A stretch of DNA of 64,000 bases from NCBI GenBank assembly GCA_030167865.1, contig JALAGF010002605.1, positions 1 to 64,000 on the forward strand, given 5' to 3'. The stretch comes from Craspedostauros australis. Its lineage: Eukaryota. Shown piece after piece: positions 1-64,000 of the stretch (its first letter is position 1; the number at the start of each line of letters is the position of its first letter). The position numbers and the translations under genes were made by a program. Under the pieces are notes generated by a model, which searched no databases, had not been told where the DNA came from, and was given only the letters and a program-made list of their open reading frames with translations.

Positions 1-277
1 TACCTGGTGGAATATGCTGATAGCTCTGCACCTTCATCCCATCCTAATGTCGTATGGTACGGCGCAGTGCACGCACGTACCATCACATTCTGATGCAGTT
101 TTGCTCTTCACCTATTGTTCCAAGTCCACCGCGAGAAACTGCGTGCAATCAATTGGGGCCAAAAACAGCCGAAATGTGGGTCCATTTGCACGACTGTAGA
201 CACGTCTGAGGGCGGCTTCGAGTGCCTTGCTGTGAGTCCGTCTGAGAGAGGAAAAAAGAACATTTTCGCCGCTCGCC

Positions 278-327
278 NNNNNNNNNNNNNNNNNNNNNNN
301 NNNNNNNNNNNNNNNNNNNNNNNNNNN
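278..327. other. Assembly gap (50 N)
   Basis: Run of N bases seen directly in the sequence. Confidence 0.99.
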
Positions 328-680
328 AACTGAATCTAATGCACGATACAACACGACAGAATAGGTACCTTCATGACCTCCTAACCCATCCAATATACGT
401 TTTAAGAATGTAGTTCTTCTACATATATCTAAAGTAAGTATATGGTAAGGCCTCTTAAAGTTTATATCAGGATCGCAGATGCGACGCCAACTTGGGCGTA
501 ACCTTTTCGCTCACCGGGGTCTTATTTTGCGCTTAAATCACCACAGCGCTCCTGCTCGCACGACTCCTCTACTGGGTGGAGACGACAACAACAAAAGCGC
601 AGGTTCGCAAAGAAATGCTGGTGGCAAAGAGGGATGGCAAGAGGTGAGAAGGGCTGGGGCGGAGCGACTGCCTCCTTCTG

Positions 681-3600
681 TTGGGCCCACAACAGCATCA
701 CAGACGTGCCTTCGCCGCCACACTCACCACACTCGGACTTACGTCTATCCTACTCGTGGTGATGGCGTCTTCGATGTCTCTTGGTGCGGACACGAGCACG
801 TCATTGATGGGAGATTACGCGAGCGCCCAGCTGCGGCTCGCCGTGCCGGACGTTCCATCGACAACAACGGATCAGCACTCCGTCGCGTGGCGCATTCGCG
901 ATACGGCCGATACGCTGGTCATCAACCGCGAGCAACCGATCAAGGGAGGGTATCGTCCTGCTGCGCGTCTCGGACAGGTGGATCTCTCCACCAGCTTCGA
1001 CGTTGAGGCATCCTTGTCCGATCTCCGCAGCGAGAAAGCATCGATCATCCGATCTGCGTTCGAAATTGCCGCGGGGGTGGTTCTGGGGAACAGGCTGCGA
1101 TCGGACTCCGACGATGATAACGACAATGCCGACGATGACGACAGTGCAGGGGAGAGTGCGAATCTGCCCGTCGTTTTGGGGGATGCCGACAGCATTGACA
1201 AGCTGCGATCGCAGAGCCTCATCCGCGCCTTTGACAACAAGGAATGGGCCAAGCGCAGACCGGCCAAGCCATCTGCCTCCAGCGCGGGCAAACCGACTTC
1301 GAAGCCATCCAAGGCCGATGCGAAGAAGCGCGCGTTGGCAGGTTCCCCCTCTCCTTCACTGTCGCATTCGAAAATCAGACTGAAAGTCAAGGCCAAGACG
1401 AAATCGAAGACCGCACCTGGCGTCACCACCACCGGCGTCGGCACGAAAGGCAAGACAGGCGACACGACCAACGTGAACAAGAACAAGAAAATGAAGACAG
1501 GGATCAAAGCAAAGAAACCAGCCGTCACCGTGGGTGGGAAGAAGCAGGCCAAGCCGAAGTTCACACGCAACACCCCCGCAAGTTCGGCGGCAGCGCTGGA
1601 CTCGAGGTTGACAAGTTCGCGCGCCATCTTGTGCGCCGCAGCCAATGTGGCATTTGCAACGCTGACGCCATCGCTGCCTGGACTAGAGATCGAGGCAGTC
1701 GACGTGCCTCAAAACCCGAACAAGCCCGCTGTATCCGGCCCGCGGAAGTGCTCCACTGTCAGCAACATGGGGGCCGTCCTGGTTGAGGCACAGACCGTCG
1801 GCCAGAGGGTGGAGTCTGTTGCGACCAATGCCGCAAGGCGAGCCGCGCGCCGATACCTCTATCGCAAGCAAAATCTCCAGGCCTCAAGATCAAGCGCGTA
1901 TCTGTTCCCGTTGCGGAATCTATTCAGAAGGAAGCAACTCGCCAGCAGGCCTTGGGGTGACGGCAACGGAAACGCTGACGACGAGCCGCCGCTCTTGATT
2001 GACCAAGATGAGACATATTCTCCATCCGAGGACTCTGTTACCCATACCTGGATCAACCACTGTCTACCTCGATTCTTGTCCATTCTCGAGAAGGGATCCG
2101 GCCATGCTTTCTACCACGACGCACATTGGAACACGCGACATGGACGCATCGCCAACCTTCTGCAAGATCTGTCCAGAGGCGACGACGAATACTTCGGACC
2201 GCACCTCATCGTGTGCACAGAACCAGATCTTGGTCGGTTTTATCAGGAGTTTCGTGGGATAAACAGCCACCTGCGACTCATCAACATGATTAATATGAAC
2301 GACATGCGGGCGATGAAGTACGTTGGGACTGATGCCGATCGCAAGGCGCTTCGCAAACATTTCCCGAAGGCAACAGGATTGCCAGATGCAGCATTTCATG
2401 TGATCATCACGTCGTACTCAAACCTCCTCAAGGACTACCTCCATTTGTGCCAAATGCCATTCGAGGTCGTGATCTTGGATGATGGCGCCTCATGGATGTC
2501 GGCCGCGCAGGGCGACCCTAACTCACCAATCGGTCAACTGTGGGAGAATGCCATATGGAGCAAGAGTGACAAGCAGATCGGGCTGGCAGGCACGCGCGAC
2601 AAGAAATGGGACTTCTCCGTGGATTCCATCAACACCTCCCTCATCAAGGAGTCATGGATCGGTTTGACAGCCCGTCATCGGATCCTCACTTCGTCCACCA
2701 CGCATATCCTGCAACGCAGCACGGCTGAATTGATTCCCGTGTCTGGCTTAGTCAGCTTTATCTACCCGCACTACGCCGACGTCGTCCGAGAGGAATGGGA
2801 CAGAAGCCGTATCTCGAATGACGCGGCGAGCATGGAACATTTCCGTCGATTGCTCACCAAGTCATGTGTCATCCACGCCCCAGAATCCGACGATCAGGAC
2901 ATGTACAAACTGGCCATGAAGGCGCTGACTGGCAAGCTCGGGAACTCGGATAGGTCCAAGGATCCGTCCGTCCCCGATATCATAGCGGATGAGAAGTTCG
3001 TGTCAGATGGCAAGGTGGCCTACTCTCGTCGGCTGGCGTTGCAATGGCTCGGCACTCAGCTGGAGAAATCGTGGCTGCGGTACGAGTTGGGATCGGTGGA
3101 CTTTCAGTTCATTCTCAACGTGATGAAAGTCTCGTCTCACTATGGCCACATCTGTGACGAGGTTATCACGGCATCGATGACAACCTCTACTGGCGCGACG
3201 GGACAGGTGGCCGGTTCGCAGGCCTATCGCCTTGCGCTTCGTTGCGGTCGTCAGTTTGGTTCAGAGCAGGGATTGAGGCAGCATCTGTCCGCCCTGCACG
3301 CACCGCCCGGGACCTGGCTGTGTCGCACGTGCGGCAGCGATTGCATCACCAGCCAGGCTCGCACCCACCACGAACGATCGTGCGGTCAGCCGCTCGCGGG
3401 CGTAGCCGATCCCGCTGCTCTGGGTGTGGGCAGTGACGGCAAAGTCGGCGCATCGAAATCTTCATCTGGTGAGCGCAGCGGTCCAAAGCAGTCAGGTCAG
3501 GCCGGCGTCGTCGGCAAGAAAAAGGGGGCGAAGCCGAAGCAGGCTTCCGCAGCCTCCGCGGAAGAAAAGGATCCAGATGGATCCATCCGCGTGCCTGGTT

Positions 3601-5084
3601 ATCGCGGAGTGTGGATCGATCCTGCCGGAAAGCACTTTGTGAAAATCCAAGGCAAGCGCTTTTGTGACGAAGGCTCGGACCAAGTCCTGCTGTTCGACGG
3701 TGCCGAAGATGCAGCGAAGCGTCACGACAGGGAACTGAAGAAGACAGGAATTAAGAAGGGCGAATTCAACTACAAGTCGGACGGAAGTCGCATCGTCTAC
3801 GAAGACGTCACGACATCATCCACGACTGGCCTCGGGGGCAGCGCCAGCAGTGTCGTGCCCGCTTTGTCTGTCATCAACATCAAGGACCTTCCATCCCACG
3901 TCAAGCCGCTCTTGCGCGATCCACGGCAAACCTCAAGGACGGGTGGTAACTCAAAGCGCCACGTGTACGCGTACAGGGGAGTCTGCCGGCAAGCACGCAA
4001 GGGACATGACCGTTGGCAAAGCCAAATCTCGTTCATGGGAGTCAATCACTATTTGGGGACCTTCGATTCTGAGTGGGATGCAGCTGCTATCTATGCTTGG
4101 GCCCACCTTATTCTGTATGGTGAGGAGGCTACAAAACAGGCTCAGAGAGAAGGAGAAGAAGCCGCCGCAGCCTACGAAAAAGAGAAGAAGATGATCGAGG
4201 AGGGCAAGGTGCCCGAACCGCAAGCGAAGGAGACCAAGAAGCGAAAGCTGCCGAAAAAGAAGGAAGTCGAGAAGCGTCCGACGCCAAGCACGCCAGCAGA
4301 ACCGGTCGAAAAGCCAACGAAGAAGAAGAAACTTAGCACAGACGATCCCAAGCCCAAATCCGAAAGTATGGTCGGTGTCACACAGAAGGCGACTGGAAAG
4401 GCGCCAATCCTCGCACCAAGGACGGCCTACAAGGAGATGGACGACGACAAACTGACTCAGGAGGCCACTCTGCGCTTGCTGGCTGCGCATGAAAACGGCT
4501 ACTGCACAACAGAAATTCCTTTGCCAGCAGGCATGGATCCGGTCCGCGGGTGTATTCCTCCCGGCTCCATCGAGTCGACACCGGGATGTGCCATGCTCCT
4601 AGGCCTCTCCCCGGCCCTATTCGGATGGGATTCGACAGCGTACATGGCGGGGCAATTTTTCGAGTCAGAAGACGAGGCGTCGGAGGTCGCGGACATTCTG
4701 TCATCTGAATACGGCCAAGGAGGCACCAACGAGAGGTTCCGAACATTGATGCAAGGGTCGACTTGTGTCATCGGGCGCGCCAACGAACGAACGCAACGCC
4801 TGTATGGAGCGCTTGGGTTGGGCAACGTCGCCGTCGGTGGTTCCGTCGGTCCCATCGATTGCCACATTGGCGGTTCCGTCCAATCGTGCGACGAAACTTC
4901 GGCATGCATTCGCTTCGTGAAGACGAAGAAGGGTGAATTCCAACTGTTGGCTTTGTCGGAGGACGATGTTGTCACGTTGAATGGCGAGAAGATTACGCCC
5001 GACATGGGCACATTCACGCTCTCGTCAGAGGACGTGTGCACGGTTGGCGGGAGGGTCTTTGCATTCGTTCTGCCTGACGATTGA
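681..5084 (+). CDS. Large putative transcription regulator: degenerate Snf2-type ATPase lobe, two C2H2 zinc fingers, two AP2 domains and a C-terminal FHA domain; 5' end uncertain (first ATG at 762, upstream exons possible)
   Basis: 1467-aa ORF. Snf2-like motifs GPHLIVC, FHVIITSY, VVILDDG. Zinc fingers CGRQFGSEQGLRQHLSALH and CRTC..HHERSC. AP2 motifs YRGVCRQ..RWQSQI..YLGTFDSEWDAAAIY and YRGVWID..FDGAEDAAKRHD. FHA-like IGRA...TLNGEKI...VGGRVFAFVLP. Confidence 0.8.
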   Translation: MGPQQHHRRAFAATLTTLGLTSILLVVMASSMSLGADTSTSLMGDYASAQLRLAVPDVPSTTTDQHSVAWRIRDTADTLVINREQPIKGGYRPAARLGQVDLSTSFDVEASLSDLRSEKASIIRSAFEIAAGVVLGNRLRSDSDDDNDNADDDDSAGESANLPVVLGDADSIDKLRSQSLIRAFDNKEWAKRRPAKPSASSAGKPTSKPSKADAKKRALAGSPSPSLSHSKIRLKVKAKTKSKTAPGVTTTGVGTKGKTGDTTNVNKNKKMKTGIKAKKPAVTVGGKKQAKPKFTRNTPASSAAALDSRLTSSRAILCAAANVAFATLTPSLPGLEIEAVDVPQNPNKPAVSGPRKCSTVSNMGAVLVEAQTVGQRVESVATNAARRAARRYLYRKQNLQASRSSAYLFPLRNLFRRKQLASRPWGDGNGNADDEPPLLIDQDETYSPSEDSVTHTWINHCLPRFLSILEKGSGHAFYHDAHWNTRHGRIANLLQDLSRGDDEYFGPHLIVCTEPDLGRFYQEFRGINSHLRLINMINMNDMRAMKYVGTDADRKALRKHFPKATGLPDAAFHVIITSYSNLLKDYLHLCQMPFEVVILDDGASWMSAAQGDPNSPIGQLWENAIWSKSDKQIGLAGTRDKKWDFSVDSINTSLIKESWIGLTARHRILTSSTTHILQRSTAELIPVSGLVSFIYPHYADVVREEWDRSRISNDAASMEHFRRLLTKSCVIHAPESDDQDMYKLAMKALTGKLGNSDRSKDPSVPDIIADEKFVSDGKVAYSRRLALQWLGTQLEKSWLRYELGSVDFQFILNVMKVSSHYGHICDEVITASMTTSTGATGQVAGSQAYRLALRCGRQFGSEQGLRQHLSALHAPPGTWLCRTCGSDCITSQARTHHERSCGQPLAGVADPAALGVGSDGKVGASKSSSGERSGPKQSGQAGVVGKKKGAKPKQASAASAEEKDPDGSIRVPGYRGVWIDPAGKHFVKIQGKRFCDEGSDQVLLFDGAEDAAKRHDRELKKTGIKKGEFNYKSDGSRIVYEDVTTSSTTGLGGSASSVVPALSVINIKDLPSHVKPLLRDPRQTSRTGGNSKRHVYAYRGVCRQARKGHDRWQSQISFMGVNHYLGTFDSEWDAAAIYAWAHLILYGEEATKQAQREGEEAAAAYEKEKKMIEEGKVPEPQAKETKKRKLPKKKEVEKRPTPSTPAEPVEKPTKKKKLSTDDPKPKSESMVGVTQKATGKAPILAPRTAYKEMDDDKLTQEATLRLLAAHENGYCTTEIPLPAGMDPVRGCIPPGSIESTPGCAMLLGLSPALFGWDSTAYMAGQFFESEDEASEVADILSSEYGQGGTNERFRTLMQGSTCVIGRANERTQRLYGALGLGNVAVGGSVGPIDCHIGGSVQSCDETSACIRFVKTKKGEFQLLALSEDDVVTLNGEKITPDMGTFTLSSEDVCTVGGRVFAFVLPDD

Positions 5085-5226
5085 TGATTGAGAAAATCTA
5101 GGTCGTGCCACAGAACAATTTCACGTGTGTTGTGCGCGCGAAATAATTGCGAACTATTGCACGAGTACGGTGGATAACGCGTGGCAAGCGCATGAAGAGC
5201 AAATCGCTGTACTGCTGTATTGGTCG

Positions 5227-5365
5227 TTAGTTTTGGACGTTCCTCGTATCTGTGCCACCATCCACATTGTTGCCATCACCATTGGTGTTGTTGGTATTGT
5301 TGTTGATATTAGCGCTGCGATCTGCGGCACCACCACCGTTACCATCTCCGCGTTCGTCTTCGTGT

Positions 5366-5397
<32 letters not shown>

Positions 5398-8300
5398 TGT
5401 GGCTCTTTTGCTTCCGTAAATCTGATCCCATTCAACGTATTGCACCAGATCCGCAGGCCCGACGCTTGGCTTCATGCCCTTCAGACTGCGACGGAAGTGC
5501 TTGAAGGTGATCGGAGGCACGTTGTCTATGTTGACCTCCAAGGCCTTTGGTCCTAGCTGCCGAATCGGACCCATCGCGGCATCCGTGCACAATGCCTTCA
5601 GATCCGCGCCGCTGTACCCGTTGGTTTCTTTGGCCAGCCGATCCACATCCTGTCCCGACAGCTTGTGCTTGTTCTTCTCCAGCATGTGGTTCAGCAGTGT
5701 CGCTCGGTCCTGTTCGCTGGGCAGCGGAATGTAAAGCCGCTTGACGAAACGACGCCGTGCTGCTTCGTCCAGTTCCTGAGGACGATTCGTCGCGCCAATC
5801 ACCAGCACACGACCTTGGCCGCTGGTGCCTGTTCCATCCAACTGGACCAGAAACTCCGTCTTGATGCGGCGGCTTGCCTCATTCTCATCTGATTTACGTT
5901 GGGTGAGCAACGAATCGATCTCGTCGATGAAGACGACCGCTGGTTCACGGTACGCGGCAACGGCAAACAAGGTCCGCACGAGTTTTTCACCCTCGCCGAT
6001 CCATTTGCTGGTCAGCGACGAACTCGAGATGCTGAAGAACGTCGCGCCACTTTCGTGCGCGATGGCCTTTCCAATCAGCGTCTTTCCCGTTCCTGTTTTG
6101 CTTGCGCGACAAGAAATGAGGCGGTGAGTGACGAGGAGTACGTACGTGCGCACGCACACATGATCAGAAACGGACAGCAGCAAGAGAAGGAAAAGCGAAT
6201 GTGCAAAGAAATGAGTACGTGGGTGAATGTGTGGGTGAATGTGTGAGTGAACGAATGGATGCGGTCCATGCCAGAGATGGCAACGATGGTGTCATTGATG
6301 CTGGAGTGACAGAAGGCGACCGCTGAATGGCGAGACAGACGCCTCGGAACGTACCTGGCGGTCCGTACAGCAATAGCCCATTTGGTGCACGACGCAGCCC
6401 TGTGAATAGATCGGGTCGCTTCATCGGCCAGCACACGACTTCCTGGACGGTCTGCTTGGCGTCTTCCAACCCAGCAATATCATCAAAAGTGACGGACTCG
6501 CCACTTTCCTGGATCTCATTGATGATCTTCTTGACGAGTGCCTTGTCCAGGTGCTGCAGCTCCTCTGGCAATTCCTCGTCATCGTCATCATTGTTGCCAT
6601 TCGACACGGTAACGTTGGTGTTCTGCTTCGTGCCCCCTCCGCTGGAGCCAGACCCCGTAGTGTTGGATCTTCCCATCGTGTTGGTTGCGTTGACAGCTTT
6701 GGGTGCTTTTCGAAGACCGCCACCACCAGACTTTGGAATGGTGGAGCCTCCATTCGGATGGTTGGCTCCATTAGCCTACGCATTGGTTGGTGGGTTGAAG
6801 TGGTTGGTTGGTTGATTGCAGGCATACGAACAAACACAGGAGAGTAGAAATAGAGGAAGGCGACGTAAGTTACTCTACTTCACACACTCGCATGATGATT
6901 GGCGTGCTGTGCTGTGCCTTTCTGCTCGATGGACCACGCATATTGGCATATGTGAGCGCAAACAACGGCAGTTGCAGAGTGTTGTTTGCATCAACCATCA
7001 ACCTGCAAGCGTCAAGCAATAGCCGCAATAATCGCCAACCACAGATGCGTGAATCCTTACAGTACACAATCCATCGCCGTCACGTACCTCTCCGACTCGT
7101 TTCGGTGGCTGGAACTTTCTGCGCAGAGAATTCGGGATGTGCGGTGCGCTTTGTGGCATCGAATTTGATGACACGTTGCTGCCGGTGTTGTTCATGCCTC
7201 CCGCATAATCGTAATCGCCTGCCATCTCGGTGGTCATGTTGGAGTTGCTGTATGGATTGCTGCGGTTGCTGCGCCCTTGATTCTGATTGTACGCGTTGGA
7301 GGACTGTGCTCGTTCCTGATGCGCAAATTCGCGCGCCGTGACGAACGGATTCTGTGCGTGGTAATCCTCCCATGTGCTGGTACTGTTGTTATTCGCGTTT
7401 GCGTTCATATTCGTGCTTCCATGCGTGCTCATGCCGCCAGCAGAAGATGGGTGAGATGAGTTGTGCGCATTCCGCATGCTCCCATCCATGCCATGGCGAC
7501 CGTTGTCTGCAATGTTGCTATTCCATGATGGTGGCATGTTGGATGATGTGGGGGGCTCATTCCGCGGTTGCGTCGTCGATCGTCGCTGCTGAACCTGGGT
7601 ATGAATCTTATTCTGATTCTGAAGATGGGGTTGGGGACCATGCAGAAACGGCTGCTGGTTTTCATCCGAGAGTTGTGTGTAACTGAAAGGATTGGTGCTC
7701 GCATGTGCGGCATTGGGAGCGCCACGTGCCGGCTTTGCAGCGGGGACGCGTGATGAAGGAACATGACGTGGATTTTGTGGCTGTTGCTGTTGCTTCTGGT
7801 GGTGGTGTCTTTTCGATGGATGTCCGTATGGATTCATCGGAGGCTTTTGCTCAGGATTTTTTCTGCCCGAGGCCACAGGCACTGGTGACACAGTTGTTTG
7901 TTGACCTTGCTTCTGTCGTTTGGCGTGCTTTGCGTCGTCGATTACCAAAATGACTTCGTTGGCCTCCATGTTGGTATCGTCGCTGCTCTCCGATGAATCA
8001 TCATGTTCCTGGTCATGGCTTAGACAGGATGCGGGATGCATGAATTCGGGATACTCGAGGAAGAAGGTGTCCACCTGTTCTTGTGCGTGGGAGGCCAGCG
8101 CGGTGCTGTTGAGTTCTGCTGGTCCAGCTGAACTATCGCAGCCACGACCACCATCACCACCACTATCACCACCACCATGTTTGCGACCTTGCTGATGCGC
8201 CAGGCCAGCGGACTCCATCACATCCGACCACCCGTTCATCATCATGCTTTCCAACAGTTGCACGTGCTGCGGAGATGCTGCTTCTTCATCAATCTCCGCC

Positions 8301-8650
8301 TGGATGTGAGAAAAGTATGCTTGATTCAAGACGCTCCGATCCTCCAGCGCCTTCTTGTCTCTGGCATCGCATTTGAAACCGCTGTTGGACGATCTGCTGG
8401 CCGCTGTTGCTGATGCAGCTTTCAGCACGCTCAGACGTCCCGACCTCACGGCAACGGATTGTTCGAACAGCGACGATACCTCCGCAAGCGACGGTTGCAT
8501 TGGCGACGGGGTTCCGTTGCCTCGCCTCGCAGCACGATGATGGTGGTTGGCAACGAGCTTGTCCACGTGCCGCTGTCGCATCAGCCATTCCTCGTTCAAT
8601 TCATCAAAATCCTCGCTGTTTATCGTTGGTATTTCGTTGGATGCCTTCAT
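5227..8650 (-). CDS. FIGNL1: Fidgetin-like 1 AAA ATPase; exons approx. 8650-7088, 6775-6355, 6092-5227
   Basis: [10 protein letters not shown]; Walker A GPPG|TGKT split by a GT-AG intron; Walker [23 protein letters not shown]; Vps4_C-like tail. The FVTA and KFQPP motifs match the FIGNL1 RAD51-binding region. Confidence 0.88.
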
Positions 8651-9109
8651 CGTTTCCAACTCTACTCCACGAGTATTGCGCTGTATGAATTGATTCTGTG
8701 TCTTTTGATTGTGTCTGCTGAGTGCTTTGTGGCGCGCACTTGTGGTGTGTTGTGTCGTGTTGTGTTGGTGGTTGCATGCCACCACACTCGACGCTCATCA
8801 CAAGGCTCCAAAAATCTCCTTTTTTCATGCCGACATCATTCCAAACCATTGACACAGACGGAAAATGGCGGGAGCACATCCATGGCGTTTACTGCACACT
8901 GCAACTCACAGACAAACGTATATCAACGTCGCCAAGATACCATTTTTCTATAAGTTTAATACAAAATAATCAACATTAACCGCAGCCCCAAATTGTCGGA
9001 CACATGAAGTCGAACCGAATGGGCCTCGCGAATCTAGACGATTAGCTACAGCTGCAGCCACGCGTCAATGGACCACACAATGCTATCGGATATTCTACTC
9101 TGCTCTGCT

Positions 9110-12100
9110 CTAATCAAATCTCTCCATCTCTCCTCGGCGTTGGAACTCCTCAATCTCGTGCTCTCGCCCTTGCAAAAAGTCCTTGTCGGCATTGAGACGT
9201 TGCTCACTGATCTTCCGGCGCTCGAGGAGCTTCTCCTTCTGCTGGGCGGCCCATTCATCGGCATCTCGGCTCTTCAGCGCGATGCGATCGGGTGGCAGAA
9301 GTTCATTGACATCGCGCTTCAGCTGGAGAACCTTGTTGGTGATTTCGCCGATCTCCAATAGTCCGTCGAACTCTCCCCGCGCCGCATCGCCAAGCGAACC
9401 CGCGATATTGTCCACCACTTGGACGAAGGGACGGACATCCAGCGTCGGCATGTCATCGATCAGCTGGGATAGGAGCTCACGACGCTGCTTCGGCGTCTCC
9501 ATGCGAAGCACGTACGTGATGTGATCGATGTACCGGTTGATGCTGCGCGACACCTCCTTGTACACGCCCTGCTGGACGATCTTGAGCACGAACAGCCATT
9601 GGTTGTGCTCAGGGTCATCAAGCAGACCAGCACGCGCCAACCGCGCCTCCTCTTCTGCCACGGCATACTTGAGGTACGCGATGAAGACATCGTCCAGCAT
9701 CGGTCGCATGTCTCGGACGGCGTCCGTCAGCGCCATGGCCGCTTCCTCTTCGGTCTGGTGAGACGGGTCCATGGCGACTTGGCAGATGGAACGGACGATC
9801 TCCAGTTGCTGGGCCTCCAGCTCCGAACCCAACGCCTTGACCTCCTTCAGTAGGAGCTGCGCGGACACAACCAGGTGTCCCAGCAACCGACGCTCCTTGG
9901 CATGATCTGCGTCGAGACTGTCGTCGTCGCGACGAAGTGCATCCAAGTCACGATCGGCCATCTCTGTCATGCGTTCATTGACCAGCTTCACGAAGTTCTC
10001 GGAGAGCAGCAGCTCCTTGTAGTTGGAGGAGATCTCTCGGTGTCGCTCCTCGGGCTGATCCCACATCTCATCCAGCACCATCTGCAATCGAGATTTCTCT
10101 GAGAGGTAGTTCAGCGGATCGTCGATCAGCCCGATCTGCGTCGCGTCGCTGACGACGCGCAGCATACTCTCAACTTGCGCCGCTGTAATCTCCTTCTCTC
10201 CAATGAAGTACGTGTACACCGTCTCGCCTTCATCGTTGGTGCCTTCCACCGTCTTCATCTTCTGCAGCACGTCAGCAGCGAAGCTTGCTTGCTTGACAGA
10301 CTCATCCAGCTGCTTCGGTAGGCGGATTTTCTTGGTGCCTGGGATCGCTCCAGGATAGTTGACGGTCTCGGGATCCACATTTGGGTTGTACACCTCCGGC
10401 CCGGACATGATGTCGAAGACCGGGTTTTGACCAGGTGCGTCCCAATCTTCCTCCGGAGATCGGTTGACACGAACTTCCAATTCGGCAAGGTCGTCGTCCA
10501 GCACACGGGCGTAGCTGGAGATGTCCTTCTCGGCCGCTATCAATGCGTCGATGTCCGCCGCTGTTGTTCCACCCGTTTCTCCACTTATTGCAGACGACAT
10601 GGAATCACCGAAACCGGATTGCCCCTTGTTGTTGAATGTTTCAGTGATGCGACCTTCGGCGAGGCTTTGCCCGGCCTCGAACATGGCGCGGAGCTCTTCG
10701 TCTGCCGTCATTTCCTTGAAGCCTGCTGGAGCTGCTGCTGTTGGTGCTGTGGCATCGTCTGCCCTTCCATCTGTACCATCGCTGACGGCAGGTTGTGGTA
10801 TGGCCTGTGGCGAGGCGGCAGTCGCTGCTGATGATGATGATGTCGGTGCCGTCGTGTCTCTTCCTGTGACGAACTCGGTCGTCACATCTTCGAGGACCTT
10901 CTTCTGTAGTCTTGCCTGCCGTTTCTTGTTCTGCTCCCGCAGCAACTCTTTCGCTTTCTCGAATGCGCCGCTGGCAAAGCCTGCTCCAGCTTCGTTCTCC
11001 TTGGAGATCTTCTTGTCGAACTTCAAAATATCCTCCAGCAATTCTTCTGCCGTCATTGCTTCGGTGTTGTCCGCAATCTCTTCCATTGCTGCCTTTGAAG
11101 CTTCCATTATTTCCTTTTCGATCTGTTGTTGAGACGGTGCTGCCTTGTTCTTGCCCTTGCCGTTATCACTCGGCCGTTCGTCCGCGCCATCGAGTGCCTT
11201 CATCACGTCTTCCGTCGGATCTGACAATGGCAGGTCCTCTGGATTCTCGGATGCTCCGGAGCCATCCAGAACCTTCACGTTTAGCTTTCGGCGTTTGAGC
11301 TTGTCCAGTTGCACTGCTTGCTGTGTCGCAGCGCGCTGCTCCGTCTCCTCCTTGTTACTCTCGTTGGTTTCAGCTTCTGCATTCATTGTGGTGGTTGCTT
11401 CAATGGTTGCATCGATGATCCTGCTGTTGCTGTTGCTGTTCCCATTGCTTCGTTCGCCATCATCCACGGTGATGGGCTCTTTGGATAGTTCAGAAGTTCC
11501 TCGCACTGTCTTTTGAGCTGGCCGCTGTGGTTTTGGTGTTGGTTGCGACTGCGACTGCGACAGCGACTGTGCTTGGGTCTGCTCTGGTTGCTGTGGCTGT
11601 TGCTGCGGCTGTTGCTGTTGGTTGAGTCTTCTATTGGGCTGGCTGGCGTAGTCGTTTGGGCGTGAAATAGTTGTTTTGAATGCAGCGGGTGTGGATTTCT
11701 TGGGTCTCCAGTTGCGGATCATTTCTGGCGACGGGCCTTCATTGTCGCTGTCGTCATCGTCGTCGTCGTCATCTTCTCCACGTACCTTTACTGTTGTCTT
11801 CTTCTTCCTCCTCAGCTTCTTCTTGCGAAGGACCTTTGGCTTAGGTGTCTTCATCTTTGTTCGTTGAAGAGCCATCTTTTTCGCAGCCGCCACGGCAAAT
11901 CCGCCTGCCTTAGTGTCCGCTTGTTGTTGCTTCAATGTCGCTGCCTTCTTCGCAGCTTCCACGGCGAACTCCCCTCCCTCGGACGTTGTCTGTGCCTCCT
12001 TCAGCTTCAGCTTCTGCTTTCGCGCTTCCTCCTGTTTGAGTTCGGCGACCTTTCGCGCCTGCTGCACTGCGAAATCTGCAGGCGATGGTGCAGAAGATCT

Positions 12101-13060
12101 GCGAGGTGCTGGATCAGAAGTTTTCGTGCTTGGGTCCGAAACTTGGATGTCCTTGTCGCCGTCGCCATCGCAGTCGTCACCTTCATCTTCGTCCTTCTTT
12201 TCAGTATCAATGACGGCGTCTATAATTTTGCTGTTCTGTTCTCGCCATGTCTCCTTCGTTTGCAATTCACGGTTGATGATTAAATCATCATCGTCAACAT
12301 AATCTGCGAGGACGACTTGTTCGGCATCTCGGAGGTTCTGTTCTTTTGCAGCTCTCCGTTCCGCAGCGGCGTTGTCCTCGTTGTCAAATAGGATCTTTCC
12401 TGCCATGAAATCTTCCAATCCGCGATCCAACGATTTCAGAATCTTCTGCTCGGAATCCTGAAAGAGGTTGATCATCATGGGTGGTATTGTGGACTGCGTC
12501 TCAGGTTCTTTGCGAACAATGATCATCGCCATGTTGGGCAAGGTCGAAGCTGGTTGATTGTTGCCATCCTTCTCTTGCTTTTCGTCCTTAGCCGGGGCAG
12601 TGTAAATCCCGACGACCTCCACTTTCATTCGAGTGGCATCCGATGATGGGGACAGCGGTGAATCCCATATCAATGTGCACATGTCCTTCTCGTTGTCCAC
12701 TGTCAAGGACTCGTAAGTCATTGGGAGACGCGGCGGCAACTGGTAGTGCTTTTCCAGGTACTCGATGAGGTATCCGAGGAAGAGGACATCAGGGAGGTTC
12801 GGTGGTGGGCGGACGACCTTCTGGAAAGCGATGTTGGATTCTGCCTGAGGTCTCTCCCGCTGTACCGATGCCGATGCCGACGAAGCTGAGTCATACGCAA
12901 AAAGCTGCGATGTCGGCGATCGTTCGCCTCGAAGAATCGTGAATCTCGTGAATGGCAACAAATTCACTTTGCCGTGGCTGGATCCAGACGAGAATGCTGC
13001 TGCTTGATGCAGCAGAAGCAATGCAGCAATCTGGATCAGAGAGAGCATCGCCGACATCAT
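9110..13060 (-). CDS. Large uncharacterised plastid-targeted protein, single exon; likely start MMSAML at 13060
   Basis: Long open ORF. Signal peptide LIQIAALLLLHQAAA followed by F (ASAFAP-type). Low-complexity middle and a helical, ordered-looking C-terminus. Confidence 0.75.
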   Translation of the reverse strand: MMSAMLSLIQIAALLLLHQAAAFSSGSSHGKVNLLPFTRFTILRGERSPTSQLFAYDSASSASASVQRERPQAESNIAFQKVVRPPPNLPDVLFLGYLIEYLEKHYQLPPRLPMTYESLTVDNEKDMCTLIWDSPLSPSSDATRMKVEVVGIYTAPAKDEKQEKDGNNQPASTLPNMAMIIVRKEPETQSTIPPMMINLFQDSEQKILKSLDRGLEDFMAGKILFDNEDNAAAERRAAKEQNLRDAEQVVLADYVDDDDLIINRELQTKETWREQNSKIIDAVIDTEKKDEDEGDDCDGDGDKDIQVSDPSTKTSDPAPRRSSAPSPADFAVQQARKVAELKQEEARKQKLKLKEAQTTSEGGEFAVEAAKKAATLKQQQADTKAGGFAVAAAKKMALQRTKMKTPKPKVLRKKKLRRKKKTTVKVRGEDDDDDDDDSDNEGPSPEMIRNWRPKKSTPAAFKTTISRPNDYASQPNRRLNQQQQPQQQPQQPEQTQAQSLSQSQSQPTPKPQRPAQKTVRGTSELSKEPITVDDGERSNGNSNSNSRIIDATIEATTTMNAEAETNESNKEETEQRAATQQAVQLDKLKRRKLNVKVLDGSGASENPEDLPLSDPTEDVMKALDGADERPSDNGKGKNKAAPSQQQIEKEIMEASKAAMEEIADNTEAMTAEELLEDILKFDKKISKENEAGAGFASGAFEKAKELLREQNKKRQARLQKKVLEDVTTEFVTGRDTTAPTSSSSAATAASPQAIPQPAVSDGTDGRADDATAPTAAAPAGFKEMTADEELRAMFEAGQSLAEGRITETFNNKGQSGFGDSMSSAISGETGGTTAADIDALIAAEKDISSYARVLDDDLAELEVRVNRSPEEDWDAPGQNPVFDIMSGPEVYNPNVDPETVNYPGAIPGTKKIRLPKQLDESVKQASFAADVLQKMKTVEGTNDEGETVYTYFIGEKEITAAQVESMLRVVSDATQIGLIDDPLNYLSEKSRLQMVLDEMWDQPEERHREISSNYKELLLSENFVKLVNERMTEMADRDLDALRRDDDSLDADHAKERRLLGHLVVSAQLLLKEVKALGSELEAQQLEIVRSICQVAMDPSHQTEEEAAMALTDAVRDMRPMLDDVFIAYLKYAVAEEEARLARAGLLDDPEHNQWLFVLKIVQQGVYKEVSRSINRYIDHITYVLRMETPKQRRELLSQLIDDMPTLDVRPFVQVVDNIAGSLGDAARGEFDGLLEIGEITNKVLQLKRDVNELLPPDRIALKSRDADEWAAQQKEKLLERRKISEQRLNADKDFLQGREHEIEEFQRRGEMERFD

Positions 13061-14871
13061 GGCGCGAAGTTGAGTGTTAGAGAGCACAATCTTAGAGTGG
13101 AGTACTTCTTTCGTGACTGGGGGTACTTGATTTCCGCCACTTGGTCTGCCTTGTGATCTGGTCCGCTCGTGAGATACGTGCTGCCTGCCGTCTTTGTGAG
13201 ACCAGCTCTTCGATGATGTGATGCCTTCTTCTCTGTTGGTTTCTTTGATGGGTCCTCTCTTCTCTCTCCTCTTGTGTGGTGGATTTGGGTGGGCTGGTTG
13301 GATGTGGGCGAAGTCTTTTTTGTGGAAGAAGAACAAGACACATGATTTTGATTGGTGACACTTGGTTCGTTCCAGTCAAAGATATGGAGACTAATCCCAT
13401 TTGACGTCATCCCATTCAGTCACGATTAGGCTTCTTTTCTGGTTGCTTTTTGTCCTCTTTTCTTTGTTTCTGGTGATGCTTCGTGGAACAGAGAAGCAAC
13501 ACCTCGCGAACCACAGACAACGACAGAAAATGGGTGGTTGCTGTGGATGAATACCAATACGAACGTACCATAGGTACCGGTCACCGCAGGGCGAACCCCG
13601 AGATAGTTCTCGATGCTGGTCGCAGCGTTTGGTGGACTCATGGCAGCCACATCATGGATTCGGCAGCGATCGCACCGTGCCCCGGTCAAGTTGCGATGTG
13701 GGTTGTATTGCGGGGGCAGTATGGCAGCCAGGGACCACAAGCATCCCCTTCATTCGTCCTCGTCATAGTAGGAGGATCAACGTTCTCACGAATCTTCAGC
13801 CTTTCATTTAGCGCATGGTGTACCGCACCATACTAGTGCAATGCCACACTCCATTGATGTTGGGCACCTTGTGGACGTCGCGAAGTGTGCAGCTTTCTTT
13901 ACGCGCTCGCAGAGCTTGTATTCGTGCTTTCGCGTCTTGCCACGGTCATCAGTATAAAATAGCGCTACTCCACAATGCTATATATGTAAGCATTCCAATA
14001 TATATTCTAATCGTAGTCTCACCATTTCCACACCTGGAGAGTGGTGCAAACTTCTTCAATGGATGTGCACTTCCCACGATCTAGGATCGTACTACTATTG
14101 CACGAAAACGAGTCATTGGCATTCCGGAGAGCGAGAAGGTGGCAGAGCACATACTTTGTGATTCCAGATTGATGCGCCTCCTTTGGGTTGCTGACGTGGT
14201 ACGTGCACAATCCTGCTGGGAGCCTTGGGGTGCATGGTATGTCGGTGTGTGATCGCCATGACGTTGGCGAACCGGACAAGTCTGGCGAGAAGCCAACAGA
14301 CGTCAAGCTTAGCGCAAGGGTGCCACCTCTGAGAAGGTTCTCAGCGTTCGGCCAGGTGTGCGATCAACGATGATTGGCTCAGATCAGCTTCCCAAAAAGC
14401 TCCCAGTGCTCATGCGTTGGGCGTGATTGCAAACACGACGCCAGCACCGTTGTTTCTGGGTGCGCGTCGTCTATCCTCCCAAGAGTCCGAGTAGAGAAAT
14501 GGTGACTCTGTGGTATGCCAAACGCGCTTGTCCATAGTTTCATCACAGTGTTTGTTTCTGCATTCTCCTTCTTCCGAAGTCAAATTGCGTGTTCGTGGTG
14601 CGTTCTCTGCCCATCCTCCCATTGGCGTGTTCAGGTTCGGCGAACAAGGATTGGCGGTGCATGATCTTCGCCACGCTACTCGCGCTGGAAAGGTGGTAGT
14701 GATTGGTTCTACTCGTGTGAGCCAGCTGATTGTTTGGAGGGAGTGGATGGTCACAAATCCTCAGCAACCCATGGCGGATACAATAGATTCCAACCATAAT
14801 TTTTCAAAAGAAGCTCAACCAACACGTTGAAGGCAACGGCCAGAGTGCTTCCATCCAAACGCTTAGCCACG

Positions 14872-16986
14872 ATGAACGCAAATGATCAAGACAATGCCGA
14901 AACTCGACGGGCTTCAAGTTCCGTCACGTCAGTCCCATCATATAGTCCTCCGCATCGCGATATAATCAGGCGCGAGATGAGCAAGCTGCGACCATGGGAG
15001 CAAGAGACTGTACGAGCAAGCATCGAGGGGCATCTTCGACCCTGCGAAGAAGCGGAAGAGCTGATTGACAATGAACTTGAACAGGTCAGAGAAACGTTGT
15101 CGAACATCCAAGACAAGGCTGCCTACAATCAGGCACTCCAGCAGAACAGGGAGTTCGTCACGAACAGAGCGTTCCTGCTCAGTTTCCTTCGAGCTGAGTG
15201 GCACCGGCCACGTGGAGCTGCTGAGTGCATTGTGAAGTACATGGACCTCAAGCTCCGTCTTTGGGGTCCCGGCAATCTCACGAAACGAATCACACAGTAT
15301 GATTTGAACGCGGAAGAACAAAGAGTGCTTGGCAGAGATGGAAACATCCAGCTGCTGCCAAAGAACGATGCCGCTGGAAGAGCCGTGATATTCTCATTAC
15401 AACGGCGACGGGCTCAGTCGTTTAGCGTACGTGAGGTGTCTGGCGTTGTTCGCTCTGTTGTGAGTGAGCGAATCGTATGTACTCCTCTGCACATGCGACA
15501 AGGTGGACGCAAACTCAATCCCCGCCCTCTTTCGTCAATCTGGCATGCCTACTTACGCACTTCACACTCACGTCTTTTGTTGATATCATGCCAGCCATCT
15601 ATGGCACCACCCCCTCCCCCACATTCTGCACATCCACCTCCGTGCCTCTTCTGGCGCCCAACGCCCACCATCAGCCTCGACTGCTGTGGTACGTCCTTGC
15701 ATCTGTTGTTGAAGACAATTCGGCCATTCAATGCAACGGAGTTGTGTACGTGCTGTATGGACGGGGGTTCGTCCCTAGCGGCCACATCATGGAGCGAGAT
15801 ACATACTGGAGGAGCTGCGAAGTTGCAAACGTGATACCAATCCGATTCGAAAGCTTCCACTACTGTTCTGATGCCGCCCAACCGACCCCGATCGTCGATC
15901 TTGTGGCACATGCGTTGAAACCAGCTTCACGATGTCGATTCAAACACATACATGGTACGTTCATTGATTGGAAACGGGTACGATCTGGAATCTTGTCACC
16001 TGTTCTACCTTGTTCTCGATGTCTACCTTTTTCGCTTGTCGATACTAGTAGCTCGTATGTCTCTGCATGTTTCTGCTTGTGGATTGTAATGCAAAGCTCT
16101 ATTTGTTTTTGCGCTTGTTTGTCAAAGCAACCAGCGAGCTACTTGCACTTGCCACCTCGTCGTCGCTGATTCTTTCACCATCACCATGTGTTTGCATCCA
16201 ACACAAGAGGACTGCCACTATATTCGTACGGTGTGCAAGTCAAAATTACTTCTGACTCAACTTCTGCGTGCGTACATTTCATTGCCTTTGCATCCACATG
16301 GCAGGCTTGCACTCGCAGTGCATGGACGCATTGCGAGCCTGTGGCATTCCTGTGAATGATTTCCCATTGAAGAGCGACGGCAGCTTCGAAACGACGCAGT
16401 TCAAGGCGTGGCTCCTCCGTCACAAAAAGAAAGATGAAACGTACGAACGGATGATACGACTCTCTCCAAACGATGTGGTTTGCCGTAGAGGGAGCGTCTT
16501 TGACAGCTGTGAGGGAGCTGCGCAATTTCGAGCGATCACCGCGTGTTATCGAGACGAGTACAAGAACTGTAGAACCCCGCAGCAGAAAGAAGCATTCATT
16601 GCAGAGCTAGCAGATGTCATTCAGGCGACTTCCATGCGATTCCTTTCCCCATGTGCCCCTGAAGCTGGATATCTGGCTGATGCAACCAGGATGGAGATCA
16701 TCAATAAAATCACGAATCGTCTGAATCGGTAAGTCCGCACAGAGATTGAACGAATCCGACATACCCAGTCACATGCTGATGTGCACCAAGAGGTTAGATC
16801 GAGAGAATTTGAACACGCCCATGGGTACAACGACAATGCCGGAAATTTCCTTGTTCCCGATATGTCTTTCTTTCTAGACTTGTGTCCGATTGTCTACGCA
16901 GGGTTTTTCAACACACAAGCAATCGTCTGGCATGCATACGGTCGCCCTCCAACAATCCAACAACAACTCAACGACAACACGCCTGA
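14872..16986 (+). CDS. CRAL-TRIO-like + DUF6824 protein (diatom-expanded family); exons approx. 14872-15435, 15675-15954, 16305-16728, possibly 16902-16986
   Basis: FLLSFLRAE..AAECIVKYMDLKLRLWG; LLPKNDAAGRAV; PIRFESFHYC; HG|LHSQCMDALRACGIP; PNDVVCRRG..FRAITACYRDEY. The GT-AG introns keep the frame. The end could instead be the stop at 16732. Confidence 0.72.
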
Positions 16987-17209
16987 AAACCTGTAGTCGC
17001 AAAACAAAAGACACCACCCAAGCCAACTCTTCACAACACAGTCCATACGTAGTCGTATGGTACTCGTGCATCGTCGACGAAGGCACTCCACCACACTCAC
17101 GCTCACGCTCTCGCACATTGCATAAAGCATATAGTCCCAGTCGCAAGGGCGCGTAGACAGAGACAAAGACAGGCACAGGCACAGGCAATAATCTCACAGC
17201 ACCAGCAAC

Positions 17210-18116
17210 ATGTTCGGCAAGTTCGACGCATCCAACGATGTGTCCACATCGACGCAGGTGAAGGCCTCCGTGCAACGTGGCATCAAGTCGCAGATAGCCT
17301 CGTCGCATCCCCATCTGACGGAGGACGAGGTCAACGCGTTGCTTCCCAAGAAGCCGCCGCTGGTGCAGTACAAGGTGGGTCCCCACCTGATGCTGTACTG
17401 CAGGAGGATGGAGCGCGAGGGATCCAGCTCGGCCGACGAACCGGCCTTCTACCAGCACCGCGATGGACCGATATTACCAACGCTGCGCCTGGTGCACAAG
17501 TACCCGTCGTTGAAGTTCACGAGCGTGACCGTCGACAAGGGCGCCATCCCATTCGTTCTCGGCGGCGCGAACATCATGTGTCCAGGGCTGACCAATCCAG
17601 GAGGTGCGATGCCCGCCGACGGCGAGGAGAAGGATGATGATGGATTCGAACTCCCAGGACTCTCGAAGGGCGATGGCGTCGTGGTTTTCGCAGAAGGAAA
17701 GGAGAATGCTCTGGCGATTGGCGTCATGACGATGAGCAGCAAGGAAATGTAAGTGGCATGTTGCGTTCACATCTTCAAGTCTGTCGGCGAAACGAAGGCA
17801 GTGTCTCTCACGGCTACTCTGCTTGTACTTGGTATCGTAGAAGGCTTCATTTTCAAGTTGATTGATTCGTTGCAGAAGCTCTTGAATGCATTCATGCATG
17901 GTCCACGTGTGGAGCAATCTCCTCTCACACATCATTTTACTCTGTGCATATCGTGCCTGTGTCTCACTTGCTTCCTCGTATTCCACAATCGATTCTCACC
18001 GCATGGCGGATGCATGCCCGGCCACGCATAAATGCAGCCGTGAGAAGAACAAAGGAGCTGGAATCGAGACGGTCCACTTTTTGGGAGACGGATTGTACAT
18101 GGCAGATGAACTGTAG
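17210..18116 (+). CDS. MCTS1: MCTS1/Tma20 PUA-domain translation reinitiation factor; exons 17210-17748, 18038-18116
   Basis: MFGKF..QVKASVQRGIK; LPTLRLVHKYP; VDKGAIPFVLGGANIMCPGLT; NKGAGIETVHFLGDGLY. Confidence 0.93.
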
Positions 18117-18321
18117 GTAGGAGCAGAGGACAGCAACATGTCAATCAACGCGCGAAGTGTTCTCTGGTAGCCACACAGCCGTCAACAGCACCCATACCAC
18201 AGCTCGTAGTGTGCCCATCTGGTTCTACGGATTCAAGGGAACATACGTCCGCAACTATAATGCGAGTATGGACGTCCATCCGTTGCGTCCATTCCATTCA
18301 TTGAATCCAGTCTATTTTACT

Positions 18322-18968
18322 CTATTTCTTCTTGAATTTGTTGAGGTCCAGATACTGCGACAGATAGTACAGCGTGCCTGCCTTCCCCTTCTTTGTTTGT
18401 TCTTGCTTGACCATCTCGTAGCACTTCTCAACGTCCTTGACGTACTTGTAGACTCGGCCGTCGACCTTTCCTTCGTTTGCCTCCAGCGCCGACATCAGAC
18501 CCATCAGCTTTTCAGAACATGGATCTGATCGGTATCTAGGTTGCTGTTATCCGCAGAGAGTGGAGTTTCAGAATGGGGGAACGTGCATGACACCGAAACA
18601 AGGGCATAGATTTGAACACCGCAGAATTTGCGTGTTTGTTTGTTTGTTCATTCGTCGTTGTTGATGTTGTTGTCGGCAATGAAAGTTGATGGAAATACAT
18701 TGAGTACGATGAGATGAGAATAGTGAAGCGTAGAAGTGCTGCGATCAAATTCCTCAACGTGTTGCGTGCTAGCGGATCCTGATCGCTATCCGTTTCAACA
18801 CTCCAAACGCGCGCACATGGCTTGTCTACCATTTGCTCGGAAGATTGCCCCCCACGATGATGAAGTTGCCATCCACCACATCATCGACCTTTCACTGCGT
18901 CCGCTCACCTTCTTGTAAATCCGGATCTGCTCCAGCGTTACTCTGAGCTTCCCCGCTTTCGACGACAT
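18322..18968 (-). CDS. Small basic protein resembling mitochondrial ribosomal protein mS37 (Mrp10/CHCHD1); exons 18968-18909, 18543-18322
   Basis: Spliced product MSSKAGKLRVTLEQIRIYKK|QPRYRSDPCSEKLMGLMSALEANEGKVDGRVYKYVKDVEKCYE..GTLYYLSQYL. GTGAGC donor, in-frame AG acceptor, CHCH-like spacing. Confidence 0.6.
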
Positions 18969-19487
18969 ATTTGATTTGCGATTGGAGGCGATGGGAAGTA
19001 TGGTGGCAGCGGCGGTGGCAGATGTTCGATGCAGGCTCCGATGCGATGTCTGGTTTTGTGATCAAGTATTATCATTCAAACACATCACCATGTTTGTGGC
19101 GTCTTCCGTGATGTTGCCTCGCTTGTGTTGCGGAGTTGCGTTGTTGTGTTGTTGTGTTGGATTTGATGCGTTGTTTGTGTCCATTGACGTACAATGGCCA
19201 GGCATTCCATAGCTCTTTGTCAAATTGCCATTGTGTATTTGACGCATAAATGAGGAAATAAATGGATAAATGAATCACTTTCAATCGTATTTCAACACAT
19301 TTTGCGATATTAATATGTACAATAGAGCTAAAGCATGACGAATCAACCAAATAACCCAACGCTGCAGATCGCTGCCGATGCCAATCACACACCTCACCGT
19401 CACTGCCACTGTCACTGCCACTGTCACTGCCACCGTCACCACCACCATCATCGTCGTCGCAATGGCCACAAGGCAATTCCCAAAAGC

Positions 19488-20900
19488 ATGACGTCAACCC
19501 TGAGCTGCTTCGGAATGGGACCATGCTTCTCCCGCAGAGCGACGTACAGCGACATTGCCGACAGATCGGAGCAACATGAAATCTCATTCCAGATCTTCAG
19601 CGTCATTGATCACGTGAAGAATGATGCAGACGCAGCGATCATCCGACGACGAGTGGAGCAGGAGATTCTTCATGACGCTTGCACTGTGGAAGAGTACACG
19701 AGAGGAGCATCTGTGCAACAGAAAACCGTCGCGGATCTGCAAAAGGGCATCCTGCGATACCTGCAAACCAAGGACAAGTACACGTCGTTGGGATCGATGC
19801 TGCTCAAGAGTCAGGCGTTTCATTTGGTTTACGGTAACCGGTCCGTCGAGCAAGACAACCATGGCAATAACGGTGACGACAACGGCAACGGTAACGGCAA
19901 CGATGACCACAACAAAACTCCCGATGCACCATCACAATCACTGCGCGTCGTCAATCTGCCACGCACCCGGTACAAGAAACCGTACATTCCTTCCAAACCG
20001 GGAACATCGTATGATGGCGAATTTCCCGTCGAGTCGCTGTACCCCTTCAGCGTGTCGCATCAGATGCCATTTGTGGGAATTGCACGGTACAACACAACGC
20101 AAGCGACGCCGCATGCGATGATCGGGCTGGACGTCGTGGCATTTGATGCCTACAACCCCAAGCTGTACAATAACGAGCAGGAATTCATCGATATCTTTCA
20201 CGAGAGCTTCACGCAATGGGAGCTGAGCCGCATCAACATGGATATGGACGGCGTGACCAGCAGCTCGCGGCTGTACGAGCTGTACGTACGTTGGTCGATG
20301 AAGGAAGCGTACACCAAAGCGTTGGGCGTCGGCATGGGATTGGGCTTTTCATCGTTCGATATTCGGTTGGAGAAGTTCGATACGATGGATGAGAGCGGCG
20401 GCAGCTTTCCAACACCAACCGATCCAGCCGTTTGGCCGTTTATCGAAACCAGCGGCAGGACTGGGATTTGGTCACGCGCACAGATCATACACCGTGAGAA
20501 GTCATCCGGCGGCGACGATGCATCAAACCGAATCGAGAACTGGTCCATCTTCTTTCTGGCTCTGCCGGAGAAGAGTGACGAAGACGCTGCTGCAATCCAG
20601 GCCGTGGACATCAGTGAGACGCAGATCACAGAATATCATGGATGCGCATGTATCTGCGTGGGACCAGAAGACACAGACAGCAATAGCAGCAGCAACGACA
20701 ATGACGATGGCAGTCATTACGGACATGATGACGAAGAAGGCGATCGTATTGTTCGCAGGCCAGCTGATAAGGACGGGGATATGGATGGCATTGAGCATAA
20801 GGATGGAATGCTCGTTCAAAATCCACCGCTGGGGTTTCCCCATGTTGACATCCGGTGGACGACGTTGGACGGCATAATACGATGGCACCAATGCATCTAA
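19488..20900 (+). CDS. Sfp/AASDHPPT-type 4'-phosphopantetheinyl transferase
   Basis: KKPYI, FSVSHQ, IGLDVV, FTQWE, WSMKEAYTKALGVG. The ORF is open from 19335 but the likely ATG is at 19488. Confidence 0.88.
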   Translation: MTSTLSCFGMGPCFSRRATYSDIADRSEQHEISFQIFSVIDHVKNDADAAIIRRRVEQEILHDACTVEEYTRGASVQQKTVADLQKGILRYLQTKDKYTSLGSMLLKSQAFHLVYGNRSVEQDNHGNNGDDNGNGNGNDDHNKTPDAPSQSLRVVNLPRTRYKKPYIPSKPGTSYDGEFPVESLYPFSVSHQMPFVGIARYNTTQATPHAMIGLDVVAFDAYNPKLYNNEQEFIDIFHESFTQWELSRINMDMDGVTSSSRLYELYVRWSMKEAYTKALGVGMGLGFSSFDIRLEKFDTMDESGGSFPTPTDPAVWPFIETSGRTGIWSRAQIIHREKSSGGDDASNRIENWSIFFLALPEKSDEDAAAIQAVDISETQITEYHGCACICVGPEDTDSNSSSNDNDDGSHYGHDDEEGDRIVRRPADKDGDMDGIEHKDGMLVQNPPLGFPHVDIRWTTLDGIIRWHQCI

Positions 20901-21417
20901 GGCAGAGCTGTCTCTCTCTCTCTCTGGAGAGTATAGCGGGGTAACTTGATTCTTATTCTAGGTCGTACTCAGAATGGGGTGCTGGTTGGTACGTACTCAT
21001 ATAGTACATAGTGTGCACGGATGCGCTGCCTCTCGCCTCCTATTGCCGCTCGTGTCCAACTCACGTGCTGAGAAATGTTCTCGATTAGGCCTTTTCATTT
21101 TGGATTTGCGGACAATTTCCTGAGTGTTCGTTCTGTGTGAATTGGATCCACCCTCTCCAAAAACGACCAAAAAATGCCACAACAACCACGACACCAAATG
21201 CCAACGCATCATTCTCTCCTTCCTCATTTTCTGCATCGAAACGCTCTCATCATCGCGCGTATGGTAGAGTCCACTTATTCCGTAAGAATCCATCGCGAAT
21301 GTGACCGAGCCCCCACAATCAAGCAGACACACAACTCGCACAACCATACAAGGGCATACAACCAAAGAACACGACCCACACTCTACAAAATATAGTATTA
21401 TACATACACAACCGACC

Positions 21418-21744
21418 ATGTTTCAGCACTTCCGACGAATCACGCCGAGGCAGCAGATGTGGGGCGCCGTTGGTGGCGTGATTATCTTTGGTTCCATATT
21501 CAAGGTGGCATACTTCAAGGTGTGCAGAGAAATACTCGTGGAGGATGCGCAGAGAACGCATCGGGATGCCACGGCGCATCTCAACGAGGCACGGAAGTTC
21601 GCCGAGTGGTCCAGGAAGGAAAGGGAACGGCATCGTTCCGAGCTGCCTCCATTGACACCTGAGCAGGACAAGCAGCTCAAGGCGTACCTCAGGATCATGC
21701 AGGAGCATCATGCCTTCAATCCGGATTCCGATTTGCCCAAGTAA
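21418..21744 (+). CDS. Small single-pass membrane protein of unknown function, possibly mitochondrial
   Basis: 108-aa ORF with coding-like GC3 bias: basic N-terminus, hydrophobic WGAVGGVIIFGSIFKVAYF, charged helical tail. Confidence 0.65.
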   Translation: MFQHFRRITPRQQMWGAVGGVIIFGSIFKVAYFKVCREILVEDAQRTHRDATAHLNEARKFAEWSRKERERHRSELPPLTPEQDKQLKAYLRIMQEHHAFNPDSDLPK

Positions 21745-22509
21745 CCGTTCGTCGGGATGTCGCGATCAGGTCATCATGGATTTGGGATTGACACCGTCCC
21801 AGAGACAGACTGAGCAAGAGCGTTGATGCTCACTTATCTTTGTTCGGCCAAGCGGCATCAGCTCTCTTTGGCCTCTTTTGGTTCATCTTTTCTCCGACGA
21901 TTCTCATTCTTGCCACTTCCAAGGGAAAGCTGGTTTCATCAGCATGCACCCATCATGTGTGTGTGTGTGTGTTCATGGAGCTGCAGAGCGACGAGAACAG
22001 TGACCGAGATGGTCTGGTAGGCGTCGCATCGCCACACGAACAGAGAAGTAAGCAGAGAGTTCATGACCGTGCACACGAGTGTACTGGCGCATGAACTGAT
22101 GAGCTGATGACCGAATCGGCAGGTGCACGAAGCGGCAGCAACTACAGCCCGAACTCCTGCTGGGCTTGTGACGAATCTAAAACAGTCCTGCAACCGCATA
22201 TGCGTCACGCACGACAAGCGCAGACGCATCCAGGAAAACGACACGAGGCAAACGACGATGCGGAACAAAAGAGTACTCTAATGAGAAGGAGAAGTATGCG
22301 CTGACGTCCGCGCCTCCTTCTTTTGAGGCCACTCTTCAATTCTTACTGGTACGAGCACTCTATACCGAGCTCTCCACATCACTACAATATTACATAGACC
22401 AACCAAGCAACCAACCCATCAAACAGCCAGCCAGCCAGCCAACCAGAAATTCGAACACGAAGTGCATGGGAACCTCCACCATCGTGCGCGTTTTCTCATG
22501 AGCTCGTTT

Positions 22510-23968
22510 TTATGCAAGACGAGGAGCACCATTGCGATTGACTGCGCTGGGTCCCTGCTCTTCGTACTGTTCGCGGGTGGTGCACCAAGTCTTGAAGCTG
22601 TCGCTTGACGCGATGATGGATCCTCCGACCCATGCCGCATGCTTCTGTCCAGGATGAACCTTCACCTTGAGTTGGGTGCCCGGCATCGATGGCGCTGGAA
22701 ACGGTGAACGACTGCTTGTGTGGGCGCAACGGGGTTTCAAGTTATCAACGGGGACACGATGCGTGAGTATGAATGTTGTTGCACTGCCTTGCACATTGTT
22801 CGTGGACCCGGGTTTCTCATGATTCGTTGCACGCGCAGTGAGCGAATAAGTGCATGCGAGTATTGCCCTACGAGTGCATATTGCACATATGCACAACCCG
22901 CCACTCTGCAACGACAGCAGGGTTGGTTACTTACCTCGCAATGATTCGTTTCAAGTCACGCCTCAATCGACGGTCCAAGCCGAAGACTCCCGTCGGTCCG
23001 CCGCTCAGCACGATGCTTGTATACAGCTCCCGGCGGCAGTCGATGGGACATCCTTGGATGGTGGAATCCAGCAGCTCCGGCAGCGGAAGGAGGTTGTTGG
23101 CGGTGCTCTTGGCCAGCGCCGGACGGAACAGAACCTCGCCAGCCAGATACTTCTCCTCGTCGACTTCGCAGAACCACGGTTGTCCGTTGGGGAGCACGCC
23201 GCCCACACGCTCAGGAACGACCCGGACGGCTTCCTTGGTGAAGTTGGAGCAGACATATCCGTGATCTTCCTTGATCTGACGCGCCACTTCGAAAGAGTGC
23301 GACGGAGACACACCTCGCTTGTTCTTTCGGAGCGCTTGCTGGACGACGCTTGTGGCGTCGTGACCGCCGATGTCCATCTTGCGAATGTGGTCGCGCAGGA
23401 AGTGGCCTTGGTAGACGGGGATGACGGACGTGGTGTTCTTGCCGCTCTCCACTACGGTTCCTGAAAGATCGCCCAGTCCGCCTTCGGCATTGCCCCACGA
23501 GGCGACAAGAGACAGGATGGGACTGGGGTAGAACGACACGCCTGGAACGTTGAATGTCTCGAACATGATCTCGGCCATCATCTCGCGGCTGGCATCGGTG
23601 CAGGAAACGTGCTCCGAGAGCAGGACAGGGTGCTCTTCCGGGCTGCAACGCAGATGGTCGTACATGCAGACATGCCACAGCTGCTCCAGCGCATCCCAAT
23701 CTTGCACGAGGCCTTTTTGGATCATGGGATTGAATGTGTGGGACGAGGTGTGACGAATCATCGTCGCATGGTCACAGACCAAGACGTCTGCCTGCTGGGT
23801 GACGTGGCTGCCACTTGTGCTGCGTCTCTTCGTGGTATTGGTAGCTTCACGCTTCGTTCCAATGGCCGTCATGACCTGGCTGTGGGGCTCCAGCGACCCC
23901 GCGAATCCCATCTTTGTCGTTACGGATCCATTGTCAATGACGATGGCTGGCTTGGTGAAGTGGCCCAT
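22510..23968 (-). CDS. Divergent actin-related protein most similar to Arp3; exons 23968-22935, ~22711-22510
   Basis: IVIDNGS..KMGFAG; AEIMFETFNVPG; SLVASW; IKEDHGYVC; IQGCPIDCRRELY.SIVLSGG; RRLRRDLKRII; AAWVGGSIIAS; TREQYEEQGPS. Confidence 0.85.
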
Positions 23969-25146
23969 GGTTGCTTGCTCCTGTCGCTCCTCTCGTTTCG
24001 TTTACTGGCGGTCTTGATCGTCCGCTTCGTCTGTCTTGCTCTGCTGTTGATTGTGATTGTGATGGCGATCGTGATGGTGATGGGAGGACGGGTGCGATGG
24101 AGGAACGAAGATCATGGGCGAGATGCAGCAGGACGAGATGTAGCAAGGTGAGACGTGATGCCGTGTCGACGCAAGGCAATCAATCAAGTAGAGTGCGAGG
24201 AAGATGACCACGAAGGACGAAGAAGCGAGAAGCAGCGCACAACACATGAGTCGGTTGATGGATGCAGGCAACTCCAATCACCGAGCAGCACATGGTGACA
24301 GCACAGCAAAGACCAAACGTTTCAAACTCACAGGACGTGTCTGGAAGCACCGCGCGGCGTCGTGTACAAACTATGGCACAGCATGGAAGCCACCGCAAAG
24401 ACGCGACTGTTGTCCATGCACACGGGTCCAACACGACAGGAAATTCAAATCGCCGCTGTCGACAAGCGGCGGACTTTCGCGATAGCACCGCACAGGCTCA
24501 ATCGCCTCTGCATATACGTGCACAACTACGAGTGCAACGCCCAACCCATGGGTCCAAGGTGGGTGCATGTTTCCAATGCTCCATGATCGGTCCGCAGCGG
24601 GGGGCGACGTCCTCACCACGACAACCAAGGCAGAATACCATTACACCACCAAGACAATATCTTGTGTTCAGCGTCATGTGAGAACAACCGTTATTTTCAA
24701 AAAATGTGGGCGCGAAAACCGAAATGAGAACTTGTGTTGCTTGTCGTGACGTCACCATTCATGACTGATATTGGTTCCTGAGTCGTGAGCCATCAAGGTG
24801 ACATCTGTCGTGGAAGGTGCTGAGGGGTTGCGTGTCGCCACGATGGCCCAACACCAACAACAACGGGGACGCTCCACGAAACGAACTGAGGCATGGAGGT
24901 TTCTCTGCGACTCCTTCTGATGGTGGACGATGACAAGGGAGACAAGAAGGCTCGCACATTCTCAATTCTGCTTGCTTCGCCTTCGCCACCTTTCCAAGAG
25001 AGACCTGACGACTTCAATCGCAAGTTGCGGAAGTGGCATCATACTCAGAGCTACGAGGAGTAACATTCGTATAGTAGAGCAGGACCAATACACTTTGTAG
25101 AGTACCTCCATATTCTACAAAACAAGACCATACGTAGTAGTAGTAC

Positions 25147-27516
25147 ATGAGAGGAGACGGCTCCATCAGTCAGTCAATCAGTCAGTCAGTCCATCCACCT
25201 CCGAGGGCCATGGTCGAAGTCGGTGACGCCAGCGAGGCCAGCAACGCCCACAGCGCCAACCGTTTCTCAAGGCGTCGTCGTCTTCGATGTTGCCGACCTT
25301 CAAGCATGCTGTCCATGGCCACCATCTGCCTGAGTGCCTCATCACAAGTATCGCAAGTAAAGGCCTTCCATCCGTCAAGTCCGTTCAGCTTCGTTTCCCA
25401 TGGACCATCCAAAGCAGGGTGCAGCGGAGAGGATGTGCGCAGAAGAGGATGCCGAGGTTCCAGTCATGGTCATCAATGGTTGGCCCGTCAGGTGGGTGAG
25501 ACAACGGCACGAGAAAATAGCAGACAGCGTCATCCGCAGGCGGCCCTTCGCACACGTGAGCTGCATGTCCTACATGTGTTGCAGGATGATCCCATGTTCT
25601 TCGATCCGCAGCCACACGCGCAAGTGCAATCGCAAGTGCAACCGCAAGGATCGCAGTCAGCAGCACTACCGCCGATACCTCAAATGCCTTCGCAGCAGTT
25701 CTTTCGAATGGCAAAGGCGCAGCTGGAACTGTTGGCGAACTCGCTGTTTCTGTCAGGCAGCAACTCTCTCAACAAAATTCAATCGATGGGGCTGTACTTG
25801 CCGCAGGAAAATACCATCAGTGGTCAGCTGGAATTCACACCGGCCATCGTCCATCCCGATCCAGCTGCGGAGCGAGTGTTTATCGCGTCTGATGCGGCCT
25901 CGGGAAATGCTCTGACGCTGCCACGGACATTGACAACGCTCCCAGGCTTCGAAACTGCCTCGTCGTTGCTGCCGGGATATCCCATGATATCCGCCGACAG
26001 CACAGCACCCACCGTCGGCGTCATCGAAGAGGTCATGTGCGATCCAACCGCAAGATCCAAGGCAGCCTCACTTTCGATTCCTCTATTGTCCGGGCCGCAA
26101 ACGGTCGGAGTGCTGCTTGTTTCGCCTCGCAGCCCGCTTGATGAAACCAATGGAAACAACCGAAATGTGAGCAAACTCACAAGCACACGAAAAGGGACCA
26201 AGGGCAGTACGAGTAGTGCCAGCAGTAGCAGCAGCGACGGCGGCGGCAATTCACCGAATGGCCAAACACAAGAGGAATCGTTCTGGACAGAACAGGACAG
26301 AGCGCAGATATCCATTGCAGCACAAAGCCTCTCCATGGCGCTGGCGATGGATAATGAGCGTTCGATATTGCAGCAGCAGAACATGGAGTTCAGAGAGTCA
26401 TTATCGAATTCGTTGCATCAGGTCAAAAATCCACTCCAGGCCTTGCGAACATACAGCAAGCTCTTGGAACGAAGAATAAGCACAGAAGAACAAGGTGGCG
26501 ATGGAATAGCGCAATCGTCACTGCCCCTGTCGCTGTCCAACAACCGCGGCAGTTACAGCCTCATGGACCTCACCAACAACGTCGTGTTGCAAAGCGAGCG
26601 AGTCTCCGATCTGCTCCGACCGATCGATTCTCTCGTGGATCGCATGGACAGGCTCTCCATGCCGTACCTGATCGGACCGAGCACCAGCGCAACCAACGGC
26701 ATCAATGGAGAAACGGGCCAAACCATCGGATCCTTGGTCCTGCGACAGGATGCGGCTGCACCCCTGATCGAGACGATCGAGAATGAGGCCTTGGAGTATG
26801 CGAGAGTCAATGCCACTGTGATGGATGGATTCTCGAACGTCGGCGATATGTTCACAACGCCACCAAGTGCGGCAGATTCGAATGCTAACAACGGGGATCA
26901 ATCCGCCTCGAGCGTGTTCTCGTCCGCGCTCTCGACGCCGACGTCTTCATCGCCATCCGCGTCGCTGATCCACATCTTCGGTGATGATGAGGTCGAGATT
27001 GCATTCTTGAGCGAATTGCTGGAATCCACGCTGACGTCCTTCTACACAGTCAGCGAGGAAGCAGGTGTTGCATTTGGTGTCATCGAGGAAGATGACGATC
27101 TTCCCGGTGTCTCCGTCTCCCCCAAGGCCTTGAAGGAGGCCTTGATGAACCTGCTGGACAATGCGCTGAAATATGTGGTGCTACCGAAACGAGGATCGGC
27201 ACAGTCCCGCAATCCATCGCCACAGATCATGGTGCGTTTCCTGTCCAACGACCAAAATGTGATGAGCCCAGGTGTCACCATCCTGGTCGAAGACAACGGA
27301 CCTGGCATTGCGAGCGAGGAACGGGAGTTGGTCTTTCGACGCGGATACCGAAGTCGCGAGACGCAGTCGGTGGAAGGCACGGGGATTGGCTTGGACATCG
27401 CTCGGAACATAATATCAAGGATGGGCGGGACGTTGACAGTGGAAGAGCCGGATGGATCATCGCTGGGTGGGACGGTGATGAAAATCGTTCTGTTCCGACG
27501 GGCATTGAAACAGTAG
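25147..27516 (+). CDS. CSK: Chloroplast sensor kinase (CSK/Hik2-type histidine kinase) with GAF-like, HisKA and HATPase_c domains; true start probably 25210 or 25306
   Basis: H-box LHQVKNPLQALRTYSKLL, typical of Hik2/CSK; N-box NLLDNALKY; G1 DNGPGI; G2 GTGIGL; presequence ..QVKA|F. Confidence 0.82.
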   Translation: MRGDGSISQSISQSVHPPPRAMVEVGDASEASNAHSANRFSRRRRLRCCRPSSMLSMATICLSASSQVSQVKAFHPSSPFSFVSHGPSKAGCSGEDVRRRGCRGSSHGHQWLARQVGETTARENSRQRHPQAALRTRELHVLHVLQDDPMFFDPQPHAQVQSQVQPQGSQSAALPPIPQMPSQQFFRMAKAQLELLANSLFLSGSNSLNKIQSMGLYLPQENTISGQLEFTPAIVHPDPAAERVFIASDAASGNALTLPRTLTTLPGFETASSLLPGYPMISADSTAPTVGVIEEVMCDPTARSKAASLSIPLLSGPQTVGVLLVSPRSPLDETNGNNRNVSKLTSTRKGTKGSTSSASSSSSDGGGNSPNGQTQEESFWTEQDRAQISIAAQSLSMALAMDNERSILQQQNMEFRESLSNSLHQVKNPLQALRTYSKLLERRISTEEQGGDGIAQSSLPLSLSNNRGSYSLMDLTNNVVLQSERVSDLLRPIDSLVDRMDRLSMPYLIGPSTSATNGINGETGQTIGSLVLRQDAAAPLIETIENEALEYARVNATVMDGFSNVGDMFTTPPSAADSNANNGDQSASSVFSSALSTPTSSSPSASLIHIFGDDEVEIAFLSELLESTLTSFYTVSEEAGVAFGVIEEDDDLPGVSVSPKALKEALMNLLDNALKYVVLPKRGSAQSRNPSPQIMVRFLSNDQNVMSPGVTILVEDNGPGIASEERELVFRRGYRSRETQSVEGTGIGLDIARNIISRMGGTLTVEEPDGSSLGGTVMKIVLFRRALKQ

Positions 27517-27971
27517 CAACACTTGTGAGAAGTGATCAGGGCGTAGTGAGCAATGATCAGTGAGCAACCACACGGGGTTGCACAGTGCGAATGCACTCGG
27601 CGGCCAAAGCATGAGTAGTGAAAGCAGCAACGGTAGAGTAGGAAAGTAGGCATCGTAGGGACCGTACGAGCATCCGGTGATGGTGCAGATTGCACGTGGT
27701 GGAACGTGCGAGTGCCGGCAAACATGCACTAATTAGAGATGAAAATAGTTTACGATATGCGCATCACACCAGCACTCGGAGGCACAACCCGGCAGGGGAT
27801 CTCATGCGAAAGCGAAATGTGCTTGGAAAGTGCTGGGATGTAATGAAATAGAGTGGCGTGGGTTGGTCAACTCGTAAACGTGGCTGAAGGCGTCCAAATG
27901 TGACTACATGTTGATGAATGCCACTAAATGCAGTTGAATGCGGTTGAAGGCAGAGCTGCTCGCAACCATCT

Positions 27972-29267
27972 TCACAGAGACTTCTTTGCTGATCGATTCC
28001 GCAATGAGATTGGGAATAGAACCTCCTTCCAATTCTCCACAAATCCGCGATCGTACAAATTCTTTGGCAATGGGCCAGGATCAAAGTAGATTTGCTCGTT
28101 CTTTGCCTTTTGCACCTTCGTCACCGCCGTGGTGGCTTGAACGACATTGGTCTGCAAGCTGCTGTTGGTGCCAGCAATGCCAGTGCTGGTGCTACTGCTG
28201 CTGCCGGGCCCAAGACCTGGCGTGCAGGTGACATCGTCATCGGATATTTCGGGCGTCGATTCCGCTGTCATCACGTCACCCTGCGCTGCCGCTGCTGGTT
28301 CAACCAAGCCATTCTTGACGGCCTCGTCGTAGTCCTTCTTCTGCTTCTTGTACCATCGCTTGACGTCCTCCCACTTGCCATCCTCGTTGGTGGTTCTATT
28401 CTTGGAGGTGATGTAGAAATGGTATCCGAAAAAGGCGCCCAGCGCCACGCTCATGACCCCCATGATGATGAAGACCGCGCTCTCGGCCATGCGTTTCGCG
28501 AAGAGGTACTGCGATACGATCCAGTAGGTGGCACGAACTGTCTCCCCTGTCGCACGGTCGAAGAAGGTCAACTCCATGAGCCGCTCCTCCGTGATCTCAC
28601 CCCAAAATAGCAGACCGCAAACGAAGGTGCCGTACATGCACATGGCGACGTGGATAGCGAGGAAGAGGAGGAACCAGCGGTAATTCTCCTCGCCGATGGT
28701 GTTGTACACCCAGCCGCAGAAATGGTCGTACCGTGGCACGTTCTGATTGTACTTGAGACGGTCGAACTTGGAGCGTGCGATGCGAGGCAGACCGGTGGTG
28801 TCGCACTTCTTGTTGGGGACGAATAGCAGGTTGTCGTAGGGGTAGTGCTCGTACCTGTGGAAGGAGCTGGCCGTGATGATGCCCGGGCTGCTGCGACACG
28901 CCAGTCTCCAGCTGGAGAAGCAGGAAACGAAGATGATGTAGCCGAAGTACTTGTGGATGTTGGAGACTCTGGCGCTCTCCGTGATCCACGGGTAGATGTA
29001 CCAAAATACCACCACCCAGCTTCCCAGCACGACAGCCAGGTAGATGAGCTGCATGGACCGATCCAGGAAGCTGGTGACATGACGCAGCATCCTCTTTCCG
29101 AACATCTGCTCAAACCGCTGGGATGCTGTCCTGGGCAGCGTCTGCGTCATGAAGAACGCGACTTCGGAGGTGCTGGGATCCGCGATCACGCAGAAGTAGA
29201 TGACGAAGCTGCATGTCACCACGTACAGCATCAAGATGAACGCGAGGTACGTATTCCAACCCATCAT
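27972..29267 (-). CDS. DHHC-family palmitoyltransferase (Swf1/ZDHHC4-like) with a DHFC motif
   Basis: Multiple TM helices; SPGII; YPYDNLLF; RYDHFCGWVYNTIGEENYRWF; TTNE; NLYDRGFVENWKEV. Confidence 0.9.
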   Translation of the reverse strand: MMGWNTYLAFILMLYVVTCSFVIYFCVIADPSTSEVAFFMTQTLPRTASQRFEQMFGKRMLRHVTSFLDRSMQLIYLAVVLGSWVVVFWYIYPWITESARVSNIHKYFGYIIFVSCFSSWRLACRSSPGIITASSFHRYEHYPYDNLLFVPNKKCDTTGLPRIARSKFDRLKYNQNVPRYDHFCGWVYNTIGEENYRWFLLFLAIHVAMCMYGTFVCGLLFWGEITEERLMELTFFDRATGETVRATYWIVSQYLFAKRMAESAVFIIMGVMSVALGAFFGYHFYITSKNRTTNEDGKWEDVKRWYKKQKKDYDEAVKNGLVEPAAAAQGDVMTAESTPEISDDDVTCTPGLGPGSSSSTSTGIAGTNSSLQTNVVQATTAVTKVQKAKNEQIYFDPGPLPKNLYDRGFVENWKEVLFPISLRNRSAKKSL

Positions 29268-30344
29268 TGTCGTCTTTCTTGTGTTGTCACAGCACAACTA
29301 TACTCTCCAGTATTAGAGATTGGGTACTCTACTCTATTTATAATAGAATAGAATATATAATATTATAATGGAATAGTATGGTTCATTCAGCGCCTGGTTT
29401 CGATGAGTGCTGGGCATTGCTCCATCGTCTTCCCCTCCCAGTCTCGATTCATGATGCGTGGCGGAGAAGTTGGCGCCAACCACATCGGGACGGTTTCTGT
29501 TGACGTTGGCGTGGAGGGAACACATCACGTCCTCTTCCGCAGGCAATGACCGTTGCACAGTTTGTTCGACGATGTTGAGTCCGTTGAGTCCTCTGACTCC
29601 GCCGAGTCGATTTTCGAAACATCGTTCTCCGGTTTGGCCCACACAGATCGTGTATCTTCCGTCTTTGCGGACGTTGGGAGGGTGAATTCCAGTTGCCATC
29701 ACTTTCATCAACCACCAACGACAGAACCATGAGCAGCAAGGACCACGAGACCGAAGACTGACTATCCTCGCACAATTGCAAGCACCCATCCACCTTCTTG
29801 CCTCGTCGCACGCGTCCACGAATACGAGGACACCAAGCATCATGAGTGGCACACCTGCGCCGGTTGGCCTCAAGTGAGTTGCAAACGTCTCTGCCTTCAT
29901 CCATCATAAGGGGAACCACCCGATTTCTGTTTCTTGCAGAGTATCCGGACGATGGCATGCAGCGGCAGTAGCAGCAGCAGCAGCAGCAGCTACGAGTACA
30001 GTGACGGAAGCGAACGATCAACGAATCGGCAGATACTCTGCCATGTACATTCAGTGAAGATGGTTGTGTCGTGGAAACATATCGTCTTCACCCATCGCCT
30101 GCTCTCCTCGACTGCCACCGACGTGCATCTTCGTCATTGGTGGCAATCACATCACGCCGCAATGCATCGCATCACATGCGGTTTCTCCATTCTCACTGCA
30201 TTCGCACCCAACTACACTACGAGTATTGTGCACGCTGTCACTTGACCACGTTCCAATTGAGCTTACTCCACGTCAACTATCAACTCACACCTCACATATT
30301 GCTGCCAATGCCGCAATTCGCGCGATTAAACACATCACAGCGGC

Positions 30345-31214
30345 ATGGACTTGATCATCGACGGATGGTTTCACGAACGCGGCGAAATGTGGCCCGGCCA
30401 GGCCATGTCGCTGAAGGTGGAGAAGGTGCTGGACCACCACCGCTCCGAATTCCAGGACGTCCTGGTCTTCGAATCCGAAAAGCACGGCAATGTGCTGGTG
30501 CTCGACGGCGTCATCCAGGTCACGGAACGCGACGAATTCTCCTACCAAGAGATGGGCGCCCACCTGCCCCTCTTCGCGCATCCCAACCCCAAGCGCGTGC
30601 TCGTGATTGGCGGTGGTGATGGTGGCATGCTGCGAGAGATCGCGCGGCACCCCGGCGTCGAGGAGATTGTCGAATGCGAGCTGGACAAGGACGTCATCGA
30701 GGTGTGCAAGACGCACCTGCCCAGCCTGGCCAAGGGGTATGACGACCCGCGCGTGACGGTGAAGATCATGGACGGCGCCAAGTTCATGGACGAGAATCAG
30801 GATGCCTTCGATGTGATCATCACCGATAGCTCCGATCCCATCGGTCCCGCCAGCGTGCTGTTCGAGATGCCGTTCTACAATGCCATGTACAAGAGCCTGC
30901 GTGAGGGTGGCATCATCTGCTCCCAAGGCGAATGCATGTGGCTGCACGTGGATGTGATTCAGCCGCTGGTGAACTGCGTGAAGGAGGTGTTCACGACCGT
31001 GGAGTACGCTTACACCACCATCCCGACGTATCCGTCGGGCCAGATCGGTTTCATCATCGCCACCAAGGGCAAGGCGGAGGGATGCAGCAAACCAAATCGC
31101 AAGCCCAGCGATGAGATCCAGAAGCAGTTACGATACTACACGCCGGAGATCCACGAGGCGTCCTTCGTGCTGCCAGCCTTTGCCAAGCGTGCCATCTTCG
31201 GCGACTCGGCATAG
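30345..31214 (+). CDS. SRM: Spermidine synthase (putrescine aminopropyltransferase), single exon
   Basis: GWFHE..MWPGQAMSLKVE; LVLDGVIQVTERDEFSYQEM; VLVIGGGDGG; FDVIITDSSDP; IPTYPSGQIGF. Confidence 0.96.
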   Translation: MDLIIDGWFHERGEMWPGQAMSLKVEKVLDHHRSEFQDVLVFESEKHGNVLVLDGVIQVTERDEFSYQEMGAHLPLFAHPNPKRVLVIGGGDGGMLREIARHPGVEEIVECELDKDVIEVCKTHLPSLAKGYDDPRVTVKIMDGAKFMDENQDAFDVIITDSSDPIGPASVLFEMPFYNAMYKSLREGGIICSQGECMWLHVDVIQPLVNCVKEVFTTVEYAYTTIPTYPSGQIGFIIATKGKAEGCSKPNRKPSDEIQKQLRYYTPEIHEASFVLPAFAKRAIFGDSA

Positions 31215-33218
31215 AGATATGGTGTTCGTATGGTTGCTGGCGTTGGGCGAATCAGAGAAGTTGGTGTCCGGGCGTGGTGTCGGAGTGCACTCTTGTGGAG
31301 ATCGCTCTCTCTGTTTGCTCGAAAATGTATCACACCATATGTGCTCTTCATCGTCGATCTGCTCCAAGGAGACTGGCACACTGTAGTTTGGAACGGAATA
31401 TCACATCATGCTCGTCGTGTTGTACCTAGTCTACCATCATCATCATAATTAGACTACGGGCACTCGTATGTACTGGTGCTTGCCATAGTCGTACGTAGAA
31501 TAGATCAAGTTGATGCGAATCCAGTTCCGCCTGTCTCTGCCTCTCTGGAGAGGGCTCTACCAACAGAGAATAGTAGTGTAGTGTGGCAGAGTACTACCGC
31601 CCGCAGCGACGAAGCGCGACGCCTTCTTTTCCTCACAACGGATGATCCTTCCGAATTTACCCGCCAAAAATCTGGTTTCTCTCGTTGCCTCAGTCATGTA
31701 TAAAGTACTTATTTAGGTTTATGTGAGTGTGATTCCCGCCGAGACGAACGTATAACGTCCTTAACGGTTTGGTAAGTACGCGAAAGTCGTTTTGGGATCC
31801 CGTGCGCGCTTCGTTCACCGAAAATGTGAGCAACCGCAAATCCAATGAGGGCATTTCACACATGCAACCAAAAAATGTGAGGAAGGTGTCCGGTTTTTGT
31901 GTGTGATTGTCGTTGCGCACACTCGCACATGGTGATTGGTGGGAGGTGTGTTGTGTGTGGCTGGGACGAGAGAGGCAGAGAGTTGGCGGGATGGATGAAG
32001 AAGGCAGCGAAAATAGATGGCGAGAGACACAGACAGAAGCCGCCAACAGGGAGAATAATTGGAATAAAGCCAACAGGGCCAACAGGGCCAACAAGGCCAA
32101 CAAGGCAACAAAGAGAAAGAGCCAAAGAGAGAGTTGTGTCTCTGGAGTGTTCGACTTCGTCCACCCCTTGACACTGTGTGAGCACTCGCAGCAGCACTGC
32201 TGACCGAAACAGATTCAAGGCAAGCACTCCGCTGACAAAGAGACAGCAACTGAACGTTTGCCTTGCATTGGACTGCGCTGCATCGCACTGTTCTACTATA
32301 CTCTACTCGGACCACACTTGCCAACTATACTTTGCGTTGCTCCTCTTGACGGCGAGTTGCATGTGAGAGAAAGAGCAATCCGGGACATCCAACCGAAGAC
32401 AAGGCCAATCCGAGTTCTTCTGGCTTTCAAACAAAACCAATCTCCATCTCAACCCCAACCATCTCAAAGAACGCCAATTATTCAGCACGTGCACTCTTCA
32501 CAAAGTTACTATACGATCCTCAGTGCGATCTACCAAGAGCTACAATACAACGGTCAGCACATAACACAAACACAGCATTAAGACAACATCATACGACATC
32601 ACACATCACACATCACATCGCTCGGCGTGAGATCAGTATCGGATCCTCTGTACACCACAAAATCATCAAACAAGCAAAGAAGAATCCGTCAATCCTCAAT
32701 ACTCGATACTCAGCACCCAACACCCAACACTGCTATATCACTTTTTGTGAATCAACTTTGCTTCCATTTGAATTGCATTGAGGTACTTTTCATTGCATAC
32801 AGTCCGCCAATCACTCAGAACGCTTACAGCACAGCACGGTCAAGTCAATTCAAGTCAATTCAAGCCAAGTCGACGCTGGCGTGGTGCTGTCAACACGAGC
32901 CCCATCACAAAGACAGCAACGGCAACGCAGGCACACGGAAGGCATTTTACGCACAACACAGACCAACACAACCAACACAAACCACCATAGCAGAGTGTGC
33001 AGAGGCCGAGTGGAGTGGCGTGAAGTGGAGTGGAGTGAAGTAGAGAGGACAACAGAGTACACCACCATATTCCGCTGCAGCCATCAACATCGATATCAAC
33101 ATCGATATCAGCACGGTCCTCGGCTCAGCGCTTTACGAGTACGACTACGGGTACGCACATACCTGGTACATGCACACCTACAAGTACTCGTATTCAAACT
33201 CAGACTCGCACTCGCACG

Positions 33219-36200
33219 ATGGGGAACAGCCATGTCTTCCACCACCGCATCCCGGCGGTCACAACGGCATGCCTATCCACAACCGCGTTGACACTCATGG
33301 CGATATCGACAACGAGCTGCTCCATGCTCAACGTCAAGACGATCGATCCCGAGGACCTGCTACTCATCTCCGAAGAAGTCGAGCTCACCACTAACGAAGC
33401 GACGATAGGGGTTCTGTGCAAGACCGCCTTCTCAGAACAGAATGAGGCCATCGACGATCCCATGTGGATGACCAGCCGCAGCTTCACCTACATCTCCCTC
33501 TCTCTCGGTGCCATCGCCTGCGCCCTGGCCTGGGCGGTCAGCACGTTCCTGCCACCCACCACGCTCAACTGGAAGATGATCTCCATCCTCGCGTCCATCA
33601 CGGCGGTCGTCCAGGTTCCCGTCATGCTGCTGCTGGAGGCCTACCCCTGCGTCGACTTTCCAGAAACCCAGTCCTGCCATCTGTCTTCGGCATCCTTCAT
33701 CCTCATTGCCAGCACCGTCTTGTGGATTGGCGTCACCCTCTGCACGCAGTGCATGGATCCGCCCCTGTGGGCGTTGGAACTCTCCGCGTGGAGAACGCCC
33801 AACCGAAAGACCGAGATGATACCCGAAGTCCCCAACCAAATCACCACCACTCAACCCAACAGCAATAACAATCGCAAAAAGAACAAGAACAATGTTCATG
33901 AGGACGATGATCGACAGCGTCTCAGAGCTGCCGCGCCCAAGAAGAGCAACAAGGCCAAGTCGAGCCTCACCACCAAACGTTCCTGGAAGGATCGGCTCTT
34001 TTTCCGTCGCGCCAACAACAATCTCTACATCACCTCCACCGAAGAGTCCTTCCTCAACGATGATGGCGAAAACGACAACGGCGACGGCGATGAGAATAAT
34101 AGCAACCTTGGCCGTCCAAATGGAGGTGAATCTCCTGCGTTGGCCTATGACATGAACACCAGTTTGGATGATCGCGTCATCCTGCGGGTGCTGCCCAATG
34201 GCAGACGTCCTGCGGATCAGGATGCCAAGAGTTTGCATTCCTTCGAAGATTTGGATTCCATGGTGGAGATGGCCGAGGAAGGGCGTCGCAAACAGCAACC
34301 GCAACAGCAGCAACAGCAGCAGCAAGGAGCCTTTGATCGCAGCGCGCCACCGCAATTCTTCCGACCGAGTTTGCCAACTGCGGAAATCAAACCAGACAGA
34401 GACGTGTCCTTCGGTGATGAATTGCAAGTGCGCGGGAAGAAATCATCCTCGCTATCAAATCTGTCGTCACCGACGGTGTCATCATCTTCCAAACGAGGCT
34501 CGCCACCCAGATCCGCCAGTCGTCACGACAATGGTTCCCAAGCAGCATTCTTCAATCCACTCCAACCTTCGGAAGGCAAGGCCAACATCAAGATCATTAA
34601 GGAGAGCGATGTGCCTGTGGACAGCCTTCTAGCTGCCCAGTCGCAGCCGACCAACAAATCTGACAACAGTCCGAGGCAACAACCTCCACAACCTCCGCAG
34701 CAAAAACAGCAAGAACAGGACGGATTGGATCCCATGGCCATCTTGGAGGACCTGCAAGACCAATCCCTCACCATGCCATCCCCCGCTAGCTCCATACGTC
34801 GCACGACGCGCCGCTCGTCAAACAAGGAAAAGACGCCTGCCGAAAAGGGAAAGCGCAACGACAGATTCCGCACTGGCATTCGGGCCTTGACCACCAAAAT
34901 CCGTATGGATACCATCCGTCGCAGCACGCGCGCAACTAACGCGTACGCGCTGATGGATGACAACATGAGCGGCGGAACCTCCAACTATTCCTCGCCACCC
35001 ATCGAGGTCAAGATTGATGCTGCCGATCTCGAGAATGCTGAGAAACTGACTTTGGATGATGATCAACATGACAACGATGAGCGTTTCATGACCCAAGAAT
35101 GGCACAATTTCCACGAAGCGATCAATTCTGGTGTGCGTCAGGCGGAGCTGAATGATGATGATGATGATGATGATGATGCTATTGATCGTGCTTTCGGCAT
35201 TGGCGGTAGTGCTGGTGGTGCTAGTGGCAGCGGAGTCGAAGCGAGGAACGAGGGCGAATTCGCATTTGTCAATGACGCTACGATGTCCGCATCGACACCT
35301 CGCATGCACGGTGTCGAGTCCGATATTTCCTACAGCGATCCGGAGCCACTGTACTCCCAGAGCGGAGACTCAGCAAGCGATCTCTCGTTGAATTACTTCA
35401 GCGCACGCAGTTCATCACAGAACGATAACGTTCGAAGCCAGGCAGCACAGCCGACCAATCGCGACGATAATTCGGCACGATCCACCGGTTCTCAACGACG
35501 AGGTAGGACTGCGGGAGGATCCGCCAACGGCAGCATCGGCAGCAAACGTCGCACCCCAACGCAACGACGACGTGCAGCGTCGCCTGTTCCATCTATCCGT
35601 TCCACGACATCCCTGCTCGACACGTCCATCATTGAAGAGACCGATGCCGATATCATGGCTGAAACTGTCCTGGAGCGGAAGCACCAGCAGCGACTTCGTC
35701 AGCAACAACAGCAGAAACGTCAGCAAGCAACGACGCCACCATCCACTGCACGCGCTGCGGCATATCCACTGAAACGCACATCCTCCGCACCAGAGCAAGG
35801 ATTCGTGTCTCAGCGTGGTCGCGCCGTCAACCGTCAGGCAGCGGGTGGCGCTAAGAGTGTCGCGGCTGCCGCAGCTTCTCCAACGAGCGCACCAAGCCAA
35901 AATCCTCCATCGATTGGGTCAAGTCCAGATAACGAAGTTGCACCGTCGCCAGTAGCCGTTGTTCCAATTGTTAGTGACAATGCTAATGCGCAACAGCAGG
36001 AAGAGCAGCAGCAAAGACAGACGCAGCAGGATCAGACACAAGCACAAGAGCAAGTGCTGGCACAAGAGCAGGAAAAGGAACAAGAGCAGCAGCAGCAGCA
36101 GGAGGAGGAGGAGGAGGAACAGCAAGAGGAACAACCAGACGATGAACTCATGATCAAGACCAACGCGAAGCCAGCAGCTCCGACGCAAGCGGAATCAGAC

Positions 36201-37193
36201 GATGAGCTGAAGATCCCACCAAAGCAACAGGCCGCTCCTGCATCTCCAGCTGTAATTGTACCTGCAACTGCGGCTGTGGCCGTGGCCGTGGCGCCACCGG
36301 CAGATGACGGCGATGAGATCATGACAGCCCAACCGGACCTCTCCCATGACGACGCCGTCAGCGACGAAGACACAGACTTCTCACCTGCTCCGCTTCCCAC
36401 CAATATGGCCGCGACGATCCATCGCAATGTCCCCAGCAGCAACCAATCGACTGGATTTTCCTTGATCAGCGCCAACACTTCCTTTGAAGACGTTTGGAAT
36501 GATGTGGCCGAGGGTGAGAAGGCGAAGACTGCTGGCGGCATGAAGAGCAGTCCAAATGCAGCAACCGGTTCTGCCGCCACTAATCTTGGACAATCCTTCA
36601 GTGGCCAAAATGAAGCTGGCAACACAGCTCGGTCCTTGGCCGTGGGATCACAGTCCAAGACGGCGAGTGTGCCATTCCGCAACAGCTGGAACGATGAGAG
36701 GGATCTGGAAGGCGGTTTTCGCACTAATGCAAACGCGGCTGCAAGAACCCCAACCAAGGGCAATGGCAATGATAATGACAGTCACAATGAAAATGGTATT
36801 CTCAAGATCGATGGCCAAAGTCCAACAACCGCCGATGCCGCAAGCAACCGAGCTGAACTGGCCAGAAACGCCAGGATGCGACGTCTCACCAGCATAACCC
36901 CCGGCAATGATAGCTCGAGCGACCAGAGTGACGGCAACCAATCCGCCACGAAGAGTCATCGATCGGCCCGACTTGCCCGCATCGGTCGTTTGCGCAAGCA
37001 AAATCCGCCCTCACGCGAGGCATCGCCCGGCACACCTACCAAAAGCAATTGCCGCGCAAGCAAAGTGAAGTACGAACGTTTGGAAGACGGCGGTGAATTT
37101 GAAAGCGAAGTGGTGGATGCATTGGATTTGCAACTGATCGAAGTGCGAAGACCGCTCGGCGTCGAATACGGATCCGATGAGGCGTCCATGTAA
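33219..37193 (+). CDS. Membrane protein with an N-terminal four-TM (claudin/tetraspan-like) domain and a ~1130-aa disordered tail
   Basis: 1324-aa ORF. Four hydrophobic segments in the first ~190 aa with Cys-containing loops; the remainder is S/Q/E/R-rich low complexity. Confidence 0.75.
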   Translation: MGNSHVFHHRIPAVTTACLSTTALTLMAISTTSCSMLNVKTIDPEDLLLISEEVELTTNEATIGVLCKTAFSEQNEAIDDPMWMTSRSFTYISLSLGAIACALAWAVSTFLPPTTLNWKMISILASITAVVQVPVMLLLEAYPCVDFPETQSCHLSSASFILIASTVLWIGVTLCTQCMDPPLWALELSAWRTPNRKTEMIPEVPNQITTTQPNSNNNRKKNKNNVHEDDDRQRLRAAAPKKSNKAKSSLTTKRSWKDRLFFRRANNNLYITSTEESFLNDDGENDNGDGDENNSNLGRPNGGESPALAYDMNTSLDDRVILRVLPNGRRPADQDAKSLHSFEDLDSMVEMAEEGRRKQQPQQQQQQQQGAFDRSAPPQFFRPSLPTAEIKPDRDVSFGDELQVRGKKSSSLSNLSSPTVSSSSKRGSPPRSASRHDNGSQAAFFNPLQPSEGKANIKIIKESDVPVDSLLAAQSQPTNKSDNSPRQQPPQPPQQKQQEQDGLDPMAILEDLQDQSLTMPSPASSIRRTTRRSSNKEKTPAEKGKRNDRFRTGIRALTTKIRMDTIRRSTRATNAYALMDDNMSGGTSNYSSPPIEVKIDAADLENAEKLTLDDDQHDNDERFMTQEWHNFHEAINSGVRQAELNDDDDDDDDAIDRAFGIGGSAGGASGSGVEARNEGEFAFVNDATMSASTPRMHGVESDISYSDPEPLYSQSGDSASDLSLNYFSARSSSQNDNVRSQAAQPTNRDDNSARSTGSQRRGRTAGGSANGSIGSKRRTPTQRRRAASPVPSIRSTTSLLDTSIIEETDADIMAETVLERKHQQRLRQQQQQKRQQATTPPSTARAAAYPLKRTSSAPEQGFVSQRGRAVNRQAAGGAKSVAAAAASPTSAPSQNPPSIGSSPDNEVAPSPVAVVPIVSDNANAQQQEEQQQRQTQQDQTQAQEQVLAQEQEKEQEQQQQQEEEEEEQQEEQPDDELMIKTNAKPAAPTQAESDDELKIPPKQQAAPASPAVIVPATAAVAVAVAPPADDGDEIMTAQPDLSHDDAVSDEDTDFSPAPLPTNMAATIHRNVPSSNQSTGFSLISANTSFEDVWNDVAEGEKAKTAGGMKSSPNAATGSAATNLGQSFSGQNEAGNTARSLAVGSQSKTASVPFRNSWNDERDLEGGFRTNANAAARTPTKGNGNDNDSHNENGILKIDGQSPTTADAASNRAELARNARMRRLTSITPGNDSSSDQSDGNQSATKSHRSARLARIGRLRKQNPPSREASPGTPTKSNCRASKVKYERLEDGGEFESEVVDALDLQLIEVRRPLGVEYGSDEASM

Positions 37194-37503
37194 ATATGGT
37201 ACGAACGTCCGAGGGTACTTGGACACGAGTAAACAATGATGGGATAGATCGTACGCAACCAACAACTGGAAACAGAATGAATGCGCGTATTAAAGCGCCG
37301 ATCGAACATAATGTTAGCACTTGAAATGGTTTGCTATGGCAGAATCGTACGAGGATGATGGAAATTAATTAACTGTCTTAGAGAGTATTACTCTATACGA
37401 AATGGACACTCTTGCTTACGTTTGTATCAGAGTAGGATGTTGTGAGATGGCTACAGTTTCACTATTTCATTCGCATGTTGCGGTGCTGCGGAGCGGCCAT
37501 GGC

Positions 37504-38737
37504 TCAGGAGGACTCGGTCATCACTCCCGCAACGCAAACCAGATTGATGCAGTATCGGGACCCCTTGGAATCTGGAAGGTTGTGTCCCAAGTGAGTTCCG
37601 TCCACGGAGACGGTCTCGCCATCCTTCAAGCATCGGACGTATTCCCAGTTGACCTCTGCGAATTGGAAATGGTGGTGAGATAAATGAGTCGCAGTGTGCA
37701 GGGTGAAGCGTTGTAAGAAGAAGAATACAAGCAGATATGTGGACAAGGTGAGGTTTACAGTGCATGTGATCATCAGAAGGAGACAACGAGTTAATGCACT
37801 AGACCACTGGTCCCGATGGGCGTTCAGAAACGTAGCAACTAACCTTCGTCGCGGAAAGATGGCCTGTTGGAATGGGAGAGAGGGAGGGAGGTGTTTGGCC
37901 GTGATGGAGCAGCAGACCAACGTCGAGTACGAGTGCACAATTATGCGGAAAGGATGAAGGAAACAACGCGACGCAAAAGTGGTGAGAAATACGGCAGAAG
38001 ACAGGATTGCATTTGCATATCACACAACATGGATAGTTTGACCACACACCAGATCCTGCCTGTTGCATCAACGCGGTATAGTATCAGCATGGGTAATTTG
38101 AAACATTACCGTACAACTCACCATCCGTGGGCGCGAGATTCGATGAGGAACTGGTCCATGGTGCGCCCGACGGGTGCCGTGAACAACAGCTTGCCAGTGT
38201 TGCTGTCAAAGAATTCAATTGGCGCTGTGGCATTCTTGCATTCCTCCAAGAACTTGGTCTTGGTCTGGAAGTATCCACTGTGCTCGGCATAGTGGCGGTT
38301 GTGATTGCAAATCTGATCTGCCTTCTTGACGTCGCACTCCCAACGCAGGTTTTGTTGGATCGGGCTGTGTTCATGGTTAGGAGTCGTATTGTATTACACA
38401 TCACGCGATGGTCGCATTCATGGGGCATCGAATAGTCGTAAGGATGCAGAGTCAACAGCAGGCAATGGTGGAAATGATAAAGCGTGTGAGAGAGAGCACG
38501 GTTCATGGACATTACCGCAATACTCGTGCGGCAAAACCGCGCATCCAATTACGAAACAATTGCTGCGTTGCTGCTCCGCACTTGCAAACTCCCATCTTCA
38601 TCCTGTGCTGGAGCTTGCGATCCTCTCATAACAGTCGAGTGTGCGTTCACTCACACTGCGGATGTTCCGTAGGCCTTGGGCGACATGATGCTTTCTTCGC
38701 CCATGACGCATGGTGGTGGGAAGGTCTTGTTGCCCAT
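37504..38737 (-). CDS. Atypical MsrB/SelR-like methionine-R-sulfoxide reductase; exons 38737-38655, 38364-38122, 37863-37844, 37655-37504
   Basis: Manual splicing gives MGNKTFPPPCVMGEESIMSPKAYGTSAVPIQQNLRWECD..ICNHNRHYAE..FDSNTGKLLF..ESRAHGWPSFRDEEVNW..GTHLGHNLPD..RYCINLVCVAG. All junctions are GT-AG and in frame. Confidence 0.82.
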
Positions 38738-39686
38738 TGTGGAGCCGAAGAGTTTCTTGAGGAAGTTGGGAATTTTGGAAATGATTGCTTTGTCTGTCAA
38801 TTTGTATCGACAGAGCTAATGGAGAGTGTGGTGTACAGGTGCTGGCGCTGGTGCTAGTGCTGGAACGTTTATTCGGTTTGCGTTGGCGTTTGCGTTTTGC
38901 TTGTTGGAGCTTGATTTTTATGAGGAGAGGGGAGGTGAGGCGATGATCTCTTCTTGGTGCTGTGTTGCGATGCGAAGGTAGAAAGATCTCTTGTTTTCGC
39001 AACCAACGTGGATCAAAGAGAAGGACGAAGAACAACTGTTCGTGTGTGCGTTTTTGGCACGAGACGATCTTGCCTGTGCACGAAACGCACACGAATCGTA
39101 CCAATTTTTGTCGCGGTTGTTTTCTCTTGCCTTTTCGCACGACCACATCGAGAGCCAAACCTCGCGATTCGGTGATACTACCCATTCGGATGAGTCATAT
39201 GTGGTCATCGACAAGCGAGCTTGCTACTTCCTCCCTGCTCTTGTTCGTTTGGATATGTATGTATTATATTATTCTATTATAGAATACCTACATATAATGC
39301 ATCAATGGTATGTTCCAAATAGTGAGAACCATCTTCGCGCCAATTTGCGAAACGCGTCGAGAGCGTGATTCCAAGCGCTCCAGCTCTCCAGAGAGATTGC
39401 TCGCACCTCCTACCATACGACTACTCGTACCAGCACGATGACCAGCACCAAAGATGTTGTAATCTTCACACTTGGAGATTGTAACATGCTATCGCGCAAC
39501 ATTCGCAGTAGCTGGAGATGCTGTGCAAAGCATTGGTGTGGACACGAACGCATTCGGCAGCCCATTTTCATCTTTCTATGTTTGGCTGAACACCTCTCTA
39601 GTATTATACCGCACTTTGCATCCTCAGGCCAACACATGCCAACACAACTCAACACAGCGCCTGGCGTCCCGTTCCACATGTAATTA

Positions 39687-42278
39687 TCATGTCATTCCGC
39701 TTCTTCGTTCCAGATGCACCAGATCCAGCACCTGGCGAAGGTTGCCGCTGGTGACGAGCCAATCGCGGAATCCGCGATTCAGCTCCTCCTCGAACTTCAC
39801 TCGTTGGTCTGGGTTCAGATTCTTCTGGACCGTTTGCTTTATGGTCCGCATCCTGTCTGCCTTCACCAACGCACGGCGTTCGTATTCGATCGGGATGCCG
39901 AACGGCGATAGCTGCAGGACCTCGGCGAGCAGTTTGCAGTACTGGCTGTCCATCGGAGGCTTGTTTTCGCCGCTGTCCTGCGCATCGTGGTCCGCCCTTC
40001 TTTGTCTGCTGGAGGTGTTCTCAAGGGGGACGAAGAGCACATGGAATTCGGACGGAGGCAGCAACACCGGGCCATGCATCGTTGCGTCGCCGCCAGATCC
40101 TGGTTTTCCGCCGGACACGGCTTTGTCATCGGCACCGGGTGATGGCGACCCGGGTGCGCTTGGCGGTGGCGATCCTGTGACTGATGCAGAACTTGACGCC
40201 ACATCGGGTATTTCTAGTCTGGATATCTCCTTGGGTTGATTCCACTTGTTGCTGGCACATTGCAGCGGCGGCCACGCTGCTTCTGGTTCGACGTGTCTGC
40301 CTCCGTTGTAGGAGAGCTGTCCTTCCTGGGCCGGGACCACCGCCAGGGCCGTCGCAACCAGATCCTCTCGCAAGCCTTCGTAGTACGTGTTGTATGGTGC
40401 AAACTGGCAGTTGCGATTGTCGCCGACGAGCAACGGTGAGCTGGGTGTGAAGACGAAGAGCACAGTATCGCTTGAGTTGCTGACCAGAATCTGTCTTGCC
40501 GCTGCCGTGATTGTCGTCTTCTCGCAGTCCACCACGTGCAAAAGACCAGCGACCGCACCGACAACGATAGTGCAACCGGTGCATCCCGAAATGGTCACAT
40601 GTTCGAATGTTTGCAGCAGGTACATGTGGACGTCGGAGCAGTCGGCGATGGCGAGATCATGGAGTCGGCCGGGAGAAGTGAGCGTGTTAACGAAGTCCGG
40701 CGCATCTCCCGAGCTGGTAGACGCCCCGGATGATTGTTCGTGGCTGTTGGGTTTGAGGAGTATGGTCGTTGCGCGGAGGTGGACGTAGCTCAATTCCTTC
40801 TGATAGCCATGCCCCGGTTGTCTCGCACGCTCGCCGGCACCCGCGCTGTCTCCATTCTCCGTCAACGTCAGCTGTGACATCGCTGCTGACACAGCATCGC
40901 CATTGTTGGTGGGCACTCCATTCTCGCTGCGCTGATTCCTGCCCGACATGTTGAGCTCAAGCTCCAGGTGCCGTCTGAGTTCGCGCTCAACGTCCGCCAG
41001 TAAAATGGTTGCCGTGGGTGGGGCGTTGGTGGAATAGAGGCTCGTCCAGAGAAACTCTCCGATCTGCAATGGCGGGTCATCGATGCCGCCACCTTGTGGG
41101 AGCTGGAGGGTGAGATGTAATCTCTCCAGATCCTCCATGGTCAAACGAATATTCAAACCGACGTTTCCGTGTTCTTCGTCATGCTGCCTCCTGATTTCTT
41201 CAGCCGAATATCTGGCGTAACCTGTGCCGAGCGTGTGATCGCTGGGAGGCGGCGGTGGTGGTGTTGAGATTGCAGCCAAGTGCATGGTGGCTCTGGCCAC
41301 GTCGCTGTTGTGTGACGAAGCCAGAAGCAAGAGCACCTTTCGCAGGTGGCGCAACAGATACGCCGTGCAATGTGAGTTGCCGTTGTTCCAACCTGCATGC
41401 AATCTCGTTCTGTCGATATGAAATCCAGTGGGATGCGTAATAATGTGATGCGTAATCATGTGATGCGGAATAATGTGATGTGTAATCATGTGATGCGGAA
41501 TGGATTGGATTTGAGTGCAGTGGAATACGATGAAACAAATGGAGAATGGGACTTGGCTTGTGAGTTGTCATGAATTTCGAGGCACGAAGGAGTCGCCACA
41601 TGAATGAGGGGACAATACGAGCATACCGGAACAGTACTAGACTCGTATGTTGTATCACACACAGCGTCAAACTTGCCTTGGTGAGAGGGATGGATGCCGG
41701 AGGAGGCTGGTGAAATCCACCTTGCCCCCGCTCTGGATCATGGAGTCGGCATTGACGAAGCCGTTGCCGTAGAAACGACGGTCGTCCACACCGGACATGT
41801 TGCGGTGGTAGGCCACGTCCTCGCAATGCAGCAACAGGAAGGTTCCAATCAACCAAACTGGAAGCTCCTTGGCGGACGCCGCCGTCGACTGCTTCTTCTT
41901 GTCAAAAGCCATGGGCCGATCCGCCGAATGCGTGTTGCTGCTGCCCAGACTGCTCGTGCTGCCGCAGGACAGGATCGGCGGGATCTGCGTCGGTCCATGG
42001 AAGTCCGAATCGTAGGACCTGCCGGCCAAGTAGAGAGTGTGGTACATGGTGGCCATCTCCCAGAACAAGGCGGCTGACGGTTCCGCCCATCCGATCACGC
42101 GCCATGCATCCGCGATCCACAGGGTGTAGGGCACCGCCGTCTTGCGGTAGGACTGCTCGGCAAGTCCCGACGTGATGGCCAGACACAGCGCCGGAGTCAG
42201 CTCTTGCGCGTACTTCGGAGGCAGCACGGCACCCGCGAAGGCATGCGGCTTCGCCGTCAACGCCATGTCCCCATGCAT
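39687..42278 (-). CDS. TBCCD1: TBCC domain-containing protein 1 (C-CAP/cofactor C-like); exons ~42278-41677, 41409-39687
   Basis: Beta-helix repeats IADCSDVHMYLL..ISGCTGCTIVVGAV..VVDCEKTTITAAA; PLLVGDN..FAPYNTYY; FRDWLVTSGNLRQV; IGTFLLLH in exon 1. Confidence 0.85.
41441..41500. repeat. 15-bp minisatellite x4 inside the TBCCD1 intron
   Basis: taatgtgatgcgtaa / tcatgtgatgcggaa / taatgtgatgtgtaa / tcatgtgatgcggaa. Confidence 0.85.
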
Positions 42279-43379
42279 CTTGGGCGTTCTGCTCTGCTCT
42301 GCACCGTTCCTTGCTTCCGGGTTGTACGCAGCGTAGCGTTGCTCTGTGCTTCTTTGCTTCGTTGCTTCGTTGGTTTGGCCTGTGTCAACCAGCTGCACTC
42401 TGCCTGTGACGACTTCCTTGGCACCAACGCTCTCTTCGCCGCAGCTCGCTCCGGATACTCTCGGCGTCTGCTGTCTAGCTGGCTATTGAGCTGGCTATTG
42501 AGCTGGTTGTGAACGTTGCGCCAAAACCCAACCCAGTCTGCTTGAACTCAATTCAACTGCATCCAGATCAACTTGCACACAGAGTGTCTGTCTTGTTTGA
42601 GTGCGCGAGTGCGGAGTAATCGTAACTGCGACTGTATCCGTATCCGTAATCGCAACCGAACGCGGAATGCGGCAAATGGATGGACGCAAGGCAAGCAGAC
42701 AAGCATTGATGAGGCTGTCTGAGGAGATCGACCAAGAAAAGACAGCAACGGAGACGCGCTCAAGTCAGTCACAAACACCCACCAAACCAACGAGCATGTT
42801 GTTGCCGCGCACCCGCATTGCCCGTCTGTCGCGGTGTTTGTTTGGGCTTGACGTTCTCACGTTGTGTCATGCGTGACAAGTAACGTCTATAACGGTCGAA
42901 GACATACAAATTCAAACCTGTGTCAAACCATGACCCAATGCCAGCTCAATCGTGGATGCTCCACTTTCGGATGGAGTTGCCTACCTGGCATGAGCTAGAG
43001 AGTGAGAGAGAGAGTGGAGACCAATTGTACCATGTGGACTTGGAACTGTATGGTGCACGAAGGAGCTACGGGTGGAGACAGAGAGAAGAGTTTGTACGCT
43101 GCATCCTTCCAAAGGACGCTGGCAATGCGCATCCGAATGAGCAAGAATGCATGCCACGATCAATCCTTCCTGCATCCACGCGTTTCGTGTCCTTCTTATC
43201 TTATGTGCGCAGCAAGAGTGCCGTCCTCTATATACGATCTGGGAGTGCTTCACAAGGTTGACTGGAAACGAGCTGTCGCTATTCTGTTCATGCCAGGTCT
43301 GCTATCGAATTCATCGTCCCGTTCCGTGTCGACCCCCTGCTCCACGTATGTGCACCGACGAATATACATGCGCCCATGT

Positions 43380-44090
43380 TCAGGGATCGAATTGGTAGAG
43401 ATAGAGTGGCAGATTGCCCCTGCTCGTGCTGTCGACCAAGGTCGGCTCCCATTCGCGGATCTGGAACATGTAGCTCAGTATTCGGATGCTCCTGTTCTCC
43501 TGCCTTCGTTTTTTCACCAAGGCATTGAGCAACGGCATCAGCTTGACCACGCCCTGCGGCAATATGAACAAGTACAGCGCAGTTGCGTCCTTCGACAAGG
43601 ACAGTTTGGAACGGCCGCCATTGGCATCCTGCGAAACCGACGATTGAATGTCCTCCAGCACGTCGCCTTGCCGGATGTCCACGCGCGCCTGGATGTCGGC
43701 TGGCAGCAACGCCACGGCCTCCTTGCCACGCGTGGCATAGATGGGGTCCATTTCGATTCCCACGCATCGCAATCCATCCACCTGCTGCGCCGCATGCAAC
43801 AGCAGCCGGCCGTCGCCGCATCCCAGATCGAAGAGGACGTCCTGCGATGTGAGCTGCAGCATCTCCATCGATTTGTCCTGCACCTGCTGTGAGGATGGAT
43901 TGAACGGGGCCAGCCGCGATGGTGGATGCTGCTGTGCCGCTGGTCTCGTCCCTTTCATCGTCGCTTCTTCCGCTGGCGCTGATGTTGCTGCGGGGGTGGC
44001 AGTGGGAATTGGCGAAGCATCGTTCGCGTCAGCTGCCTGAGCTGCCGAAGGCATGCTGCAAGTTGTATTCGTGTTGGGAACCATGGTCAT
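43380..44090 (-). CDS. Class I SAM-dependent methyltransferase (FAM173-like putative protein-lysine methyltransferase)
   Basis: LAPFNPS; VLFDLGCGDGRLL; CVGIEMD; ATALYLFILP; RILSYMFQI. Confidence 0.85.
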   Translation of the reverse strand: MTMVPNTNTTCSMPSAAQAADANDASPIPTATPAATSAPAEEATMKGTRPAAQQHPPSRLAPFNPSSQQVQDKSMEMLQLTSQDVLFDLGCGDGRLLLHAAQQVDGLRCVGIEMDPIYATRGKEAVALLPADIQARVDIRQGDVLEDIQSSVSQDANGGRSKLSLSKDATALYLFILPQGVVKLMPLLNALVKKRRQENRSIRILSYMFQIREWEPTLVDSTSRGNLPLYLYQFDP

Positions 44091-44739
44091 CGTCAGTGCC
44101 GCTCTCAGTTCGTGTGTTGTTGTGCGTGGGTCTGTGCTCTGTATCTGCCTCTTTCGGTGGAGGCGCTAGCAAGGTGGTGCGTGTGATTGTGAAGACTGTG
44201 AAGATGGAGTGTGGAACGAGAGAGTGCTGACAATGTTGACGATGTTGACGATGCTGATGATGTTTGTTGTTGTGGTTGGCATTTCGACTGAAGAAAAAAA
44301 GGAGTTGTGACCAAAGAAGGCAAAATCCGGAGAAGTTGTTGGATCCGAAAGCGCGCCAAAAAGACCCGTTCCCCTTGTCGTCATCGAGGACATTCCACCG
44401 CAACGCGGTTTCTTGATCTCGCACAGAGTTGCTCGAACGAGAGAGAGAGAACATATTATTGTCGTACCATACAACCAGATGTTATTATACTATGCTCAAA
44501 CTATATTTGCTTACTGATCTCTTTTCGCGTGGTTGTGTCGCTAATTCTGAACTACGAGCACATAGTGCACCACGCCAATGCTAGCCGCGCATTCTTCATT
44601 TCCTATCGTACCAATCAATGCGCTCAGGTTGGATTGCGATACCACGTGATGCGCAGTGGAGATTGCGACTGAATCCATTCACATTGGGATGTGTGTCCTC
44701 CAGTGCTGCTCAATTCCATTCCAATGCGCTCAAGTGATT

Positions 44740-45783
44740 TCAGCCCAACGCATCGTCCACCTTCTTCTGATTGATGTACTCCACCCCCTTCGGCAAAACT
44801 GGGAGGCCCGGATTGATGTCCTTGCCCATGAGTTCATCGGACGACTTCAATCCACGACGTAGCTGATTCTCATCAAAGATGATCTTGCGTAACTGCCCCT
44901 GCGTCGCTTCGTCGTAGTCCGAGATGTGCCGTCTGGAATCCACCAAGTCCGTGTCGATCTTCTCGTCGCCTTCCACGATGGTGTTCCAGAATGTCTTCTT
45001 GATCTTGTTGAGGGTGAGCACCAGCACTCCACCTTCCAAGATCCACGTCGATTCGTCGGTGCGGACCTTGTCCGTGAGCTTGCCATCGAGGAAGACGAAG
45101 GGATCGTCGCCGACGATCGGCTTCTTGGATTTGACAGTTACGGAGGTTGATGCGATCTTGACGTCGAGATCCTTGGCACGGAAGTTGTTGGGAATGCCAA
45201 CGAGCACGCTGCACTCTTCCAGGGTCTGCGTCCATTTGTATTTGGGCGTCGAACCGCCGTTGCCCACCGGGATTTGCAAGCCTTCCTCGTTGTAACGCAC
45301 GTCGGCCATGTTCCCGATCTGCTCGCGTTCGTTGGTGGACTTGGTCGGCGCGGTGTCTGCGGACTTTTCTGTGGTGGTGGTGGTGGTGGTGGTGGTGGTG
45401 GTGGTCGCTGTCTTGCTTGGCTCCGATTTGGACGCGGCCGCTGCTGCCTTTGGTGGCGCTGGTGATGCGGCGTTGCTCGCGGCTGGTTTGGCCTGCGGTG
45501 GTATGCGCCGCAGCGGGAACTGACGGAACGCAGCCAGCAACAGCCGTTCCGCGTCACCCTCCTTGAATCCCATGGACGGTGCGCTGCCTGCCTTGACATC
45601 ATCCGCATGAGGCACCAGGTAGAAATCCGTGCGGCGGTGCAGGAAGTTGAAGAAGACGAACATGAGCTTGCGCAGATCGCCGCACTGCTGCGTCAACGCG
45701 ATCAGCGGTGCCTCGAGCTGTGCCAGCAGCTTGGGGTCCATGCCTGCGGATGCGCCGGCGGTCGTTGGGAAAGGGAGGCTCAT
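44740..45783 (-). CDS. NUDC: NudC-family co-chaperone (Nudc_N + CS domain)
   Basis: FFNFLHRRTDFY; PVGNGGSTPKYKWTQTLEE; DESTW; ATQGQLRKIIFDENQLRRGLKSSDE. Confidence 0.9.
   Translation of the reverse strand: MSLPFPTTAGASAGMDPKLLAQLEAPLIALTQQCGDLRKLMFVFFNFLHRRTDFYLVPHADDVKAGSAPSMGFKEGDAERLLLAAFRQFPLRRIPPQAKPAASNAASPAPPKAAAAASKSEPSKTATTTTTTTTTTTTEKSADTAPTKSTNEREQIGNMADVRYNEEGLQIPVGNGGSTPKYKWTQTLEECSVLVGIPNNFRAKDLDVKIASTSVTVKSKKPIVGDDPFVFLDGKLTDKVRTDESTWILEGGVLVLTLNKIKKTFWNTIVEGDEKIDTDLVDSRRHISDYDEATQGQLRKIIFDENQLRRGLKSSDELMGKDINPGLPVLPKGVEYINQKKVDDALG
45370..45404. repeat. (GTG)n trinucleotide repeat encoding poly-Thr in NudC
   Basis: Seen directly in the sequence. Confidence 0.9.
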
Positions 45784-46435
45784 GGTTGGTTGTTGGTTGG
45801 TTGTTGGTTGGTTGTTGGTTGGTTGTTGGTGTTGATATCGGCGGTGCGTTGGATTGTGGCTGTCGCTGGATTGATGGAGTGATGTGCGGCAAGGATTAGA
45901 GCGAGGGCGAGTGGGAGTGGGAGTGGGTTGCAACTGTGTTGGTGGCATTCGCCTTCCCTTTCTTTGTGTTTGGGCGCAAGAGGAATGAGGCGAAGTGTCA
46001 CGTTTCGCAACAGGCCAAATCAAACTAGAACTACTCTCACACTTCGACCGTGGTTTTATAGCCTATGTCTGACCGACGACCGTCACATGTTCATTCTTCG
46101 AAGAAAAAACTCGAAACGCAGGCGAAGCCAAATTCGCTGTTGCTGGAATTTCCCCGACCCACTCGAGTAACTCTGTGGAGCATCATCGTGGTCGTCGCTC
46201 GCAAGAGGATCCACACACCCAAACCCATCACCACCATCCCGAACACCGCAAACAACGCAAACAACGCAAGTTTGAATCGGAGGGAGACCAAACACACAGA
46301 CCGACCATTGACGCGCAACCCTGCGACTATTCTGTGACATCGACCACAACATCGTCACATTCAATCACACTCCATCCCATTCCATCCTCATAAACTCCCC
46401 AAGACCATTCAAGAAGAGACGAACAAAGAACGACC

Positions 46436-48295
46436 ATGAGCGAGGAAGAACCAAAGACAGAGACCCCTCCAGAGGAGGCGAAGAAGACTGAGGAGACCAC
46501 CGAGGCAGGGGCAGGGGCATCAGAGGCAGGGACATCAGAGGCAGAGGCAGAGGCAGCCACGGACGCAAAGACTGAGGAGGAGGCCAAGAAGGAGGCCGAG
46601 CAGACGATCAAGAAGAAGGAGGACAGCGAGGAGCTCACGCGACGGCTGCAGAAGCTGGCGCTCGAACGCCAAAAGGCGAGCACCGGAGACAGGCTGAAGG
46701 TCATCCAGAGCGACCAATCCTCCCATCTCACCGGCGCCAAGACCTTCCAGGAGCTCAACCTCCCCAAGCACCTGCTGGACGCCATCTTCGCCATGGGCTT
46801 CGATCGTCCGTCGGCCATCCAGGAGGAGGCCCTGCCCCGCATCCTCGCCGATCCGCCGCGCAACCTCATCGGACAGGCGCAGTCCGGAAGCGGAAAGACA
46901 GCTGCCTTCACCCTCGGCATGCTCTACCGCATCAACATCGATGACCCAGCCACAACGCAGGCCATCTGCGTCACTCCCACGCGCGAGCTCGCCAACCAGA
47001 TCTTCGAAAAGGCCGTCAAGCCCATGGCCGACAACATGATGGGCCTCAAGATCCAGCTGGCGATCGCCGGTACGCAGCTGGCACGGGGACAGAGAGGCAT
47101 CGATGCCCACATCGTCATCGGAACGCCAGGAAAGATCGTCGAATGGCTCAAGCGCAAGGTCATCAAAACAAACAAGATCAAGGTCTTCGTGCTCGACGAG
47201 GCCGATAACATGGTGGACGAGGGAGGCCACCGCGCCAACTCCGCGCTCATCAAGAAGATGATGCCCAAGAACTGTCAGAGTCTTCTCTTTTCGGCCACCT
47301 TCCCGGAGGAGGTCGTCAAGTTCGCCTCCAAGATGGTGCACAATCCCGACAAGATCCTCATCGAGGATGGTCCTGAATTCCTGGTACGTCTTCTTTGCAT
47401 TAGGTTTACGAGTATTTTCGTGCTTGTTTGGTTCATTGATTGATTGATTGATTGATTGGTTGGTTGGTTTTGCCTATCAATCCATCGCGCTGTGCCATGA
47501 CAGAAGTCTCCGTCGATTTGTTGCATGAAACAGGAGCGCTTTGTGCCTTCGATTCAATCAGCACTTCTTGTAATATCTCACACTCATAATATTACCTCAA
47601 TGCATTTCGATGATAACGGTGACAACGGCGCGTGCTCCTATTCTGCACTGCTACGGCAATTGATGCGTCCAACGAATATTGACGAATGTGACACCGTGGC
47701 ATATTCGCGCGCTCCGCAATGTTGCTTGTTCCGACTGATTTGACAGGTCCTGGATGTCATCAAGCAGCTATGGATCGATACCAGAGGGTACGATGGCGGC
47801 AAATTGCAGTTTCTGTCAGATATTTACTCCCTCCTCACACTCGGGCAGAGCATCGTCTTCGTCGGAACAAAACGCGACGCAGACCAGGTGCACAGAACGC
47901 TGGAGAATGAGGGATACACATGCTCCGTGCTGCACGGTGCCGTCGACGGAGCCATGCGCGACGCAACAATGGAGGCATTCCGCAAGGGCGAGAGCAACGT
48001 CCTCATCACAACCAACGTCCTGGCGCGTGGTGTCGACGTCGATAACGTTTGCCTGGTTGTCAACTACGATGTTCCTGTGGATGGCAACAGAGAACCGGAT
48101 TTCGAAACCTACCTTCACAGAATTGGACGTACTGGCCGTTTCGGACGCAAGGGTACCGCCATCAACCTCATCAATGACGCGCAGTCCTTGAATGTTCTTG
48201 CCGCCATCGAAGGTCACTTCGCTCGTGACGGCAAGGAGATGATTGAGAAGGCAGATGCTGATCCGGAAGGCCTCGCGGATGTCATTGAGATCTAA
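46436..48295 (+). CDS. DBP5: DEAD-box RNA helicase Dbp5/DDX19 (mRNA export); exons 46436-47383, 47747-48295
   Basis: RPSAIQEEALP..PPRNLIGQAQSGSGKT; PTRELA; DEAD; FSAT; ITTNVLARGVD; YLHRIGRTGRFGRKG. Confidence 0.95.
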
Positions 48296-49016
48296 GCATA
48301 AGCATACTCGTACATGTGGCACGATTATCATGCATGCTTTTTCTCAAGTTCCTCTTTGCGCGGCGAGGCTGGATCAGAGCAGAACTCTCTATGGGAGAGC
48401 AGCATTGGTGCGGAAATAAATATATGCATGCTGGTGCTGCCACTCCGCAGGTGATCAGCGCAATCAATCGATCAACAAGATCCATCCAACCGAGAGATCG
48501 TAGCGAAACATGCCGAACGACGAATTGGAGTTAAAACTATGACGAATGGAAATACAAATATAATATAATGTAACGCTTAATAGTGGAACACAGCCCTCGA
48601 TCATTGATGTGTGTGTGTCAACACTCACGAAGGTGCATGGGATGGAGTGTTTGACAGTGCCGGAGGAGTCCTCCTGTTTGAATCATGTCTTCTTGGGTCT
48701 CTTGCCCCGTTGCTTGTAGCTTGATGACGATGGTTTGGTTGAAGTTGTCGATTGTGCATCAGGTTTCGGTGTTGTTCTTGTCAACATGATGTGGATCGTG
48801 ACGATGACGCAAAAATGACCCACAAACAAACACAAACGCCAAACACGACACGTCAAAATAGAATTCCGAACGATCATCACCTTCGCACAACAACAGAACA
48901 TCAACGACAACTGCAGAACAAACGCATCAAGCAATGGGCAAACCCGCACAATCATAATCACAGCATACTCGTACTCGTAATCTACCACATATCCATCGAA
49001 TTCACATCCTCATCAA

Positions 49017-49835
49017 ATGCCAACCTTACGAGCCCTCGGTTTCTGCGGAGCCGACGATTCCGTCGATCCCAACCTCCTCGCCATCTACAGCAGGATGTAC
49101 CCCGTCATTGAATTCGGCGTCCTCTTCCGTCCCGACAAGGCAGGAACACCGCGCTACGCCTCCGATGCTTGGGTTCAGCGCCTTGTGAAGGTGCGGGCCT
49201 CCTGCGATGGCTTCCTGCAGCTCGCCGCCCATCTGTGCGGATCACGCGTCAACGAAGTTCTGACCGGCGACGACGCCTTCCTGGTCCAATTATCGCAGTG
49301 GGGATTCCGACGCGTCCAGATCAACGCGACGCAGGTCAACGGCGTTGATACCTCCCGATTAGCGCAGAGTGTACCGGATATGCTTTCCTCTATCGTCAAG
49401 CATCCCGAATTGGAGTTCATCTTGCAAAAGAACGAGGAGACGCAACCGCTTTGGCAAGGACTGCTGCATTGCGCCGAGCCCTCATCGGGTGGCGTGGATC
49501 GTCTGCCCAGCAACGTCTCCATGCTGGTCGACGAATCCAAGGGCACGGGTATGTTGGCATCCTCCTGGCCACGACCACCAACCGAGTATCGCATCGGGTA
49601 TGCCGGAGGGATCGGTCCCAGCAACGCTGCGAAGGTCCTGGATGATATTGTGAAGGTGGGCAGTGATGCGACCACAACGAACGGTGAGGAGACGTCGTTC
49701 TGGATTGACATGGAAAGCAGCTTGCGCAGCATAAAGAACGACAAGGACGTGTTCGATCTGGACAAGTGCTACGAGGTCGTCCAGGCAACGTGCGCGGCTG
49801 GGTTGATGCAGCATCCAGAATTTTTGAAGGAGTGA
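49017..49835 (+). CDS. Phosphoribosylanthranilate-isomerase-like (TrpF-fold) TIM-barrel protein of uncertain function, intronless
   Basis: FCGADDS; IEFGVL; PRYAS; AAHLCG; RRVQIN; LVDESKGTG; GYAGGIGPSN; WIDMESSLR; FDLDKC. Confidence 0.72.
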   Translation: MPTLRALGFCGADDSVDPNLLAIYSRMYPVIEFGVLFRPDKAGTPRYASDAWVQRLVKVRASCDGFLQLAAHLCGSRVNEVLTGDDAFLVQLSQWGFRRVQINATQVNGVDTSRLAQSVPDMLSSIVKHPELEFILQKNEETQPLWQGLLHCAEPSSGGVDRLPSNVSMLVDESKGTGMLASSWPRPPTEYRIGYAGGIGPSNAAKVLDDIVKVGSDATTTNGEETSFWIDMESSLRSIKNDKDVFDLDKCYEVVQATCAAGLMQHPEFLKE

Positions 49836-50380
49836 GGCGGGGGAGCGCTTGTGCGATGCTCGTGCACTCGCAGCAAGTCCCTCCGATTTTCACAACTGGC
49901 TAAATGTAGTTAAATATTATCCCACTGCCATAAGGCTTCAACAGATCGCAGAGTATGGCAAGAAGATCAATTTATGTGAGGAGAGAGTTGAAGGTGGCAA
50001 CGTGAGAGATTTGTTGGCTTGCACTGTTTTTGGCGCGGTTTTAGCTGGTAGATTGTAGACTTCTGGATCATGTGACAGTATCCACGACTTGACATCCGCC
50101 CACAACCAACCAACCAACGCGAACAACACCAACATCACCAAAGCAGATCCACCAACCAACACATCTTCGGACACACGCACCAAGCACATCAACAAGGTCT
50201 CATCCAGCAGCAGGGGTTCATCCTTCCTCGATTTGGAACATTCAGGAGTGGATTATGACCACTCTGTTCTCCTAATCTCTACTACTTTCAAAGTCACAAC
50301 CGTCAAGTCAAGCAAGGTCACGCAATCCACGTACTCCAGAGTAGAGCACTGCAGATCACTGCAGAGAACAAGAGCAGATC

Positions 50381-52148
50381 ATGGGAGAAACAACCGAAGA
50401 ACGCAAGAGACGCAAGGAGGATGCCCGGCAGAAGAAGCGTCAAAGGATAGAAGCAGCCGGCGGTGTGCGTCCTCGCGAGGTATCGGAAACGAAGGACAGT
50501 GCCAAAGGCAATCAGAATTCGAATGCTGGCGGTGATGCACGTGGCAGCAATAACAGCAGCTACAACAACAACGGCAACAGCAACTACAACAACAACGGAG
50601 GCTACAACAACAATCACCAGCGCAAAGACCATCGCAAACGCAAGGATGGATTCCAGCAACGATCGCGGTTTGGCCGTGTCATGGAGACCGTGCCATGCCG
50701 AAACCGTCCTCGTTACTCGACGCTGAGCATCGCGGTCCCAGGCAGCGTCTTGTCTAACTGCCAAACCAGAGAGCTCAAGACTTTGATGGTGGGACAGATC
50801 GCGCGTGCTGCGACGATCTATCATGCGGATGAGATCATCGTGTTCGACGATAAGCTTGGCAAAGACCAAGGCAGGGATGGATATTACCGACCCGGTGGCT
50901 GGAAACGTCGGGACCATCGTCACAACAACGATCGTGAACGATCCAGCGATCGTGGTGAGAACAGCAACAGCAGCAACAATAACACTGAAGCTGCACCAAC
51001 AGCAGAGGATGAGCCACCGAAACCACGGTTCGAGCGATCCACTCCTCAAGAATTCATGGCGCGGTTGCTGCAATACTGCGAATGCCCGCAGTATCTGCGT
51101 CGCAATTTCTTTCCCATGCATCCGGATTTGCAGTTCGCTGGATTGCTGGCACCAGTTGATGCGCCACATCACGTGCGAGCAAATGACAAGAGCAAGTATC
51201 GCGAAGGTGTCGTGATGGACAAGAAAGGAGCGAACGGCGGTTCTATGGTCAACTGCGGCATTCGGAGTCGGCCGGTCGAGTGAGTCTTGTGCTGTGTTGT
51301 GTTGTGTTGTGCTACGCTGTGAGATAGTGTGTCGTCCTCTCTCATATTTTACGCAATGTGAATTGTCGATGCCTGTGCTGCTGCCTTCGCCTGTGGCGTC
51401 TGTTTGCCTTCGACGAAGCACATGGCGAGCACGCAGCATCTTGCCATGCCGCAGTGTGCCGCCAATCTCATTCCTTCTCTCACACATGCTTGGCTGTTTT
51501 TGTTCGTCGCACATCACGCACACATACGTACTCACTCTGTTCCACTCACTCCATTCCAATCATAGAATTGACCGAGCCTTGTCCCCTGGCATCCGATGCA
51601 CTGTGCAGCTCAACCCGAAAGATTATGACCGCCCGGGTTTGATCCGTGGCACTGTGGTATCCCCGTCCGCGCCGCGCGAAGATGACGGCACCTACTGGGG
51701 GTATATCACCCGCATGGCATCCAGTATCAGTGACATCTTTGAGCAGTGCCCCTTCGGAGATGCATACGATTTGAAGATTGGCACGAGCGAACGCGGCGAT
51801 CGCTCCATCGAAGACAAGCAATTCCGTCTGCCCAAATACGAACATGCGCTGGTCGTGTTTGGTGGCGTTGCTGGGATCGAGGAATGCGTGGATGCTGACG
51901 AGAGCTTAAAGCTGCCTGGTGCGCAGAGCAAGGCTTTGTTTGATATTTGGCTGAACACTTGTCCGTATCAGGCCAGCCGCACCATCCGAACGGAAGAGGC
52001 CGTGCTGATCAGTCTCACCGCGTTGAGCGCGCCGTTGATCCGGTCGGCACGCGACACCGAGCTGGAGGAGTCGTCATCGGAGGAAGATGGTAACGGCGTC
52101 GAATTCAGCGACGAAGATCCATCGGACGAGAGCAGCGAAGAAGAATGA
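50381..52148 (+). CDS. SPOUT1: SPOUT-family RNA methyltransferase (C9orf114/DUF171); exons 50381-51279, 51566-52148
   Basis: TLSIAVPGSVL; GQIARAATIY; LQYCECPQYLR; PHHVR; YWGY; IGTSERG; LVVFGG; SRTIRTEEA. Confidence 0.93.
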
Positions 52149-52457
52149 TGTGGCAGCTACACGCAATGTACATAATATCGAAACAAGTGAAGCGAAGTGA
52201 GCACGAGATCGAATGACGTTGCAAGTACTAATAATCTATCCTAATAGCTTGTATCGCTAACGAAGCTACTAACACTCCAATACTGTACATTGTGCATTCG
52301 ACTCTCTCCAGAGAGAGAGAGAGAGAGAGGTCATATTATGTTCAACGACTGCGATGCTGTTGTCAAAATCCGATGTATGCATGGTCTTGTTTGTGTGTTC
52401 CTACGATCCTGCTCGTCTCCTTCGTTATTGGTTGATCTATATACTCGTATAAAACAG

Positions 52458-53399
52458 CTATTCCAGCATGGAGTTGCCATCTTCACCTCGGAGTGCGCCC
52501 CCTCTGGTGTCAACATTGAGTGTCTTTTCCAATTCAAAGACATCCAGTGAGACGCGGGTGACTTCATCATCAAGCCCTTGTGATCTGAAGTATTCCTCGA
52601 TGGTGTTGCTGACGATGTCCTTGGGAGGCGTGATTGGCGTTGGCATCGTAGCATCGTGCTCGGTGATGTTGGTCGGCTCAGGAGATGGAAACCCGGATCC
52701 GAGATTATCCGCAATAAGATGCTTGCTCCCGCAGCCTTTGCACACGACGATGACCATGCCCTTTTGGTACGCCAATCTCGAGACGCGATGGCAGTTACGT
52801 TCGTCGCAGACCTTGCAGGTGTACTGAAGTTGGAAGTGAGACGAGCCGACGAATGCCACCGGCGTTCCTTTCTTGCTGCCCGCTGATTTTTTGGCATCTG
52901 CAGCCGGTGGCTGTGACGGAGCATGAGCTGTCGTTGCAGCGGCAGAAGCTGCGGCGGACGACGATGCTGTCGGGATGACAGTCACCGATGAAGGTATTGA
53001 TTGCGCTGTTGGCGATGCGCTTGAGAATGACGATGATCCGATGGGCGGAAGCTGAGGGATTCTCTCTTGTTCATCGTCGTGACCATTCTTGTTTTTGCTT
53101 CTGTTGTCAGGATCTTCGCCATTCCCGCTGGGTTGGTTGGCATCGTCTTCATCGGAACTCCTGGCGTGAAGCTGCAAAAGCGAGGTCGCGTGCGATCGGA
53201 TGATGCGATCGGCAACCGCAAATCCATACGCCGCCGTGGAGTGTGAACAGCTGCTCTTGAGAGAGGTGAGTGAGGTGAGCGACGTGAAACCGCTGGTGAC
53301 ACCTGACAACATCAAGACAATGACGCAGGCAGCGAGCATTGGGGTGGTGGCGATGCACATTCGTTTCATTCTTCTTGTCGTGCTCGTCCTCGTGGTCAT
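52458..53399 (-). CDS. Plastid-targeted DNL zinc-finger protein (Hsp70 escort, Zim17/HEP-like)
   Basis: LQYTCKVCDERN..AYQKGMVIVVCKGCGSKHLIADNL; signal peptide LAACVIVLMLSGVTSG|F. Confidence 0.85.
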   Translation of the reverse strand: MTTRTSTTRRMKRMCIATTPMLAACVIVLMLSGVTSGFTSLTSLTSLKSSCSHSTAAYGFAVADRIIRSHATSLLQLHARSSDEDDANQPSGNGEDPDNRSKNKNGHDDEQERIPQLPPIGSSSFSSASPTAQSIPSSVTVIPTASSSAAASAAATTAHAPSQPPAADAKKSAGSKKGTPVAFVGSSHFQLQYTCKVCDERNCHRVSRLAYQKGMVIVVCKGCGSKHLIADNLGSGFPSPEPTNITEHDATMPTPITPPKDIVSNTIEEYFRSQGLDDEVTRVSLDVFELEKTLNVDTRGGALRGEDGNSMLE

Positions 53400-54158
53400 G
53401 AAGAGTGAATAATGAATGCGAGTAGAAGAAAGGAGATGTGCGCCCGTGATGCTGCTTGAACTTGCTGCTTGCGTTTGGATTTGAGCTTGAGTTGGAGTCG
53501 AATTTCCGTTCTGTTGTGATTAGGGCATGTGACGCGGGTGGATCTCTTGTGTTATGAGATCATCGACGGCAACATTGACGACAACATCGACGACAACGAC
53601 ATCAACAACGGCAACGATGGATGACACGGAGAGTTGATTCTGCGGCAGGAATAATGTTCGTCACCGCTATCTGTTGCCGAACTGCCGAAACTGGAGAAAA
53701 AATGACCAGAACATGATCTCGACCATCAACGTCTTTCTGTTGTTGATGTCACGATCCGACGTTTTGATTGGACAATCGAGTCACTATCAGAATCCAAACC
53801 GTGAATCGAATGGTGAAATAAATCGAACCAGTCGAGCAGACGTATCCAAATGATTCCTGTGAATCAAAATAGCATCAAACAAATGACATCGTGCCGTGTC
53901 GTTTTGTGTCGTGCAACGCACCAAAACAAGACGCGACAAAACGCGAGACGAACAGGGAGGGGGCAATTTTCTGCTGCCTGGCATCACGAATGCTGATGTG
54001 CACGAACCCAACCGCAAAGATCACCCTGCGCACATGTTCGTTCCGACCATAGATCGTACTCAAAGCAACATCTTGCATCGAACACTCGCTGTATAGTCCT
54101 CGCATCATCCATTGATTCGAAAAGAAGAGACTCGTGATCCCCAAATTTCATAAGATTG

Positions 54159-54163
<5 letters not shown>

Positions 54164-54190
<27 letters not shown>
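54164..54190. repeat. (GA)n microsatellite in the VAC14 5' region
   Basis: Seen directly in the sequence. Confidence 0.9.
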
Positions 54191-54198
<8 letters not shown>

Positions 54199-54200
54199 GC

Positions 54201-57200
54201 ATGCCGTCTGGAAATGGAGCCAATGGAGCCAATGGAGCCGATGAACCCTGGGATGTGAAATCGTCATCATCGGCAGCGTCCACGCAGACGGCATCCTCTT
54301 CGGCTGCCTCCAGCCGCTCGTCGGCCTACAGCATCAGGACCAAGATGCGGGCGCGTCATCAGCAGCAACTGCAACGACAGCAACAACAGCAACAACAACA
54401 GCAGCAACAGCAGGCTCCACCACCTCCTCCGACTGTGCATGCCAGACATGCCGCAAACCCAGCCCAACATCGGCCCAATCCCACTGCAAGACAATCTCCC
54501 AGAACAGCCAACAGGCAGATGCCAAATCAGGCTCCGAATCAAGTTCCAAATCAACCTGCAAGGCAGCCTCCGAGACAGCCTCCCAACCAGCAGGTCCAAC
54601 AGCAGCAACAGCAATCAATTTCGCAACAAAACCTTAGGCAGCAACAAGTCCAACAACAGCACCAGCACCAGTTACCACCGCAATCACAGCCACAAGGGCA
54701 GATGCAAGCCCAACGGCAAGCACAAGTACAACAGCAACAGCAGCAGCAGCAGTCCTTGTATCGACAGCCGAAACAGCGCAATCGATTGGAGAATCATTCC
54801 AATATGATGCACCAACCTCATGGCGTCGCAGCGATCGGCCCCTCCCCCTCCACAGTGTCAGCAGGGACCTCGATGTCGCAACCGTATCACGCAATATCTT
54901 CAGAGTCACCATTGCCACCTCTCGTCCAAAGAGGGCTGGGAGATAGATCCAATGAGAAGCGAAAGAATGCGTCATTGGAGATCGAGGTGCTCATCAAGAA
55001 CTTGCAACAGGAAGAGGCGGATGAGAAGACGGTGGAGGACATGGTGTATCGTGTCATCGCCGTGCTTTCGAAGGATTTTTGCACCAGCATGAATTCCAAC
55101 AATCGCAAGGGTGGCTTGCTGGGTCTCGCCGCCACCGCCATCGGCCTTATGCACTCCTCTTCCAAATACCTTCATGTCCTGCTGCCGCCTGTCTTGCACT
55201 GTTTTGACGATCCGGAATGCAGAGTTCGTTACTACGCCTGCGAAAGTTTGTACAACATTGCCAAGGCAGCTAGGCAGTTCATCCTCACGGACTTCAACCA
55301 GATATTTGAAGGCCTCACCAAGCTCTATGCGGATGTCAACGTCGATGTCAAGAACGGCGCCAACCAGCTGGACAGCCAGCTCAAGGATATCGTCACCGAG
55401 TCAGATTCTTTCCAGGTCGAGGAATTCCTTCCATTGTTGCAGAAATACATCGGGCGAACGAATCCCTTCATCCGCCAGCTCATCGTGGGTTGGATCACAT
55501 TGCTTGACTCTGTGCCGGACATATCCATGCTGGATTACCTACCCGACTTCCTCGATGGATTGTTCAATATGCTCAGCGATTCCAGCCGGCAGATCCAGCA
55601 GGCGGCAGACGCAGCGCTTTCGGATTTTCTGCGCGAGGTCAGCCTCAGCACCGTCATCAAATTCGGTCCTATCGTGCCCATCCTGGTCCACCAGTGCGAA
55701 TCCAAGGAACGGCCCAAACGGCTCACCGCGATCACATGGCTGGCAGAATTGATCCACCATCCCTACTCCGGCGGAGACTCTCTGCTTCCCTTCCACTCGC
55801 AGATCCTCGTCGCCATCCTCTGGTGCATATCGGACAAGGAGAGAGACATCCGAATCGTGGCCGAAGGAACCAATGCCAAATTCTTGAACATGGTCAAGAA
55901 TACGAAGGCGGCATTCGAGTTGCAGCCCCTGCTGGAAACTCTCATCGGCGAGCTGATGGACCAAGCGGACGATCAGACCAAGATATCGGCGCTCGGCTGG
56001 ATCAACATGCTCATGGAAAAGCGAAAGGCAGACATGAATCAACACATCGAAGAGCTCCTGCCCGTCTTGCTTCGTACTCTCTCCGATGAAAGCGATGAAG
56101 TCGTCCTGTCCAACCTGCAGGTCCTCTCCAGAATATCGCTCGCGCAGAGAGATGATTCCAATGGCGCTGAGGACACCGAAGAGGCGCAGTCCCAGCTCGT
56201 GCTCAATGCCATCCTCGATCTATTCGCGCAGGACAGGACGTTGCTGGAAACCAGGGGCTCCCTCATCATCCGCAAGCTCTGCGTCTTGCTCAACGCGCAA
56301 AGCGTGTACATACGGCTTGCTGATGCTCTCATCAAGTACGAAGCTAACAACGGACAACCCGCCAACGCCTCGACCTTGGAATTCGTCAGCACCATGGTCC
56401 AGACCTTGAACCTCATCCTCCTCACGGCATCCGAACTCAGCGACCTCCGATCCATCCTCAGCAAGAGCTTCGTTCGAATCGACGATTTCCGTTCCAAATG
56501 GACCCATTCCTCCATCCACGCCGCCGTTGACAATCCCAAAGTGTTCGCCACGCTATTCCGGTGCTGGTGCCACAACCCTGTCGCGACATTCTCCCTCTGC
56601 CTCCTCGCGCAGGCCTACGACTTGTCCTTCGCCTTGGTCAAGCGGTTTTCCGAAATGGAAGAAATCTCCGTTGGGTTCTTGATGCAAATTGACAAGCTCG
56701 TGCACTTGCTGGAGAGCCCCATCTTTGTGCATCTGCGACTGCAGCTCCTCGACGTCGAATCCAAGAACCATGCCCCGTTGCTCAAAAGCATTTACGGCAT
56801 CCTCCTCTGCTTACCGCAAGGCGAAGCGTTTCAGTTGCTCAACAACCGCTTGACGACGGTGTGCAATCTGCGAGAGAGCTTGGGTTTGAGTCCCATGTTC
56901 TCTGCAACGGAGGAGAAAAACAACTTCAAAGGACGTCGCAGACTTCTGGGCATCGACAAGCTGCTGTCGCGCTTCGATGAAGTCGTTACGATGCACAAAG
57001 CCTCCCGCGAGATGTCGAGGTATATACCAAAGACAGAGGGCGGCATTCATTTCAGTCCGAGCGGGACGAGCATGTCCGCGGATGCATCGATGGAGTCTAG
57101 CGAACAGCACAAGATGTCGAACGGGGCCAATGTTCGAATCCATGCATTGAGGGGTGGGGATATGTACGGCAACCCCCAAGGCATGCACAAGATCGGATAA
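54201..57200 (+). CDS. VAC14: VAC14, scaffold of the PI(3,5)P2 (Fab1/Fig4) complex, with a Q-rich N-terminal extension; single exon
   Basis: EKRKNASLEIE; RKGGLLGLAA; RVRYYACESLYNIAK; LETRGSLIIRKLC; WCHNPVA; QIDKLVHLLESPIF.LRLQLL. Confidence 0.95.
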   Translation: MPSGNGANGANGADEPWDVKSSSSAASTQTASSSAASSRSSAYSIRTKMRARHQQQLQRQQQQQQQQQQQQAPPPPPTVHARHAANPAQHRPNPTARQSPRTANRQMPNQAPNQVPNQPARQPPRQPPNQQVQQQQQQSISQQNLRQQQVQQQHQHQLPPQSQPQGQMQAQRQAQVQQQQQQQQSLYRQPKQRNRLENHSNMMHQPHGVAAIGPSPSTVSAGTSMSQPYHAISSESPLPPLVQRGLGDRSNEKRKNASLEIEVLIKNLQQEEADEKTVEDMVYRVIAVLSKDFCTSMNSNNRKGGLLGLAATAIGLMHSSSKYLHVLLPPVLHCFDDPECRVRYYACESLYNIAKAARQFILTDFNQIFEGLTKLYADVNVDVKNGANQLDSQLKDIVTESDSFQVEEFLPLLQKYIGRTNPFIRQLIVGWITLLDSVPDISMLDYLPDFLDGLFNMLSDSSRQIQQAADAALSDFLREVSLSTVIKFGPIVPILVHQCESKERPKRLTAITWLAELIHHPYSGGDSLLPFHSQILVAILWCISDKERDIRIVAEGTNAKFLNMVKNTKAAFELQPLLETLIGELMDQADDQTKISALGWINMLMEKRKADMNQHIEELLPVLLRTLSDESDEVVLSNLQVLSRISLAQRDDSNGAEDTEEAQSQLVLNAILDLFAQDRTLLETRGSLIIRKLCVLLNAQSVYIRLADALIKYEANNGQPANASTLEFVSTMVQTLNLILLTASELSDLRSILSKSFVRIDDFRSKWTHSSIHAAVDNPKVFATLFRCWCHNPVATFSLCLLAQAYDLSFALVKRFSEMEEISVGFLMQIDKLVHLLESPIFVHLRLQLLDVESKNHAPLLKSIYGILLCLPQGEAFQLLNNRLTTVCNLRESLGLSPMFSATEEKNNFKGRRRLLGIDKLLSRFDEVVTMHKASREMSRYIPKTEGGIHFSPSGTSMSADASMESSEQHKMSNGANVRIHALRGGDMYGNPQGMHKIG

Positions 57201-57598
57201 GGATGCACGATAGCTCATAGAGATAGCATTGAAGCGACAACTATTCTCGTGTGCGCAAGCAGCCTTCCTGTTGTTGCTGCTCCAGTTCGTGGCAGCACTC
57301 AGCGTAACCGTTGCCCAGAACAGTCCCTCGACTTTTCTTCAATTGGGACACATCTCTATGTTCTCACACGACTGCATAGCAGCCGCACTGAGCAACAATC
57401 CAGACATACAGTCGCAATACATACCGTGCTCTATTGGACTTCACAGCGAAATGCATTGTCGTACTACTAATCAACTTGTCCTGTATACCAGTGCTCGCCG
57501 CCGTATGTGTGTTCGCATGGTACCATCCGAGCATACACTATCCCCCAAGCCCGTGTCGTGGTGCTCTCTACTCCACAACAGAGAGTGCTCGACCAAGT

Positions 57599-60500
57599 CT
57601 AAGCCAAAGCATTCTCCTTCCCCAACCGATTACTTCGCGATTGCCGTTTGCGCGATGCATTCGTGGCAGCTCGCTTGCTGGATTTTGCATTCGAGTCGGA
57701 TTCATCCAACGCTCCTCGTGTCCGGACGCTTGATCCAACACCGATGGTGCGCGTGACCGTCGACACTCCGTCGATGAACTTGGTTCTGAAAATGACGTTG
57801 GCATTGTTGAACATTCCCTCCTTCAGCGAGACCACGATGAACTGACTGTGCGAGAAATGAGTCTTCAGCATATTCCCGATATTCTGGGTGTGGCTGAGGT
57901 CCAACGCTGCGTCGACCTCATCAAGGATGTACATCGGCGCAGGCTTGAAGAGCAGAAGGGACAGGATGAGGGACAGGGCCAGCAGTGATCGTTGGCCTCC
58001 GCTGAGCTCGCTCAAGCTCTCTTTCCAAACATCTCCGAATGCCACCTTGACCTCAAGCCCTTGCCACGCCTCCAGACCCTCCGGTGGCTCGAGCTTCGCC
58101 AGTGCGCCAGGGAGCAACGTGGAGAAGATCGATCCAAAGTCTTTGTTCACCTTCACCCACGTGCGCTGGAGTTCTGACTTCTTCTTGACGTCAAGTTCTT
58201 CGATCACGCTTTGGATCTTCTTCTTATCATTTTCGACCACCTTCCGCTTTCGCAGCAATTCCGTGTATTCGCCCTCCGCCTTCTCGATCATTCCCATCAC
58301 CTTCTTGTTGATCTTCTGGGACTGCAGAAGACGAGATGGCGTTCAAGACATAGTTGTATCAAGGTGTGTTGATATGAGATGAGATGGGATGAAACGGAAC
58401 AGAACGGCATACACATGTGAGCTTCTCCGTGAGCTGTCACGGGCAGAGGAGTGCATCTGACAAACGAGTATCCCCGCAATCTGCCAAGAAGCAGATGACC
58501 CCAATCGCCGAAACAACAACTTACCAAAGCATCTTGCTCCTCCTTCAGCTTGTTCAAGTGTCTACTCATTTGATCCGGGTTGGATGCCTCGAAGTCGTAG
58601 TCGCCACCTGCAAGTCCAAATGCGCCCTTCTCGCTTTCGATCCAGGTATGCTTGTTCATCAAGCTAGCAACTGCGCGCTCGGCGTTGGAACGGTCCCTCT
58701 GGATTCTCTGAATGGCGATGTGCAACTTCTTGGCCTCCAGCTTGGTCTCATCCACTTGTTCTTCGAGTTTGGACTTCTGGTGTTTCAATTCACCCAACTC
58801 AGCGGAGAATTTCGCAAGCCTTTCCTCCAGCTTATCCAGCGCGAGCTTGGTATCGTCGTAGTTGGCTTTCACCGTGCCGACTTCGATTTGTCTTTCAGAT
58901 TCAGTCACATTTGCTTCCTCCAGCTCCTTCTTTGCTTCGGCACAGGCATCGACGGCAGCCTGCAATTCTTGCTTCAAGTTGTCAAGCTCCAGCGACTGCG
59001 TTTGAGATCGGGACTCGGCCTGATCGTACAGATTGCAGGGGCAGGGGTAGGGGCAGGGGTAGGACGACGGTTGAATGACAACATTTGAAGAAGCAGAAGA
59101 AGAAGAAGGCACAGCAAGATGGAGATCATGTTTGTGAGGACAAACGTGATGAATGTGAGATAAGAGTAAGCATCGAAGAGAGTTGGCTCGTTTGTGCATA
59201 GCGCAGTACAGATTAGAGGTATGGTCCAGCGGATGTAAATGAATCAAGAACAGATGAATTCAAATCATCCCACCACATGCAGATACGAGCACAGTCTTAC
59301 CTCTCGCGCGAGCTTGGACTTCTCTGCAACAAGCCTTTTCGCCTTCCGCACGTCCTCCTCGATCTTGCCAAGGCGCTCCTCGCGCTTCTGAGTCAACTCG
59401 ACTTCGCGGTCCTTGAGTTCGTGGTACAGATCCCACTTTTGCGTTTTGGTTGCCAACATCTCTTCGTGTTCGGCGGTCGCCTCTTCGAGCTCCATCTTCA
59501 TAGCATCGAGCTTCTCGACAAGGACTCCGTACGTGGTCTGGGAGATCTGCTTTTGGATACTTTGGAGCTCGGCACTCGCGATTTCCAGCTGCATCTTCGT
59601 CTGCTCGAACTGTCTGGCCTTGTCCTTCAGTGTTCGCAGCTCTGCGTCCACGATGTTCCGTCTGCTGATCTTGGATTTGAGTTCCTCCGAAGCCACGGCA
59701 AGATCCGAGAGTCTGGAGAGGATAGTCCCAAGGTTGTTCTTGGAACCTCCTGAAATGGTGCCGGAGGGGTCGTACACGTCTCCCTCCAACGTCACCGTTC
59801 GTGTTCTAGTGGCATCGCAAATGCGGTTGGCAGCCTTGGCATTATCCACAACGATGGATCCTCCGAAGACGTATTCCATCGCGTTGCGGACCTCTTCATC
59901 GAAACCCACCAGCTCGATGGCAGGGAAGGCAGACGCATGCATGGATCTGGCCATGTCGGCCGCCTGCTGGCATTTCGCGAAGGTCACCCGACGGGATTGG
60001 ATCTTGTCAAGGGGAATGATGGTCACACGGCGCTGGAGGTTGCCACGGCTCAGCAGAGCCTTGCCCGTGATGGCCTCGTCCACCACGACCTGATACAGCT
60101 TGCCACCCGCCACGACTTCTAACGCTGTTGCATGCTTGGAGGCCTTGACGTGGATGAGCTTGGCAATGAGACCCTTCACCTTGCTCCTGTCGAAACCCCG
60201 AACTGGGTCTGCGTATCGGAACGCGAGACGACTCTCAAGCTGTGCCTGCAATGTCTCCGTTCTATCCGATAGTTCTGAGATTGTGGCATTCAAAGAGTCC
60301 TGCTCGGTCTGCAGGCATTGAAAAGCCTGTTCGTCAAACGACATGCTCGAAATGGCACTTTCCAGCGTGCAAACCTTTTGCTGCGCGGCCTCGAGTTTGC
60401 TTTCAAGCTTTTGCGCTGATTTGTGCTCCTTCGCTGCCTCCTTCTCCACAGTCTGACAAGTCGCATATCACGATCACGGTTGGAGTACGCAAAACGACGT

Positions 60501-62256
60501 ATCGGACGTTTCGACATTGATGAGATGATGACGAAAGAGGGTGAGCAAAGACAAAATCGTATCATCAAAGCAGGTCGGGCTGGAATGTAAGGAAATCAGC
60601 CGTGCAACGACACAGTCACACAGCGGAACAAAGAGAGAATTGGTCATGCCCAGGCGTACCTGAATCTGCTTCTTCAGGTGCTTCATCTGCATCGAAGCCT
60701 GCGTGGCCTTCGATTCTGCAGATTTTGAATCGATGTGGGCCTGCGTGATCTGATCAGGCAACGTCATGCCTTCGTCGCCCTGAGATGAGGAAAGTCCGGC
60801 GGACATGCTCTGAAAATCGGAAGTCAACCGGACGAGTTCCTTGTCCGCGTGTGCGGCTCCGGCTCTGGCTTCGTCGATCATGGCGGATTCGTTGTCAATC
60901 TCCTTCTGCTTTTCTTCGCATGCAGCCTTGGCTTCCTCCGTTGCCTTCTCCGCTGCGGAGAGCTCGTCTTCCACCTTCTGAACCTTCTGCTTGCTGAGTT
61001 CCCACATCGATGTCGCCTTCACCAATTTCTTCGACTGCTTGTCTTCCTCCTTTCGCATGACAGCAAGTTCGGCGCTCGATTCCTCCTTTAGTTGGCTGGA
61101 TAGTTTGTGGATTTGATCACCCTTTTGCTTCACCTTCTCGTTGTAGTCCTCGATGGTGGCTTCGTGTTCGGCAACCTTGCCTTCTATCTCCGAAACATCT
61201 TCCAAATTCGTTTCAAGCGCTCTGGTGGCCTTCACGAAATCGCTTGCTACCACGAATCGCTCGATCCGTTCCATATCCGCGTTGTTCTTGGACCACTTGA
61301 GGTAATTCTGCTTCTCTCCCCGCAGTCGTTCCAAGGTGGGAGTGATTTCTTCGCTAAGGACGCCATTCAGCTCATCGAGCTTGGCCTGCTTCTTGTCGAT
61401 GGTTCGGATTGCAATGGATCGCTTGGTCTCGTACATTCTGGTCCCTGCGGCTTCCTCCACCATCCCAAGGATCTCATGCGGCTTCATGTTGAGCACCTTG
61501 GTGATGCGTCCTTGCATGATAAGGAAGTGGGGGTTGTTGACATTGAGCTGGACGGAATGGAAGAGGTTCTGCACTTGGCTAGCGGGCGAGTTGCGACCGT
61601 TGATCAAGTACTTGCTCTTTCCACCCAGCAGTACCTGTCGGGTGACTGTGACCTCCTTGTGCTGCTCGTATCCCACGGGGCTGTTGGATTCATCTTGGTT
61701 GTTGAAGACGACCGTCACGCTCGCCTTGTTCACACCGGCCTGGCCCTGCTTGTAAACGAGCTCCGATAGATTCCCTGCCCGTACCTGGCTCAAGTTTGTG
61801 ATGCCAAGGACGAAGCAGATAGAGTCCAAGATGTTGGACTTGCCTGACCCATTCAAGCCGGTGATGGCATTGAAATGCGGATCGAACCTGAATTTGATGA
61901 AGGCGGAGAATGTAGAGTGGGTCGACGTTGTGGTTTTTGGATCGATTGGTGGACGAATGCGGTTGCGAAGTATGCAGGGGTAGCGAACGATAGAAATGGG
62001 GTGAGTTGGCTTGCATATTGGTTGGTTGGTTGACCACCACCACTATCGCGATGGCGTACTCGCAGACAGCAGTATAAGTGCTGATTTCGATGGAGCGGTT
62101 CTGCTCCAAATACCCGATACAACGGACACCCGGCCATTGAGGTGTCACAAGCATCAAGCAGATCGACGAAGCGCATTGGAAATCCACTCACCCTTCCACC
62201 ACTGTACGATTTGCGTACGATTTGAAGCCGTCAATGACGATCTCGTGAATGTGCAT
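57599..62256 (-). CDS. SMC2: Condensin subunit SMC2; exons 62256-62192, 61887-60660, 60452-59301, 59019-58525, 58321-57599
   Basis: [35 protein letters not shown]; hinge [44 protein letters not shown]. Introns are GT-AG and in frame. Confidence 0.96.
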
Positions 62257-63250
62257 GGTGCCTGCGGCTTGTTGCCTGCTTATTTCCTCTCTTCGCGCTC
62301 CCCAATGGATGGATGCGGTATCGAAAGGTTGCGATCAGCGCAACCAACGATCAACGAAAGTTGTGATCAATGATGATGGAGCACCTCGCGGTTGTTGAAT
62401 GTGTCAGTGTCTTGAAGAGGTGTCGTGTGGTGCGACGTGGTGTGGTGTGGTGTTATTGCTGATGATCGTGTGCTCTGTGTTGTATGGAACTTGTTGCCAA
62501 TTGTACGAATGTGATTGTTTTGGCACGAGTGTGATTATGGATGTGAGGGTGAGGTCGAGGGCAAGAGAGTATGGTCAGGATGTGTCTTCTTCGTCTTCAT
62601 CTTGTTTCCACAACCGCATGTCCTCGCACGAGTGCTCTTGTTCGCATCGTCCAGGCGACAGTTGCGTGGGATGTTGTGGCGGGAGAGGTGGCTTTGCTTC
62701 TGTCACATTTTTGGTGCATGTTTTTGACACATGGCCGAACCTCACAATTTGAATTCCATTCACGCGCACCGGCCGACCATTCATGACTAACACACATGTG
62801 TTTCGACATTTGAAAATGATCGCAGTAGTCGCATTGATCAATTTCTCGGTTTTAATCGATGTAATCAAAGTACATCGACGGTTTGACACAAACACGACTC
62901 ATGGCAGAGAAACGGAACAACATCTCACTTTTTGGCCGTTTTTTTCGTGATGGGTGATCCCTTGTTGATTTTGGATCGAAGTGGTGCGATACGACGTTGT
63001 GTCTGCATTCCATGCGATGACGACGCGGCGGACACGCCACAATGCACATCATGGCATCTGACTCGATGCGCTGCGGCATTCTGTTGGCGGATGCGCATCT
63101 CTTCCCCAAAATTGAGCAATACTTCTTTCCATCGTCACATAAAGTCGTTCATCGCAGGAAGTCAACAAAAGACAACAAACGAGAAACCAGGCGCGAAACG
63201 AAACGAAACGAAACGAAGCCAAGCGACGCGTCCGTGTCCACTGAACGACG

Positions 63251-64000
63251 ATGAAGATTCTGTGAGTTACTATTGTTCTTGTTGTTCTTGTTGTCGTGCT
63301 GTGCATGGTGTCACCGTGATAGATGAGGCGGCCATGGAAGGAGGACGAGAGCTTCCTCAATCTGGGTGTGCTGCGATCACTGTTTCGATCCATCATCATT
63401 GCCCAATCCAATCCGTTGACCAACTGATCCATCGGCCAAGAAATCGATCGATTGCTTACACTTGCGTCTGCTGCTGTCGTCGTTGACTTTGTTGTTGCTG
63501 ATACATAATACTTCGCTCCATCCTATTTCGCTACGTACATCCCAGTCTTCTGTGTGCCGTAATGGTCGCCATGCTGGTGGAGATCCGATCGCTTTCGCCA
63601 GGCATGGCCTACCCGCACTACTTCTACCTACGACAACAGGATGGAAACATGACCCCTATCTTGGCTCTACATGGTGGGTCCGACGTGCACTTCATGGTGG
63701 ACACTGACGGATATACCATCGCCCAAGATGACAACGTAAACTCCGTGTACGCCATCACCAACCAAGCCGCCTCAGATATCGTCGAGTCGGATCTCATGGT
63801 TGGACGTGACGATCCACTTCTCAACCCAGAGCTGCTGCTTCTGCGGGAGAATGCCCCTACTTCTTATTCTGCTGGTGTTGCTGCTGTCTCCGCGGACACG
63901 GGCATTGCGAACATGACTCGCCCGATGGGCGTCAACGCCAACTCTCGTCACAATGGACGTTCCCACCCTCATCGCCGCCAGCGACAGCAGTCGCAAGTAC
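63251..64000 (+). CDS. 5' part of a secreted M6-family (immune inhibitor A-like) metallopeptidase; exon 63251-63261, then 63546 to the window end
   Basis: Spliced start MKIL|LLCAVMVAMLVE (signal peptide), then YPHYFYLRQQDG..LHGGSDVHFMVDTDGYTI..VYA..SDLMVGRDDP, resembling the M6 pro-region. The catalytic domain would lie outside the window. Confidence 0.6.

Follow-up and report, generated by a model that had tools for sequence, protein, structure and literature searches.

Does a diatom, a member of a lineage reported to lack the Arp2/3 complex, encode a genuine Arp3, and what might such a protein still do in the cell? The question is raised by a divergent actin-family gene in the window (the whole 64,000-nucleotide stretch of DNA that was analysed). 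It bears on a premise of diatom cell biology, drawn from surveys of model genomes, that raphe bundles and the rings which pattern the valve are built without Arp2/3. The available text of PMC11420354, citing a 2015 survey, states that “many diatom species” lack the complex, in a sentence that its preprint also carries, and uses this absence as an argument in weighing models of gliding, while the available text of PMC3791482 speaks of “some diatoms”. The sequence-only reading of this DNA had described diatoms as a lineage reported to be without Arp2/3; as worded in these two sources, this holds for many or some species and not for all diatoms.

Structure, expression and origin of the gene

The gene lies on the minus strand and consists of two exons, with a coding span of exactly 22510-23968. 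The sequence-only reading had marked this very span, which we found to run from the stop codon to the ATG of the spliced gene; since the ATG at 23968 and the TAA at 22512-22510 bound the two exons, it is the exact coding span. An intron, absent from that earlier description, interrupts the reading frame. The features referred to below are as follows:

22935..23968, minus strand: exon 1, from the ATG at 23968 through 344 codons and 2 bases to the donor GTAAGT (Pfam Actin, E 3.6e-62)
23912..23935, minus strand: first phosphate-binding loop, residues 12-19, DNGSVTTK (from column counts)
23459..23503, minus strand: Arp3-type insertion after the conserved SLVAS, residues 156-170, ASWGNAEGGLGDLSG (from the alignment)
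23426..23449, minus strand: second phosphate-binding loop, residues 174-181, ESGKNTTS (from column counts and the alignment)
22712..22934, minus strand: intron of 223 nt with GT..AG ends, its exact junction matched by a public contig
22510..22711, minus strand: exon 2, with 1 base finishing a Ser codon (AG+T), 66 codons and the TAA stop at 22512-22510 (Pfam Actin, E 5.1e-12)
22403..22509, minus strand: 3' untranslated region of at least 107 nt, the public contig continuing without mismatch to 22403

Joining 22935 to 22711 preserves the frame and yields a coding sequence of 1236 nt, translated into 411 amino acids with a lone stop at the end. The exon 2 match spans positions 355-408 of the 410 in the Pfam Actin profile, and the two exons together cover positions 5-408. 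The acceptor is of the NAGNAG type, with an extra in-frame AG 3 nt upstream of the intron end (22716-22715). All the motifs quoted in the sequence-only reading are present in the translation: LVASWGNAEGGLGDLSG, GVSPSHSFEVARQIKEDHGYVC, CPIDCRRELY and RRLRRDLKRI in exon 1, and WCTTREQYEEQGPSAVNRN in exon 2.

Only one public sequencing run was found to contain part of the stretch (share 0.19), and its kind, “RNA?”, is a guess. A 336-nt contig from this run matches the window with 0 mismatches; it covers 22403-22711 and 22935-22961 and skips exactly 22712-22934. Of exon 1 the contig includes 27 nt (fewer than the 31 nt required by the rule of the tool), the remainder lying outside it; exon 2 and the 3' end are covered. 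The skipped 223 nt have CT..AC ends on the plus strand, and this precise GT..AG excision looks like that of a spliced mRNA, in a run labelled RNA by guess. Transcription of the locus, on which the sequence-only reading had made its proposal depend, is to this extent borne out by a spliced contig with the exact 22935/22711 junction.

Several observations bear on the origin of the DNA. The GC content is even across the window (0.49-0.57), and it contains ordinary eukaryotic genes, among them those for a Vps4-like AAA ATPase, Vac14, SMC, TBCC, NudC, a DEAD-box helicase, a DHHC palmitoyltransferase, an RNA methyltransferase, a PUA protein and a spermidine synthase. The host was judged from the frame encoding Vac14 (54138-57200 on the same contig). 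In the protein search it shares 73-75% identity with unnamed sequences, and 11 of the 12 organism-named matches listed are diatoms, the twelfth being labelled Alexandrium. The best named matches listed are Nitzschia sp. Nitz4 and a Bacillariaceae MAG (71% each), followed by Pseudo-nitzschia (69%) and N. inconspicua (68%), with Fistulifera, Mayamaea, Epithemia and Thalassiosira lower. From these matches we place the host among the raphid pennate diatoms, close to the named Bacillariaceae and outside them; the view that the organism is a diatom was therefore right.

The integrity of the locus could be judged from a metagenome scan, in which 80 loci were kept out of 149 relatives, just two of them (L001 and L002, from independent contigs) belonging to the clade of the window protein. 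Both carry an orthologous gene in which exon 1 ends at the same codon and is followed by a short intron and an exon 2 in another frame; the position of the exon 1 end is likewise identical in the open reading frames of 10 relatives. Both also carry a small convergent downstream gene, 67% identical to the window ORF at 21418-21744, for which a Pfam search returned sub-threshold noise only. Because the intron position and the downstream neighbour are kept in both contigs, we regard the locus as natural and free of a chimeric join, a possibility which the sequence-only reading had named as fatal to its proposal. The metagenome loci, nearly all of which are 1-2.5 kb long, contained no wider synteny and no partner genes.

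Placement within the actin family

The comparison with solved structures separated the two exons. Exon 1 gave 157 matches at E up to 1e-5, of which the top 5 are Arp3 (209.2-193 bits); the other 55 of the 60 listed are actins (158.6-145.4 bits), and no Arp2, Arp1 or nuclear ARP occurs among these 60 best. The Arp3 signal in the structure matches thus resides in exon 1. Exon 2 alone matches actins in all 60 of the best matches listed and Arp3 in none, so the C-terminal motif WCTTREQYEEQGPSAVNRN, put forward by the sequence-only reading as Arp3-specific, is not diagnostic of Arp3.

An AlphaFold model of exon 1 only, built on a 45-row alignment, is confident (pLDDT 89.9). When it was compared by Foldseek, each of ranks 1-20 went to chain A from an Arp2/3-complex entry (TMq 0.81-0.88), with actins starting at rank 21; in the structure-match listing, chain A is named Arp3 for 1k8k, 1tyq, 1u2v, 2p9i/k/l/n/p, 9dlx and 9dlz. 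The ESM Atlas lists “Actin-related protein 3 family” first (0.97) and also contains clusters of Arp2 and ARP6 among the matches (0.96).

Of the features typical of Arp3, some are kept and others are reduced. Still present in the window protein are the insertion that follows SLVAS(W), an enlarged loop (residues 40-60), the Glu of AEIMFE, CPID.RR.LY and a C-terminal extension. The site of the SLVAS insertion is a 7-column gap in actin and Arp1 rows and is filled in all Arp3 rows as well as in the window protein; the AEIMFE column holds Glu in 70/70 non-diatom Arp3 rows and Gln in 98/160 non-Arp3 rows. Nine columns are invariant over 45 Arp3 rows, and the window protein retains all 9. Two regions are reduced in the alignment. 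Throughout the clade of the window protein (clade A below) the subdomain-4 loop has lost about 7 residues relative to Arp3 rows, which brings it near the length seen in actin; at the exon junction the window protein has an insert that falls about 10 residues short of that in Arp3 rows.

Among the matches listed from a large protein collection, the nearest relatives are ten unnamed environmental sequences with 42-54% identity, two of which are labelled “actin-related protein 3” by JGI; plant Arp3 comes next, with 38% identity. Among 1.84 billion 50%-identity representatives just one, P0006, is close (366 bits), the next scoring 232 bits.

The phylogeny was examined with three trees. The largest (FastTree) held 252 rows, namely the window protein and the stored actin-family matches of 300-480 aa (251 of 345 kept); the length filter removed P0017, which is named Arp3 and is 525 aa long. 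The window protein lies inside a 92-row clade with support 100, together with 10/10 of the Arp3-named rows and with 0/7 actin-named, 0/3 centractin-named and 0/7 Asgard-named rows. Two IQ-TREE runs on 65 rows, one quick under LG+C20 PMSF and one careful under LG+G4, used actin, Asgard actins and an Arp1 clade (that of P0094, labelled by its solved-structure matches) as outgroups. The following groups were recovered:

Arp3 clade, 53 rows, stem 0.82-1.1: support 100 (LG+C20 quick); 100/100 (LG+G4 careful)
Diatom group, 20 rows: support 92 (LG+C20 quick); 88/82 (LG+G4 careful)
Clade A, with the window protein, 10 rows: support 100 (LG+C20 quick); 100/100 (LG+G4 careful)
Clade A plus P0246: support 90 (LG+C20 quick); 92/91 (LG+G4 careful)
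Clade B, 9 rows: support 100 (LG+C20 quick); 100/100 (LG+G4 careful)

The sequence-only reading had called for an actin/ARP tree; those built here place the window protein in the Arp3 clade, outside actin and Arp1, with support 100 on a set of rows whose outgroups are actin, Arp1 and Asgard actins only. Because of this choice of rows, the distinction from Arp2 is drawn from the structure matches and Foldseek alone. Some candidate reference sequences were rejected: the chytrid “centractins” P0051 and P0054, as well as P0112, were dropped as Arp1 anchors since they fell among actins, and P0303, P0305 and P0302, considered as further outgroups, proved to be actins.

Taken together, the structure matches, the three trees and Foldseek confirm that the protein is Arp3-like and neither actin nor Arp1, and we consider it very probably an Arp3 orthologue. 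The notion that it is not the Arp3 of this diatom at all (a divergent actin, Arp1 or nuclear ARP, or the product of a contaminant or chimeric stretch) could draw on the affinity of exon 2 alone to actins and on the Arp2 and ARP6 clusters of the ESM Atlas, but it is largely refuted and extremely improbable, given that structure matches, all trees and Foldseek place the protein with Arp3, that actins and the Arp1 clade fall outside with support 100, that GC is even and Vac14 diatom-like, and that two independent contigs share the intron and the neighbour.

The window protein is not alone among diatoms. The diatom Arp3 group comprises 20-22 rows, and cluster look-up identified P0246 as Coscinodiscus wailesii EP00586_P005551 (EukProt/MMETSP) and P0532, in clade B, as Chaetoceros neogracilis EP00979_P014354. 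A further member of clade B, P0025, is Chaetoceros tenuissimus CTEN210_09988, annotated as hypothetical protein / Actin. P0392 (Pseudictyota dubia, MMETSP), at first sight a named diatom match, was dropped because it consists of concatenated copies of conventional actin. The group is thus already in public data and, as far as the literature searched shows, has been discussed by nobody; no paper describing a diatom Arp3 was found in that literature, most subscription journals being outside its scope. The proposal of the sequence-only reading is qualified by this: the gene is not unique, and orthologues from its group in C. tenuissimus, C. neogracilis and C. wailesii have gone unremarked.

The centric members of the group are Coscinodiscus and Chaetoceros; its pennate-type members are the window protein and about 9 environmental lineages. 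In neither protein search do the best 120 matches include a named protein from a pennate diatom, so the pennate branch rests on the unnamed environmental sequences and the window. The searched collection includes the proteomes of Nitzschia, Pseudo-nitzschia, Fistulifera, Mayamaea and Epithemia, all of which were matched by Vac14. This distribution would fit an Arp3 that was retained patchily and lost from those model pennates that have been sequenced, a hint that depends on the gene models and on lists of the best 120 matches. Since C. wailesii and two species of Chaetoceros are included in the group, Arp3 appears to have been kept in some diatoms and lost in model ones, and vertical retention in some diatoms with loss in the model species is the simplest history. 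An intact, spliced Arp3 in a raphid pennate with relatives in Coscinodiscus and Chaetoceros means that the loss is not diatom-wide.

Nucleotide cleft and possible function

The phosphate loops of actins hold the phosphates and the metal ion, and a His residue aids hydrolysis. In the window protein both loops are abnormal, and the canonical patterns DxG[ST]G..K and DxGDG..H are absent. The Gly column of the first loop is occupied by V16, a residue found there in 0/251 other rows; the column holds Gly in 136/160 non-Arp3 rows and 50/70 non-diatom Arp3 rows, and in the 21 other diatom rows G occurs 10 times, F 3, S 3 and A once. The second loop reads ESGKNTTS, as against DSGDGTTT or DSGDGVTH in relatives, and three of its residues are rare among the 251 other rows (K177 in 1, N178 in 2 and E174 in 13). 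The column of S181 holds His in 137/160 non-Arp3 rows, 44/70 non-diatom Arp3 rows and 3/21 diatom rows, with T, Q, S or N in 18/21 of the latter.

V16, K177 and N178 thus occupy three of the most conserved positions in the nucleotide cleft. Judged from sequence alone, these counts suggest that nucleotide handling is altered across the diatom group, most extremely in the species represented by the window. A canonical, ATP-dependent Arp3 is doubtful on account of V16, K177, N178 and S181; judged from these residues, the loops would lower the standing of that particular reading while leaving orthology untouched. The gene is a new member of the known Arp3 family with an unusual nucleotide cleft. 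The presence of DSGDG in close relatives and of ESGKN here amounts to a natural experiment on the nucleotide pocket of Arp3.

What the protein does can be argued only from the gene and its relatives. We think it reasonably probable, as the best overall explanation, that this is an expressed diatom Arp3 orthologue acting as a nucleator subunit with altered nucleotide handling. According to this explanation, the gene is genuine and nuclear, is transcribed and spliced in a raphid pennate diatom, and encodes an orthologue of Arp3, which in the actin-nucleating Arp2/3 complex is one of two actin-like subunits. Its product would still take the place of Arp3 in a nucleator of Arp2/3 type, perhaps a reduced or divergent one, and so help to seed actin filaments. 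For the more specific proposal that the protein works in a complex with Arp2 and ARPC partners, we put the chances slightly below even. No partner gene was seen in the 64-kb window: of its 161 ORFs of at least 130 aa, two are the gene itself, and the other 159 gave no match outside the housekeeping families named above and none to an ARPC family. The available text of a transcriptome paper on Skeletonema subsalsum lists four differentially expressed “Actin-related protein complex” genes, and because of these some diatoms may have ARPC subunits.

A bolder version, which we advance tentatively and consider rather unlikely, is that a cryptic Arp2/3-type nucleator, strongly diverged, persists in some diatoms, raphid pennates among them; in the species represented by the window its Arp3 subunit, with V16, K177 and N178 in the cleft, would have turned into a nucleotide-independent “pseudo-ATPase”. 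If true, such a nucleator might serve a stage of the life cycle or a process that runs differently in the model diatoms, for instance endocytosis, amoeboid gametes, or the morphogenesis of auxospores or valves. It would parallel the atypical complex of Plasmodium, having been missed in surveys of model species.

The main alternative to a nucleator subunit is an orphan Arp3. Arp2 and ARPC1-5 would be gone, in line with reports on model diatoms, and the survivor would be a nucleotide-independent protein of actin fold with a new role, for example in actin bundling or capping, in gamete or valve morphogenesis, or in the nucleus or spindle. The rare cleft residues, the partial loss of the subdomain-4 loop across clade A, the long branch of the window protein and the want of a partner gene within the 64-kb window would all suit such an orphan, as would the reports of many or some diatoms without Arp2/3 in the available texts of PMC11420354 and PMC3791482. 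However, no fewer than three diatom lineages have kept the gene as an open and spliced frame, many of the columns typical of Arp3 are intact, and the complex genes reported from S. subsalsum also speak against an orphan, which we hold to be possible and rather less likely than a working complex.

The length of the branch is also an argument for a decaying relic, a gene still transcribed and heading for loss, whose product is non-functional and has lost nucleotide binding. In the IQ-TREE runs the end branch of the window protein is the longest in its clade (0.73-0.85 vs 0.095-0.48), about three times that of its sister P0009 (0.25), and near-unique residues at three cleft positions and the shortened insert at the exon junction point in the same direction. 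Nevertheless, the Arp3 of the window is 48-51% identical to those of L001 and L002, which share 62% with each other, and the corresponding values for the neighbour gene are 67% and 76%; as the extra divergence is similar for both genes, part of the long branch may reflect species distance. Decay is further opposed by the intact 411-codon spliced frame with canonical splice sites and a spliced product, by the retention of 9/9 columns invariant across 45 Arp3 rows and by the confident model of exon 1 (pLDDT 89.9), and we judge it improbable. Given an intact and spliced orthologue with relatives in other diatoms, the use of branched-actin nucleation by any diatom becomes a testable question with named genes.

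Comparison with known systems

Actin and Arp1 (centractin) share with the window protein the Pfam Actin family and the overall fold, and exon 2 alone is closest to actins. They differ from it in being separated by a branch of 0.82-1.1 with support 100 and in lacking the Arp3-type insertions; for exon 1 the score with actin is 50 bits below that with Arp3.

Canonical Arp3 (bovine 1k8k chain A and fission yeast 3dwl chain A) is matched best both in sequence (209 and 193 bits) and in fold (TMq up to 0.88 for the AlphaFold model of exon 1), and it belongs to the same clade in the trees. The SLxAS(W) insertion, the enlarged loop at 40-60, the Glu of AEIMFE and CPID.RR.LY are common to both. In contrast, identity is just 34-36%, the loops read DNGSVTTK and ESGKNTTS instead of the DNGTGYTK and DSGDGVTH of Arp3 rows, about 7 residues are missing from the subdomain-4 loop, and the insert that precedes the last strand is reduced.

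The window protein shares its diatom Arp3 group (92; 88/82) with proteins from Chaetoceros tenuissimus, C. neogracilis and Coscinodiscus wailesii, of which that of C. wailesii is sister to the clade of the window protein (90; 92/91). These proteins too have non-canonical residues in the second phosphate loop. Unlike them, the window protein has V16, K177 and N178, and identity is 35-42%; the Chaetoceros-type clade keeps a full-length subdomain-4 loop, whereas clade A does not.

A parallel in history is the atypical Arp2/3 complex of Plasmodium. According to the available text of PMC13340494, which reviews the work of Hentzschel et al., this lineage was long listed as being without the complex until highly divergent subunits were found; five subunits were biochemically shown in a complex with a role at the spindle and kinetochore. 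The same text asks whether other lineages deemed to lack Arp2/3 have divergent complexes, and the diatom survey of Aumeier et al. 2015 is among its references. The diatom case differs from that of Plasmodium in involving a single subunit, known here from the gene alone, and resembles it in that a divergent subunit has come to light in a lineage reported to be without Arp2/3.

Acceptor and upstream frame of the Arp3 gene

The single intron of the Arp3 gene ends in a tandem acceptor, and a short frame on the same strand lies upstream of the start codon.

22712-22716, minus strand: NAGNAG acceptor of the Arp3 intron, with two in-frame AGs 3 nt apart
24002-24247, minus strand: ATG-started frame of 81 aa, rich in His, Ser and Gln

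The downstream AG is the acceptor used in the sole public contig that joins the two exons (n=1), and use of the upstream AG would, as read from the sequence, add one Ser to Arp3. A gap of 33 nt separates the end of the 81-aa frame from the start codon of Arp3 downstream; the frame may represent an upstream ORF, a portion of the 5' leader or mere chance.

A conserved gene convergent with Arp3

A small conserved gene lies tail-to-tail with the Arp3 gene, and has counterparts in two metagenome contigs, L001 and L002.

21418-21744, plus strand: small gene, 108 aa
L001 1727-1972, minus strand: counterpart
L002 1152-1385, minus strand: counterpart

The gene is conserved at 67% identity in both contigs, each of which also carries an Arp3 orthologue; the Pfam search of the window gene returned no family above threshold.

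Divided genes and skewed frames in the window

Several genes of the window are spread over more than one frame, and two very long frames coincide with strong AT skew.

50345-51280 and 51216-52145, plus strand: Methyltrn_RNA_3 (PF02598, Pfam)
57602-58342, 59268-60467 and 60477-62042, minus strand: SMC protein, with N-terminal, hinge and C-terminal parts among the three frames
46394-47440 and 47744-48292, plus strand: DEAD and Helicase_C parts of a DEAD-box helicase
9110-13375, minus strand: very long frame
33039-37193, plus strand: very long frame

The division of the PF02598 match between two overlapping frames (profile positions 1-147 and 146-302, respectively) suggests an intron or a frameshift; short introns, such as that of the Arp3 gene, would fit the multi-frame layout of the SMC and helicase genes. 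The AT skew reaches -0.395 at 10001-12000, within the first long frame, and +0.18 to +0.24 at 32001-38000, a region enclosing the second, which suggests low-complexity or repetitive coding sequence in both; Pfam assigned no family to either.

Database names within the actin family

P0392 (656 aa, EukProt/MMETSP), from the diatom Pseudictyota dubia, had a high score against the profile and was rejected as a diatom match, being merely several conventional actin copies in tandem, probably an assembly artefact. Source names are unreliable within this family: three proteins named "centractin" (P0051, P0054 and P0112, from chytrids and a microsporidian) were rejected as Arp1, since they group with conventional actins in the 252-row tree, and the real Arp1 clade, labelled via solved structures, consists of other rows.
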